53,870 bases of DNA from an archaeon (lineage in GTDB: Archaea > Micrarchaeota > Micrarchaeia > Norongarragalinales > UBA97), in NCBI GenBank assembly GCA_020057405.1, contig JAGVFW010000016.1:1-53870 (forward strand), written 5' to 3'. The notes beneath the pieces were generated by a model, which worked only from the letters and a program-made list of their open reading frames with translations, ran no database searches and was not told the origin of the DNA. A program made the position numbers and the translations under genes. Each line of letters opens with the position of its first letter. Position 1 is the first letter of the stretch. Positions 1 to 53,870 of this stretch are shown piece by piece.

Positions 1-27
1 CTGCCCCCTACTAGGCACTTCGGCAGG

Positions 28-35
28 TATTAAAT
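28..35 (+). promoter_or_regulatory. Archaeal TATA box (TATTAAAT) for doc/fic gene, probably leaderless
   Basis: TATA-like element ending 23 nt before the ATG at 58. Confidence 0.5.
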
Positions 36-57
36 TCTCCTAGGCAGTTAGTAGGAT

Positions 58-459
58 ATGGCTAAGGAAATCATGTATCTTTCGGCTGAGGAAGTCACAG
101 AGTTCAATGTTCTGGTGCTTGGACTACTGCGAGTGAAGAAATCCGACGCTCACAAGGTGCTTTCGAGGAAAAAGCTTGTTGACGCGCTCGAAAAGTGCCG
201 GGAATTAGAAGGAGACGTTTATTCGAAGGCGGCGCGGCTGATGCGCGAGCTATCTTCAGCCCACGCTTTTGCAAGCGGAAACAGGCGAACGGCATTCATA
301 GCCACCAAGGAATTCGTCCAACGAAACGGCGTGCGGTTTTCCATCCCGGACGACCCGGACTACGCCAAAGTAATGAGAGGAATCCGCGAAGGCAAGTACC
401 AAGACGCTGAAATTGCGGAGTGGATAGCAAATGGAAAAATCAAGCAACGAGAACGATAA
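58..459 (+). CDS. Fic/Doc family (death-on-curing-like) toxin
   Basis: HAFASGNRRTA matches the Fic/Doc motif HxFx(D/N)GNKRT; 133 aa is typical Doc size. Confidence 0.88.
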   Translation: MAKEIMYLSAEEVTEFNVLVLGLLRVKKSDAHKVLSRKKLVDALEKCRELEGDVYSKAARLMRELSSAHAFASGNRRTAFIATKEFVQRNGVRFSIPDDPDYAKVMRGIREGKYQDAEIAEWIANGKIKQRER

Positions 460-553
460 GGAACGACTCAAAGTAATCGAAGAAGAGCTGGCTAGGTTCA
501 ACAAGCTCGTTGACGGCCACAGGCGAATACTCGCAGCCATAGGCGCCCTGTAA
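431..553 (+). CDS. Unannotated 40-aa helical protein, candidate Doc antitoxin (MEKSSNENDKERLKVIEEELARFNKLVDGHRRILAAIGAL)
   Basis: Manually translated ATG431-TAA553; overlaps the 3' end of doc; amphipathic C-terminal helix resembles antitoxin tails of Doc modules. Confidence 0.6.
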   Translation: MEKSSNENDKERLKVIEEELARFNKLVDGHRRILAAIGAL

Positions 554-564
554 GCCTAGTCGGT

Positions 565-634
565 TTCGGCAATTTGCGAACTGAGCCGTTGCCTCAGTCC
601 ACGCATGCCGCACTCAACCCTAGGTTGAGTTCCC
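565..634. repeat. ~70-bp imperfect direct repeat, copy 1 (contains hairpin ACTCAACC-CTA-GGTTGAGT)
   Basis: Aligns by eye with 1679-1747 with 7 substitutions and a 1-nt indel. Confidence 0.9.
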
Positions 635-825
635 ACGGGCTTTGCACTTCGCCAAGTCTCACCTCGGCAGGACCAGCAGCTTAGGTGGTTTATAAAAACT
701 GTTTCTAATCCAGAGCATTACCATGTGCAATCTGAAGGCAATCAAGCGGGATGCAAGCAGGTTTTAGGCGCGTCATTTAAGCCATCCGATACAGTTAATA
801 ACGCAGCTTGGGTTGAGGAAGTTGT

Positions 826-1560
826 ATGTTCGGGTGGGAAACGGTCATAGGCGGCTTTTGGGACGGCATTTACATACTTGGTTTCGCGTTCCTAGGCGTC
901 TCGTTCATTCTCGCGTCGGAAGCCCTTCGACGAATGGAGAAGAAAACGCGGAAGCCTACCCATTGGCGGCTCCTATGGATTGCGGCCGCCCTCTTTCTCG
1001 TTAGGCCGGTGATGGACTCGGGGCTATTCAAGATGCTCGCCCCGGGGCTTGGCACTGTTTTTGACTCAGTCTCACTCCTGGCCGTCTTTGCCGGAAGCCT
1101 GCTTGCAATCGCGCCGATCCTCCGCTTCAAGACATTCCACCCGCGAGAGGAACTGTTGAGTGAGGCAGTCATCACGTACGCGCCGATTGGCATTATAGCG
1201 GCATACTACGCGATTCAAATCACTCCAAAAATCTACGCTGCCGCTGCGCTCGCTTTTTTCGCCGCCGCATGTGTGATAGGCTTCGGCCTGCGCATCCTCT
1301 CGTGCTTTGCGGAAACCTTCGAGCTCATCTTTTCCATCCGGAAGGTTTTCCTTGCAGCGTCGTTCCTCCTCCCGACGGCTTATGCGATTCGCGCTTATGC
1401 GCTATACGCTGTTTCGGCCTATCCCGGCGACTCCCGGCTTGAACAGGTGTTTGCCGACCTCAATGTCATAGTCATCTTCCTCGTCTTCGTTTCCGGCCTG
1501 CTTTCACTAGTGGGAATGTACACGCTTTACAAGGAAATCCTGCAGGAAAAACCAGGGTAA
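826..1560 (+). CDS. Hypothetical multi-pass membrane protein (about 7 TM)
   Basis: 244-aa ORF with repeated hydrophobic segments; ATG preceded by GAGGA. Confidence 0.75.
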   Translation: MFGWETVIGGFWDGIYILGFAFLGVSFILASEALRRMEKKTRKPTHWRLLWIAAALFLVRPVMDSGLFKMLAPGLGTVFDSVSLLAVFAGSLLAIAPILRFKTFHPREELLSEAVITYAPIGIIAAYYAIQITPKIYAAAALAFFAAACVIGFGLRILSCFAETFELIFSIRKVFLAASFLLPTAYAIRAYALYAVSAYPGDSRLEQVFADLNVIVIFLVFVSGLLSLVGMYTLYKEILQEKPG

Positions 1561-1678
1561 CGGGTGTTTCAGGCGCCGTCTTCCAGCACCTCCCCGCGCA
1601 GTCTATGGCATTTTGGCGGCTTGCCGGCCGCTCTGACCGTGCAGGGTAGAGCGCGGTCGCGAAGTCCCCCCCCCCCGA

Positions 1679-1747
1679 TTCAGCAGTTTGCGAACAAGCC
1701 GTCGTCTCAGTCCACGCAGGCCGCACTCGACCCTAGGTTGAGTTCCC
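1679..1747. repeat. ~70-bp imperfect direct repeat, copy 2, preceded by a C11 tract (1666-1676)
   Basis: TTCAGCAGTTTGCGAACAAGCCGTCGTCTCAGTCCACGCAGGCCGCACTCGACCCTAGGTTGAGTTCCC matches 565-634. Confidence 0.9.
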
Positions 1748-1760
1748 TAAATCGCTTTAC

Positions 1761-4433
1761 TTATTTCTTGCCTTTCCGGTTTCTTTTCTTTTGCCGTCCA
1801 AACACGAGATAGCTCGTGGCCAGCACGAGAATTGAAATAACTGCAGCATATACTATCGAATAATTAGAGGTTTGCTCTTGACTGCGTTTACTCACCGTAA
1901 GCTTGGTTTCAAGTTGCGCACTAGCCTGATCCAGCAAAGAAACTGCGCCGGCATAATCGCCTGCTTGCGTCAAACGACCGGCCAAGCTGATGATCTGCTG
2001 CACACTATCCACTTCAAGGCCGCGGGATACAGCTTCCCGTAGCTTGGTGTTGACGGCTGCAAGCGCTTTGCCGTAATCTTTAGCGGAGTTGGACTGATTC
2101 GATGGAGGAGTAGGCAAAATTGTCGGGTACTGAACGGGTTTGAAAGAGGGAGTTGGCTCAAGAGAGGGAGTCGGCTTTGGAGTTGACAATAAAGCAGAGG
2201 TTGGCGAAGGCGTCGGGGTTGGCATCGGAGTAGGAGTTGAATGGCTGTAACCACCTCCGCCGCCACCATAAGAATTGCCTGAACCGCCTGATGGCGTGGG
2301 GGATGGCGAGGGCGTTACGGGGGTCAGGGGAACATAATCCATCACCGCGTCAGAGACTTTCCCTAACGAAACAGCTCCATCATACGCCGTCGTCCCGATA
2401 TAGAGGCCAGGAAAGCCTATTGACGGAATAGTACCAATTTCAAGAATGGCACCACTAATCACATTTTGCCAGATGTTACCCTCGTTCTGCCCGCCTGCGG
2501 AAGAATTGTAGTAATTGCCGCCGTCATCGTCCTGCACGTAATAGCCGGCGGTGTCGGTGAAATTGTTCCAGTAAAACGTGTTTTCCGCATTGCCAGCGTA
2601 TATCACTACAAGGTTGCCGGCGCCGTTTTGAGAGATGAACGTGTTGTTGGCGAATGTCGAGTACGATGCAAACAGGTAGGCTACTGACGAGCCAGTGTTG
2701 CTCGAAAAAACGCTTGCCGTAAAGTTATTTGAAAGGCCGTCTTCGATTTGTAAAGCGTAACCCGAATCTGACGAGGCGTTGGCGCGGCTGAAGTTATTTT
2801 CCGAACCAGTTAGATATATTCCGTCGCCACTAGTGGATGCAGATTGCAGGCCGTAAAAACTGTTTCGGGAACCGCTGACGAAAACGCCAACGTCAGAACC
2901 GGACGTCGCGTTCACTGCAGTAAAGTTTTCGTACGAACCGATTACGTTAATGCTCGTGCCGTCGCTAGCAACCGAACTGGCGTGGCTAAAGGTGTTGTTT
3001 GAACCGTAGAGGTAGATGCTCGCTGCGCCAAGTGACGACAAGGCAGCCAGTTGGACGAAATTGTTGCCCGTCCCATCCACATACAGGGCAGTCCCGGAGT
3101 TTGACGTCGCGTTTATTCCCGAAAAATTATTGTCCGAACCCTCCACGAACAGCGCGTCGTTGCCGTCGGCGGCAGTTGCATTGACTGATTGAAAGCTGTT
3201 GCCATTGCCTTCTACGTAAATCCCCGGCTGCTCTCCGGCTGCCCACGCGCTTATTTCACTAAAACTGCTGTTATCCGCTTCGACAAAAAAAGCAATGTCG
3301 GAGCTTGAGTTTGCGGTTACCTTGGAAAAATTGTGGTACGAACGCTCAACAAATATCCCGTAGTATAGCTCCGAAATTCCAGTGACATTGTACAAGTAAT
3401 TGTACCTGCCCTCGATGACGAGCCCGCCGCGTTCCTCAAAATCGGCATCAGTTTGGGTCGAAACGGCAGTGGTGTTGATTATCGACCCGTTGCGCTCGGG
3501 CCCATCGAAGTAAATCCCTATGCCGAAACCGGTTATGAAGCAGTTCTTGATCGTGGTGTTAACGCTCATCGAAATGATGCCGGCGTGCACTGAATGATGC
3601 TCGCCTATTATCGAATACCCCGCGCAGTCTATGGTGACATTATCCGCGCCGACGCCAAAACACACGCCGTTGCTCTCGTTGATATCCTCAGTAAGCGTGT
3701 AGACCGTGTTAGGCACGTCCAGCTCTGTGCAGAAGTGGACAGAGTCATTAGCCGCTGTGAGCGGCGCGTAGTCCGTAACTGAAAACACCTTGCCAAGCGA
3801 AGCGGAGTCATTGTAGGGAACGGCACCGTTGGTCCCAATAAAGAGCGGCAAAAGCGTGGAAGCAGTCGTGCCCCACACGTGGACAATGCCGTCCTCGACC
3901 TCGTCGTAGAAATTGCCCTGGTTTAGCCCCTCGACTGTGGCATTGAAGAGATTCAAGCCGGCCGCGTCGTAGGCGTAATAGCCGGGCGAGTCTGCAAAAA
4001 AGTTCAGGGTAATCGTGTTGTTTGAGGAATTGGCGTCAAGGTATAGCTCGACCGTGTCGCCCTCAAAGGTGTTGCGCGTCACCGTGTTGTTGGACGCGTT
4101 GCTTAAGTAAAAGCCGTATTCGACATTGGCGACAGTATTCCTTGAAACCACTCCCCCAGTAGTGCCGTCGAACTCGATGCCGGTCTCAAACGTCGATAGC
4201 GTACAGTTTTTGACGGTTGTATTGAATTGCGTTGAGACAACGCCGATGCCGGACGCGTTTCCCGTAATCGAAAAGCCATTGCAATCAAGCGTCACGTTGT
4301 CGGCAGTCACGTTCATGCACGTGCCGGTGGCAGCGACACCCGCAGTCAACTGGTAAAAGGCATTTGATTCATTAAGCGGCCTGCATTCGCTTACGCCAAG
4401 GGCCTCGACACTGAAACAAAATCCGATAAGCAA
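1761..4433 (-). CDS. Surface protein with right-handed parallel beta-helix (NosD/PbH1-like) repeats, Pro/Thr/Ser linker and C-terminal TM anchor; true start may be ATA at 4460
   Basis: Asn-rich G(I/F)Y...NNT beta-helix repeats; two ADNVT(L/I)DCxGxSIxG modules; PTPSP linker; C-terminal hydrophobic helix followed by RQKKRNRKGKK. Confidence 0.85.
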   Translation of the reverse strand: MLIGFCFSVEALGVSECRPLNESNAFYQLTAGVAATGTCMNVTADNVTLDCNGFSITGNASGIGVVSTQFNTTVKNCTLSTFETGIEFDGTTGGVVSRNTVANVEYGFYLSNASNNTVTRNTFEGDTVELYLDANSSNNTITLNFFADSPGYYAYDAAGLNLFNATVEGLNQGNFYDEVEDGIVHVWGTTASTLLPLFIGTNGAVPYNDSASLGKVFSVTDYAPLTAANDSVHFCTELDVPNTVYTLTEDINESNGVCFGVGADNVTIDCAGYSIIGEHHSVHAGIISMSVNTTIKNCFITGFGIGIYFDGPERNGSIINTTAVSTQTDADFEERGGLVIEGRYNYLYNVTGISELYYGIFVERSYHNFSKVTANSSSDIAFFVEADNSSFSEISAWAAGEQPGIYVEGNGNSFQSVNATAADGNDALFVEGSDNNFSGINATSNSGTALYVDGTGNNFVQLAALSSLGAASIYLYGSNNTFSHASSVASDGTSINVIGSYENFTAVNATSGSDVGVFVSGSRNSFYGLQSASTSGDGIYLTGSENNFSRANASSDSGYALQIEDGLSNNFTASVFSSNTGSSVAYLFASYSTFANNTFISQNGAGNLVVIYAGNAENTFYWNNFTDTAGYYVQDDDGGNYYNSSAGGQNEGNIWQNVISGAILEIGTIPSIGFPGLYIGTTAYDGAVSLGKVSDAVMDYVPLTPVTPSPSPTPSGGSGNSYGGGGGGYSHSTPTPMPTPTPSPTSALLSTPKPTPSLEPTPSFKPVQYPTILPTPPSNQSNSAKDYGKALAAVNTKLREAVSRGLEVDSVQQIISLAGRLTQAGDYAGAVSLLDQASAQLETKLTVSKRSQEQTSNYSIVYAAVISILVLATSYLVFGRQKKRNRKGKK

Positions 4434-4657
4434 TACTGCTAAAACGAACTTCTTCCGTATTTACAACACAAAGGTATACGGCGAAGAAGCATATGCCTGC
4501 AGGCTATCTAAATAGAAAGCCAGTTGAAGCCCGAATTGGCTTTTTCTTTCGTCATCGCCGGCTTTACTCAGCTTCACACCAATAGCCGTTTGCCATTTGT
4601 TGCCAATATAAAACCGTTGCGGGCAAAACTACCTCGGGGATTATTTCACGGTGGTTT

Positions 4658-7600
4658 ATGTTGCTAAAGAATCGGTTACTCGACTTGAAGAACAAGCTCG
4701 TCAACATTGACAAGCGCAACACGAGCCTGCTGCTTAGGCGCAGCTTTGTCAAGACGCACTTCGACCTCGCGAAGCTCGCGGTACTTGAAAAGAGGCTGCC
4801 GGAAAAGGTGGTGTCAAGCCTCCTGCAGTCCAAAGGCATCGTGCCTGTAAAGTCAAGCCACCGGGGGCCCCAAGCCGAGAACTTGCGCCACCTCATCACC
4901 ACTTTAAGAAACGAGTCCGACTTTATCGAGGCCGAGAACGGCAGCTACGAAGTGTGCCTCGGCTGGCCTTTCGTCGAAGGCACTTTCTCTAACGGCGACT
5001 ACTTCCGCTGCCCGCTTTTGCTCATTCCCGTGCGCCTGAAAACCGACCTCGGAAGGCAGGCAATTGAAATAGAGCCCGACGAACACCGCGCAGTCAGGCT
5101 AAACCGCACTTTCCTGCTTGCCGTCCAGAAAAACGACGGAATGAAGGCGACGCAAGAGGACGCAAGCGAACTTGACGCGGTCCCCGGCCTTGACGGCCTG
5201 ATGGCATCGTCGCCAGAGCACGTCATCAAGCAGGTGCTCGACCTTTACGCCAACCACAAGATTGCATTCGAGAAGGGAGAGCCAACGGCCGAAGTAGTCG
5301 AGATGCTTAACGCCCCGCCGTCAAAGGACCCCAAGCGCCGCTACCCCTTCAGGGTACTGCCTCATGCGGTAATTGGGCAGTTTTCACAGGCGGCCACAAG
5401 CATATTGGCCGACTTTGACGAGCTTCTAAAGGAACCGCCCTCTGCCGGTAAGCTCGCCGAACTCGTGGGCGGGGAAAAGCCGGCGGCAAAGATGGAGCTG
5501 CAGGAACAAGAGCTCGAGAAAGACCGGTTCTACGTTTGCGAGACAGACCACAGCCAGGAGAAAACAATCGAAGCGAGCAGAAGCGGCCGCGACGTGCTCA
5601 TCCAGGGCCCTCCCGGCACCGGCAAGTCACAGGTGATTGCCAACCTCGTTGCCGACAACCTTGCCCGCGGCAAACGCGTGCTCATCGTGTGCGAAAAGCG
5701 CGCGGCTCTCGACGTCGTCTACCGCAGGCTGCACAAGGCCGGGCTCTCACAGTTCCTCCAGCTCGTCCACGACCCCGGAGTCGACCGCGACGCGGTCTAC
5801 GATAAGACGCGCCACATGCTCGAACACTACGCGCTTTCCAAGCCCGAGCAAGTCGAGCGAGAACTGCAGGCGGCTTCAGACGAAATCACCGAAGCGGCCG
5901 GGCAGCTTAACGGCTACGCGACCCAGCTGCACGCGAAGACCGACTGCGGCTACAGCCTCTTTGAGCTTTACCGCCTTGCCGCAGCAAATGCCAGGACGCA
6001 GCTCGACCTTACTAGCATCGCCCCGACTTTCACGGGTGCAAACTTTAGTGCATTCAAGGCCAAGGCGGCGCTTTTGCTGCCCCTTGAGCAAAAGTACGCA
6101 GGGCCAAACAATCCCGGCCGGCACAGAAAGCTGTTTTCCAAGCTAGACAAGCAGCAAGTCGACGCGCTCATCGAACAGTCCAGCGAACTAATTCACGCTT
6201 CAGACGCCCTTGCACAACTTGCAAAAGGCCTCGGGCTTCAGCCGGGCCACAAGGCGCTTGAGGCACTCGAGCGCAAGCACAAGGCGCTATCCAGTTTCAA
6301 GAGCAGGGGACTCCTTGGGGGCATCATGGCCGCAATCAGCGGGCGCGACTCAACTCTATTGGAAATCGCCAGGACGCACGGCGAGGACTCAAAAGAAACT
6401 GTTAACGAGCTAAAGCGCCTGCTTGAGCGGGGCGGGGAACACTTGCCCCAAAGCACGCTCAAGTCCGCGCGTGCGATGCACGAACTATTCCTCACGGTTG
6501 AGGCGGCCGCAACGTGCAGCGCCGCCCTTGAGAAGTTGCGCAAGTTCTACGACGCTAAGCTAATCGACGGCTGGCAGGCCCAAGTGCGTGGCCTAGCGCT
6601 ACCGCTTGCAGACATCGAGAGGCTGCCGCACAAGCAAAAGTCAGTTGACGAGATTCAGGCGCTTGAACGCAAGCTTGCCGAATGCAGCGTCGGGGAAAGG
6701 CAGCTCTTGTCAATTGCACTTTCAAAAATGCCGGGCGCCCCAAGCGACGACGTTGTCGCCGCAATCGGAAAGTCGCTTGCGCAAGACTGGATAGCGATTG
6801 CGGAGCAGAAAATGTCGGCGGTACGCGAACTTGACAACAAGGCGTACCTGCAGGCGAGGCGCAGCCTTGCCTCGGCCATCGAGCGCAAGGCAAAACTCGT
6901 GCCAAGGCACATCGCGAAGGAATGGACCGAGCGAATTGCCGAGCCCGTGCTCTTTGACTGGGGCGCGGCAAGCAAGGGAGACGCGTCATCGCTCGTCGGG
7001 TGGCTGCGCGAGCGGCACCGCGGGTGGCTAGAGTGGCAGCGGGCCAAGGCAAACAACGAAACGCTGGGCGAAATAACGCTGACCGACGGCTATCACGACG
7101 TGACGGTAGTGAGCAACCCAGTCAACGGCGGCATCCAACTCACTTATTCCTCATTTGTCTACACTCCCGACAATTCGTCGAGCCACAAGCGCGAGTACGA
7201 GGACTTCGTGCCGTGCACAATCGCGCGCGAAGGCGATACCCTGATAGTGCGCGCGAAGGGACCCGAGTATTCGGGCATAGTGCACGAGGTGTCAAAAAAG
7301 AGGATGCGCTGGACTCTGCGCAAGTTCGTGTCTGAGTTCGGCTCCCGCGGGCTCTTCGAACTGTTTCCAGTCTGGCTCTGCTCGCCTGAGACCGTCTCGG
7401 CAATACTCCCGCTTAAGCAGGGCTTTTTTGATTGCGTGATTTTCGACGAGGCGTCGCAGTGCCCCGTCGAGAAGGCCGCGCCGTCAATCCACAGGGCAAA
7501 GACGGTAGTCGTCGCTGGCGACGACAAGCAGCTGCCGCCTTTTGACATGTTCCGCCGCTACTACTTCGAGGAAGGCGGTGACGGCCTCGAAGAAGAGTAC

Positions 7601-8758
7601 GACGAGGGCGACGAGATAGTCAAGAGCGAGAGCCTGCTTCATGGCTCGGCACGCTACCAGTACAACCCGCTCATGTGGCACTACCGCTCGAAGCACGAGT
7701 CGCTCATCCGCTTCTCAAACGCCGCGTTCTACCACAACCGGCTGCAGACGATGCCGAATTCGCAGAAGGACACTAACGCATTTGAGTGGGTTTCTGTCGC
7801 CGGCACTTGGGAAAAGCGGCGCAACCACGCCGAGGCGGAGAAAGTCGTCGAGCTTGTGACGCAACTGCTTGAAAAGCCGGTCCACCCGTCCATCGGCATC
7901 ATCACGTTTAACTCCGAGCAACGCGACTTAATCCAAAGCAAGCTTGACGCGAAGGCCCGCTATGACTCCGACTTCGCCATCAAGTACGAGCGCGAGAAGG
8001 CCCGCAAGGAAAACGAGGAACTGCTCAACATTTTCGTAAAAAACATCGAGAACGTGCAGGGCGACGAGCGCGATTACATCATCTTCTCAATTGCTTATGC
8101 CCCGGGAGTCGAGGGCGACTTGAGGCACCAGTTCGGCAGTTTAAGCGCCCAGGGCGGGGAGAACCGCCTCAACGTCGCAATCAGCAGGGCGAAGGAAAAA
8201 GTCATCATCGTAGCGTCAATAGAGCCCACGCAGCTCAAAGTCGATGCGGTCGCCAACGATGGGCCCAAGCTTCTCAAGAAATACCTGCAATACGCCAGGG
8301 CGGTTGCCGGCGGCGACAGGCGCAGGGCCGACGAGATAATCGACGCGCTTTCGCCGCGACAGGCGCTCTCCCCGCAGGCAGAGGTGGGAAGTGCATTTGA
8401 GGCAGATGTTGCCCGCGAGCTAGAGAAGCTGGGCTACAAGATTGAGATGCGCGTGGGCGCATCGAAATACGGCGTTGACTTGGCAATCATCGACCCGAAG
8501 AACTCTGGGCGGTACGCCCTCGGCATCGAACTAGACGGCGAGAGCTACTTCGGCGCGCCGAGTGCAAACGAGCGTGACGTCTACCGCCCGCGCTTTCTCA
8601 AGAACCTTGGCTGGAGTATGCACCGCATATCAAGCCGCGACTGGTGGCTTGACAGACAAGGCGTGCTGAAGGAAATCAGGGAAAAAATCAAGGCTGGAAG
8701 CCCGAAGACAGTTGAGAATATTGCGGCTGACCCAGCTGCAAGCTCCATCACACCTTAG
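4658..8758 (+). CDS. DUF4011 + SF1 (Upf1/Dna2-like) helicase + C-terminal Vsr/MTES_1575-like nuclease; Hhe-like defence protein
   Basis: N-terminal KLVNIDKRNTSL and CPLLLIPV (DUF4011-like); GPPGTGKSQ, IFDEASQ, GDDKQLPP, WHYRS, NVQGDERD, RLNVAISRA; C-terminal VDLAI..GIELDG..ERD..R..LGW..RI.S.DWW. Confidence 0.85.
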   Translation: MLLKNRLLDLKNKLVNIDKRNTSLLLRRSFVKTHFDLAKLAVLEKRLPEKVVSSLLQSKGIVPVKSSHRGPQAENLRHLITTLRNESDFIEAENGSYEVCLGWPFVEGTFSNGDYFRCPLLLIPVRLKTDLGRQAIEIEPDEHRAVRLNRTFLLAVQKNDGMKATQEDASELDAVPGLDGLMASSPEHVIKQVLDLYANHKIAFEKGEPTAEVVEMLNAPPSKDPKRRYPFRVLPHAVIGQFSQAATSILADFDELLKEPPSAGKLAELVGGEKPAAKMELQEQELEKDRFYVCETDHSQEKTIEASRSGRDVLIQGPPGTGKSQVIANLVADNLARGKRVLIVCEKRAALDVVYRRLHKAGLSQFLQLVHDPGVDRDAVYDKTRHMLEHYALSKPEQVERELQAASDEITEAAGQLNGYATQLHAKTDCGYSLFELYRLAAANARTQLDLTSIAPTFTGANFSAFKAKAALLLPLEQKYAGPNNPGRHRKLFSKLDKQQVDALIEQSSELIHASDALAQLAKGLGLQPGHKALEALERKHKALSSFKSRGLLGGIMAAISGRDSTLLEIARTHGEDSKETVNELKRLLERGGEHLPQSTLKSARAMHELFLTVEAAATCSAALEKLRKFYDAKLIDGWQAQVRGLALPLADIERLPHKQKSVDEIQALERKLAECSVGERQLLSIALSKMPGAPSDDVVAAIGKSLAQDWIAIAEQKMSAVRELDNKAYLQARRSLASAIERKAKLVPRHIAKEWTERIAEPVLFDWGAASKGDASSLVGWLRERHRGWLEWQRAKANNETLGEITLTDGYHDVTVVSNPVNGGIQLTYSSFVYTPDNSSSHKREYEDFVPCTIAREGDTLIVRAKGPEYSGIVHEVSKKRMRWTLRKFVSEFGSRGLFELFPVWLCSPETVSAILPLKQGFFDCVIFDEASQCPVEKAAPSIHRAKTVVVAGDDKQLPPFDMFRRYYFEEGGDGLEEEYDEGDEIVKSESLLHGSARYQYNPLMWHYRSKHESLIRFSNAAFYHNRLQTMPNSQKDTNAFEWVSVAGTWEKRRNHAEAEKVVELVTQLLEKPVHPSIGIITFNSEQRDLIQSKLDAKARYDSDFAIKYEREKARKENEELLNIFVKNIENVQGDERDYIIFSIAYAPGVEGDLRHQFGSLSAQGGENRLNVAISRAKEKVIIVASIEPTQLKVDAVANDGPKLLKKYLQYARAVAGGDRRRADEIIDALSPRQALSPQAEVGSAFEADVARELEKLGYKIEMRVGASKYGVDLAIIDPKNSGRYALGIELDGESYFGAPSANERDVYRPRFLKNLGWSMHRISSRDWWLDRQGVLKEIREKIKAGSPKTVENIAADPAASSITP

Positions 8759-9715
8759 CTAGTATGGCCCGAATAGAACCACGTATTCCTTCGTGATTGT
8801 TGAGACGTCGTAGTCATTGTAGGCGTCGACGAACTTCTCCCGAAACGCATCGATTATTTTCTTTAGCTCTTCGCCCGACCGCAGGTGAAGCTCAACCGCC
8901 AAGTCGTAGCGGCCCACCATCTCAAGGGCGAAAAGGCACGCATTAGTGGAGTCGAAAAACTCGAGGACTTCGCGCATCTTCTCTGGCGCTTTTAGCGAAA
9001 TGTTGATTTGGTAGAATTCGAGGCCAAGCTTGTCGAAGTTCGGCGCCGTGACGTAGGCAAGAATAATCTTGTCGGACTTGAGTTTCGAGAGCCGGTACTT
9101 CACGACTTTGGCGTCAACGCCAGTGCGTTCGGCAATCTCAACGAGAGGAAGCCGCGCCTCGCGCGTAATCGCACGCATTATCTTTCTGTCCACTTCGTCA
9201 ACGGGGTAGTTGCCTATTTCCACGCCGTAGTGCCAGTCGCGCCTAGTCTCGCCCGCGTGGATGAAGCGGTTGTTGAGCCGATGGGTAGTTAGGAAGATTG
9301 CAGTGTCCTTAGTTTGGATGTAGTCGCCGTAAAGCTTCATGAACGGGTACATGAAGTCAACTATGTCGCCAGCGTTTCTGACAGCAAGGAGAATGATTGC
9401 ATCGTAAAATCCTTCGACTGAAGAGAGGTAGGCGATGCGCGGCTTCTTTCGCACGTAATCGAAGAGCTCTTTTTCCTTGCCGGGAGTGATGTTTTTGAAC
9501 TTCAGGTAGAACTTGTAGTAATACCAGCCCAGCTGCGAAGTGTTGAAAACGGTGTAGAACCCCTTGAGGTAACCCTCCTTGACGAGGCGGTTGAGGCGGA
9601 AATTTACCGTCTCCTTGCTCCGCCTTAGCCGGTGCGCCAGCTTGGAGACGGGCTGCCTGGCGTCAAGGTCAAGCTCATACATTATGCGCGCGTCAAGGGC
9701 GTCGATTCCAGTCAT
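8759..9715 (-). CDS. Tandem (double) Lrp/AsnC family transcriptional regulator
   Basis: Two HTH-RAM units: LDARIMYELDLDARQPVSKLA...VNFRLNRL and VDRKIMRAITREARLPLVEIA...VKYRLSKL. Confidence 0.9.
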   Translation of the reverse strand: MTGIDALDARIMYELDLDARQPVSKLAHRLRRSKETVNFRLNRLVKEGYLKGFYTVFNTSQLGWYYYKFYLKFKNITPGKEKELFDYVRKKPRIAYLSSVEGFYDAIILLAVRNAGDIVDFMYPFMKLYGDYIQTKDTAIFLTTHRLNNRFIHAGETRRDWHYGVEIGNYPVDEVDRKIMRAITREARLPLVEIAERTGVDAKVVKYRLSKLKSDKIILAYVTAPNFDKLGLEFYQINISLKAPEKMREVLEFFDSTNACLFALEMVGRYDLAVELHLRSGEELKKIIDAFREKFVDAYNDYDVSTITKEYVVLFGPY

Positions 9716-9812
9716 GTTACAAATTAGGCTCTTTTTAGTTTAAATAATCTTCTTTTGAGCAAGTTTAAGGCACAAATAATCAAGTATTCGAAAAACCACT
9801 AGACATTACTTG

Positions 9813-10463
9813 ATGGATACGGGCCTAGATGAAAGAAGCTACAAAAGACTGGTTCCCGCCGACGTAAGGGCGGAAGTGCAGCTGCAGCTCGACTTGCTAA
9901 GGCGCGGCAGCACGGCGGCAAAACCGCTGCTTTACTTCGGCGCGCACATCGAGGGCTTCGGACCTGGAGAGGACAACAAGTTGCGCGGCAAGAACGCCGA
10001 GCTTGCAGCCGTTCTCTCAAGAAGTTTCGGCGTGTTTCTGCCGCAGGTTCACAACCCCTACGGCTTTTGCAAGCGCAACAGCCAGGGATTCGAGATGGCA
10101 CTCGTTGACTTCAAGGCGATTGCGGAGTCCGACGTTGCGCTCTTCGCCGCGCCGTTTGGCAGGGACACTTCCTGCGAAGCGGGTTTTGCAAAGGGAATGG
10201 GGAAAACCACGGTTTTCTACGTCAGCGGGCTGGAGCAGGCGCAACTCCACAAGAGCGACTGGATGCTGCTCAACTCATTTTCTGCAATCATCGTACTAAA
10301 GAAAGTCAAGGCGGCCCTGCTTGACTCGCCGGCTGTTAGCCGCGATGCGGAGATTATAGAGATTGCGGATGAAGCCGAACTGCCTGCGGCGATTCGGGAC
10401 GTCTATGAAAAGGCAAGGCCGCGGATGCTTAAGGCTGCAGGGAATGGCGGGTTGGGAAGATGA
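9813..10463 (+). CDS. Nucleoside 2-deoxyribosyltransferase / NMP N-glycosidase-like protein
   Basis: LYFG, VFLPQ, DFKAIAESD and DTSCEAGFAKGMGK (catalytic Glu motif of the NDT/Rcl/MilB fold). Confidence 0.7.
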   Translation: MDTGLDERSYKRLVPADVRAEVQLQLDLLRRGSTAAKPLLYFGAHIEGFGPGEDNKLRGKNAELAAVLSRSFGVFLPQVHNPYGFCKRNSQGFEMALVDFKAIAESDVALFAAPFGRDTSCEAGFAKGMGKTTVFYVSGLEQAQLHKSDWMLLNSFSAIIVLKKVKAALLDSPAVSRDAEIIEIADEAELPAAIRDVYEKARPRMLKAAGNGGLGR

Positions 10464-11341
10464 AGAACATCGCCGCCACGGCGGGAGATTACCTCCTGAT
10501 GGCGCGGCCCTATTCGCTTGTTGACGCGCCGCTAATGGTAATTGCGGCAAAAGCATTAGCCGAAGGCGCGGCGTTTTCATTCGACCTGCCCTCCGACGGC
10601 CTCAAGATTCTTGTTCTCGAGCTGCTTTGGCTTGGCCTCAACTGGTATCTTGAGTCGACGCACAAGCACGAGAACCGGCCAGCCATCAGCAGGAAAGCGG
10701 CTTACGCAGCCTTTGCCGTCGCAGGGTTGATTAGCGCCTCGCTCAATCCGCTTACAATCCTGCCCGTGCTTGCGTATGCTTGCTTCACGTGGCTCTATTC
10801 GCAAAAGGAAGGAAAACACAAGATGCTAGGGGCGGCGAGCTTTCTTAGCAGGGGCCTGACGCAGGCATTCGCCTTCGCAACGGCATGCCTCCTTTACGGA
10901 AATCTTGGAACGGTGCAACTCCTTGCGGCAATTGCGGTTTTCCTCATGACTTGCGCAAGGAGTTTGGTTGGCGATTTGCGCGACGTGAAATTCGACCGCA
11001 CCACCCTGCCCGTTAGGATTGGCGAGAGGGCGGCGCGGAAGGTCGCGGTTGCGCTAAAGGTAGCGGCTGCAGTCGCGGTATCGGCAATCACGAGCCCTCT
11101 TTGCGCTTTCCCGCTTTTTGCAAAGGCGGCCCTGCATGGCGTGCATAAGAACGATTACGACCACCATCGTGCATCAGTGGTCGTGTCTTCCGCAGTGCTG
11201 GCAAACCTCGCCTTTGCAGGCATGGGATCGCTTCAGTCGACGGTAATCGTCAACCTCGTGTTCCTGACGGTAATCCTCGGAATGTTCTACTACGAAAAGG
11301 TGCCTCGGCCAAGCAACCCCCTGGCGAATCCCATTGCCTGA
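10460..11341 (+). CDS. UbiA prenyltransferase family membrane protein
   Basis: N-terminal LMARP, RPA loop, second motif GDLRDVKFD..TLPVRIG; multi-TM; ATGA overlap with the upstream gene. Confidence 0.8.
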   Translation: MKNIAATAGDYLLMARPYSLVDAPLMVIAAKALAEGAAFSFDLPSDGLKILVLELLWLGLNWYLESTHKHENRPAISRKAAYAAFAVAGLISASLNPLTILPVLAYACFTWLYSQKEGKHKMLGAASFLSRGLTQAFAFATACLLYGNLGTVQLLAAIAVFLMTCARSLVGDLRDVKFDRTTLPVRIGERAARKVAVALKVAAAVAVSAITSPLCAFPLFAKAALHGVHKNDYDHHRASVVVSSAVLANLAFAGMGSLQSTVIVNLVFLTVILGMFYYEKVPRPSNPLANPIA

Positions 11342-11376
11342 ACGCTTTTAACCCGCAGGCACCACCGTTATTCCTA

Positions 11377-13422
11377 ATGGCTCTTATTGGCGCGCTTGGC
11401 GAACACAAGCTGTTTGCGGCTTTCTGCGCTGTCGTCATCGCACTCGGCCTTGCGCTTGGGGCAACGCCGGCCTTGGCCGCGTCGGTAGTTGCAGTATGCC
11501 TGCTGCCGGGCTATCTCCTCTTATTGGCCGTCGCCGAGCAAACGCAAGTCGAGCGGGCAGTCACCGCGTTTCCGGCAAGCGTCATCCTCGTCGCGGTCGT
11601 GACTATTGTCCCGGCAATACTTTTTGACGCAAAGAGCGTCGACCCCGCGTGGGTTGCCGGCGGAGTTCTCGCGGTGATGGCGCTCTTGTTTTTCTCTGGA
11701 GCAAAGAAGACCTTGCCCGACTCGCGGGAGCGGCAGGCGGCCGTGCTTTCATTGCTTGCCCTCGCGTTTGTCATCGCCACGTCGCTTGTTGCGTACGGCT
11801 CGCTAAACCAACCCGCCAATAATATGGTGTGGTCGATTGACGCAGTCCTCCAGTACGACCAGATTAGTTGGATGGCGCAAAGGCACGACAATTCGGTCCC
11901 GCCCGCGTTTAACCCAAGCTGGAAGGAATTGTTCGGAGTGAATTTGGTCCCGCCTTCGGTTGCTAGCCAGGCGGTGCTCACGCAATTGTCGGGCCCGGCT
12001 TACTGGAACGCGAACGCGTTTTTCCTAGTGATGGTCTTCGCGACGATGGTCTTGGGCGTTTTTTTGCTTTTCGCTGCGATTGGCGATATTGGAGTGGGCT
12101 TTGTTGCCGGCCTTGCAGTTGCCCTGCCGTTCAAGCTCCAGTATGTCTGGCCGTTTTACTTTGGCTTGTGGCGCGAGATTTTTTCGATGATGCTCACGCC
12201 CCTGGCGATATACTATTGCATCAAGACGATTCGCTCGCGGGGAAAAGATGCCCCTGCCCTTGCGGTAGTGCTATTGCTTTTGGCAGTGACGCATCCAGTC
12301 ACGGGCTGGGGGGTTGCAGCGTCAGTAGCCATCGTCGTTGCCTGCGCGGTTTTTGACCATCAATTGCGCGGGGCGCTGCTAAAGCCTCTTGCGGTTAGCG
12401 CAGTTCTCTTTGCCATCCTGATGATACCGGTTGCACCGGCTTTTGGTGAGGGAAGCGAATACTACCCGTTTGGCGGCGGCTCGCTGTTTACTAGCCCGGC
12501 CGTTGCCGAGGCCAACTACGGTTATCTGGTCGGGCCGACGCTAGTCAAGCTCGAGCAGACGCACGTGTGGCTTGCACTCGCGGCGCTAGGCGGGCTTGCG
12601 CTATTGTTTTTGCATTCACGGCGGGAGAAGCCGCTTTTGTCGGGCGAAAACGGATTTACTCACCTTGCACTTGACTTGGCCGTCACTTTGGCAGTTGCAT
12701 CTGCAGTCATCACTTTTCTCGGGCCGTACGCGCTCAAGCAACGCTTTGACTTGATGATTGACTTCGTCGTCCCCTTAGCCGCGGTATTCATCCTGCTGGC
12801 CTTGCGGCTTGTTACAAGCAAGATTGCGGGGATAAAGAGCGGCGTGCCGGCCTTTGCGGCTGCAGTGATTGTAGTCGTGCTGTTAAGCCAGCCGTGGGCG
12901 TACGCTTTTCCGCAGCCTGCCAACGGCCTCGTCAGTGCCGATTCGGGACAGGAGTTGAGGAAACCGGCAATAACTTGGGACATTATTGACTACTTGCGGC
13001 AAAACACGCCAATTGACTCTAGAGTCCTCTTTTTTGGCTTCATCCAGTACTCCGGCTGCCTTGCCGAGAGACGCTGCTATGAAGTGTCGGCGCACGCAGC
13101 AGTCGCCAAGTACCAAAATGCCACCTCGGCCTACTCGCGCGCGATTGAGGTTAATGCCCTGTGCAGGCGGGACGTGAGAAAGACTGGTTTTCTGCAGTAC
13201 GAGCCGGTTGCGTGCAGCGAGAACTTTGGCTCCGGCAACATCTGCAACTACGACTACATCGTAATCGGTTACTTCCCGTACACGCAGTATCCCGAGTATC
13301 CGTTATACTTGCAGCAACTGGTGGCCCGCTTGTCAGCCAACTACCAGCCCGTCTTGCAGCGCGGGCTCTTCGGCGTGTACAAGCAAGTGAAGCACGACGA
13401 GAATTGCCTGCCGGCAAGTTAG
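11377..13422 (+). CDS. Large polytopic membrane protein, GT-C (lipid-linked sugar glycosyltransferase)-like
   Basis: About 13-15 TM segments; loop Asp (SIDAVLQ); THP motif; C-terminal soluble domain IDYLRQNTPIDSRV...YDYIVI typical of GT-C/STT3-like proteins. Confidence 0.6.
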   Translation: MALIGALGEHKLFAAFCAVVIALGLALGATPALAASVVAVCLLPGYLLLLAVAEQTQVERAVTAFPASVILVAVVTIVPAILFDAKSVDPAWVAGGVLAVMALLFFSGAKKTLPDSRERQAAVLSLLALAFVIATSLVAYGSLNQPANNMVWSIDAVLQYDQISWMAQRHDNSVPPAFNPSWKELFGVNLVPPSVASQAVLTQLSGPAYWNANAFFLVMVFATMVLGVFLLFAAIGDIGVGFVAGLAVALPFKLQYVWPFYFGLWREIFSMMLTPLAIYYCIKTIRSRGKDAPALAVVLLLLAVTHPVTGWGVAASVAIVVACAVFDHQLRGALLKPLAVSAVLFAILMIPVAPAFGEGSEYYPFGGGSLFTSPAVAEANYGYLVGPTLVKLEQTHVWLALAALGGLALLFLHSRREKPLLSGENGFTHLALDLAVTLAVASAVITFLGPYALKQRFDLMIDFVVPLAAVFILLALRLVTSKIAGIKSGVPAFAAAVIVVVLLSQPWAYAFPQPANGLVSADSGQELRKPAITWDIIDYLRQNTPIDSRVLFFGFIQYSGCLAERRCYEVSAHAAVAKYQNATSAYSRAIEVNALCRRDVRKTGFLQYEPVACSENFGSGNICNYDYIVIGYFPYTQYPEYPLYLQQLVARLSANYQPVLQRGLFGVYKQVKHDENCLPAS

Positions 13423-13451
13423 GGGAAAACTCGTGCTTGAGAAAAACGCGC

Positions 13452-13958
13452 CTATACCGCGTTATTTGCCTGGGATTGCACGATTCGCTCGTAGCGGGGC
13501 TTTGCTAACCGGGCGTAATCGCTGGTCTTGAGGGCCATCGAACGGTCCAGCCGGGCCGCGTTGAAGAAAATCTCTTCGTTGTCTAAAAGCGTTGGATCCA
13601 CTATCAATTCGAGTTCCGGATTGAATGAGAACGGAAGGATTGTGCCGGCAACGCTTCCTGAAAGCCGTTCTGCAATTTCGGGAGTCGCGAACGAAACGTA
13701 GGAGGCGTTCAGTTTTCCCTTGATTGAATTGAAATCCACCCTGGCATCGCCAGGCACGACAGCTAGAACGTATTTGGTTTCTTTTTTTCCGATTTTTACG
13801 ATCATCACCATGCACTTGGCCGCCTGCGAAACCGCGTTTCCCCTCATCGGGCTTACGATATCCGTGCGTCCTTCCGGCGGGTGGTCAATGAGGCGGTAAG
13901 ACGCCTTGTTCTCATCGAGGAATGCAATTAGTTTGTTATACGTTTCCAAGGAATTCAT
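13452..13958 (-). CDS. YbaK/ProX family aminoacyl-tRNA deacylase
   Basis: QAAKCMV, LAVVPGD..VD, G...G.ILPF and FNAA motifs; about 168 aa. Confidence 0.85.
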   Translation of the reverse strand: MNSLETYNKLIAFLDENKASYRLIDHPPEGRTDIVSPMRGNAVSQAAKCMVMIVKIGKKETKYVLAVVPGDARVDFNSIKGKLNASYVSFATPEIAERLSGSVAGTILPFSFNPELELIVDPTLLDNEEIFFNAARLDRSMALKTSDYARLAKPRYERIVQSQANNAV

Positions 13959-14005
13959 CAACTCCTAATCCAATCTAGTTCTTTTAGCTTCTCGCGAAAA
14001 GGTGT

Positions 14006-14506
14006 TCAGCTCTTGGCATAAGTGCGCCTGCCTTCGGCGGTCTTCGGGTGGGGCAGGTGAACCATCTCGACGCCGGCTTCTTTAGCGAGCTCGCGTGCGA
14101 AGTCGTCATGGTACTCTTCGGCGTAGACGATGCGCTTGACGCCAGCCTGTATGATGGCCTTCATGCACTGGCAGCAGGGGGAGGAAGTGGAATAGAGGAC
14201 GAGCTCGTCGCGGATTGAGGCGTGGCGTGCCGCGTTGATGATGGCATTCATCTCGGCATGCAGGCACATGCACTGGTCGTGCTTGACGCACATTACTTTG
14301 CTGTGGTGGGCGCTCTCGTCCCACTCGCAGTGCTTCATGCCTGAAGGGGAGCCGTTGTAGCCCAAGGATACGACAAAGCCGCGGGAGTCAACCAAGAGTG
14401 CGCCCTGCTGTGTGCGCGTGCAGGTGGCACGCTTTGAAATGACTAGGGCCATTTCGAGGAAAGTCTCGTCCTTGCCGCTTCTGGAAAACACGGGTTTTGA
14501 AGACAT
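14006..14506 (-). CDS. dCMP deaminase (ComEB/DCTD-like)
   Basis: RATC...GALLV, GYNG, HAEMNAI and PCCQC zinc motifs. Confidence 0.92.
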   Translation of the reverse strand: MSSKPVFSRSGKDETFLEMALVISKRATCTRTQQGALLVDSRGFVVSLGYNGSPSGMKHCEWDESAHHSKVMCVKHDQCMCLHAEMNAIINAARHASIRDELVLYSTSSPCCQCMKAIIQAGVKRIVYAEEYHDDFARELAKEAGVEMVHLPHPKTAEGRRTYAKS

Positions 14507-14570
14507 CAAATCCACCGCAGGCTATTAGGAAAGCGAGAATATTAAAGAGGCTAGGGGGAACAGGATTGTC

Positions 14571-14834
14571 ATGGAACACTTTCGGGCCGCGCAAATGCTG
14601 AGCGGAATGGTTGGGGCGAGCCACCCGCACAAGCTTAAGGACAACCGGCTCAAGCTTCAAACTCCGCTTGAACGCGGCTCGCCAAAACTATTGGACTTAC
14701 TGGAAAAGGCGGAAGGAGTGGCAAAAGAAGTTTCAGGCCAGGGGCGAAAAGTGTCGGTCAAGCAGGGCTTTAGGTATTCAGCTGTCACTGGCGTCTTCTT
14801 CCAGCGCGCCCCGCCGGGAAGGCCCAAGCGCTAG
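14571..14834 (+). CDS. Hypothetical small basic protein
   Basis: 87-aa ORF filling the gap, with a TATA-like ATATTAAA roughly 25-30 nt upstream. Confidence 0.45.
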   Translation: MEHFRAAQMLSGMVGASHPHKLKDNRLKLQTPLERGSPKLLDLLEKAEGVAKEVSGQGRKVSVKQGFRYSAVTGVFFQRAPPGRPKR

Positions 14835-15322
14835 TCAAGCATGCCGGTTGAGGCAATCTTGCCCTTGAGGGCAGGCAGAACCTTTGCCGCGGCAATGAAG
14901 CCTTTCCTGTCACGCAGCGGCACGCTCACCATCGCTTCTTGTGCGGTGATGACTGCCTCAAAGCCTTCCCCGGCGTGCGCGACGATGATTTTGTCTACGT
15001 CCTTAAATGGGAATTCGTCCTCGTGGCTGCCGCCCGAAAAGCCTATTGAGCCGGATTTCAGGTAGAGCACGCGGGAGGGCTTGGTGAGGTGGTGGAGCCG
15101 GACTGTTGCAAAAGTTGAGACGATAGTCCAGATGAGCACTAGGCCGCCGGCGATTGCGAAAGAGCCGCTGGTTTTTGCCGCAAGCTCCTGCACTAGGAAA
15201 TAGAGAAGCCCGACTTCGGTGCCCCAGAAGAAAATGTAGCCGAGAAAAGCCATGCTGGCATTAAGGAGCCGGTTGGGGCCCGCGTCCTTCCACAGAAACT
15301 CAGTTTGCGCCACAAATCCCAA
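14831..15322 (-). CDS. Membrane protein with two TM helices and a PH-like C-terminal domain
   Basis: Two hydrophobic helices followed by a beta-rich region (FPFKDVDKI) ending in a helix. Confidence 0.6.
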   Translation of the reverse strand: MGFVAQTEFLWKDAGPNRLLNASMAFLGYIFFWGTEVGLLYFLVQELAAKTSGSFAIAGGLVLIWTIVSTFATVRLHHLTKPSRVLYLKSGSIGFSGGSHEDEFPFKDVDKIIVAHAGEGFEAVITAQEAMVSVPLRDRKGFIAAAKVLPALKGKIASTGMLD

Positions 15323-15412
15323 TACCGTTGTTATTAAATTACTTGAAAACCAAAATTACTAACGCTGATTCTGCTAATAAAGCTTTAAGCAAAGTTGGAG
15401 ATGTGACTCAAG

Positions 15413-16882
15413 ATGCACTTTAAGCCCGTAAAGAAGCCCGAATTCAAGAAAATTAGCGATTACGTGTGGGAAATCCCGATGTCCTACAAGTCAGAGATGC
15501 GCGTGCCGGCACGCATTTACGCGAGCAAAAAACTGCTCGATGGAATGGATTTGCAGGTCTTTGACCAGGTCACTAACGTAGCAACTCTCCCGGGCATCAT
15601 CAACCACGCCCTCTGCATGCCCGACGGCCACTCGGGCTATGGCTTTCCAATAGGCGGCGTCGCGGCATTTGACGCCGAGGAAGGCGTAATCAGCCCCGGC
15701 GGAGTTGGTTTTGACATTAATTGCGGCATGCGCCTTGTCACGACGAACCTCACTTACGACGACGTCAAGCCAAAGCTAAAGGAACTCGTCGACCTTCTTT
15801 TCGACCGCGTGCCGGCTGGCGTCGGCAGCGAGGGCTTCGTAAAGTTCAAGGCCCCTGAATTCAGAGAAATGATTGAGACGGGCGCGAAGTGGTGCCTCGA
15901 GAAGGGCTGGGGCTGGGAGGAAGACCTCCGCCGCACTGAAGAAGAGGGCTGCATTGCCGGCGCGGACGAGTCAAAAGTCAGCGACCGGGCGGTCACACGC
16001 GGCTTAAACCAGATTGGCACCCTAGGCAGCGGCAACCACTACCTCGAAATCCAGGTTGTGAAGCCCGAAAACATCGTCGACGCGGCGGCTGCGAAGACTT
16101 TCGGCATTTTCCCCAACCAAGTCGTCGTCATGTTCCACTGCGGCTCCCGCGGGTTCGGCCACCAGGTGGCGACAGACTACCTGCAAGTGTTCCTCGACGT
16201 CATGGAAAAGAAGTACGGCATCAAAATCCTTGATCGCGAGCTGGCCTGCGCGCCGTTTACGTCGCCCGAAGGCCAGGACTATTTTGCTGCAATGAAGTGC
16301 GGGCTCAACATGAGCTTCGCGAACCGCCAAGTAATCCTCCACCGCATCCGCGAGTGCTTCTCAAAAGTCTTCGGCAAGAGCGCAGAGGAACTCGAGATGC
16401 ACCAGGTCTACGACGTTGCGCACAACACCGCGAAACTAGAGGAATACGACGTTGACGGCAAGCGAACGAAAGTGCTCGTGCACCGAAAGGGCGCCACGCG
16501 CGCCTTCGGCCCGGGCCGAGTTGAAGTGCCGGCCGAATTCCGCTCAACCGGCCAGCCCGTCATTATCGGCGGGAGCATGGAGACCGGCAGCTACCTCTTG
16601 GCAGGCACTGACGGTGCGATGAAAGAGACGTGGGGCAGCACCGCGCACGGAAGCGGCAGGACGATGAGCCGCACGCAGGCAAAGCAAATGTTCCACGGCG
16701 AGACACTACAAAAGGACATGGCCGCTAAAGGCATTTACGTCAAGACAGTCAGCTACGCGGGCCTGGCCGAAGAGGCCGGCAAGGCGTATAAAGACATTGA
16801 CGAGGTCATCGACGCTGCGCACAACGCCGGCATTTCAAGGAAAGTCGTGAAGTTCGTGCCAATCGGCAACATCAAGGGATGA
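15413..16882 (+). CDS. rtcB: RtcB tRNA-splicing / RNA repair ligase
   Basis: MPDGHSGYGFPIGG, GFDINCG, GTLGSGNHY, HCGSRG, HNTAK, HRKGAT, STAHGSGR and EEAGKAYK motifs. Confidence 0.97.
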   Translation: MHFKPVKKPEFKKISDYVWEIPMSYKSEMRVPARIYASKKLLDGMDLQVFDQVTNVATLPGIINHALCMPDGHSGYGFPIGGVAAFDAEEGVISPGGVGFDINCGMRLVTTNLTYDDVKPKLKELVDLLFDRVPAGVGSEGFVKFKAPEFREMIETGAKWCLEKGWGWEEDLRRTEEEGCIAGADESKVSDRAVTRGLNQIGTLGSGNHYLEIQVVKPENIVDAAAAKTFGIFPNQVVVMFHCGSRGFGHQVATDYLQVFLDVMEKKYGIKILDRELACAPFTSPEGQDYFAAMKCGLNMSFANRQVILHRIRECFSKVFGKSAEELEMHQVYDVAHNTAKLEEYDVDGKRTKVLVHRKGATRAFGPGRVEVPAEFRSTGQPVIIGGSMETGSYLLAGTDGAMKETWGSTAHGSGRTMSRTQAKQMFHGETLQKDMAAKGIYVKTVSYAGLAEEAGKAYKDIDEVIDAAHNAGISRKVVKFVPIGNIKG

Positions 16883-16886
16883 TTGC

Positions 16887-17030
16887 ATGGGAATTTGGGA
16901 GTGGCTCTTCGGACCGCCTGCGGAACAAAAGAAGGACGATGATGACGACGATGACGTGTCCGAGGAAGATAGCGACGAGGAAAGCGATGACGCGGACGAC
17001 GCCGACGGGGATTCCGGCGGGGACGAATAA
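16887..17030 (+). CDS. Unannotated 47-aa hyper-acidic micro-protein (MGIWEWLFGPPAEQKKDDDDDDDVSEEDSDEESDDADDADGDSGGDE)
   Basis: Manually translated; ATG 4 nt after the rtcB stop; 23 of 47 residues are D/E; amphipathic N-terminus. Confidence 0.65.
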   Translation: MGIWEWLFGPPAEQKKDDDDDDDVSEEDSDEESDDADDADGDSGGDE

Positions 17031-17125
17031 CGCCCGACACTCAAAGTAATTCCTTTGCAGTAGTCAAAAACCCTGCTTTTTATTTGCCGGTGCAGTGCTT
17101 CCTTCAATTGGAAGGTGATGTGGGC

Positions 17126-17338
17126 ATGCAAAGCTGTAATTACGACAAGACCAAGCTAATCCACGAGATGAGCGAGATGGTTCGCTTCATCGACATGCAC
17201 GCGAAGGCGGATTCAGAGGAGTCCGGCCACCCCCTTTGCGGAGTGGTCTACGACGAGCTTCGGGCTGACTTGATGAAGCACCTCCAGAAGCTCAACCTCG
17301 CGGTCGCGGGCTTGGCAAACGAAGGAAAGTACGTCTAA
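17126..17338 (+). CDS. Small helical-hairpin, ferritin-like (half-ferritin) protein, 70 aa
   Basis: ATG17126 preceded by SD-like GGTGA; NYD..KLIHE...RFI..H..D....GH..C...Y.EL..D..KH...L pattern. Confidence 0.6.
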   Translation: MQSCNYDKTKLIHEMSEMVRFIDMHAKADSEESGHPLCGVVYDELRADLMKHLQKLNLAVAGLANEGKYV

Positions 17339-17394
17339 AACTAATGGTGGGCAAACAAAGCTGTTTTTAGGCTTGCCCGGCCTTAATTCTTTCT

Positions 17395-18300
17395 ATGGCT
17401 AAAATACCGATTACGGTAGTGACCGGCTATCTTGGTGCGGGCAAGACCACGCTCTTGCGCCGCCTTCTTGACGAGGCGACAGCACTCGGCTTGCGCCTCG
17501 CAATTGTGATGAACGAGTTTGGCGAAATCGGCATTGACGGCGCAGTACTCAAGGGCAAGGCCATTGACATCGTCGAGCTCGCCGGGGGATGCGTGTGCTG
17601 CTCGATGACAGGCGAGTTTGAGGCAGCGCTTGCGGAACTCGCGGCGAAGTCGAGGCCCGACCACGTCGTCGTTGAAACGACGGGAGTTGCCGAACCCGAC
17701 GCCATTGTCGTTGACCTGCAGTCGCTAGATGGCTTTCGTCTTGACGCGGTCGTCACTGTCGCAGACGCTGATGCGCTCATCCGCTTCCCAACTATCGGCC
17801 ACACGGGCACGGTGCAGCTTGAGATGGCCGACCTCGTGCTGCTAAACAAGTCGGATCTCGTCAGCGGCGAACAACTAGAGCAGATGAAGGCGGAAATCCA
17901 GACGATTAACCCGCGGGCAACAATTGTCCCGGCAGTCAGATGCGCGGTTGCACCCGAGCTTGTCTTAGGCGTTGGCGGCGCGAAGGGGAAGAAAGCGCCC
18001 TCGGCAAAGGCCGACCACGACCACACGCAAGTCGAGTCGTTCTCAATTGTTTTTGACGGCGCCATTGCGGAACTGGCCCTGACGGATTTCGCAAATGGCC
18101 TGCCCCCGCAGGTCTACCGGGCGAAGGGCTTTGTGAACCTCGACGACGGCAGGACGGTGCTCTTTAGCTACGTTGCCGGCAGGTGGGAGACTGAAGAGTG
18201 GGAAACCGCCGAGAAATCCCGCCTAGTCTTCATTGGCGAGGGCGTGCTTGCTCTAAAGGAAATGCTTGAATCCTCTCTTTACGAGAGCGTTGAGGGATGA
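17395..18300 (+). CDS. COG0523/CobW-family G3E GTPase metallochaperone
   Basis: GYLGAGKTT, NEFGE, GCVCC (CxCC), ETTG, NKSD, short DHDH and C-terminal YRAKG..LVFIG. Confidence 0.93.
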   Translation: MAKIPITVVTGYLGAGKTTLLRRLLDEATALGLRLAIVMNEFGEIGIDGAVLKGKAIDIVELAGGCVCCSMTGEFEAALAELAAKSRPDHVVVETTGVAEPDAIVVDLQSLDGFRLDAVVTVADADALIRFPTIGHTGTVQLEMADLVLLNKSDLVSGEQLEQMKAEIQTINPRATIVPAVRCAVAPELVLGVGGAKGKKAPSAKADHDHTQVESFSIVFDGAIAELALTDFANGLPPQVYRAKGFVNLDDGRTVLFSYVAGRWETEEWETAEKSRLVFIGEGVLALKEMLESSLYESVEG

Positions 18301-18731
18301 CTAAGATGCCTTGGAAGTTCGTCGAGGGGATTACTGTTGCCGACGTGGCATTTGAAGCCACCGGCAGGTCTCTTGACGACGTGTTTTCAGCAAGCGCCGA
18401 GGCCGTGACTGCGACGATGGTAAAGGAAGTCAAGTCATTAAGGCCGATTGTGAAGAAGGAACTCGAGCTTTCTGCAGTCTCGCCCGAACAGCTCCTCCAC
18501 GACTTTCTTGAGGAACTCGTTTACTTAAAAGACGCCGAACTATTGCTTTTTGGCAGGACTGTGACTACCATTAAGAAGGACGGCAAGTCACTAACGGCTT
18601 CGCTTTACGGCGAGAAGCTCAACCCCAAGCGCCACGAGCTCTTAGTCGACGTCAAGGCCGTCACCTGGCACGGCTTCTCGCTCAAGAAGTCAGGGCGGGA
18701 GTGGCGGGCAACCGCAGTGCTTGACGTATAG
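18297..18731 (+). CDS. Archease (RtcB cofactor)
   Basis: TVADVAFEATG, LLHDFLEELVYL, DVKAVTWH and terminal VLDV; ATGA overlap with the COG0523 gene. Confidence 0.92.
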   Translation: MTKMPWKFVEGITVADVAFEATGRSLDDVFSASAEAVTATMVKEVKSLRPIVKKELELSAVSPEQLLHDFLEELVYLKDAELLLFGRTVTTIKKDGKSLTASLYGEKLNPKRHELLVDVKAVTWHGFSLKKSGREWRATAVLDV

Positions 18732-18797
18732 CCCCCCTTGCCCATAGCAACTGATTTTTAAACTGCTTAGGCCTTAGGGTTATCGTGGGTGTGGTAT

Positions 18798-19088
18798 ATG
18801 TTCGACTATGCTAAGCAAAAGCCTCTTCACGAGTACATAGCATACTTTGAGGACCGAAAGGGCTCTATCGCAGTCTACGACGATGGCATTGTTCTTAAGA
18901 TGGGCAGGACGGAAACGCCCATCCGCTTCGGTTACGTCCAGTCGATTGAAAAGTCGGGCTTGACAGCGGTTTTGGGAAAAATTGACGTCAAGATAGTCTA
19001 CTTCAGCCTGTTTGGCAACCGCGAGGAAGTTTCTGCGAAAATGCGCGAAGCCGACTGCAACGCGCTCAAGCAGGACGCCGGAAAGTAG
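18798..19088 (+). CDS. Small PH-like hypothetical protein
   Basis: Beta-strand pattern (GSIAVYDDGIVL, IRFGYVQSIEK) ending in a helix; upstream TTTTTAAA. Confidence 0.55.
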   Translation: MFDYAKQKPLHEYIAYFEDRKGSIAVYDDGIVLKMGRTETPIRFGYVQSIEKSGLTAVLGKIDVKIVYFSLFGNREEVSAKMREADCNALKQDAGK

Positions 19089-19186
19089 GCGCTGCGACAC
19101 AACGGGGAAACCCCCGTGTTCGGCCAAAGAGCTTGCTGCCTAAGAAACCCGCAACGCTTTTAACCCACGAAGCAGTAAACGAAGTT

Positions 19187-21196
19187 GTGTTTCGAAGGCT
19201 ATTTGTGCTACTGGTTGTGCTGGCCCTCGCGTTCCCTACGGCAACGGCGCTCACTTCAATGCGCGCCCCGGCGGTTGACGCGGCCGGCAATGGCGTCATC
19301 ACCAACCTTTCGGCCGACGTCAAGCCAGGCACGGGAAAAGTCTTCGTCGACGTATATCCATTCTTTACCGTCGAGACACAACAGAGCAGCCGGACTGCCG
19401 CGTCGTCGGCTTCGGATTTGGCAAAAATACCGCGAAATACGCGCGACTTTTTCTACGAAATCCACGCCAATGCCGAGCTCGTTGACGGCCCAAGCGGCGG
19501 CCTGGCGCTTTCGCTGCTCACCTACTCCGAGTTGACGGGATCCAAAATACGCCACGACTTGACTGCAACAGGCACGATTAGTGCCGACGGCAGCGTGGGG
19601 AAGATTGGCGGAGTGATGGAGAAGGCAAAGGCGGCCGCGGACAACGGCATCAGGGTATTCCTCATTCCCGTAGGCCAGGCAACGCAGGACGGCGTTGACT
19701 TGACGACTTACGGGTCGGCCAAGTGGGGCCTGCAAGTGATTGAAGTGCGAAACCTCGCCGACGCAGTGCAGTTCGCATTCACGCCAGAAGGAAGCGTGCT
19801 CGAAGTCCCGACCCGCGTAATCCCCGACTTAAGCGTGAAGAAAGTTTCTACTGCGGCAAACACCGAGCCGTTTAGGCTCATCACCGAAAAAGTCGTTTCA
19901 GAAACCGAAGCGGCAATTAGCAGGCTTGACCACGCTGGCCCGCTCTACAAAGTAAGCAAGTCCGAGGCCAACGCCTCACGCTACTTGCTTGGCCAAGGTT
20001 ATTACTACAGCGCGGCAAACACCGCGTTTTTAACGAAAATTGCCGCCGAGACCGCTCTTATTGCAAACGCAAGCGACTTGGAGCTCAAAAGCCGCCTCGA
20101 AGCGGCGTTAAAGCGGGCCGCCGAATTCCAGACACCGGCTACGACGACCGCCAACCTCGAGTGGGTTGTCGGCGCTCAGCTTCGCCGCTACTGGGCAATT
20201 GACAAGCTTAACGAAACGCGGGATGGCTTTGCAGCAGCGCCGCGGCTGTCAACCGTACAAGGCATAGTGATTTCCGAAAACTGGCTTGAAGCCGGGGAAC
20301 AGTTGGCAACGGCCGCGAAGCGGATTTCAGCAAACGGGGCACCCATTGACGATTCCAAACTACGCGGGTACGCATCGTCTGCAATAAGCGACGCGGCTAA
20401 GCTTGTCGAAGCGGCCCCCGATGGCGAGGCGGCGCTTCGGCTCAAGACAGCGCGCGAGGAATTCTCGGCAGGACAGTTTGCAGTAGCGGCAACTGACGCG
20501 ACTTTCGCGCACGCTTTTGCAAGGGCGGCAATCGACAACGGCGAGAAGACGCCGGCCGAAGCCGCAAAGGCCGTTGCGGGTCCCGAAAAGCTGAAAAGCC
20601 TTGACGGCGCCTGGTCCCAGCTTTACTACACCCACTCGCTTTACAGTGTTGCGGAATGGAACCGCTCGGGCGACGCAGGCGATTTGCTTAACTCGCTCAA
20701 GCTGCAGCAGCTCGCTAAGGAGCTTGACTCCGGCTTCAAGCAAATCGTGCTAGTGAATTCAGGTGCCGCCCCAACGCCAAGCTCAGGTCAAGGCCAAGTC
20801 GGGCCCGGCTCGCCAATGGCCCTTACCGTGACTGCAACGCAGTCAACGCCGTTCCCCGACCCGCGCCTCATCGTGCTCGTCGGCCTTGTCCTCGTGCTCC
20901 TCTCAATAATCGCCATTGCCTATGGCCTCCGCACTAGGGCCGCCGGCATCCGACGGCCGTCGCGCCTGGCCTTGCGTGAAATGCGGGAGAAGCTCGACAG
21001 GCTTGACGGGATGCTCGTTGACGGGAAAGTCAGCGAAGCGAACTACGACAGGCTTCGCGCAAAATACGGAAAACTCCTGCACGAGATGAGCGCGCAAATC
21101 GAGGCCGAGGAATCGGCGACTGAAAGCCGACCGCAGCCAAGGCCGAAAAAGGCAGCCAAGCTAGGCAAAGCTGCTTTGCGGCGTCAAAGAAAGTGA
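19187..21196 (+). CDS. Archaeal S16 (Lon-like, COG1750-type) secreted serine protease with C-terminal TM and SHOCT-like tail
   Basis: Signal peptide from GTG19187; VDGPSGG, TGTISADGSVGKIGGVMEK (Ser-Lys dyad), GYYYSAA; TM helix then LDRLDGMLVDGKVSEANY. Confidence 0.85.
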   Translation: MFRRLFVLLVVLALAFPTATALTSMRAPAVDAAGNGVITNLSADVKPGTGKVFVDVYPFFTVETQQSSRTAASSASDLAKIPRNTRDFFYEIHANAELVDGPSGGLALSLLTYSELTGSKIRHDLTATGTISADGSVGKIGGVMEKAKAAADNGIRVFLIPVGQATQDGVDLTTYGSAKWGLQVIEVRNLADAVQFAFTPEGSVLEVPTRVIPDLSVKKVSTAANTEPFRLITEKVVSETEAAISRLDHAGPLYKVSKSEANASRYLLGQGYYYSAANTAFLTKIAAETALIANASDLELKSRLEAALKRAAEFQTPATTTANLEWVVGAQLRRYWAIDKLNETRDGFAAAPRLSTVQGIVISENWLEAGEQLATAAKRISANGAPIDDSKLRGYASSAISDAAKLVEAAPDGEAALRLKTAREEFSAGQFAVAATDATFAHAFARAAIDNGEKTPAEAAKAVAGPEKLKSLDGAWSQLYYTHSLYSVAEWNRSGDAGDLLNSLKLQQLAKELDSGFKQIVLVNSGAAPTPSSGQGQVGPGSPMALTVTATQSTPFPDPRLIVLVGLVLVLLSIIAIAYGLRTRAAGIRRPSRLALREMREKLDRLDGMLVDGKVSEANYDRLRAKYGKLLHEMSAQIEAEESATESRPQPRPKKAAKLGKAALRRQRK

Positions 21197-21288
21197 CTGG
21201 CGGCGAAAATCCCCCAACAAGCGCCAGGCGCGCTTGAACCCCTCTGCTGGCTTATGATTTAAATACGGGGCGGTGCTAAAAAACTCTC

Positions 21289-23415
21289 ATGCGTAATGCA
21301 ATCGGCGGACTTGCGTTCCTCCTGTTTTTCTCCTCTTTCGCTGCCGCAACATGCTCGCCGTTCCTTAGTGTCACTGTAGATAGGCAGGCCGAGGTGACCC
21401 AAGGGGCAGACGCTATTTTCCTTTTGCAAATAAGGAACACTGGGAGCGCGACGCAAGCCATTACAGTCTCAAGCCAGTGCCCGGGCGGCCTGCAGTGCGG
21501 CTTTCCCGATGCGGGAAACCCGTCTTATGTCGTCCCCGGCGAGACGAAGCTCATGCACTTGCGCGTGGTTACGACAAACGCAGAGGCAGGAAACTACTCG
21601 ATTCCGCTTCAAATCACTTCAGACATCCAGTGCGTAGAGGAGCCGATTGTGCTCCTTAGCGTGCGGCCTGCGAGCACTTCGCCCACTCCCCCGCCGAGTG
21701 CGTCGCTTGCGGCATCGATTGCCCCCGGCGAGGACATTGCGACGCAGCCTGGCCGGAAGACAACGTTTACCATTTTTGTCGAGAACACTTTGGCCCAGAC
21801 GCAGTTTGTGGCCGCAAGCGCAACCGGAAATTCGTTTGCCGCAAACGCGGTGCTCCTGCCGACAGAGTTTGAGATGGCACCGCACGAGAAGAAAAGCGTG
21901 GCCGTCGAGCTTACCGTGCCTGCGGGAACGCCGGGCGGCCTTTACGACACGCTCTTTCGGCTTAAGGGAACGAGCTCGAGCGGCAACATATACAACGTTG
22001 ACTTGCCAGTACGAATGTTCGTCTACGCGTCAAACCTCTTTTTGCGCTTCTCAAGCCTCCCCGACGCCAAGTGCCTTCCGGTTTTCCACGGGGCGACTGC
22101 AAGCAGGGAGTTTGACCTGATAAACAGCGGCGGGATTACGGGACCGTTTACCGCCGAGCTTCGCGCCGGCGACGACCTTTACCCCGCACTCAAGCTGAGC
22201 GAAACCAAGTTCGAGGCAGCCAACGGCGAGACCGTGAACCTCAGGGTTGACGCGTCGCCAAAGGCACTCCTCGCGCCCGGCACTTACTACTACACGTTCT
22301 TCGTGAGGTATCTCGACAACACCGCGCTGCGCTACGACGACTGCATCAACGTCAAGGCTGCAACAGGCATCGAGGGCTTCTCAGACGAGCAATACCAAGT
22401 GCTTCGCGGCAGCGTGACGCAAGTGTCTCTGCGCGTGGCGAACAACGGCTCTGTCGCCGGCGATTTTGCGCTTGAGTACAACCCCTCGCCCGCCTCAGGC
22501 ATCGAGCTCTCAATCAACCCGAATGCTTTCCGGCTTTCCCCGAGCCAGGCGACGGACTTGACAATAACAGTGCAGGCCGGCAGGAACGCGCCCCTTGGCA
22601 CGCTTCGCGTGCCACTGACGCTCCGCTCGCCCAACATCACTCGCGCGTTCTCGCTAAACTTAAATGTCATCAGCGACAACCGCACTTCACCCTTGCAGGT
22701 TGCAAACAACCGCTTTGCGGTGTTTGAGGGCTCGCCAACTCAGGTTGCAGTGCGGGTGGTAAACACGGGCACGCAGTTGCTTGACGCGGTCCAGCTCATC
22801 ATCGAGGGCCTGCCGCGCCAGTGGGTGCACGTCGACTCGGGCCCGAAAGACCTGCCTGCAGGAAAGGAAGGCGAGTTCCTCGTTACGTTCGACATTCCGC
22901 CCGGCAGCTCGCAGACAACTTCGAAAGTGATTCCTTTTGCAATCTACGCGACCAGCGGGCTTGAGAGCGTGCGGGAAGACGCTGCCATTGACTTGTTCCA
23001 AAGCGTCCGCGACCTGCAGTTTTCAGTAAGCGACGTGCGCCAGACGAGCATCGGCGGAACGGTTCGCGAAGTCAGCCTCGACGTCACCCTACGAAACGCG
23101 GGCAATGTTGCGGTAAACGGCATCCGGCCGAGCACGCCTTACTCAAGCGAGTACGTCATCAACACTGACTACGGGCAAGTCAGCCTCGGGCCCCAGCAAA
23201 CGCAGACCGTGACCCTCACGATTGCGCCGACCGCAGACTCGCCCTCTCAGGACGTTTTCTTGCGCTTTGCAAGCGACGACGGCACGCAGGTGACAAAGCA
23301 GGTCAAGCTGCCGGCGATGAGCGCCTCAACCGACAACAGCGTGTTCTGGAAAGTCATCGCCATCGTCCTCCTTATAGTCGCGATTTTCGCGGCGATGAAC
23401 CGGCAAGTCGAGTAA
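21289..23415 (+). CDS. Surface protein with repeated Ig-like (NEW3/CARDB-like) domains and C-terminal TM
   Basis: Signal peptide; about 6 repeats of (I/V)xNxG...L.PGE; C-terminal hydrophobic helix. Confidence 0.8.
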   Translation: MRNAIGGLAFLLFFSSFAAATCSPFLSVTVDRQAEVTQGADAIFLLQIRNTGSATQAITVSSQCPGGLQCGFPDAGNPSYVVPGETKLMHLRVVTTNAEAGNYSIPLQITSDIQCVEEPIVLLSVRPASTSPTPPPSASLAASIAPGEDIATQPGRKTTFTIFVENTLAQTQFVAASATGNSFAANAVLLPTEFEMAPHEKKSVAVELTVPAGTPGGLYDTLFRLKGTSSSGNIYNVDLPVRMFVYASNLFLRFSSLPDAKCLPVFHGATASREFDLINSGGITGPFTAELRAGDDLYPALKLSETKFEAANGETVNLRVDASPKALLAPGTYYYTFFVRYLDNTALRYDDCINVKAATGIEGFSDEQYQVLRGSVTQVSLRVANNGSVAGDFALEYNPSPASGIELSINPNAFRLSPSQATDLTITVQAGRNAPLGTLRVPLTLRSPNITRAFSLNLNVISDNRTSPLQVANNRFAVFEGSPTQVAVRVVNTGTQLLDAVQLIIEGLPRQWVHVDSGPKDLPAGKEGEFLVTFDIPPGSSQTTSKVIPFAIYATSGLESVREDAAIDLFQSVRDLQFSVSDVRQTSIGGTVREVSLDVTLRNAGNVAVNGIRPSTPYSSEYVINTDYGQVSLGPQQTQTVTLTIAPTADSPSQDVFLRFASDDGTQVTKQVKLPAMSASTDNSVFWKVIAIVLLIVAIFAAMNRQVE

Positions 23416-23505
23416 GCGACCGGCCCAATTGCAACAACTTTGTTACTACCCTCCAGTGCAAAAAGCTTAAATAGCGCGAGTTCGCCTATTTTCTAAGGTG
23501 GAAGA

Positions 23506-24720
23506 ATGGCAATTGAAGCGCTCGAAGTAATCCTATTTATCGTCCTTTTCGGCATTGACGCCTATGCCTATGGCAACTTGAATGAAATCAGGCGCACACT
23601 TGCCAGCATCGACTCGAAAGTCAAGAGCAGCTACACCCACATTGAAACTACTAAAGTCAAGGAAATCGCCGCCGCAGTGAAGGAAGGCGACAAGGCACAG
23701 ACAACGCACGACTGGCACGCAAGCGCCCTAGAAGACGACCTGGCGGGCGTTCGCGGCGAGCAGTCGATGCAGGAACAGAAGCTGCGCGACATCGAAGACA
23801 AGCTCTCCACGATGCATCCCGGCGGCGTTGTCGCCGACGAGCGGATTGTCGAGATGGAAAGGCGCCTTGACGACAGGCTCACGTCGCTTGAAAACACTTC
23901 TTTTGACTCATCCCGCGGTTCGGGACTCAACGGCGAGAAGATAGAGGGCAAGCTCGACGAGATTGCCTCAAGCGTTGAAAACATCCGCGAGCGCGTAGGC
24001 GGCCTCGAGCAGGAAGTAAGCGCCCTTAACGCAGCTTCCGAAGTCCAGCGCAACGAGATGCTCCAGAAGATTGAGGATGGCACTTCAGGCTTCTCCGACC
24101 GGCTCTTTGATACCGAGGAGCGGCTCACCGGCAAGCTCAAGCGCACGCAGAAAGCGGAAAAGACGCTCGCCAAGCGCGTCAAGAAAGTCCGCGCTAACGC
24201 CGAAGCGCAAAAGAGCACGCTTTCAAAGCGCGTCAAGAAAGTCGAGAAGCGCGTTACCCGAAAGACTGACGAGGCCGAAAAGGTTGCCATGACGGCAAAG
24301 AAAACGGCGCGCAAGACCGCCCGCAAGGTAACGGCAGAGCTTGAGTCCGCAGTAGCAAAGAACGCCTCGAGGAACGACAAGCTCAAGACAGTGAAGAAGA
24401 CCGTCACCACCACGACTTCAAAGGCAAGGGCCGCAAAGAAAGCGCCCACCCGAAAGCCCGCAAAGAAGGCAGCGTCAGGAAAAGTCACTAAAAAGACGGT
24501 CACCAAGGTGACGCGAAAGACGCCCAAGTCATCGCGCGCCACCAAGACGTTTGAAAAGACGGTCACGACTGAAAAGATTGTAAAGAAGGCGGCGAAGAAG
24601 AAAGCTGCGAAGAAGCGACCCGTCCGCAGGCTCGCCGTCCCGTCGGTTGAGAAGGTAGTCAAGGAAGAAACCACGGTAACTACCGAAAGCGACTCGTCAT
24701 TCTCGCAAGGCCTCGAGTGA
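23506..24720 (+). CDS. N-terminally membrane-anchored coiled-coil protein with a Lys/Ala/Thr-rich (histone H1-like) tail
   Basis: N-terminal TM; acidic heptad region; C-terminal KKAA/KKTVT repeats; SD-like AGGTGG. Confidence 0.75.
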   Translation: MAIEALEVILFIVLFGIDAYAYGNLNEIRRTLASIDSKVKSSYTHIETTKVKEIAAAVKEGDKAQTTHDWHASALEDDLAGVRGEQSMQEQKLRDIEDKLSTMHPGGVVADERIVEMERRLDDRLTSLENTSFDSSRGSGLNGEKIEGKLDEIASSVENIRERVGGLEQEVSALNAASEVQRNEMLQKIEDGTSGFSDRLFDTEERLTGKLKRTQKAEKTLAKRVKKVRANAEAQKSTLSKRVKKVEKRVTRKTDEAEKVAMTAKKTARKTARKVTAELESAVAKNASRNDKLKTVKKTVTTTTSKARAAKKAPTRKPAKKAASGKVTKKTVTKVTRKTPKSSRATKTFEKTVTTEKIVKKAAKKKAAKKRPVRRLAVPSVEKVVKEETTVTTESDSSFSQGLE

Positions 24721-24722
24721 AA

Positions 24723-24742
24723 GCTCGAAGCGCTTTTCGAGC
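24723..24742. terminator. Hairpin between convergent genes (GCTCGAA-GCGCTT-TTCGAGC)
   Basis: Perfect 7-bp inverted repeat in the 30-nt gap between two stop codons. Confidence 0.45.
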
Positions 24743-24750
24743 GAAACTAA

Positions 24751-25575
24751 TTAGCCTAGCTTTAGCCCCTGCCGCTCGATTTCCTCCTTCATCACTAGGC
24801 AGTCGGCCTCAAGAAGCGGCGTTTCGCAGATGAGCTGGATGTCGGAAAACTTGCCGGCGCGCTTTTTGAGCTCTTTAACTAGCTCGCCAAACGGCGGCTT
24901 GTTGCTTGAGATTGGCAGGTGGTTGAGCTCGCCCTTCTCGCTGAAGTTGATGCCGCTAAAGTGGCAGTAGAGGTCAGCGTGCCCGTACGCGAGGAGCTTG
25001 TCGAGAACTGCGGCGAAATCAATCTCGCCCATCTGCCGCGCGTAGAGATGGGCAAAGTCGACGACGGGAACGCAGTTTTTCCTGCCAACGGCCTTGCAGA
25101 CTTCGAGAGTCTCGTCAAAACTGCCAAACGCGGAGTGCTTGCCTGTCGTTTCAAAGCCAAGGATGGCTTTGGGATAGCTTGCCGCCAATTCCTTTCCCGC
25201 CTCGACAACGGCGGCCATGCACTCACCGGCCGGCCGCTTTTGGAAAAATCCGGGGTGGACTGCAACCGCGCCCTGCGCCGCAAGCGCCTCCGCCCGGTCA
25301 AGCGAGTCGGAAATGCGTTTCTTGCTCGCGGCAATCTTTTCGGGCTCAAGGGAGCACAGGTTGATGAAGTAGGGCGCGTGAATGCTTAGCCTGACGCCCA
25401 AGTCGCGCGAGATGCCACCCAATTCGACTGCAGCGTCGTGCTTGAGGTAGACTTGTTGGACGAACTCGAGCTCTTGGGCGTTGAGACCCAACTCGGCGAG
25501 GCGCTTGAGGCTACCTGCCGTTGCGAGCTCTTTTGCTGAAGCGCAATTGCCCGCGGGTCCTAGAAAAATCCTCAT
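24751..25575 (-). CDS. nfo: Endonuclease IV (AP endonuclease family 2)
   Basis: Start MRIFLGPAG; ELEFV, SIHAPYFINL, VHPGF, ETTGK, DFAHLYAR, HFSGI, ICETP. Confidence 0.9.
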   Translation of the reverse strand: MRIFLGPAGNCASAKELATAGSLKRLAELGLNAQELEFVQQVYLKHDAAVELGGISRDLGVRLSIHAPYFINLCSLEPEKIAASKKRISDSLDRAEALAAQGAVAVHPGFFQKRPAGECMAAVVEAGKELAASYPKAILGFETTGKHSAFGSFDETLEVCKAVGRKNCVPVVDFAHLYARQMGEIDFAAVLDKLLAYGHADLYCHFSGINFSEKGELNHLPISSNKPPFGELVKELKKRAGKFSDIQLICETPLLEADCLVMKEEIERQGLKLG

Positions 25576-25598
25576 TTGGTTTTCGCTCACGGGGGGAA

Positions 25599-25958
25599 CT
25601 AAATTAGTGAAGCCACTGCGGCAGTAGTGTGGGGCAACGCGAGTTTCATTTCGACCCAATCGATTATGCTTCGGGCCGTCTGCACGCTTCGGATTTCTGA
25701 CGCCGATGCGTCCTCGGAAGCGCCGGAGAGGAGAAACTGCAGTTCGTCTAGGCCCATCAGGCGAATCATTTCAGAAACGCTGTGGCCAAGTGCCGGCGGC
25801 GTGCCGTGGAGCTTGACGTAGTAGGCAGCGAGCGCCTTCTCCGACGCCTGGCGGGCAAGCATTGAAGCAAACCCGTCGTCGCCGTCGTGGCTGCACTTCT
25901 CGGCCGAGAGGAGGTCGCGGTAGGCCTGGCGCATCCAAGGTTCGGGAAGGTGGCGCAT
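25599..25958 (-). CDS. HEPN-domain protein (MNT-associated type), apparently degenerate
   Basis: W..QA..DL..A, ARQASEKALAA and P...H.V pattern; the C-terminal RY motif is absent. Confidence 0.7.
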   Translation of the reverse strand: MRHLPEPWMRQAYRDLLSAEKCSHDGDDGFASMLARQASEKALAAYYVKLHGTPPALGHSVSEMIRLMGLDELQFLLSGASEDASASEIRSVQTARSIIDWVEMKLALPHTTAAVASLI

Positions 25959-28643
25959 TTAGCCCACTGTCCCCCTGCGCTTGAAGTACTTCCAGAGCTC
26001 GTAGATGACGAACACGCTGCTTGAGACGGCGATTACGGTTCCCCACTCGAGTAGCGAGAGGGGCTCTACCTTGAATACTGCCTCAAGAATGCTCGTTTGC
26101 GTGATGAGGACCTGCAGCACGATGCCTGCGAAGATGGCGAGCCAGAGCAACTTGTTTTTGAACACGCCGATGGAGAAGAGCGAGCTAGTGCGCGAGCGAG
26201 AGTTAAGCGCGTGGAAGAACTGGAAGAAGATGATTGTGGAGAACGCCATTGACCTGGCTTTCTCTAGGCTCGAGTGGTCGACGAAAAGCTCGAATGCGAA
26301 GAGGCCGAGTGTGCCTATCGCGATTATCGAACCGATTGCGAGAAGGTAGGCGCCGTTGGATGGGGAGAGGATTTCCTCGTTGCGGGAGCGCGGTTGCCTA
26401 TCCATCACTCCGGGCTCTTCGGGATCCATGCCAAGCGCGAGTGCCGGCAGGCCGTCGGTGACTAGGTTCATCCACAGGATTTGGATTGGCAAAAGGGGCA
26501 TTGGCCAGCCTAAGAGCGTGGCTACGAAAATCGCGATGATTTCGCCAACGTTGCAGGTAAGGAGGTAGTAAATGCTCTTGACGATGTTGTCGTAGATGAT
26601 GCGGCCCTCGCGAACGGCGTTGACGATTGAGGCAAAATTGTCATCCGCAAGCACCATGTCGGAAGCCTCTTTCGTAACGTCGGTGCCGGTGATGCCCATG
26701 GCAATGCCAATGTCTGCCTTCTTGAGCGCTGGGGCGTCGTTAACGCCGTCGCCGGTCATGGCGACCACGTGACCGTGCTTCTTGAGGGCACCGACGATGC
26801 GAAGCTTGTGCTCTGGGGAGACGCGCGCGAAGACGTTGTTTGCCAGGACTGTTTCCTCAAACTCCTTGTCCGCCAGTTCGTCTAGCTCGAGGCCCGTCCA
26901 GGGCTTTAGCCCGACGGGGAGGCCAAGCTCGCGCGCAATTGCGCCTGCAGTCAGAGGGTTGTCGCCCGTCACCATGACCACGCGGATGCCCGCTGTCTTG
27001 CAAAGCGCGATTGCGGACTTGACTTCCTCGCGGGGAGGGTCAATCATGCCCACGATGCCTAGGAAAATGAGTTTTTGCTCCACTTGCTTGTCGGAGTACT
27101 TTGCCGCCTTTGGCACTTCGCGGTAGGCAACGGCCAGGACGCGGAGGGCTTTTGAGGCGAACTCGTTGTTTTTAGCCAGTAGGAGTTTTTTGTCGGCCAA
27201 AGTCATCTTGCGCACTTTCCCACCAGTCAGAATCCGGTCGGCGTGGTCAAGCACGGTCTCCGGCGCGCCCTTGACAAAAGCATAGCGCTTGGAACCGTGG
27301 GCGTGGATTGTTGACATCATCTTTCGCTCAGACTCGAAAGGCAATTCGTACACGCGCTTGTATTGCCTTAGCTCGCCGTCCTTGCCGACGCCCGCCTTTT
27401 CCCCAAGCACGAGGAGCGCCCCTTCAGTCGGGTCGCCGATGACGTTGGCGACCCCGTGGCCCGATGACTCAAGTCGGGCTGAAGTGCAAAGCGCACCTGC
27501 GCGCAAAAACTGGATGAACCCGTCGTCGCCGGTGTCGAACTTTTGTCCCGATGTCTGAAAACCGCCGTTTAGCGCGTACCCGGTACCCGTAACGTCAAGC
27601 TCAGCGCCAGAGAAAAATAGCTTGCGCACAGTCATTTCGTTGCGCGTGAGGGTGCCGGTCTTGTCGGTTGCGATAACATCGGCGCTTCCAAGAGTCTCAA
27701 CTGCCCTAAGCTTTCGCATGATGGCGTTTCGGCCCGCCATGCGCTGGACGCCCAGGGCGAGGGTGATGGTAACTATTGCAGGCAGGCCTTCCGGCACCGC
27801 GGCAACCGCGAGGCTGACGGAAGTCAAAAACATGTCAACGAGGGGAAAGCCGCGCGCCACGCCGACCACGAAAACAACTGCGACTATGGCTAGGGACGCT
27901 TGCGCCAAGCGCTTGCCAACAACTTCGAGTTTTTGCTGGAGTGGAGTTAACTCTTCCTCTACGGCCTGCACTTGGCTCGCAATCTTGCCAAACTCGGTGC
28001 GCATGCCTGTTGCAGTGACTACGGCGCGGCCAATGCCTCGGGTGACTATCGTGCCCAGAAAAACACTGTTGTCGCGGTCTGCAACCGCGGTCTTTTCCTT
28101 AAACACGGCTTCGGCGTCTTTCCCGACTGGCGCGCTCTCTCCCGTCAGCGTCGCTTCGCTTAGCTGCAGGCTCATTGACTCAAGCAGGCGGCAGTCAGCA
28201 GGCACCTGGTCGCCGGCTTCCAAGATGATTACGTCGCCCGGCACGAGCTCGCGGGCTGCAATGCGCTTTTCAACTCCGTCGCGGACGACGCGCGCGGTTG
28301 GCGCAACCATTTTCTTGAGTGCGTCAAGCGCTTTTTCTGCGCGGTAGTCCTGCACGAGGCCGACAACCGCGTTTAGAATGACTATTGCGATGATTGCACC
28401 CGCGTCAATCCACTCGCCTAGAAAGCCGCTGATTACTGCGGCGATTATGAGGATGACGACTAGGAGGTCGGTAAACTGCTCGAAGAACATTGCGAGGAGC
28501 CCCTTTTTGGGCGCTTCCTTTAGTTCGTTGTACCCGTGCTCCAGGAGGCGGCGGGCCGCCTCGCCAGACGGCAATCCCTTCTGGCCGCCTGACTTGAGTT
28601 CGTCAAGCGCGGCTTGGTGGGTAATGGAGTGAAAGGAAGGCAT
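25959..28643 (-). CDS. P-type ATPase, P2A (Ca2+/cation-transporting)
   Basis: LTGES, AAVPEGLP, DKTGTLT, KGAPE, DPPR, TGD, GDGVNDAPALK and WMNLVTDG. Confidence 0.96.
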   Translation of the reverse strand: MPSFHSITHQAALDELKSGGQKGLPSGEAARRLLEHGYNELKEAPKKGLLAMFFEQFTDLLVVILIIAAVISGFLGEWIDAGAIIAIVILNAVVGLVQDYRAEKALDALKKMVAPTARVVRDGVEKRIAARELVPGDVIILEAGDQVPADCRLLESMSLQLSEATLTGESAPVGKDAEAVFKEKTAVADRDNSVFLGTIVTRGIGRAVVTATGMRTEFGKIASQVQAVEEELTPLQQKLEVVGKRLAQASLAIVAVVFVVGVARGFPLVDMFLTSVSLAVAAVPEGLPAIVTITLALGVQRMAGRNAIMRKLRAVETLGSADVIATDKTGTLTRNEMTVRKLFFSGAELDVTGTGYALNGGFQTSGQKFDTGDDGFIQFLRAGALCTSARLESSGHGVANVIGDPTEGALLVLGEKAGVGKDGELRQYKRVYELPFESERKMMSTIHAHGSKRYAFVKGAPETVLDHADRILTGGKVRKMTLADKKLLLAKNNEFASKALRVLAVAYREVPKAAKYSDKQVEQKLIFLGIVGMIDPPREEVKSAIALCKTAGIRVVMVTGDNPLTAGAIARELGLPVGLKPWTGLELDELADKEFEETVLANNVFARVSPEHKLRIVGALKKHGHVVAMTGDGVNDAPALKKADIGIAMGITGTDVTKEASDMVLADDNFASIVNAVREGRIIYDNIVKSIYYLLTCNVGEIIAIFVATLLGWPMPLLPIQILWMNLVTDGLPALALGMDPEEPGVMDRQPRSRNEEILSPSNGAYLLAIGSIIAIGTLGLFAFELFVDHSSLEKARSMAFSTIIFFQFFHALNSRSRTSSLFSIGVFKNKLLWLAIFAGIVLQVLITQTSILEAVFKVEPLSLLEWGTVIAVSSSVFVIYELWKYFKRRGTVG

Positions 28644-28712
28644 GAAGTGGTTAGCCGGCTCGTGCTTAAAAGAGTTTTAATTCGGGCCGGCGCGAGAAAA
28701 AAGTAACTGCAA

Positions 28713-31700
28713 TCATTGGCAGATTATGTCGCCGAGTATCGTCGCCACGGCTCCGTTCGGGCAGTCGGCGGGCTTGGTCTTCGTAGGCGCGCGCGGGTTA
28801 TTCTCGGCGGGGGTGGCCGGGCAAGTGTTTAGCGAGTAGCGTGCGGCGCCCGGGGGCTTTGTGGTTGGGGCCGGGCAGGACCGGTCGGTCAGGATGGTTT
28901 GGATTGCACTAAACCAGCTTACGCCGGTTAGGAACATGCTGCCGTGCATTCCGGAGCCGAACGAGCTTTGCCCGGCAAAACCGGCAAGCTGGCCGTAGAG
29001 CATATTCTGGCCCATGTTGTTGCCAACTGGAATGTGGAAGATGTTGGCAAAGGAGCCAAAGAGCGTCGGCGCAATGGGCGTGCAGTCAGGCGCCAGGCCA
29101 TAGTGGTTGATGATGATGAGCTGGTTCTTGTAAGGAATCATCTGCAAGTACGCTTTTTTGGGCTGGCAGACAGGCGAGCATCCGTCGGAGTAAGCGTAGC
29201 AGGCCGCCCACGCGCTTCTTGAAATCGGGAATGCGAGGGGCAGGTCCTTGAGGTTGCCGGTTGCAAGCTCGCAGGTGTTGCCGGAAGTTATTTCTGCGTT
29301 GGCGGCAGTCTTGCAGGCAGTTACGCCAGTATTAAGCTGCCCTTTTGCCAAGTCGGCAGTCAACCTGCATTTCGCCGCGCAGTCAGCTGGCGCAGTGCAA
29401 AGACTGCATACTGGAGAGCCCGGAAGCTCTCCTGGAGGACATTGGCTTTCACAAAGTCTTTCCGCAGCGTCAATTGAAGTTTCGCCCGAGGTAATCTCGG
29501 ATGCGGCGTCCGCTTCCATCGCTGCCTTGCACTTGAGGATGCCGGTCCCACCTGCGTTTTCGCAAATCCTCAAGCTGTTCACGATTTTCTGCGTGTTCGT
29601 AACGGTATAGGCGTACGTCGCAGTTGCGGAGCAGCTGGTTGGAACCATGCAATAGCAGCCAGCAGCGGAGCATATTTCCGTGCTCTCCACACCAGTGCCA
29701 GTCACGCTTCCAGTAGACTGAACCCAAGTCGGCTTCCTGCAAAGGGAGTCTGTCGTCCCCTGCTTTGCCTTGTAGGCAGCGTTGAGCGGAATCTTGCATT
29801 GCACGGGCTGATAGAAAAGAAGCGGCGTGAGCAGGCCCTCGATTTGCTGGCCCTCGACCGAGTTGCCGAAAATGCCGCCGCCTGTAAACGTGTTGAAGTA
29901 GCTGGCTACCATGCCAATCGGCCCGAGGAACTTGGGCGGCATGCCGATGAATGCAGAATCTATTTGCAGGGGCTTTGAGTGCTCGTCGCTTGCTTGAGTG
30001 TTGGATGCCAGGTTGTTCGTTTCGGTACGCTTGACGCAACTTCCGTCGCCGTATATGAAGTTGCAAAGCGGTTGAGTGCGAACCCCGCCGTCAGCCAGGC
30101 GCGGGTCTGAAATGAATTGGCTCGAGTCGCCGCAAGTGCCGCCAACGTAGTCGTACTCGCGGAGAATGGCGACAGAGCTTTCGGCGCCCCAGTCGCTCCC
30201 GTCGGCGCTGTAGGCCGAGACGGCGTAAATGCGCGGGTTGTCGGCAACACAGTATTCCGCTGCAGGCGTTTGCTTCTCGGGCGCACCGCCTTGGTTTGCA
30301 ATGTGCTTGGCGCCCTCAATCACGCCGGCCGCAGTCCAGAGCTGGAAGTTGCCCGCACCGCCGGTAATTGTCTTAAACGGCTCGCCGTTGCCGCGTCGGA
30401 ATGCAGTCTGGCTCGCAGTCAGGCGCGCAGATTCCTTGAATTGGTTGAGCATCTGGTTGAAAGCGTTTTTGGTGCACCAGCTGCCAGTGCAGCAGTTGGC
30501 GCTCGTGCAGCTGCTCACGCGCTTGCCCATCTCGCTGGTGTGCTCAAAGTATGTCGCAATCTCCTCGTAAGAGAGAGACGCGACTGACGGCACGTTACCG
30601 GGGCCTTCGCGGAACTCTAGTGTGCCGGGTCCGCGCCAGGCGATGACCTCGAGGCCGCTTGATGGAAATTGGATGTCGGTCGAGCCGGGTCGCAACACGC
30701 GCGGGCCAAAGTAGGCCTGGCGGTTGTTGACTGCAAAGACGAGCTGGGGCGTTGCGGGGCCTTCAAGGAAAGTGGGGTTGACTGTGAGGCCGTCGGCGGG
30801 GTTGAACCCGACATTGACGGTAAGCTCAAGGGTCGAAGGCTGGTTGGTGAGGCTGAACTTGAGCTTGGCGCTGTCTATCGTCACGAGCTTTGCCTTGACA
30901 GTGTTGTAGAATGAATTGCCGTACGCCTTGATTGGGCAGGTCGAGTGAGTGATGTCGAAAATGAGTGCGTGCTTTGCCTCGCTATAGTAATAGCATTGGT
31001 CGGTGCCCGAGTCGCTTGAGATTGCCTGCAGCACGATGCGGCCGTTCTGCGGCTGGCTTATTGCAAAGGGCATGGCGTCTGCGGGGAAGATTGGGTCGGC
31101 GTAGAATTGGTAGCTCGTCAGGCCACTGCCAGACTCGAGTGAGCCGGTGACGGGGTTAAAGCGAACTTGGTCTGACGAAGTGCATCCCGGGCAGCTGGCA
31201 TCAGGAGGAAGGTCGGGTGGGGTGATTGGGGCGGGCGCCTGCACGCAGCTAAGGCCATCGGCAGCGCGCTCGTAGCCCTCGCCAACGCAGCCGCATTGGG
31301 GAATGTCGAAGACTATGGTGCCTGCGGGAAGGCAGCGCTTGACTCCATCGCCGGCGTTGCTATAGGAATCAGAAAGGCAACCCTGCGGATGGCCCTTGCC
31401 GTCTTGGGTGGTGCACTTGATGTCAAGCTCGCCCACGCATCCCTCGTTCTGGCACGCCACGCAGGCCTTGCCGTCTGAGGCGGGCTTCTTGCCGTCGGGA
31501 CATCCGCACTGGACCGCGTTGCTTGCAACAACCGCGTTGTTCTCGGAGTTTAGTTGGCAGCGAAGCGGCGAGCGGTCGGAGAGGCACGAGTTGACTTCAA
31601 AAGAATTGCCTTGCGGGTCAACGCACTTCTTGTCAGAACAGAATCCCGTCGAGCGGCTGCAAGCTTTGGTGGTGCTGCCACCGCAAGTGGAGTCGCACGA

Positions 31701-34700
31701 ACTGCAGAGAGGCGTTTGCTGGAGTTGAGCAGTGCAGAAGAACGGCTTGTTGGCGGGCAGGCACTTGTTTGGAGTGCTGCACTCGCCGTAATTGGGAGGC
31801 GGAGTGGGTGACGGTACTGGGATGCAGCTGAGCCCGTCTTTGGAAAGTACTTTGCCCTGCGGGCAGGCGCATGCCGGCGGGTTTGGCGAAATCGTGCCGC
31901 TTGCGCCGTCGCAGTAGAGCGGGGCTTTGCCGGTAATGCAGCCGGACAGGTATTGCGCCTGGGTCTGCGGATCAGTGCAGGTGCCGCCACCGCCGTTGCC
32001 ACCGCCTTGGGTGACGCAGGAATTGCCTTGCGCAACTAAGTTGGCAGGGCACCCGCAGTCGCCAGCGCGGGGCTGGAGCCTTGGGCCGACAGTTGTTTGC
32101 ACGCACGCGTTTGGCTTTGATGCGTCGCACTGGCCTATTGACAGGCGCGCCCCACCCGTGCCGACGCATTCAGTTTGCAACCTTGGAGCGCAAGTCAAGC
32201 CATCGGCGGATGGCTCAAGGCCCGGCGGGCAACCGCACTTGGTTGCGTCCGGTGAAAGCGCGCCGGCGGATGAACAGAAGAGAGGCTGGATTGAAGCGCA
32301 GCGGTTCGGTTCGCCAAGCATCCGGCCGTTTGAATCGCGGCAGGCGCCGCCGACTTCACTGCAGTCTTGGGTGGTGCAGCGGGCGCAAGCGCCGTTTAGC
32401 ACGCGGTAGCCTGTCGGGCAGCCGCATTGAGTGCTGGATTGGAGTGTTGGAACGCTGGCGGACAAGAGGCAAGCCTTGGGGGGCGTGACTTGCGAGCAGG
32501 CGCCTAGAAGCGTGCCGTCGGGGCACTCTACTGCAGTGCACGAGTTGCCGCTTTGCGTCTTGCCTGCGGGGCATCCGCAATCGCCTGCGGCTTCGCTCGT
32601 CGTCCCGTCAGTGCACTTGAATGGTTTTTGCGGAGTGCAAGTGCCGCTTGCAACTCGCTGTCGCCCGATGATGCATTCACGTCCTGCATCGGCGGGCTTG
32701 AGGTCTAGGTCGAGCTTTTGCGAGTCGGCATAGCATCCTGCTTTTTGTGAAGACGAGCCGGCGCTGCCGAGGATGGCATCGGCGGGCCGATGCGCGTAGT
32801 TGGCGTCTTTTCTTGCAAAGGCGTTGTAGTAAAGCGAGAGCTTTCCCCGGCTTGCGGTTGGCTTGACGAAAACTTGGAAGACTACCACTTGCGAGACTGA
32901 ACCGCTTGAGTCGGCAGACACTGTCGCGGACACCCACTTGAAGAGGCCGTCGACGGGCGCGTTGTTGTTCGCGTCAACGCACGTACTTGACGGGTTGAAT
33001 GTCGTTGACTTGATTATTAGGGCGTCGCCTGCGTCAAAGTCCTTGATGCCGGCAGTGTCGGTTGAAACGCTTTGGCCATCGCCCACGCGGAGCGTCATGC
33101 CCGCTTCAGAAGCGTCCTGCGCCGCGAGGGAAAACCAAATGGAGTACTCGCGGTCGGGTGAGAGGAATTTTGCCGAGTTCCCGAATTCGTCAAACGCGCC
33201 GTTGTAGTAGGCGGCGGCGTCAAGGCCGGTTGAGGAAAATCCGGGGACCAAGAAAATTTGGAGGCTCTTGGTTTCCCCAACTGCGAAAGTGGTGTGGTCG
33301 GTCGAATCCATGTAACCGCCGGCGGTTGTGGTGAATGTCACGTCGCTGGGCTTGACGCGGAGAGTGCAGGGGGCAGAACACTCGTCGGCAAACCCGTTTC
33401 CTTCGGCCTTCACGTGCGCACCGGTTAGGGGTTGCTGCGAGCCGGCATCGATTGCCTCTACCACGGCGTTGGCGTAGTTCGAGTCGACGGTGAGGTCAAG
33501 TGAAGTTGATGGCGGCGTTGAGGTGAATTGTTTTGTGGATTTAAAAGCGCCGAAGACCGCGGTTGCAGCAAGATTGCCGGCCGGCACTGCGGTGAATGAA
33601 GCGCCGCCGTTTGCGCCCGTGAGTGCAGGCGGAACGGTAAATGAGCCGTCGGTTCGCCGAATTGAGACGAGGGCGTTGGCAAGGGGGGCGCCGTCTCCGT
33701 CCTTGACTGAAACCGAGAGAGAAGAGTAATCTGAGGGCGATGCGGTTAAGTCGGTGCATCCTCGTTCGCCGTTGTGCTCAACGCAAGTCTGGTACTTGAC
33801 TGTCCCGGTTAGCGGAGCGGTTGGGAGGGTGGCGAAGACCGAGTCGCCGGCGGCAAACGGGCCGGCGCGCACGGTTAGAGTCGAGCTTTTGTAGGCGTAG
33901 GCGACGAAATTTCCGCTTGAAGGCAGTGCCACTTGGGCGCCTTGCGCGTCGGAAGTGAATTGCTCAAACGGGATTGTCTCGTCGCCTTGGGTGAAGACCA
34001 GCCAGCTTGCCTGCGTTGGCGCCCCGTCGTTTCCGTAGGCTTGGAAAGTTGTTGGAGTTGAATCTGCTGTGTCTAGAACCACTTTCACTGAGGGGGAGGA
34101 GCCGAATACGGTGAGTACTGGCTGGCGCTGCACGAAGCCCGGGGCGCGTGCGGTGATGCCGATGTTCGCACCGATTGGCAGGCCGCTGAGAATTGCCATG
34201 CCGGCGGTTGTTTTGACTTGTGCGATGAGCTTGCCCGAATCGGCTTCGTAGGCTGAGACTAGCGCTTCGGCGGAGGCGCCTGTTGCGTCAACGACGATGA
34301 CTTGAAGGGAATCGGCGGACTGCGTTGTTGCGTGCGCAACGCCGTCTGTAATCACGAACTGGAAGAGGAGCGCACCCGACGCTGAGTGGACTTCGATTAC
34401 TCCCTGCGAGATAACGCCGCCGGTTGCGTCTTCGGCGATTAATAGAGTGCCGTCGTCAAGCCTGTCGAGCTTGGCGCTGCCCGCGGTTAGCGTCGCGGGA
34501 TTAAGCTCGCTGCCGGTTGAGTCGAAAACGCGGATGCGACCCGACTGCAAAAACTGGCCCGACGAATCGCGGACTTTTAGGATTGAGTTAAACGCCAGGG
34601 CAGTGCCGGTTCTTGAGGTAAAAGAGAGCGTGCCTTTCTTGGCTCCCGGCGTGAGTGACTCGAGTGAAACTGATTGGCCGGCGGTGACTGCCGATATTGA

Positions 34701-35381
34701 GAGGGAATTGGCGCGGTAGCCTTCCTTGCTAAGACGCAGCTTGACGAGGGCGCCGTAAGGCGCCGGGATTACGGCCCTGCCTGAAGCGTCGGTAGTCAAG
34801 CGCAGCGCGTTAGTGCCGACGACCGCCAGGACTGCCGCCTGCGAAAGGGACTCGCCGGTTATCGAATCGACTATTGAAAGAGTGAGCGTACCCTTGTAGC
34901 TTCCGGGGCTGCCGGGTGCGGTGCCGGGGGTGAAGAGCTTGACTTCAGCAGTTCGGATTGTCGAGAGGTCGATGTGCACGAGGTATTCCTGCGAGTCGCT
35001 TGTCGCTACCCTGCCTTCGGCGCTTGCGCGAAGCACCACGCGTTGGGGCAGGTTCTTGAATGACACCATGCCGTTTTTCGTCGTGCCGACTGCGAGTTGG
35101 TTGTTTGACTCGTCATAGACGCGTACTGTCGCCCCGTCGAGTTTTTGGCCGCCTGCGTAGACGGCAACGGTCAGGTCATGAGTTGTCGCTGAGGGGGAGA
35201 AGAAAGTGTAGTAAGCTGCGAGGAGGGCAAGGAGGGCGATGAACGCGAGGACTTGCAGGCCAGAGATGCCCTGCTTTTCTAGGGGGTTGTGGAACCACTT
35301 GCCTGCGGGCACGCCGTGGCCGTCAAGCCAGCTGATTACGGCGTGGTAGGCGCTTTCAATCCGGTCAAAGAGCGAGGGTAT
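28713..35381 (-). CDS. Giant Cys-rich surface protein (2199 aa from GTG35312; probably 2222 aa from ATA35381): N-terminal TM, Ig/Cna-B-like stalk, 8 EGF-like repeats, Cys-rich tip
   Basis: Uninterrupted ORF; TM LQVLAFIALLALLAAYY; V.D..G..L..A.V repeats; CGCP repeats; motifs shared with the upstream paralog. Confidence 0.85.
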   Translation of the reverse strand: MPSLFDRIESAYHAVISWLDGHGVPAGKWFHNPLEKQGISGLQVLAFIALLALLAAYYTFFSPSATTHDLTVAVYAGGQKLDGATVRVYDESNNQLAVGTTKNGMVSFKNLPQRVVLRASAEGRVATSDSQEYLVHIDLSTIRTAEVKLFTPGTAPGSPGSYKGTLTLSIVDSITGESLSQAAVLAVVGTNALRLTTDASGRAVIPAPYGALVKLRLSKEGYRANSLSISAVTAGQSVSLESLTPGAKKGTLSFTSRTGTALAFNSILKVRDSSGQFLQSGRIRVFDSTGSELNPATLTAGSAKLDRLDDGTLLIAEDATGGVISQGVIEVHSASGALLFQFVITDGVAHATTQSADSLQVIVVDATGASAEALVSAYEADSGKLIAQVKTTAGMAILSGLPIGANIGITARAPGFVQRQPVLTVFGSSPSVKVVLDTADSTPTTFQAYGNDGAPTQASWLVFTQGDETIPFEQFTSDAQGAQVALPSSGNFVAYAYKSSTLTVRAGPFAAGDSVFATLPTAPLTGTVKYQTCVEHNGERGCTDLTASPSDYSSLSVSVKDGDGAPLANALVSIRRTDGSFTVPPALTGANGGASFTAVPAGNLAATAVFGAFKSTKQFTSTPPSTSLDLTVDSNYANAVVEAIDAGSQQPLTGAHVKAEGNGFADECSAPCTLRVKPSDVTFTTTAGGYMDSTDHTTFAVGETKSLQIFLVPGFSSTGLDAAAYYNGAFDEFGNSAKFLSPDREYSIWFSLAAQDASEAGMTLRVGDGQSVSTDTAGIKDFDAGDALIIKSTTFNPSSTCVDANNNAPVDGLFKWVSATVSADSSGSVSQVVVFQVFVKPTASRGKLSLYYNAFARKDANYAHRPADAILGSAGSSSQKAGCYADSQKLDLDLKPADAGRECIIGRQRVASGTCTPQKPFKCTDGTTSEAAGDCGCPAGKTQSGNSCTAVECPDGTLLGACSQVTPPKACLLSASVPTLQSSTQCGCPTGYRVLNGACARCTTQDCSEVGGACRDSNGRMLGEPNRCASIQPLFCSSAGALSPDATKCGCPPGLEPSADGLTCAPRLQTECVGTGGARLSIGQCDASKPNACVQTTVGPRLQPRAGDCGCPANLVAQGNSCVTQGGGNGGGGTCTDPQTQAQYLSGCITGKAPLYCDGASGTISPNPPACACPQGKVLSKDGLSCIPVPSPTPPPNYGECSTPNKCLPANKPFFCTAQLQQTPLCSSCDSTCGGSTTKACSRSTGFCSDKKCVDPQGNSFEVNSCLSDRSPLRCQLNSENNAVVASNAVQCGCPDGKKPASDGKACVACQNEGCVGELDIKCTTQDGKGHPQGCLSDSYSNAGDGVKRCLPAGTIVFDIPQCGCVGEGYERAADGLSCVQAPAPITPPDLPPDASCPGCTSSDQVRFNPVTGSLESGSGLTSYQFYADPIFPADAMPFAISQPQNGRIVLQAISSDSGTDQCYYYSEAKHALIFDITHSTCPIKAYGNSFYNTVKAKLVTIDSAKLKFSLTNQPSTLELTVNVGFNPADGLTVNPTFLEGPATPQLVFAVNNRQAYFGPRVLRPGSTDIQFPSSGLEVIAWRGPGTLEFREGPGNVPSVASLSYEEIATYFEHTSEMGKRVSSCTSANCCTGSWCTKNAFNQMLNQFKESARLTASQTAFRRGNGEPFKTITGGAGNFQLWTAAGVIEGAKHIANQGGAPEKQTPAAEYCVADNPRIYAVSAYSADGSDWGAESSVAILREYDYVGGTCGDSSQFISDPRLADGGVRTQPLCNFIYGDGSCVKRTETNNLASNTQASDEHSKPLQIDSAFIGMPPKFLGPIGMVASYFNTFTGGGIFGNSVEGQQIEGLLTPLLFYQPVQCKIPLNAAYKAKQGTTDSLCRKPTWVQSTGSVTGTGVESTEICSAAGCYCMVPTSCSATATYAYTVTNTQKIVNSLRICENAGGTGILKCKAAMEADAASEITSGETSIDAAERLCESQCPPGELPGSPVCSLCTAPADCAAKCRLTADLAKGQLNTGVTACKTAANAEITSGNTCELATGNLKDLPLAFPISRSAWAACYAYSDGCSPVCQPKKAYLQMIPYKNQLIIINHYGLAPDCTPIAPTLFGSFANIFHIPVGNNMGQNMLYGQLAGFAGQSSFGSGMHGSMFLTGVSWFSAIQTILTDRSCPAPTTKPPGAARYSLNTCPATPAENNPRAPTKTKPADCPNGAVATILGDIICQ
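31245..32678 (-). repeat. About 8 tandem Cys-rich protein repeats (C..C...P..C...CxCPxG...(D)GxsC), EGF-like
   Basis: CGCPAG, CGCPTG, CGCPPG, CGCPAN, CACPQG, one degenerate unit, CGCPDG and CGCVGEGY. Confidence 0.8.
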
Positions 35382-35396
35382 TGCAGCCTACCCCCC

Positions 35397-38300
35397 TTAG
35401 TTGTTAACGCGGATGGACTCATCCATCGGCGCCTCGCAATAGTCGCCGTATACGCTGTTGGAAGCTTGGCCAAAGCAATAGCCGCTGTAGCCCTGGGGCG
35501 GGGTGGTTGGAATCGGGCACTCGATGACGTCGTTGGCGGCGGTGTTGTCGTCAATGTATTGCGGGGCGATGGGGCAGAAGATGAGGCTGTCGCCGCTGCC
35601 TCCGCAGTTTCCGCAGTAGGCGGTAGCGCAGTACTGCACGCAATCGCATACGCCGGGGTGACCGTCCTCGCCGCAGCTGTGGCTGTGCTCCTCTACGCTC
35701 ACCTGCTTGATGTTGCAAAGCCACTTGTTGTTTTCAACGATTCTTGAACCAACGGTTTGTCCGGCTGCGTTTTTAACATTGATGCTGCCGCCGCCGTACT
35801 CGGTCTTTATCGAGCAGCCGACTTGCTTGACGCTGAGGGTGCCTGAGCTTGTGGCGGTGTCTGACGGCTCGTTGCCAAGCAAGTACTGGGACGTGGGCAG
35901 TTGCTTTAGTGCCACGGAATAGCTGAAGCTCTTGCCGTCCGCACTCGACGCCTTAAGCTCGTAGAGGCCGATGCCGACTCCGCACATCTCGGAAGTCTCA
36001 GGCGTAAAGCCCAGGCCGTCGGGCGGGAGCGCAGTCAGTTGGTCAATGTTCCAGCCCCAAGTGGAGATGGGCAGGGACATTGAGAAGTCGCGCGGGCCGT
36101 TGAAGTAAGTGTTGACTAGGTACTTGTACGGCGCGCCCCAGTAGTTTTCGATGTTGTGCACGTTTTGCAGCGAGTACTGCTCTAGAGGCGTGATGTTGAG
36201 CCAGTAGTTCGGGTCGCTTGGGTCTAGTGGGCCGGCTTGAGTGACCACGCGCTTGAAGCCGGCGTTGCAGTCGGGATCGCAGCGCGGCAGTCCGCAGGTG
36301 CTGCCTTGGGCGTCCTGCGGGTGGCAAGACAACGACTTTCGCGTGATGGTTATCTTGAGGGGCACCGAATACGCGTCTCCGCCGGCCTTGGTTGACTTGA
36401 GGCGCACGGCCCAAACGCCGTCGGTAGTGCCGCTGGGGTCAACATTGAATTGCTTGGACCAGGTCCAGGTTGCGTTGTTGAATGAAAGTTGGTTTGCGTC
36501 GTATGTGCCTAGGAACTTGTCGCCGCTGCCGTCGCACCACTGGCTGTTGCCCGTGGCGATTGGACACGAGGTGCTGCCGCGCTTCTTGAACTCGAGCTTC
36601 ATTGAGCTGACGCCTTCGCTGTAGTTCGACAGGGTAAACGAATTCTCCTCGTGGATGTCGTAGAACTGCACGCTCGCCAGCGTCTTCTGGTTTTCGGGAG
36701 TTATTGAAATGCCGAAGTTCGAGTCTGGGTTGTAGGAAACGTCGACGCCTCCGGAAACGTCGGCGCACGAGCGGCAGGACACGTTAGCGAACTGCTGGAC
36801 GATGGTTGTATTAATCCAGAGGACCATGCTCGGGTAACACGAGATTTCGTTAGTGTCGCGCCTGGTGCCGCAAAGCCAGTTGCTCATTGCAAGGGGCGAG
36901 CGTCGGAATACCGACATTGCCGCCACGTCCTTGACGCTCGACTTGAACATCGCGGGTACCTTCGACATGACGTCGCTCACGTACGCCGTTGCCTCGCAAG
37001 TGTAGCGCGCAATGTTTTCGGGATCGCCGTTGGCGTGGTTGGTGAACTGCTGGTAGAGGTGGTTGGTAGACTCGGCAGCGTGCACCCGGCCGACTAGGAT
37101 GCTAAGCCAGCTGCCAGGGCGGTAAGCGTTTAGCTCGTCTGGAATAGTAACCGTGACGCCATCTGTTTGGGAACCGCCGCCGGGATAGAACTTGAGTGGG
37201 TAGGTATTTTGAGAGTCGGTCCCGGGACCGCCAGTGCCTGCCGACATCAGCCAATAGTTGAGCCTGGCGTTTGGAGCGTCAGGATCCTCGTCATTCCAGT
37301 CAAGGTCTGGGGCGTAGGTGATTGACTTGCGCACGTCGCTCGGCTGGTTACCAGCGGCCTTAACCGCGAGGTCGGGAGCGTTGGCAGGATATTGGCCGTT
37401 ATACAGCGTGTACGCGGCCTGGTGTGACTGGCCCTTGCCGAAAATGTAGCTGGCGTCAAGGGCATTTACGCCCTGGAGGTCCTGCTTCTTGATGATGAGC
37501 ACTACTGACGCCTTCTTTCCGGTGCCGCCGCACGCCACAGTCATGTTGACGCGACCCAGTTCAACGTAGCCTGAGGCGGCCTTGCGCTGGAGGTCGTCGG
37601 GCAGGTAGAAGTTGTTGCCTTTAAGGAGCGAAGGCGTCTTTAGCGCGTTGACGATGACTACGGGAGTGCCGCCAATGTTGCGGTAGTAAAGGTAATCGCC
37701 GACAAACGGGTGGCCTGCAACGGGCGAGAACTGCACTAGCTCCTGCGCCAGTACGTCGCCGCAAATGCTCTTGAATGAAGTGTCAAGCTCCATCGGCACC
37801 GCGTCTGCGGGGAAGATGTTGTCAACGACCATAGTCATGTTGTTGCAGCCGGAAACGGGTTGGGGCTGGCCCCGGCCGTCCTGCTCGATGCGGAATACCA
37901 ACGCCGCGTTGCCGCCGCAGAAAAGCGAGTTGGGGCCAATGTCGGGCGGCAAGTCTGGCACCGACCGGTTCTCAACGTAAGGCAGGACCGTGGAGTGGGA
38001 TAGCCTGCCGCCGTTGTAGATTGTGACGTTGCCGGTTATCTTGCCAGTCGCCATCGGTGCGACGAGCACGGTGAGAGCCATTTGCTCGCCGCTTTGCACG
38101 TTACCGAGGTCGATGGCGATGTCGCGCTTGTGCTGGCTAGCGTCGTACGGGTATGTAGTGCGGCCGGCCCTATCGACATAAGCGCGCATGATGAAGTCGG
38201 CGGACGGGCCCGTGAGGTTAAACGTGAGGGTCGCTCCCGAGGCGGCCACGCGCGAGGTAATCACGTGCTTGAGCTCGACGTAGGAATCGGGGCAAGTAAG

Positions 38301-41300
38301 TTCGGGCAGGCCCCAGCTTTGCTTGCGGTAAGTGTTCTCGACGTTAGTAAAGTCACCGCCTGCTACGCAGGAGTTGACAGTGAAGAACAGGTTGTCGATG
38401 CCGCAGGTGTATGAGTGGTCGTCACCGCACGGCTGGTTCTCGTTTGGGTGGCGCTGGCGGGCGTCTGCGGGCGTTTGGATTATTGCAGTGTCTGAAGCTG
38501 TGACTGGGGAGATGACGTCAACCGAGGAGCCGGTGACGAGAACGGAAGTTGAGCCCGAGTCAACGCCCATTGAAATCTCTGCAACGTCCTGCGTGGTCGT
38601 GAGTGCGGTTGGCCACAATTCGAGCTCGCCGACAAAGTCGCGTGGGGCGGCGAAGTCAGGGCAGTCGCTGACGTCAATCGTCATCTTCGTGCCGCTGCCG
38701 GTTATTGGGTGGTTGACTTTCGCGTTGTTGCTGCTTCCGCAGTAGACGCTGAAAGTCGCGGACTTGAACTCAAGGTGTGCAGGGTCAATAGTGAAAGTGA
38801 TCTTGCCGTCAGGCAGGGGCTCAAGCAAGTCAATTGCGAAGCTCACGTTAAGCGGCCTTGGCGTACGGAACTCTGGCGGGAACTCGCCGGCCCACCTAAT
38901 CCACTCGGGCTTCGAAATTGCGTCAAAGCCGGCCTGGCCGTCGTTCTCTGACACGCTGCCTTGTGGCGTGAACTGTGAGAAGTGCTCGAACTTGGCGCAC
39001 GCCTGCGTGGTGCACGAGGCGCCCTCGTTCTTGAGCTTGAAAGAGTATGCGGCCTGCTCGGCTTGGCAGTAGTCGCGGTTGGAGTTGCTGCGTTCGGTGC
39101 CTAAGACGGCATCGTGGGGGTAGCGCAGGTAGCGCTCGGACCCGTCCCTGTAGCTTGCTGCAAACGCGCGGTAGCCTAGCGTGATGTTGGCAGCGTCAGT
39201 CCCTGAGGGAACGAAGAAGTAAACGTCAGACGAGAATGCCTTGCCCGAGGTGTTGGCACCGTTAGTCACGGCGTACGCGTCCATCCAATTAAAGCCGTTT
39301 TCGGGTTTGCCCTGCGAGTCGAAGTGGACGTTGGCGAAGAAGTTGGCCGGAGTGTAGTACTGCTCGGCGCACGAGTCAAGATTGTCTCCGCCAGTAATGT
39401 TGCCGATGGTTAAGGACAGGTCCATTGACGCCATCTTGCGCGAAGCGTTGTAAAAGTACGCAGTGCCGTCAAACGGCGCTAGTGTTGCGGCAAAGCCAAC
39501 TTTTTCGGCGTTTCTAAATGCCGAGTGGAGAGTCGCCTTGTAGGTGTGGTTCTTGTCAAGGAAGATGCTAGTGTCGTTGCAGAACGGCGAGCCGCTCGCC
39601 GAGCACACGACGCGGGCGTCAGTCAGGTCAGTCAGGCGGTAAACCAGCGTGACAACAGTTGAGTTAGGGTTGGAGGTGGATGACGGGATGAGCGGCACTG
39701 CCGCGATGGTTCGCGTTGCAAGCGTCGTGCCCTTCACTACAATGTTTGAGGAGAATGGAAGTGCGGGCGAGTCAAAGTAGCCTGAGGCAGTTGCGGTGGC
39801 GTTAAAGGCGTCAGGAAGGTCGCCCTCGAAATACCTCATGCGGAAAGTGCATGCGCGCGGGTCGCCGTCTAGGCGGCAGCCGTAGCTGACGGCGTCAAGG
39901 TAAGTGAGGTTGACTAAAGCCCCGCCAATTGGCGCGTCGGTGAAAGCGTCGCGCGGCTCGAACTTCACTACCCCGTATGCGGGGGCCACGCGGATGAATG
40001 ACGAGACTGCAAGCGCACCACCCTCGTTTGCCGGGCCGTTTACAAAAGACGCGTTGAATCCCGCCTTCTCGTTGGTGGTAGTGGCGTTCCTGGGTGAAAG
40101 GAAGGCGGTTGCAATCACATGGTCGCCAACTGCGGTCGCGTCAAGCGACGCGACTGCCGAGAGACCGTTGGACGACACTTGGCCAAAGCCTGAAGCCTTT
40201 AGCGCGCCCTGGGCGTCAAGCACGAGATAAGAGAGGCTGAGGACCGGAATCTTGGAAGACGAGTTGAAGACCACCATGGGCGCGGCGTAGGGCTGGAATG
40301 CTTCGAACGAGAAGTTGATTGAAGAGGCAGTGCAATTCCACGAGCTAATGTCAGCTGGGAAGTTGGCGCTGCAGTCGTCAAGAGCGGCGATTGGCCCGCC
40401 TTCAATCCCGTCGTCGAGAGCCGGCAGGACTTCATGGCGGTCAAACGGCGCGCGGACAACGTAGCTGCCGTTCCCTAGGCGCTCAAAACCAACCTGCTCG
40501 GTTTGGGTGAAACCCGGAAGCTCCCACTGCAGCAGGCCGAACTGGTCGATGGCGCGCTCGTTGTAGGCGACTACCACCCAACTGTTGCGCAATCCGTGCT
40601 GCGAGGCGGCGGAGTAACCAATCGAGACAGGGGCTTCTGGCGAAAGTTCCCATGGCTGTGCGATGACGTAGCCCTGCACTATTGCCGCGGGCGGCTTGTT
40701 GCGGCCGGCGAAAAGCAGTGCGTCCGCGTCGATGGTGAAGTTTACAAAGCCGTATTGGTCCACGATAAACTGTGGCGTTACTTCGATGTGCACATTGTCG
40801 GCACCGACTTTGGTGAACACCACTTTTTCGGGCCGCACGCTAGAGTAGTTGCTCTTGAATGAGAAAGCGTAGGGCCGGCGGACTTGGTTGCTGCGCGAGT
40901 CCTCGATGGTGAACACGACCTGGAGCGGAGTGCACGCATCTTGGTTCGTGCCGTTGCCCTCAAAGCAGCGTTTTGTCGAGAAGGCCGTGAAGCCATCGCC
41001 GCGGCCGTTGTCGGGGTTGGTGTCCTGTGCGAATGTCGTTGTCACGCAAACGCTGTTGTCGGGGCTGCAGCTCTTTTGCGACGAGGCGAGAGTGAATGAC
41101 TCGGAGTAGTTGTTGGCGTGGCAGTCGAGCTTGCCGTTAAAGAGCACGTCGGAATCGTACGGGTCGTAGGCAGTCTTGTTGGCGCTCTGCACGTAACTGC
41201 GCCAGTGCATTGAGAAGCCATTGCTGGCGGCATCCTCGTTGGTGCGGAAGGAAGTGAAGAACTGGCCGGCGTAGGGCTGGCCGTTGATGTTGTTGATTGA

Positions 41301-43457
41301 TACCAGGTCGAGCGCGCGGTAGGCGTTGCCGATGCCATAGTCAAGCGAGTTGTAGGCGGTGCAGCTGTCCTCAATCGAGGTGTAGCCGAAAGACTGCAGC
41401 TGGAGGTTGGGGAATGCCGAGTGGTTAAAGAAACAGGCGCCTGCGGTCGAGCAGTCGCCGTCGGTCGCGCCGGCCTGCATGAACGCGCCGGCGCCTTCGT
41501 CGGTTGCGTTAAACGAGCGGAGCGTAAACTTGGCGTTGTAGTCAAACGACTTTACAAGCTCGCCGCCCTGGGCGACAGGCCTGCCCTGCCAGTCGAAGAC
41601 GCCGTCTAGAGTCATTATGGAGGAGCCGTTGAAGCTTGTCGGAATCATTGCCGTTGAAACGCTGACGACCTGGCCGGGCTGCTCAATCCATGGCACGACG
41701 ATGTCGCTTGAGTTGAAGTAGTTTGGCGCGGTTGCAAAGAGCCGGCAGTCGACAATCCATGGCGCGGGAAGCATGCAGTGCGAGCCAGTGCAGCTGCTGG
41801 CGGCAAAGTAATCAAAGCGGCCTTCAGCAAAGTAAAGCGGCTCCTGGCACACCAAGCGCAGCCGCCCGCGGTCAAGGTCGGGAGTGACGCCAAGCGTGAT
41901 TGCGTCGTAGACACTCGCGTTCACCGTGCCGCTCTCGGGAACGACGGGCAAGTTAAGCGAAAAGTCGGTGTTGTTCTGCCCTGCAGTGAGCTCAAAAACA
42001 ACTGGCCCGCCGTGAAGCAAGGGCGTCTGGTCGCCCAGGTAATAGTTGGCGGTGATGTTGAGCACGTCGCCGGTAAGCAAATCGAAGAGCGGCTCGCCAA
42101 GGAGAGTGGTGCAGGAGGAGAATTCCACGACTCCGTCAGTGCCGGTATCGTCGCTTGCACATAAGGCGGATAAATTGTCCTGCTTTAGTCGGATGGTGAC
42201 TGCAGCGCCGGACACGGCGCGCACGCCGGTCGGGGTAGCGCGGGTGACGTTAATTGAAATCGTGGCCGGTACGACGGAATTGTTGCTGCCTGTTGCGTCA
42301 AGCTCGATGGTTATGGTCCCGGTCTGGGCCGTGAACGCTTGCGTCCCGCGGTTGTAGCCGTCCTTTGACGCCACAGCTCGATAGCTGTCGCCCAAGCGCA
42401 GGACGTAAGTGCGGCTGCCGTTAATCACTTCCTCTGAAAGAGGAAGCTGCGCGTCGCCGCGGTAGAGCTGGAGGCGCACTCCCGAAAGAGGACCTCCGCC
42501 GCGCTGCTTTACAACTATAGTAACGTTAGCGCTGGCATTGGCGGTAGCTGGGTCAAGAAGAAGCGTTATCGTGCGCGAGGGGGACATTATCTGGTAAGTG
42601 AGCCCAAGGCCATAGCCGTCGTATTCAAAGTATCCTGTCGCATTTGCCTTCGCGAAGAACCGAGTGCCGTAAGCAATTCCTGCAAAGACTGACGTGCCGT
42701 TAACCGCAACCGATGAAGCCAACTGGCGAAGCGATGAGGCGTCGATGAGCTGGGCGGATGCACGTGAGGCGATTACCGTGCCAGTCTTTGAGTCGCGCAA
42801 TACTGCGATGACCGCTCCCTTCTGGCCAGAGTGGTTGCCGCCGGGAACGATGATTTGGTGGTCGCAAGTGCCGTCATCGTCGCAGAAAGTGACGTTGGTG
42901 AAGCCGCCGCCGGGCGGGGGCGATACGGTGTTCGGAGTTCCGCCAGCCGAGGGCGGCCTGCCGGTTGTCAAGGTGACTAGGTCGATGCGCCCGCGCCGTC
43001 GTGCAGTGTCGAAAAACGCGTTTCCCTTCAGGTCGTCCTTATGCGCGCGGAATTCAAGCTGCTTTAGCGGCATTCCGACAAACACGGCGCTGCCATCGAC
43101 GGTGTTAGCTGTTGCGAGCATGACGTCGCCATCGTAGACTTCGACAACAGCGTCGGAGACGCGCGCGCCGTCTTTGAAGACCGCCACTTCAAAGTCGGCA
43201 GTCTGGCCAAAGCCGCCGAAGGTAAAGAGCAGCAGGGCCAGGATTGCGAGTAGAACTAAAACCGTAACTGGGAAACTGGGGACGCCGCGGGATTCTATTG
43301 GGTCAACCCAGTACTTGTAGACTGGCACGCCCGCCCCGTCAAGGGCATCCATAACCGCGTAGTAGCCGTCTTCGAGCTTGAGATAAATGCCCAGCAGGAA
43401 TTTTTTCAGGCGGTCGACCACAGACCCGCCGGTGCCTTCTGCTGCCCCTTCCGCCAT
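35397..43457 (-). CDS. Giant surface protein (~2686 aa): N-terminal TM, Ig/carboxypeptidase-regulatory-like stalk, duplicated ~300-aa module, Cys-rich C-terminus
   Basis: Uninterrupted ORF; ATG43457 lies 24 nt from the TTTTTAA TATA box; TM VTVLVLLAILALLLF; abundant NxS/T sequons. Confidence 0.88.
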   Translation of the reverse strand: MAEGAAEGTGGSVVDRLKKFLLGIYLKLEDGYYAVMDALDGAGVPVYKYWVDPIESRGVPSFPVTVLVLLAILALLLFTFGGFGQTADFEVAVFKDGARVSDAVVEVYDGDVMLATANTVDGSAVFVGMPLKQLEFRAHKDDLKGNAFFDTARRRGRIDLVTLTTGRPPSAGGTPNTVSPPPGGGFTNVTFCDDDGTCDHQIIVPGGNHSGQKGAVIAVLRDSKTGTVIASRASAQLIDASSLRQLASSVAVNGTSVFAGIAYGTRFFAKANATGYFEYDGYGLGLTYQIMSPSRTITLLLDPATANASANVTIVVKQRGGGPLSGVRLQLYRGDAQLPLSEEVINGSRTYVLRLGDSYRAVASKDGYNRGTQAFTAQTGTITIELDATGSNNSVVPATISINVTRATPTGVRAVSGAAVTIRLKQDNLSALCASDDTGTDGVVEFSSCTTLLGEPLFDLLTGDVLNITANYYLGDQTPLLHGGPVVFELTAGQNNTDFSLNLPVVPESGTVNASVYDAITLGVTPDLDRGRLRLVCQEPLYFAEGRFDYFAASSCTGSHCMLPAPWIVDCRLFATAPNYFNSSDIVVPWIEQPGQVVSVSTAMIPTSFNGSSIMTLDGVFDWQGRPVAQGGELVKSFDYNAKFTLRSFNATDEGAGAFMQAGATDGDCSTAGACFFNHSAFPNLQLQSFGYTSIEDSCTAYNSLDYGIGNAYRALDLVSINNINGQPYAGQFFTSFRTNEDAASNGFSMHWRSYVQSANKTAYDPYDSDVLFNGKLDCHANNYSESFTLASSQKSCSPDNSVCVTTTFAQDTNPDNGRGDGFTAFSTKRCFEGNGTNQDACTPLQVVFTIEDSRSNQVRRPYAFSFKSNYSSVRPEKVVFTKVGADNVHIEVTPQFIVDQYGFVNFTIDADALLFAGRNKPPAAIVQGYVIAQPWELSPEAPVSIGYSAASQHGLRNSWVVVAYNERAIDQFGLLQWELPGFTQTEQVGFERLGNGSYVVRAPFDRHEVLPALDDGIEGGPIAALDDCSANFPADISSWNCTASSINFSFEAFQPYAAPMVVFNSSSKIPVLSLSYLVLDAQGALKASGFGQVSSNGLSAVASLDATAVGDHVIATAFLSPRNATTTNEKAGFNASFVNGPANEGGALAVSSFIRVAPAYGVVKFEPRDAFTDAPIGGALVNLTYLDAVSYGCRLDGDPRACTFRMRYFEGDLPDAFNATATASGYFDSPALPFSSNIVVKGTTLATRTIAAVPLIPSSTSNPNSTVVTLVYRLTDLTDARVVCSASGSPFCNDTSIFLDKNHTYKATLHSAFRNAEKVGFAATLAPFDGTAYFYNASRKMASMDLSLTIGNITGGDNLDSCAEQYYTPANFFANVHFDSQGKPENGFNWMDAYAVTNGANTSGKAFSSDVYFFVPSGTDAANITLGYRAFAASYRDGSERYLRYPHDAVLGTERSNSNRDYCQAEQAAYSFKLKNEGASCTTQACAKFEHFSQFTPQGSVSENDGQAGFDAISKPEWIRWAGEFPPEFRTPRPLNVSFAIDLLEPLPDGKITFTIDPAHLEFKSATFSVYCGSSNNAKVNHPITGSGTKMTIDVSDCPDFAAPRDFVGELELWPTALTTTQDVAEISMGVDSGSTSVLVTGSSVDVISPVTASDTAIIQTPADARQRHPNENQPCGDDHSYTCGIDNLFFTVNSCVAGGDFTNVENTYRKQSWGLPELTCPDSYVELKHVITSRVAASGATLTFNLTGPSADFIMRAYVDRAGRTTYPYDASQHKRDIAIDLGNVQSGEQMALTVLVAPMATGKITGNVTIYNGGRLSHSTVLPYVENRSVPDLPPDIGPNSLFCGGNAALVFRIEQDGRGQPQPVSGCNNMTMVVDNIFPADAVPMELDTSFKSICGDVLAQELVQFSPVAGHPFVGDYLYYRNIGGTPVVIVNALKTPSLLKGNNFYLPDDLQRKAASGYVELGRVNMTVACGGTGKKASVVLIIKKQDLQGVNALDASYIFGKGQSHQAAYTLYNGQYPANAPDLAVKAAGNQPSDVRKSITYAPDLDWNDEDPDAPNARLNYWLMSAGTGGPGTDSQNTYPLKFYPGGGSQTDGVTVTIPDELNAYRPGSWLSILVGRVHAAESTNHLYQQFTNHANGDPENIARYTCEATAYVSDVMSKVPAMFKSSVKDVAAMSVFRRSPLAMSNWLCGTRRDTNEISCYPSMVLWINTTIVQQFANVSCRSCADVSGGVDVSYNPDSNFGISITPENQKTLASVQFYDIHEENSFTLSNYSEGVSSMKLEFKKRGSTSCPIATGNSQWCDGSGDKFLGTYDANQLSFNNATWTWSKQFNVDPSGTTDGVWAVRLKSTKAGGDAYSVPLKITITRKSLSCHPQDAQGSTCGLPRCDPDCNAGFKRVVTQAGPLDPSDPNYWLNITPLEQYSLQNVHNIENYWGAPYKYLVNTYFNGPRDFSMSLPISTWGWNIDQLTALPPDGLGFTPETSEMCGVGIGLYELKASSADGKSFSYSVALKQLPTSQYLLGNEPSDTATSSGTLSVKQVGCSIKTEYGGGSINVKNAAGQTVGSRIVENNKWLCNIKQVSVEEHSHSCGEDGHPGVCDCVQYCATAYCGNCGGSGDSLIFCPIAPQYIDDNTAANDVIECPIPTTPPQGYSGYCFGQASNSVYGDYCEAPMDESIRVNN

Positions 43458-43513
43458 AGCGTTAATCAATACTCAATGACTTAAAAACGCTTTGATTTGC
43501 AGAGCGGTCCAAG

Positions 43514-43555
43514 CCCCCCCTGCGAACCCGCCAACCCCCCGCACCCAGCCCGCCC
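43514..43555 (-). other. G-quadruplex-forming motif (six G>=3 tracts on the minus strand) in a divergent promoter
   Basis: C-runs of 7, 3, 6, 3, 3 and 3 on the + strand within 42 nt, between the TATA boxes at 43481-43487 and 43557-43565. Confidence 0.5.
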
Positions 43556-43556
43556 G

Positions 43557-43565
43557 ATATAAATA
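43557..43565 (+). promoter_or_regulatory. TATA box (ATATAAATA) of argS
   Basis: Ends 27 nt before ATG43592. Confidence 0.6.
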
Positions 43566-43591
43566 CTTTCACCGGCCTTACCCCTTTTGCA

Positions 43592-45301
43592 ATGACTGCA
43601 TTTGCAAACGCCGTGGAACACGCGCGAAAGCTGCTCGAAAAGTCTTCGGGCGAGCAGGGCGGGGAAATCGACGTCACCAGGCCCCGTGGCGAATACGGCG
43701 ACCTCGCATCACCGATAGCTTTCGTTCTTGCGAAAAAGCAGGGCGGCAACCCGAACGAATTGGCCGCAAAGCTCGCGGCTCAACTCTCGACGCAACTGCC
43801 TGACGCGTTTTTTGACAAGTGCGAACCGGCAGGCGGGTATGTCAACTTCTTTTTCTCCGACGCGCTTCGCGCAATGGCGCTCTCGCAAGCACTGCAAGGC
43901 GATTACGCCACCGGCAGGGAAGGCCAGGGCAGGACTTTCGTGCTCGAGTACTCACAGCCCAACGTTGGCAAGCCCTTCCACGTGGGCCACATCCGCTCGA
44001 CAATTCTTGGCGACTCGATTGGAAACTTCCTCACCGCACGCGGCTGGTCGGTCAAGAGAGTAAACTACATTGGCGATGCCGGCGCGCAAGTGTCAAAACT
44101 CGTCCTCGCGAGCAGGGAGTTCAAGGATTTGCCCCCGATGAAGGACGAGAGGGTGATGCTAAAGTACTATGTGCGCGTTCATCAAGAAATCGAGGAAAAG
44201 CCCGAGCTGGCGCAACAAGCGCAGGAAATTTTGGCCGCGATTGAGGCGGGCGACGACGCGACGCTAAAGGAAGTGCTTTTCATCCGTTCCAAGAGCTACG
44301 AGGCGTTCCAGAGGAATTACGACATGCTTGGCGTGCGCTTCGACGACGTTCTTGGCGAAAGCGAGTTCATTGCGCGCTCTAAAGAAATTGCCCACGAAGC
44401 GCTTGAAAAGAAAATCGCGTTTAAAGACGACAAGACGGCAGCACTTGTCGCAAACCTCGAACCACGGGGGCTGCCAAACACCATTCTTCTGCGCAGCAAC
44501 GGCACGACGCTCTACTTTACCCGCGACATGGCCCTTGCTGACTGGAAGTGGGGCAAGTACGAGTTTGACGAGGGCCTTGTGACGACGTCGACTGAACAAA
44601 ACACTTACTTCAAGCAAGTCATCGCGTTTTTAGGCATGCTCGGCCGCGACTACGCGCCCCGCTACAAGCACATGGGCTTCGGCCTAGTGACACTGCAGGG
44701 CGAGAAGATGAGCACGCGCGAAGGCCGCGTGGTGCTAATGGAGGACGTGCTGAATGCGGCAATTGATGAAGTGAAAAAAGAACTGTCGCAACGCGAGCAT
44801 GACTACCCTGCGAGCGAAGAGGATGAAATCGCGCGCACGGTCGGCATCGGCAGCGTCAAGTTCGCTTTCCTAAAAGTCGGCAATTCCAAAAACATTTCAT
44901 TTAACCCAACCGAAGCCGTCAGGTTTGACGGCGACACGGGCGCGTATTTGCAGTACACTTGCGTCCGCGCAAGGAACATCCTTCGAAAGGCGGGCATTGA
45001 CGCGACGAAACTAAAGGCGCCTGCGCGCGCCGATTTCAACGAGTACGAGAGGAAAGTCGTCTACGCGCTCGCCTACTTCCCGGAGGCGGTTTCCCACTCG
45101 GCAAGAAACTACGAGCCCCACGTAACTTGCGACTACCTGCTCAAGCTCGCTGCCGCGTTTAGCGAATTCTACGAAAAGTGCCCCGTCGCAACAGCACAAG
45201 AGCCCGACAAGAGCAAACGCCTGGCAATTGCCGCTGCAACCGCAAGCGTGATTGAGAGCGGCCTTGCGCTCCTCGGAATCCAAGTGCCCGCGAGAATGTA
45301 G
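43592..45301 (+). CDS. argS: Arginyl-tRNA synthetase
   Basis: EYSQPNVGKPFHVGHIRS (HIGH), KMSTREG, GAYLQY and DALR-type C-terminus ending ARM. Confidence 0.97.
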   Translation: MTAFANAVEHARKLLEKSSGEQGGEIDVTRPRGEYGDLASPIAFVLAKKQGGNPNELAAKLAAQLSTQLPDAFFDKCEPAGGYVNFFFSDALRAMALSQALQGDYATGREGQGRTFVLEYSQPNVGKPFHVGHIRSTILGDSIGNFLTARGWSVKRVNYIGDAGAQVSKLVLASREFKDLPPMKDERVMLKYYVRVHQEIEEKPELAQQAQEILAAIEAGDDATLKEVLFIRSKSYEAFQRNYDMLGVRFDDVLGESEFIARSKEIAHEALEKKIAFKDDKTAALVANLEPRGLPNTILLRSNGTTLYFTRDMALADWKWGKYEFDEGLVTTSTEQNTYFKQVIAFLGMLGRDYAPRYKHMGFGLVTLQGEKMSTREGRVVLMEDVLNAAIDEVKKELSQREHDYPASEEDEIARTVGIGSVKFAFLKVGNSKNISFNPTEAVRFDGDTGAYLQYTCVRARNILRKAGIDATKLKAPARADFNEYERKVVYALAYFPEAVSHSARNYEPHVTCDYLLKLAAAFSEFYEKCPVATAQEPDKSKRLAIAAATASVIESGLALLGIQVPARM

Positions 45302-45303
45302 AA

Positions 45304-46020
45304 ATGCGACTCAAAGTAACTCATCAAATCGCAGAACAAAAACTAAGCTCGGCAAAGAGCCTATCTAAAACCGATCCGCACGCGGCATACAGGCTGGCGC
45401 TGGCTTCTGCTTACTATTTTTTTGCATTCGGGAAAAAAGAAAAGGCGATTGAAGCAGTAAAACTTGCTGCAGACAGTCTGGCCGCAGACAGTTTCGGCTC
45501 ATTTGAACGTAAAAAGCGAACTCAATTTTCGGCCAGAACCAAGGCAGTCACCAATAACCCCGAAGTACTCATGGCCGCAATGGGCATGCTCACTGAAAAA
45601 GACATCAACCGGGGCGGGACGGCCCTCCGCGCGCTGGAAAAACACATTCCGGAAGCAAAGATACTTTCTGCACCCCAGAAAGCCTACCTGAAATCATTTT
45701 GCGGACACCACATAGACGACTTCCTACACGCAGTTGCCGCCAAGCTTGAAGCCGAACGCCTTTCCGCACACCTTGAAACCCTGATGAAAAGTGCGCGGCA
45801 CACCGTTCCAAAAGACGCGATAAGCGGCGAGATAGTCATAGGAACACAAACGCGGGCGTTTGTAACCATAAGACACAATGACGACGGGATCCACGGAGAT
45901 TTGCAAAAAAACCTGGGCAAAATCAAGGCACCGGAAGGAAAAGAACACCAAATAATCCGGATACCTAACGGAAACACGCGCGTCAACGTGGTGCCGGCAG
46001 GCTTTGTGAATTCAAACTAA
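45304..46020 (+). CDS. Hypothetical basic protein, paralog of 51244-52041
   Basis: Colinear motif matches with the 51244 ORF along the full length. Confidence 0.75.
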   Translation: MRLKVTHQIAEQKLSSAKSLSKTDPHAAYRLALASAYYFFAFGKKEKAIEAVKLAADSLAADSFGSFERKKRTQFSARTKAVTNNPEVLMAAMGMLTEKDINRGGTALRALEKHIPEAKILSAPQKAYLKSFCGHHIDDFLHAVAAKLEAERLSAHLETLMKSARHTVPKDAISGEIVIGTQTRAFVTIRHNDDGIHGDLQKNLGKIKAPEGKEHQIIRIPNGNTRVNVVPAGFVNSN

Positions 46021-46697
46021 ACCTGCGCGGCCATTTCCTTAAGCAGTGCTGCTGGGTCTTTTGATTTCACGAACGCGCTTGCGAGGAGCACGCCGTCGGC
46101 GCCAAGCTCAAAGCACTTCTTCACATCAGCGACGGTTGTGACGCCAGCGCCAACTACTGGAACGACGTCGGGGGCCTCGTTGCCCATCCTTTGCACGAAC
46201 TTCTCGACAATCTCTGGCTGCGCGGTTGAGACGCTAATGCCACTGCCAATGAGTTTTGGCGGCTCGTAGGCAACGGCCCACGGCTGCAGGTCGACCGCAA
46301 ACGCGAGGGACTCGTCAAGGTCTGCTGCGCAAACCATCACCCGCAAGCCGATTAATTTCGCTTTCTCGACAACAAACTCTACTTCCTCGCGCTTCAAGCG
46401 GTGCTCGCTGTGGTTAACTAGAGTGCCCTGCGCGCCGCTTGCTTTCACGCTCTCAACAGGCAGCCATCCGGTCTTTGCACCCGCGTCAACCGCGTCGGCG
46501 TGCTGGGCGAACGCTGTTGCGTGCTTTAGCTCGCGAGCGATTAGCTCGAGTTGCTGCGGTTGTGGGCAGACGATGATTTTAGCATCCGTGTCAGCGGCAA
46601 TTTCATCCGCTAGGCGCGAAAGACGCAAGCCGCCCTCGCCTGCGCTTTCGGGATACGCTTTCAGGTTGAGTGCAATGAACTTTTCCACGAAATGCAT
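46017..46697 (-). CDS. tpiA: Triosephosphate isomerase, archaeal type (226 aa)
   Basis: NLKAY, AQHAD, NHSEHR, AYEPPKLIGSG, GAGV and GVLLAS; start at ATG46697. Confidence 0.96.
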   Translation of the reverse strand: MHFVEKFIALNLKAYPESAGEGGLRLSRLADEIAADTDAKIIVCPQPQQLELIARELKHATAFAQHADAVDAGAKTGWLPVESVKASGAQGTLVNHSEHRLKREEVEFVVEKAKLIGLRVMVCAADLDESLAFAVDLQPWAVAYEPPKLIGSGISVSTAQPEIVEKFVQRMGNEAPDVVPVVGAGVTTVADVKKCFELGADGVLLASAFVKSKDPAALLKEMAAQV

Positions 46698-46754
46698 TGT
46701 GTGGGCTAAGCAATAAAAACCCCTTGCGGCAACTAGCTCAATACGGTTTTTGAA

Positions 46755-48356
46755 ATGACTGTAGAAACGAGTGCCAACACCCCCGTGCAAGGCGGTGCCG
46801 GAGTCCGGCCCGAGGATATAGCGAAAGCGATTGCAGGGCCGAACTCGCCACACCCCCAAGCACAACCGGCGGCACACGCTGCGCAAAACGTACAAGTGGC
46901 GCCAGAGCAAAAGCCCCTGCCCGAGGATGTGCTGAAGAAAAACAAGGCCGCCTCAATGCTTGACGGTGCGGCCGCTTCGGTGATGGAAAGCGCTTCTTCC
47001 GGCTACGCGACCCCGTTTGCAATTGCCCTAAACGCAAGCACTTCCCAAATCGGCTTGCTTACCGGCATTAGCGTGCTTTTAGGCTCGCTTGCGCAGCCGA
47101 TTGGCGCAAGCCTCGCCGAGCGGGTTGACCGGCGAAAAATCATCGTGAGCATGGTGGTGCTGCAGGCGCTCGCCTGGCTGCCGATAGCCGCAATCCCGTT
47201 TTTCCTGGCGCCGGGCAACGGGGCTGCAACCGCGTTTATCGCGCTCTTCGCGCTCATGACCGTTTTCGGCAGCATTTCGGCGCCAGTCTGGAACAGCACC
47301 ATGGCCGACATCATCCCGCTAAAGGAGCGCGGCGCGTTTTTCGGGAGGAGAAAGGAATTTTTGCAGTTTGTCACCCTAGTCACGTTGTTTGCGTTCGGCC
47401 TGTTTCTCGGCGTGGTGCCAAAGGACATGGTGTTTTTGGGTTTTGCGGCGATTTTCGCAATCGCCTTTAGCGCAAGGATGATTTCAGCCCACTACCTCAA
47501 CATGACGTTCTACCCGCCCTACCACCACCGCAAGGACTCGGGCTCGATAAGCGCATTTCTCTCAGGCCTGCTTTCGACGAATTTCGGAAAGCTCGCGCTC
47601 TTCCTCGCTGCAATAGTCTTTGCGACCAACATTGCCGCGCCATTCTTCCAAGTCTACCTCTTGCGGTCGCTTGGCTATACCTACCAGCTCTATGCCGTCA
47701 TGATTGCAATCAACGCCATTGCGGCAATACTGACGTTTTCCTACTGGGGAAGGCTTAGCGACACGTTTGGAAACAAGAAAATCCTATTCGCAACCGGCCT
47801 GCTGGTGCCCCTGGTTCCCTTAGGCTACCTGTTTGCGTCATCGCCGCTGCACATCGCAATTGCCGAGGCAGTAAGCGGCATCGCCTGGGCGGGCTTCAAC
47901 CTCGCGACGTTCAACTACGTGCTTGAATTCTCGCCCTCATACAACCGCGCGCGCTACATTGCCTACTACAACGTGCTCATCGGGACAGCTACTTTCGCAG
48001 GCGCCCTTGCAGGCGCGTACTTGATTGAATCCAACTTCGTCCTGGCCGGGCTTGCCGGCATTCCGCTTCTTTTTGCAATCTCGACTGCCGCAAGGTTTGC
48101 CTGCATCATCGCAATCCTGCCGGCGGTTGCAGACTCCAAGCCCCTCCCTGGCCTGGACAACCGCCGCTTCTTCGTCAACGCCGTCATCAACTACCCCATG
48201 AACGAAGTGCACTCAAGCGTAGTTTCCGGCTGGAGCTCAATGATGCACGCGGAAAAAAAGGCGGTCGAGACGACAAAGCGGTTCGTCGGCGAGTTCGGCA
48301 AACACGCCCACCATGGCGGCAAGGCATTCAAGAGAAGGTTCTACTTGGAGGAATGA
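46755..48356 (+). CDS. MFS transporter
   Basis: About 12 TM; motif A variants (GASLAERVDRR, WGRLSDTFGNK); ADIIP..ERGAFFG. Confidence 0.9.
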   Translation: MTVETSANTPVQGGAGVRPEDIAKAIAGPNSPHPQAQPAAHAAQNVQVAPEQKPLPEDVLKKNKAASMLDGAAASVMESASSGYATPFAIALNASTSQIGLLTGISVLLGSLAQPIGASLAERVDRRKIIVSMVVLQALAWLPIAAIPFFLAPGNGAATAFIALFALMTVFGSISAPVWNSTMADIIPLKERGAFFGRRKEFLQFVTLVTLFAFGLFLGVVPKDMVFLGFAAIFAIAFSARMISAHYLNMTFYPPYHHRKDSGSISAFLSGLLSTNFGKLALFLAAIVFATNIAAPFFQVYLLRSLGYTYQLYAVMIAINAIAAILTFSYWGRLSDTFGNKKILFATGLLVPLVPLGYLFASSPLHIAIAEAVSGIAWAGFNLATFNYVLEFSPSYNRARYIAYYNVLIGTATFAGALAGAYLIESNFVLAGLAGIPLLFAISTAARFACIIAILPAVADSKPLPGLDNRRFFVNAVINYPMNEVHSSVVSGWSSMMHAEKKAVETTKRFVGEFGKHAHHGGKAFKRRFYLEE

Positions 48357-48369
48357 TTGGGGAGCGGGG

Positions 48370-48636
48370 CTACTTGCCCGGCCGCCAGCGCTTGAGGGAA
48401 GGCAGCGTTTCGGTGGCAAGGGCGAGGGCGCGCTCGTAGGGCATCGCAAGCTCGCGGACCATTTTCTGCACTTTGCGCTGTATCATGTCGCCCAAAGTCA
48501 GTTCGGGTTCGATAAAGTCGCCGCTTGTAAAGCAGTCCTTGCAGTACTCGTCGCAAACCGTGCCGTTGGAGTTCGAGCCGCAGAGGCCCGCCGCAAGCAT
48601 TACGCCGCAGCTCTGGCAAATTTCTTTTTGGTCCAT
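48370..48636 (-). CDS. Zinc-ribbon domain protein (Zn_ribbon_2-like), 88 aa
   Basis: CQSCG...G....YCKDCF..G.F...LPSLKRW. Confidence 0.85.
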   Translation of the reverse strand: MDQKEICQSCGVMLAAGLCGSNSNGTVCDEYCKDCFTSGDFIEPELTLGDMIQRKVQKMVRELAMPYERALALATETLPSLKRWRPGK

Positions 48637-48691
48637 AATCAAAACCCAACCCTTTGGTAGGATATAAAAGTGTCGGAACAGAGTTGTGTGC

Positions 48692-49954
48692 GTGAAACGC
48701 TTTGCTTCCCTGCTTTTGCTCGCCGTCCTGACGGCCGCACTCGCGACGGGATGCTTGTTCGACACTAAAGCCAAGAAAAAGCCGGCGGCCAACTTGACTA
48801 AGTCAAGCAACGCCACTGCCGACTTCATTGCAATAAACTCGCCCTCGCCGGGCTCGTTTGTCGGCGGGATTGCTAACATTTCCTGGCGCGCTTCGCGCAC
48901 GCTCTCGGTGGAGTTCAGTTCCGACGGAGGGCGCAACTGGGTTTCCGCCGGTGCCCCGGGGGCACCAAACACTTCTTGGCTGCCCTTCAACACGCGCCGC
49001 TATCCCGACGGCACGCGAATAGCGCTAAAGTTCTTTGACCCAAAGAACAGTACGTTTAAGACAACTATCGGGAGCGTGGGCATCGACAACACGCCCCCTC
49101 GCGCCTACTGCGGGTCGGCTTATGCCATTGACGAGGGCTCAAGTGTGGAAGTAAGCGGTGCCCTTTCCTCAGACGCGCTCTCGGGAGTGGCGCGCTATTT
49201 CTGGACTGTTGGCAGCAACGCAAGCCCCTCGGCTGGAGAGGGGCAGAACTTCACCGTTCGGGCCGAGGGCCATGGGTCGTACTTCGTCAACGTCGGGCTA
49301 AAGGCAATTGATGGGGCGGGAAACTCTGACTACGCGAATTGCACGCTAAACGTTTCAAACGTGGCGCCGGTGGTGGTTCCAAGCGCAAGCGAGAACGCGA
49401 CTGAAGGGGAGCCGGTCAGCTTTAGCGCCGAATTCACCGACCCGGGGAAAGAGTTTGGGGAAAACTACTCGTTTGAATGGTTTTTCGGCGACGGCATTCG
49501 TGGCGAGGGAAAGCAAGCAAGCCACGCCTATTCGGTGACTGCGCCGTACAATCTTTACAACGCAACTATCTTTGTCAACGACGGGACGGCCTATGGCAAC
49601 GCGACTATCCAGCTAAACGTGTCGAATGCAAAGCCGTTCCCCCACGATTTCGAGTACCTGGAAATTTTTGGCCAACGCCTGGTGTTCGTTTGGGAAGCCG
49701 ACCACCCGCCAGGCATCACGCTTTTCTCGAAAGTCGAGTACTTCGACAACTTCACAAGCCAAAACCCGCCCCGCATCTGGCAGACTGCCTGCGTGCAGTA
49801 CGGCAGGCCATACAGGTGCGAATGGAACGCCTCGGCACTGGCAAAAGGCGGGGTCTATCCACTGCGGTTAACCGTATCCGATGGAATCGGGGAAACGACT
49901 CTTTACGGCACCCGCAATTACACCAAGGGCAAGACTGCTTGGAGCACGACTTGA
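48692..49954 (+). CDS. Lipoprotein with PKD/Ig-like domains
   Basis: Lipobox-like LATGC; IDNTPP, NVAPVV and FEWFFGDG..SHAY (PKD); TATA box at 48662-48669. Confidence 0.8.
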   Translation: MKRFASLLLLAVLTAALATGCLFDTKAKKKPAANLTKSSNATADFIAINSPSPGSFVGGIANISWRASRTLSVEFSSDGGRNWVSAGAPGAPNTSWLPFNTRRYPDGTRIALKFFDPKNSTFKTTIGSVGIDNTPPRAYCGSAYAIDEGSSVEVSGALSSDALSGVARYFWTVGSNASPSAGEGQNFTVRAEGHGSYFVNVGLKAIDGAGNSDYANCTLNVSNVAPVVVPSASENATEGEPVSFSAEFTDPGKEFGENYSFEWFFGDGIRGEGKQASHAYSVTAPYNLYNATIFVNDGTAYGNATIQLNVSNAKPFPHDFEYLEIFGQRLVFVWEADHPPGITLFSKVEYFDNFTSQNPPRIWQTACVQYGRPYRCEWNASALAKGGVYPLRLTVSDGIGETTLYGTRNYTKGKTAWSTT

Positions 49955-50093
49955 AAGCCCGGGCCGGCTGGCAATAGCGTTAAAGGGGGCGTGCAGCAAG
50001 CGTTTGGAATCGCGGAAAGCCTGCGAACCACCCCCCCCTACCAACCGCCTCATCCGGCAACTTTAATACCCCTGGGCTGCACCCTAGTTGCAC

Positions 50094-51224
50094 ATGCACA
50101 AGCTCACTGCAATACTGTTTTTTTCCGCCATGCTCGCAGTGCCCGTCCTCGCGGCAGACCCCGTCATTCTCAACCTCCATCTAGAGGGAAACGCCATCGA
50201 CTCGTCATCCTATGCGCACGCGGTTTACTCCCTTGACCTCAACGGAGAGCCGGCGACAATGCAATACGAAGCCGCTTGCGCAATCGGCGGCTGCATGCGC
50301 TTTACGGGCGAAGGCGAACACCTCGAAACGAACCTCGGCGGCGCAGGCAGCGTCCCCGACGACTCGACAACGGCGCCCGTTTCAGTGTCGCTGTGGCTCA
50401 AGGCAAGCGCTGCTAACGCCAACCAGTTACAGCTATTTTCACCCGACGTTTTCGACAACGCATACCGGGGCGCGGCACTCATTGACGGCACCAATGTCAT
50501 ACTGCGCGACGGCGACTCCGCGCCAACCACACTTTTCGCCATTCCCGGCGACTACACGGACGAAATGCACCAGCTCACAATCGCTTACGACGCGGAAGGC
50601 GCGACTGGCTATTGGGACGGCAAGAAACAGGGCTTCGCGCCGGGCGTGCGGCTCGACTTGGGCGAACCTGACGTTGTCCTGGGCATCGGCGGCGGCAAGC
50701 GAATTCCGTTTGGAAACCCGTTTGCCGGGCTGATTGACGAAGTGCATGTTTTCAACCTGGCCCTCAGCGGGGAACAAGCAGGCCAGCTCTACACGCTTGA
50801 GTACCATGCGACTGCTCCTGCCGACCTGGCGCAGGTTTTTGCAACTCCGACACCCGTTACTACGCTCGCCCCTACGCCAACGGAAAAGCCCAAGCCGACT
50901 CTCGTCCCGGCGCCAACCGCGAAGCCAAAGCCGACGCCCAAGTTCGAGAGGACGCCCGAACCAAAACAGAAAGACAAGGATGGAAAATTCGATCTTCCGG
51001 GCAAAAAAGTCACGGACATACTTGACAACATTGCACGCAAAATAGAGGAACAAAAAGCGGAGAACAGGCAGCGGGCCGAGGAGAGAAAACCGCCGTCACT
51101 CGTCGGCAGAGTAGTCGACTTCATTCCCCAGTCGCCTTACGACGCGCCAACGACATTCGCAATCTCGTTATCCTCCCTCCTATTCATCGCACTTGCCGCA
51201 ATGCGCTTCAACGAGAAAGGCTAA
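50094..51224 (+). CDS. LamG/concanavalin A-like lectin domain surface protein with Pro/Thr/Lys linker and C-terminal TM
   Basis: Signal peptide; LEGNAIDSS, SVSLWLK, YWDG and FAGLIDEVHVFNLALS. Confidence 0.85.
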   Translation: MHKLTAILFFSAMLAVPVLAADPVILNLHLEGNAIDSSSYAHAVYSLDLNGEPATMQYEAACAIGGCMRFTGEGEHLETNLGGAGSVPDDSTTAPVSVSLWLKASAANANQLQLFSPDVFDNAYRGAALIDGTNVILRDGDSAPTTLFAIPGDYTDEMHQLTIAYDAEGATGYWDGKKQGFAPGVRLDLGEPDVVLGIGGGKRIPFGNPFAGLIDEVHVFNLALSGEQAGQLYTLEYHATAPADLAQVFATPTPVTTLAPTPTEKPKPTLVPAPTAKPKPTPKFERTPEPKQKDKDGKFDLPGKKVTDILDNIARKIEEQKAENRQRAEERKPPSLVGRVVDFIPQSPYDAPTTFAISLSSLLFIALAAMRFNEKG

Positions 51225-51243
51225 ACTATTTTTTTCCGGCCGG

Positions 51244-52041
51244 ATGTTAGAGCTAGACCGCCGCCAGCAAGAGAAAACCTTTATCTCCGACGGCAAACCA
51301 GAATTTAGCGTGCTAAACGAGTACGGAAAAGCCCTGTTCAAACAAGCCAAAAACTTGGGCAAGGCGAGGAAAAGAGGGGCAGTGAGCGATAGTTACGCCG
51401 CTTATCAGCTAGCCCTGAAAGCCAGTTACTACCTTTACCTTTCAGGCAACAGCGGCCTGGCCGAAGAGGCTGCGACGCTTGCGGCCGCGAACTACGGAAG
51501 CGTCGATCGAACGGCATCGGCACGAGAAGGATTCGCCAAAAGAGCGCAAACGGTCAAGAAAAACAGGGCGCCAATAGAAAAAATGATTAGCGCGATTGGT
51601 GCTGAAGTGCTCACGCTAAAGCCCTCGGCGTTTCGGAAGTACCTGACAAATGCATTACGAAACGAAGTCCTGACGCTAAAGGAAAAAGAAGTCCTCGCCG
51701 GCTTTTTCTCGCATCACTCCTACGAATTCAAGGAAGCCCTGGCCGCAAAGCAAATTTGCATCGCGTTTAGGGACAGCCTGGAAGCGCATGGCCGCAAAAC
51801 TGCCAAAGCGGTCGGAGTCAAAGACGCACCCATTCAAGCCTCGGCCAAGCTCACTACAAACGGCTTTGTCGGCACGCTCGTGATAACGCACGGCAATCCG
51901 CAACTGCACGACCAAATCATCGAACGCTATCGGGCCAACCCTCCGAACGAAACGCGCATGCAAAGCGGCGAGTACATCAACAAGCGCGGCGAAACTCGCA
52001 TGGAATTCCTGCCAGCGTACCCACGAAGACAAAAAAACTAA
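51244..52041 (+). CDS. Hypothetical basic protein, paralog of 45304-46020
   Basis: AAYQLAL..YY, FFSHH, ITH....H and GETR...PA motifs shared with the 45304 ORF. Confidence 0.75.
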   Translation: MLELDRRQQEKTFISDGKPEFSVLNEYGKALFKQAKNLGKARKRGAVSDSYAAYQLALKASYYLYLSGNSGLAEEAATLAAANYGSVDRTASAREGFAKRAQTVKKNRAPIEKMISAIGAEVLTLKPSAFRKYLTNALRNEVLTLKEKEVLAGFFSHHSYEFKEALAAKQICIAFRDSLEAHGRKTAKAVGVKDAPIQASAKLTTNGFVGTLVITHGNPQLHDQIIERYRANPPNETRMQSGEYINKRGETRMEFLPAYPRRQKN

Positions 52042-52050
52042 ACCCGGTTA

Positions 52051-52566
52051 TTAGAGCCGTGAGTTGGCATAGCCGACTAGAATGAAAGCACTCCAATAGG
52101 CGGGGAGGGCGAGGTAAGGCGTCCACGGGGCCGAGTACTCAAGGGCGCCCTGCGAAATCATCAGCGCCTCGATTAGAGTGCCGGCAATTGCGATTGGCAC
52201 TGCAACTAAAGCCGCGGTTTTCAAGTCAAACTTGGGCGGGAAAATTAGGGCGTAAGCCCCGCCGGCAAGCAAGGCGACGACGAAAATCTCGGCGGGAACG
52301 GCAAGAATCGGAAAAACGCTTTGTTTGCTCACCCACAGGTTGGCAAAAGCGCCGAGGTTCTCAAAAGCAAAGTCAAAGAACGCGAGGAACAGGCCCAACT
52401 TTAGTACGCGCGACTGATCGCGGATGCGGAATGCCCAATAAATGACGCCGAACAGCACGGCGGCAATCTGTGCAAGCAAAAGCCAAGTTACTAGCAGTGA
52501 AACCACGCAACCACTAATAAGCAGAAAAATATAAAACAAGCCTATGCCCTTTGAGATGAAACGCAT
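52051..52566 (-). CDS. Hypothetical multi-pass membrane protein
   Basis: About 6 hydrophobic helices; FDFAFENLGA..W..P.E pattern. Confidence 0.7.
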   Translation of the reverse strand: MRFISKGIGLFYIFLLISGCVVSLLVTWLLLAQIAAVLFGVIYWAFRIRDQSRVLKLGLFLAFFDFAFENLGAFANLWVSKQSVFPILAVPAEIFVVALLAGGAYALIFPPKFDLKTAALVAVPIAIAGTLIEALMISQGALEYSAPWTPYLALPAYWSAFILVGYANSRL

Positions 52567-52695
52567 GGCTGGCGGTGGGTTCAAAGTCCTCTTCGAAATG
52601 TAGGAAAGCCGAAAGAGCCAAAAGTCTTCAAGCTGGCCGCTAGCAAAAAAGAAAAATAATAAGGCCGGGCAACGCGCCCTAATTCCAAAAACAAG

Positions 52696-53094
52696 TTAGC
52701 GTATGCCGGTGTCGATGTTGATGTCGAGCTTGGTCGTGCTGTCGGCAGTGATTGAGACTGTTGCGGGCAGGTTTGAGGAGCCGACCCGGCTGGCCTGGCT
52801 GAGGTCGACGATGTAAGTGCCTACTGGAAGAGTCAGGCTATAGTCGCCGTAGGCGTCGGTCTTTATTGTGGCAACTTGAGCCGTCTTTTGAGAATTCCAC
52901 ACTACAATAGGGTAGCTATCAAAAGTTTCCTGAGTTGGAATGCAATCCGGATTTGGGGGCTCGGTTTCAACAGGGCAAAGCGGGCCAATAGTTACTAGGC
53001 CATAGAAAGTGCCGGTCTTGCCGCTCACTGTTCCGCCCATGCAGCCAGCGAACACTAAGGCAAGGGCAGCCAATCCGAGAATAAAGAATTTCAT
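52696..53094 (-). CDS. Lipoprotein with carboxypeptidase-regulatory-like (Ig) domain
   Basis: Lipobox FAGC; GPLCPVE..P..C; TDAYGDYSLTLPVGTY; DTGIR end. Confidence 0.8.
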   Translation of the reverse strand: MKFFILGLAALALVFAGCMGGTVSGKTGTFYGLVTIGPLCPVETEPPNPDCIPTQETFDSYPIVVWNSQKTAQVATIKTDAYGDYSLTLPVGTYIVDLSQASRVGSSNLPATVSITADSTTKLDINIDTGIR

Positions 53095-53257
53095 AAACAA
53101 CTAATGCCCGCCCGAGAGTTAATACGGCGCGCAAATGCTAAGCCAAAGACTTAAGCATCCGAATGTGCCCATTGCCTGCAACAGCCCATAAATCGCAGCC
53201 TACTTAAATTACTATCAAGCTATTAGTAATATATACCATCACGCGCTTCTAGATACC

Positions 53258-53467
53258 ATGACAAATAAAGCACTAATAGTAATCGGAGTCATTTTGCTCG
53301 TTGCCGGATTCCTGGCAATGAATTACGTTGAAACGACCACACAAGAGCACTTTTGGGGCTGGTTTCAAACTAGCCAAACCGACAAGCCCTACGCAAATCT
53401 AGGCATACCCCTCATGATTGGCGGCATTGTCCTAGTCATCGTTGGCGCAGTCGTCGGAAAAGAATAG
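53258..53467 (+). CDS. Small two-TM membrane protein
   Basis: Two hydrophobic helices; AT-rich promoter-like region upstream. Confidence 0.7.
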   Translation: MTNKALIVIGVILLVAGFLAMNYVETTTQEHFWGWFQTSQTDKPYANLGIPLMIGGIVLVIVGAVVGKE

Positions 53468-53480
53468 CGCGGCAATAGAA

Positions 53481-53627
53481 ATGGCTGAAAAACCATCCGG
53501 GCCGCCCAACAAGTATCCGGGCTCCCCGAAAATCCCGTTCGTGCACCCAACTAATTGGTACGCAATTATCCTCTTAGCCTTCTTATTGTGGCTGGCCTAC
53601 ATCATCCTAAAGAGCATATTTCCCTAG
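53481..53627 (+). CDS. Small single-TM protein (48 aa)
   Basis: ATG53481; Pro-rich N-terminus followed by a hydrophobic helix. Confidence 0.55.
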   Translation: MAEKPSGPPNKYPGSPKIPFVHPTNWYAIILLAFLLWLAYIILKSIFP

Positions 53628-53664
53628 CCTTTTGCCGGAAAGCGGCCCCTACAGCTTAGACACC

Positions 53665-53771
53665 TACTGTGCAACGCCCTAGCCACCTGCTTTGCACATT
53701 AAGCCAATCCTGCACAATAACCCCTCCGGACAGCCCTTTAGGGCTTAGTTACTGTGCAACGCCCTAGCCAC
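53665..53771. repeat. Perfect 22-bp direct repeat TACTGTGCAACGCCCTAGCCAC (53665-53686 and 53750-53771)
   Basis: Two identical copies separated by 63 nt in non-coding DNA. Confidence 0.9.
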
Positions 53772-53870
53772 TGTTCTTCACGGAAACCGTGACACACTTT
53801 TTCATAGTTTGAATGCGAAGTATCTTTCGTAGGGTTTTCGGTAGTTTATGCCGCCGTGGGGGCGGCAGTA

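Follow-up and report, generated by a model that had tools for sequence, protein, structure and literature searches.

A tandem pair of paralogous giant proteins from a Micrarchaeota genome: candidate stalk-and-head surface fibrils

What are the two neighbouring giant genes of this locus for, and do their products work together or apart? How DPANN archaea build their surface and make contact with other cells is largely obscure, and their largest genes are mostly unannotated. In the window (the whole 53,870-nt stretch of DNA that was analysed), a sequence-only reading had picked out a tandem pair of paralogous surface proteins and proposed a heteromeric or alternative structure for attachment to a host, an interpretation which is partly supported by the present analysis. 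We describe here the relationship and build of the two proteins, the occurrence of their family, their predicted folds and their sequon counts, and favour, at a probability of roughly 0.55, the reading that the two are paralogous single-pass giant surface proteins of a family belonging to one order, which form separate stalk-and-head fibrils for contact or adhesion and not an obligate heteromer.

The two paralogues are co-oriented and in frame, and are laid out as follows:

35397..43457, minus strand: gene 1, 2,686 aa, from the ATG at 43457 to the stop codon TAA at 35397-35399
35382..35396, minus strand: spacer of 15 nt from the gene 1 stop to an ATA codon, with a run of six G, an in-frame TAG (35388-35390) and GCTGCA
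28713..35381, minus strand: gene 2, ~2,222 aa if read from the ATA at 35381; stop codon at 28713-28715

Both open reading frames were confirmed on the minus strand, in agreement with the tandem, co-oriented and in-frame arrangement that had been claimed, and the database copy of gene 1 (P0005) likewise has 2,686 aa. The ORF program starts gene 1 at a TTG at 43469. With a gap of 15 nt, the pair probably constitutes one transcription unit, whose genes would be co-transcribed. The spacer holds a G-rich, Shine-Dalgarno-like stretch; measured from the gene 1 TAA to the first canonical start codon of gene 2, a GTG at 35312, the gap is 84 nt. Read-through from gene 1 into gene 2 was ruled out by two in-frame stops within three codons.

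The N-termini of the two proteins (~160 aa) were aligned by BLASTP at 30% identity over 161 residues (E 6e-13). Every motif string quoted in the sequence-only reading was found where it had been placed, and alignments and profiles agree with its picture of paralogous giants that carry a common, ordered set of unnamed modules and differ in their tips. The motifs are significant at the N-terminus, in a module of 250-300 aa (hereafter module 4) and at IFPADA, FRR and SADG; the significance of WLCN/PLCN, to which no alignment extended, is unsupported. Cysteines total 60 and 96 in the two proteins, many of them at invariant columns.

The N-terminal regions comprise the following features:

43269..43457, minus strand: gene 1 N-terminal tail and pre-membrane motif (residues 1-63; GIYLKLEDGYY...PIESRGVPSFP)
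43200..43268, minus strand: gene 1 membrane helix (approximately residues 64-86), the sole segment above threshold in the hydropathy scan
35271..35381, minus strand: gene 2 pre-membrane motif (residues 1-37; LFDRIESAYHAVISWLDGHGVP..NPLEKQG)
35202..35270, minus strand: gene 2 membrane helix (approximately residues 38-60), single in the hydropathy scan

A conserved pre-membrane motif followed by a single membrane helix had been predicted for both proteins, and was confirmed by profile and by the hydropathy scan, which found one N-terminal helix and no further hydrophobic segment in either. The family consensus, ..Y..[LIV]E[DE].[YW]Y...P[IL]E..G[IV]PS[FL]P, lies immediately N-terminal to the helix, with E29, Y33, P53, E55, G58, S61 and P63 (gene 1 numbering) invariant in 30 sequences. 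All invariant positions are present in gene 1; gene 2 carries a diverged copy, which scores 48.3 bits against the motif profile and in which GIPSFP is replaced by GISGLQ. At E ≤ 0.01, neither N-terminus was matched by any Pfam model. A C-terminal membrane anchor was dismissed, since neither protein ends in a hydrophobic segment; the search for an archaeosortase/PGF-CTERM signal accordingly found no such segment at either C-terminus, nor an NCBIfam match. The position of the helix suggests an N-in, C-out topology, which would expose both proteins at the surface and, by the same token, place the pre-membrane motif in the cytoplasm. In the favoured reading, the conserved motif of ~40 residues and the only helix would hold each protein in the cytoplasmic membrane. 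Complex prediction for the two N-terminal regions (170 + 150 aa, with alignments) stayed below the mark in both runs, which were folded without controls and speak neither for nor against an association.

A comparable layout is that of the ESPR, a conserved N-terminal extension ahead of the hydrophobic export segment of very large exported proteobacterial proteins (autotransporters and two-partner-secretion proteins), which is bacterial and belongs to a cleaved Sec signal peptide. The pair resembles it in placing a conserved N-terminal extension before the hydrophobic segment of giant exported proteins, but the two are unrelated in sequence and the helix of the pair is its only possible membrane anchor.

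The same region could be read as a long leader instead of an anchor: prepilin-type (class III) cleavage at the invariant Gly of ..E-x-[RKN]-G-[IV]-P-S-F-P would remove a leader of 40-60 aa and leave a pilin-like N-terminus, and the giants would in that case be carried on type IV pilus-like fibres or sit at their ends. In alignment A5, all 16 of 16 sequences keep the Gly and the PSFP, which do abut the hydrophobic helix, and the genome codes for a homologue of prepilin peptidase (peptidase A24, PF01478, 46.5 bits, above the cut-off). Known class III leaders, however, are short, and those considered here would measure 37-63 aa; moreover, the residue preceding the Gly differs between sequences (R, K, N, H, T, G, A, S), a Pro at +2 is unusual, and a part to be discarded is unlikely to be the best conserved one (58% mean column identity, against 28-40% in the modules). 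Cleavage of this kind is in our opinion improbable.

The pre-membrane motif of gene 2 had been recognised correctly by the sequence-only reading, which overlooked that it lies upstream of the only canonical start codon of this gene. Since no ATG, GTG or TTG occurs between the TAG at 35388-35390 and the GTG at 35312, the N-terminus of gene 2 is uncertain. A start at this GTG, adopted in the public gene call (P0020), yields a product of 2,199 aa in which the motif is cut. Both the missing start codon and the public call would suit a decaying gene, which has lost its start and is either unexpressed or translated from the GTG alone, without the first half of the motif. We regard such decay as very improbable, because the 23 codons ahead of the GTG still encode the motif and raise its profile score by 21.7 bits (48.3 vs 26.6; equalled in 0 of 1000 shuffles), the frame is open over 2,224 codons with the invariant residues of three modules all intact, a Shine-Dalgarno-like G-rich run is found 9 nt ahead of the ATA codon, and a functional signal anchor would remain even with the GTG start. 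The peptide region of gene 2 that would be diagnostic for a start upstream of the GTG is IPSLFDRIESAYH.

Outward from the helix, a stalk and module 4 were delimited in both proteins:

41808..43190, minus strand: gene 1 beta-sandwich stalk (approximately residues 90-550), assigned by homology to the CarboxypepD_reg-type stalk of gene 2
33702..35201, minus strand: gene 2 beta-sandwich stalk (residues 61-560), Pfam CarboxypepD_reg
41067..41801, minus strand: gene 1 module 4, copy 1 (residues 553-797), located where the family canonically carries it; domain E 2.8e-16
39015..39983, minus strand: gene 1 module 4, copy 2 (residues 1159-1481; GYRAFA..RYPHDAVLG..YCQA), in pieces of E 3.4e-4 and 1.1e-13
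32682..33701, minus strand: gene 2 module 4 (residues 561-900; YYNAFA..HRPADAILG..GCYA)

CarboxypepD_reg (PF13620) matched the gene 2 stalk in two stretches, at 59.9 bits against a gathering cut-off of 32.3, and weak Pfam matches to SpaA, bMG3 and Big_1 were obtained as well; gene 1, its stalk included, gave no Pfam match at E ≤ 0.01. When gene 1 was searched with a module 4 profile built from 24 relatives, two copies were recovered, so that the modules of the earlier parts list are indeed present but a second copy in gene 1 had escaped it. The distance from helix to module 4 has a median of 474 aa among 29 ORFs; gene 1 has exactly this spacing, 474 aa, and gene 2 one of 595 aa; according to the reading we prefer, a beta-sandwich stalk of roughly fixed length would bear module 4. 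The module itself was assigned to no family in Pfam, NCBIfam or the PDB sequences, with only stray Pfam matches (E ≥ 0.003) in one or two members.

Beyond module 4, the fibril would continue with two Ig-like domains and then a disulfide-rich alpha/beta head, which together form a distal unit:

36900..37874, minus strand: gene 1 distal module, part 1 (residues 1862-2186), first portion of the head as far as FRR, preceded by two Ig-like domains (IFPADA)
36138..36899, minus strand: gene 1 head insertion of ~255 aa (residues 2187-2440), without a gene 2 counterpart, between the hhalign segments
35880..36137, minus strand: gene 1 distal module, part 2 (residues 2441-2526; LYELKASSADG)
29877..31226, minus strand: gene 2 distal module (residues 1386-1835), Ig-like, Ig-like and alpha/beta head; alignment A2
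29943..30527, minus strand: gene 2 alpha/beta head (residues 1619-1813; CC..WC, FK..FRRG, SADG, PLCN); alignment A4

The IFPADA, FRR and SADG motifs are parts of a single distal module of ~420 aa in both genes. That the two share this region had been claimed and holds; the insertion that follows FRR in gene 1 had gone unnoticed. A 432-position profile of the module, with invariant D..D, C, Q, R, P, A and L, matched gene 2 over its full length (E 5e-144), and gene 1 as a diverged and interrupted version at 29.7 bits, compared to a best score of 4.5 in 1000 block-shuffled copies. Alignment of the gene 2 to the gene 1 distal module by hhalign gave two collinear segments, at 97.2% (E 4.5e-11) and 88% (E 3.1e-6). 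When a set of 47 sequences was searched with a gene 2 distal-module profile of 22 sequences, gene 1 was matched at a full E of 6.4e-10, through three collinear pieces, and a whole-genome search with the head profile matched gene 1 at 35847-35969 (E 3.7e-4).

The gene 2 distal module was modelled as two Ig-like sandwiches plus head with a pLDDT of 88.6 and a pTM of 0.85, and its Cys-rich, 195-residue head with a pLDDT of 85.7. For the 450-aa distal model, structure searches returned generic Ig-like sandwiches alone (Foldseek TM-score ≤ 0.25; best VIA Z 7.9 over 75 residues). Foldseek found no structural neighbour of the head in the PDB (best E 1.0) or in BFVD (best E 0.26), VIA over 48,161 chains reached a best Z of 3.2 (rmsd 4.3, 96 aligned) with none at Z ≥ 5, and the ESM Atlas gave no usable match; such a missing match does not prove a new head fold. 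The head is a confidently modelled domain, small enough to express, solve and employ as bait. In sequence searches, Pfam on 21 distal-module members returned scattered matches only (E ≥ 0.003, one or two members), NCBIfam gave no match to the modules, and profiles A2 (distal module), A3 (module 4) and A5 (anchor) found nothing below E 0.15 among PDB sequences. With no match in these databases, the folds generic Ig-like and the head without a neighbour, the modules appear to fall outside described S-layer and other families, which agrees with their description as unnamed. The likeness to S-layer proteins is that of EA1 and Sap, retrieved by Foldseek as generic Ig sandwiches (TM-score ≤ 0.15), and of SbsB, one of the tied Ig-like matches in VIA (Z 6.7).

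Cys-rich segments account for the remaining features:

35400..35879, minus strand: gene 1 Cys-rich C-terminal tip, which includes WLCN and is unrelated to the gene 2 tip
31227..32669, minus strand: gene 2 Cys-rich repeat insert (residues 905-1385), six units ending in C[GA]CP
28716..29876, minus strand: gene 2 Cys-rich tip (residues 1836-2222), partly conserved in relatives

BLASTP found no relation between the C-terminal ends, in keeping with the description of the tips as unrelated, and a Cys-rich tip particular to each protein would end the fibril. The repeat insert of gene 2 is missing from most members of its subfamily, and similar repeats occur in a 1,113-aa (C6) and a 3,691-aa (G225) protein. 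Within the gene 2 tip, 66 aa are free of D, E, K and R (residues 2100-2165, window positions 28887-29084).

The number of N-glycosylation sequons departs from chance in all proteins tested. For an expectation of 24.1, gene 1 carries 48, and gene 2 lacks them altogether where 15.5 would be expected; two gene 2 orthologues are also devoid of sequons (16.0 and 12.9 expected), and in each of these cases 0 of 5000 shuffles reached the observed count. Expressed per Asn, the values for gene 2 and its orthologues are 0/90, 0/93 and 0/65. Such deviations argue that the long part of the proteins lies outside the cell, within reach of the N-glycosylation machinery, and the gene 1 product, judged from its sequons, is probably glycan-coated. 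The gene 1 orthologue of G225 is sequon-poor (5 vs 26.9 expected), and a glycan coat is thus not a conserved trait of the gene 1 lineage. The two proteins of the window would present different distal surfaces, glycan-coated in gene 1 and kept free of N-glycan sites in gene 2, and this contrast between paralogues of one presumed operon offers a natural experiment on archaeal surface N-glycans. A more far-reaching proposal, which we hold to be doubtful, is that the Cys-rich head is both a new fold and a recognition or contact module, with gene 1 as the glycan-shielded counterpart, and that the pre-membrane motif docks the family to one cytoplasmic or membrane machine. The avoidance of N-glycan sites by gene 2 would then provide a bare protein surface as an interface, or allow the chain to pass a narrow conduit, and the genes would encode a 'two-faced' contact pair of an order-specific surface system.

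Both genes belong to a multigene family that is confined to one Micrarchaeota order among the genomes searched. The anchor profile matched 35 of 35 genomes of the order, with a best E of 3e-22 or lower; each genome has from 4 to at least 12 matches (up to 12 candidates were scored), nearly all of which head ORFs of 1,000-5,000 aa. Module 4 was detected in 35/35 genomes within the order and in 1/266 outside it (E 5e-4), and the alpha/beta head in 29/35 and 0/266, respectively; among 1.84 billion cluster representatives, the distal module found only 97 matches (E ≤ 1e-3). The assignment to DPANN archaea was correct, as the records of relatives name Micrarchaeota, a DPANN group; Norongarragalinales is named in two of the 35 that carry the anchor motif. 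In the same genome, a 5,182-aa protein on contig C2 also has the anchor and module 4. No published description of the family or of the motif was found within the literature searched. What the pair contributes to the anchor-motif family is the distal Ig-Ig-head module, with a diverged and enlarged copy in gene 1, together with the sequon contrast and the missing canonical start of gene 2; it also provides a testable parts list, namely the anchor motif plus two more modules that, within the genomes covered, are restricted to a single order.

The tandem pair predates the split of two genera: in G225, a 3,691-aa gene 1 orthologue (39% over 2,405 aa) is directly followed by a 2,316-aa gene 2 orthologue (39% over 1,919 aa). 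This retention of the pair, with the same gene order, in a second genus, the adjacency of the genes (same orientation, in frame, 15 nt apart), the identical order of their modules, and the presence in about a dozen genomes of a gene-2-type ORF beside another anchor-family ORF would all suit a heteromeric apparatus, in which the two products would join into a single contact structure by way of anchors, stalks or distal modules that match. The distribution of the two types speaks against it. Of 61 genomes of the order, 42 have the gene-2-type subfamily (two Ig-like domains and a Cys-rich head), and gene-1-type proteins near full length were detected in only 2 others, plus one fragment, from which it follows that most gene-2-type proteins work without a gene-1-type partner. 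Furthermore, the partners that adjoin gene-2-type genes are differing family members from genome to genome, and the stalks of the pair are unequal in length. The heteromeric structure of the sequence-only reading is not supported by these counts, and we consider it unlikely, in preference for separate fibrils.

As to what these separate fibrils would do, we infer contact or adhesion, with a target that is likewise conjectured, and attachment to a host is a conjecture as well. No domain fold or family points to binding, the head with its invariant D, R and Q might be catalytic, and several family copies in every genome of the order also fit a structural role in the envelope, as a spacer or scaffold between membrane and surface layer, or as a wall part, without cell recognition. 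The occurrence of multiple copies in 35 of 35 genomes and the near-constant stalk length are consistent with such a role, as is the suggestion, in PMC12892359, that some members of the lineage may be free-living. On the other hand, the distal parts of the paralogues are very different and their tips swapped, which would be unusual for lattice or scaffold proteins; the other giant proteins of the genome, which lack the anchor and are sequon-rich (356, 188, 133 and 124 sites), look likelier candidates for wall or S-layer; and the S-layer likeness is at the generic Ig level noted above. A purely structural role is, in our estimate, not a likely one, and contact or adhesion remains the preferred function. 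The idea of host contact is weakened by the argument, made in PMC12892359, that Norongarragalinales, an order in which the anchor motif occurs, may depend little on hosts. Should the dependence of the lineage on hosts be truly weak, the family may instead be informative about surface attachment or about the building of the envelope, and the 'giant adhesin' genes of DPANN genomes would have to be read differently.

SPEARE proteins are reportedly made up of protease, adhesion and endonuclease parts. According to PMC6642349, they are giant surface proteins of Nanohaloarchaeota (DPANN) proposed to function in host contact; the pair resembles them as giant surface proteins of a DPANN archaeon, but SPEARE proteins belong to another phylum and have recognisable domains, and no similarity to the pair was found. 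Bacterial fibrillar adhesins, as outlined in PMC9210967, are fast-evolving and often very large, and their Ig-like stalk repeats project a distal non-repeat domain. The pair is likewise very large, with an Ig-like stalk bearing a distal domain; it differs in being archaeal, in its N-terminal helix anchor, which replaces a sortase, outer-membrane or C-terminal one, and in that, by Pfam, module 4 and the head belong to no listed adhesive domain family. In layout alone, the pair is analogous to Giant1-5 of Apilactobacillus kunkeei, described in PMC12863079 as a row of genes in a small genome whose extracellular products run to thousands of residues; these are bacterial and unrelated in sequence. 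Mia14, a cultured relative among the Micrarchaeota, has four genes for large secreted surface proteins, ~2.5% of its genome, which PMC5498576 proposes for cell-cell interaction and describes as containing PKD, beta-propeller, CARDB and LamG domains. Pfam found none of these domains in the two genes, but the pair has in common with Mia14, as there described, that a sizeable share of a small Micrarchaeota-type genome is spent on large surface proteins.

The two giant genes lie next to each other in the same orientation:

35397..43469, minus strand: gene 1 ORF; likely ATG at 43457, giving 2,686 aa; stop TAA
28713..35312, minus strand: gene 2 ORF from the first canonical start; 2,222 residues if read from ATA 35381

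All motif strings quoted in the sequence-only reading, which saw here a tandem pair of paralogues with a shared modular chassis, were found in the two ORFs. As observed by BLASTP, the N-termini aligned over 161 residues with 30% identity (E 6e-13); three further collinear matches were weak (E 0.009, 0.045 and 4.2) and were re-examined with profiles of relatives. A profile (22 sequences) of the gene 2 distal module, two Ig-like domains followed by an alpha/beta head, matched gene 1, P0006 (a database relative of gene 1, 55% identical) and two more gene-1-type proteins. Gene 1 and P0006 were matched at the same three collinear places (IFPADA, FRR and SADG), and the other proteins at two of the three. 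Gene 1 was hit with a full-sequence E of 6.4e-10 (set of 47 sequences), scoring 29.7 bits as compared to a best of 4.5 bits among 1000 block-shuffled copies. Profile-profile comparison aligned gene 1 residues 1862-2186 with gene 2 residues 1412-1663 (probability 97.2%, E 4.5e-11), and 2441-2526 with 1666-1746 (probability 88%, E 3.1e-6); these collinear segments indicate an insertion of ~255 residues in gene 1 directly after FRR. The shared "250-300-aa module", here module 4, was recovered by its profile (24 sequences) in both genes: a single copy in gene 2 (561-900), and in gene 1 the copy originally noticed (1159-1481) plus one at the canonical position (553-797) that had been overlooked. 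The proposed series of ordered motifs thus exceeds chance at the N-terminus, module 4 and IFPADA/FRR/SADG (BLASTP, profiles, shuffles); WLCN/PLCN was covered by no alignment of the two genes (BLASTP, profile comparisons). The C-terminal tips are unrelated, as had been suggested.

The best conserved part of the proteins is the anchor motif, ~40 residues directly preceding the membrane helix (mean column identity 58%), with Y, E, YY, P, E, G and PSFP unchanged in all 16 sequences compared. At least four further ORFs with the same N-terminus (1,113, 2,670, 3,389 and 5,182 aa) are present in the window's genome (1.22 Mb, 17 contigs). A profile of the N-terminal 150 residues was run on 301 genomes of the phylum, 35 in the same order and 266 outside; counts within the order are non-independent. 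In agreement with the conserved N-terminal motif claimed earlier, it matched 35/35 of these non-independent genomes, with 4-12 matches each (no more than 12 were scored per genome), nearly all heading ORFs of 1,000-5,000 aa, often in tandem. The weak matches in 43/266 genomes outside the order (E 8e-7 to 8.5e-4) are attributed to the beta-sandwich part. Module 4, which starts a median of 474 residues after the helix (29 ORFs), was matched in 35/35 (non-independent) genomes inside the order versus 1/266 outside (E 5e-4). When 185,579 species genomes were scanned for the pattern, 35 loci were confirmed, with record titles of Micrarchaeota (24), Micrarchaeia (3), Norongarragalinales (2), Iainarchaeum (4) and uncultured archaeon (2). 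Among the papers searched, none describes this family. One rival explanation is that the motif is a prepilin-type leader instead of an anchor; a prepilin peptidase (Peptidase_A24) homologue is encoded in the same genome (contig C3, 12434-12745, minus strand; 46.5 bits, above the Pfam cut-off).

The first canonical start of gene 2 lies within this motif. Behind the gene 1 TAA (35312-35399, minus strand) lie GGGGGG and a TAG in frame; the 25 codons from there to GTG 35312 are free of stops and encode the first half of the anchor motif as in gene 1, and no ATG, GTG or TTG occurs between TAG and GTG. The public gene 2 call begins at the GTG and cuts the motif. With the 23 codons before it included, the motif-profile score was 48.3 bits, against 26.6 without them; the best of 1000 shuffles of these residues stayed at or below 37.7 bits. 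Explanations that remain are initiation or re-initiation at ATA (35379-35381), a start allowed but rare in table 11 and lying 9 nt 3' of the G6 run; a very recent start loss; and a base error. Decay of gene 2 is also a rival to the reading of the two genes proposed below. For the same-genus orthologue of gene 2 (locus L064, G306:C4:1-9500), the contig end coincides with the first base of the ORF and falls within the anchor motif, where repeated motif-coding sequence may break assemblies.

The C-terminal 823 residues of gene 2 have relatives in 42/61 genomes of the order, mostly ORFs of 1,400-1,900 aa. In most of them module 4 runs straight into the distal module; a ~490-aa repeat insert separates the two in gene 2 and its nearest orthologues. 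In gene 2 this cysteine-rich insert (31227-32669, minus strand) comprises six units of roughly 50-120 aa ending C[GA]CP.G. Repeats of this kind are also present in the gene 1 orthologue of G225 (different genus, same family) and in the 1,113-aa protein of the anchor family on contig C6, and the block therefore moves between family members. Near-full-length relatives of the gene 1 C-terminal 791 residues were found in only two other genomes, G225 (E 2e-142) and G056 (E 1e-74), plus a contig-end fragment, and a 5.8-billion-protein database held just one gene 1 relative of similar length; because of this scarcity gene 1 is read as an uncommon offshoot that has expanded from the widespread type. 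Among 1.84 billion cluster representatives, only 97 matched the distal module at E <= 1e-3 and 52 did so at <= 1e-30.

We propose that the two genes, probably co-transcribed, encode two stalk-and-head fibrils of a single surface-protein family, which would work independently of each other and show different distal faces. A heteromer of the two products, a rival reading, would agree with the same gene order in G225, where the 3,691-aa gene 1 orthologue is followed after ~180 nt by a 2,316-aa gene 2 orthologue with an ATG start. In G056, the second member of the pair (1,848 + 1,892 aa) is of gene 1's type. In about a dozen genomes, judged by coordinates, the ORF beside a gene-2-type ORF is another member of the anchor family, but this neighbour varies; arrays are thus usual, whereas gene 1 and gene 2 are not constant partners, which speaks against the heteromer.

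Table. N-x-S/T sequons, observed and expected from shuffles
Gene 1: 48; 24.1
P0006 (gene 1 relative): 43; 20.1
G225 orthologue of gene 1: 5; 26.9
Gene 2: 0 (90 Asn); 15.5
G225 orthologue of gene 2: 0; 16.0
Same-genus orthologue of gene 2: 0; 12.9

For all six proteins the observed sequon count was reached by 0/5000 shuffles; other subfamily members hold 0 to 21 sites. Depletion and enrichment alike argue that the long part of the proteins meets the glycosylation machinery and so has an extracellular location. The cysteines of the two proteins (60 and 96), many in invariant columns, and the single, N-terminal membrane helix of each are consistent with this location. Four giant ORFs of the same genome lack the anchor and carry two to four times the expected sequons:

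C16:899-17716, minus strand: 5,606 aa, 356 sequons
C17:141421-151710, minus strand: 3,430 aa, 188 sequons
C6:158647-165240, plus strand: 2,198 aa, 133 sequons
C17:121516-127650, minus strand: 2,045 aa, 124 sequons

Anchor-family members of this genome are mostly sequon-poor, and it seems to encode two classes of giant surface proteins. A structural envelope role is a rival for the anchor family, but the anchor-less giants look like better wall candidates.

The gene 2 distal module (450 residues, folded with 21 sequences) was modelled with pLDDT 88.6 and pTM 0.85, showing one beta-sandwich at 19-108, a second at 117-232 and an alpha+beta domain at 240-420; fold searches with the whole model returned generic Ig-like sandwiches only. 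The cysteine-rich head folded alone (195 residues, 1619-1813; pLDDT 85.7, pTM 0.82) has a long helix bearing FK..FRRG packed on a sheet. It had no match in the PDB (Foldseek, best E 1.0) or BFVD (best E 0.26), and none at Z >= 5 among 48,161 chains (VIA, best Z 3.2). Even models that lack a clear match usually attain Z 7-8 in VIA, so the head model is unusually isolated, an absent match being no proof of a new fold. In whole-genome searches the head profile matched 29/35 (non-independent) genomes of the order versus 0/266 others, and independently matched gene 1 (35847-35969, E 3.7e-4). Near the gene 2 C-terminus, 66 residues (28887-29084, minus strand) lack D, E, K and R and are rich in G, F, M, S and Q, with hydrophobicity too low for a membrane helix; the G225 orthologue has no charge-free stretch of 40 or more residues at this place.

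From architecture only, we infer contact with cells or surfaces as the function of both proteins. The partner may, as the sequence-only reading proposed, be a host; the passages of PMC12892359 on Norongarragalinales argue for low host dependence and leave surface proteins unmentioned. The Mia14 surface proteins are described (PMC5498576) with other domains than those of gene 1 and gene 2.

Upstream of the pair is an arginyl-tRNA synthetase gene in divergent orientation, and downstream is a P-type ATPase gene; the pair thus lacks a specialised operon context. A TTTATATA / TATATAAA box (43556-43563) within the 122 nt that separate gene 1 from the synthetase gene, ~29 nt 5' of the latter's ATG (43592), may drive a leaderless transcript. 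The window also encodes:

1761-4433, minus strand: NosD/beta-helix protein, 890 aa; likely surface protein
4658-8758, plus strand: protein of 1,366 aa; superfamily-1 helicase domains (AAA_11, AAA_12), with MTES_1575, a restriction-endonuclease-like domain, at the C-terminus
21289-23415, plus strand: multi-Ig-like protein, 708 aa; likely surface protein
48686-49954, plus strand: PKD-domain protein, 422 aa; likely surface protein
50088-51224, plus strand: LamG-like protein, 378 aa; likely surface protein
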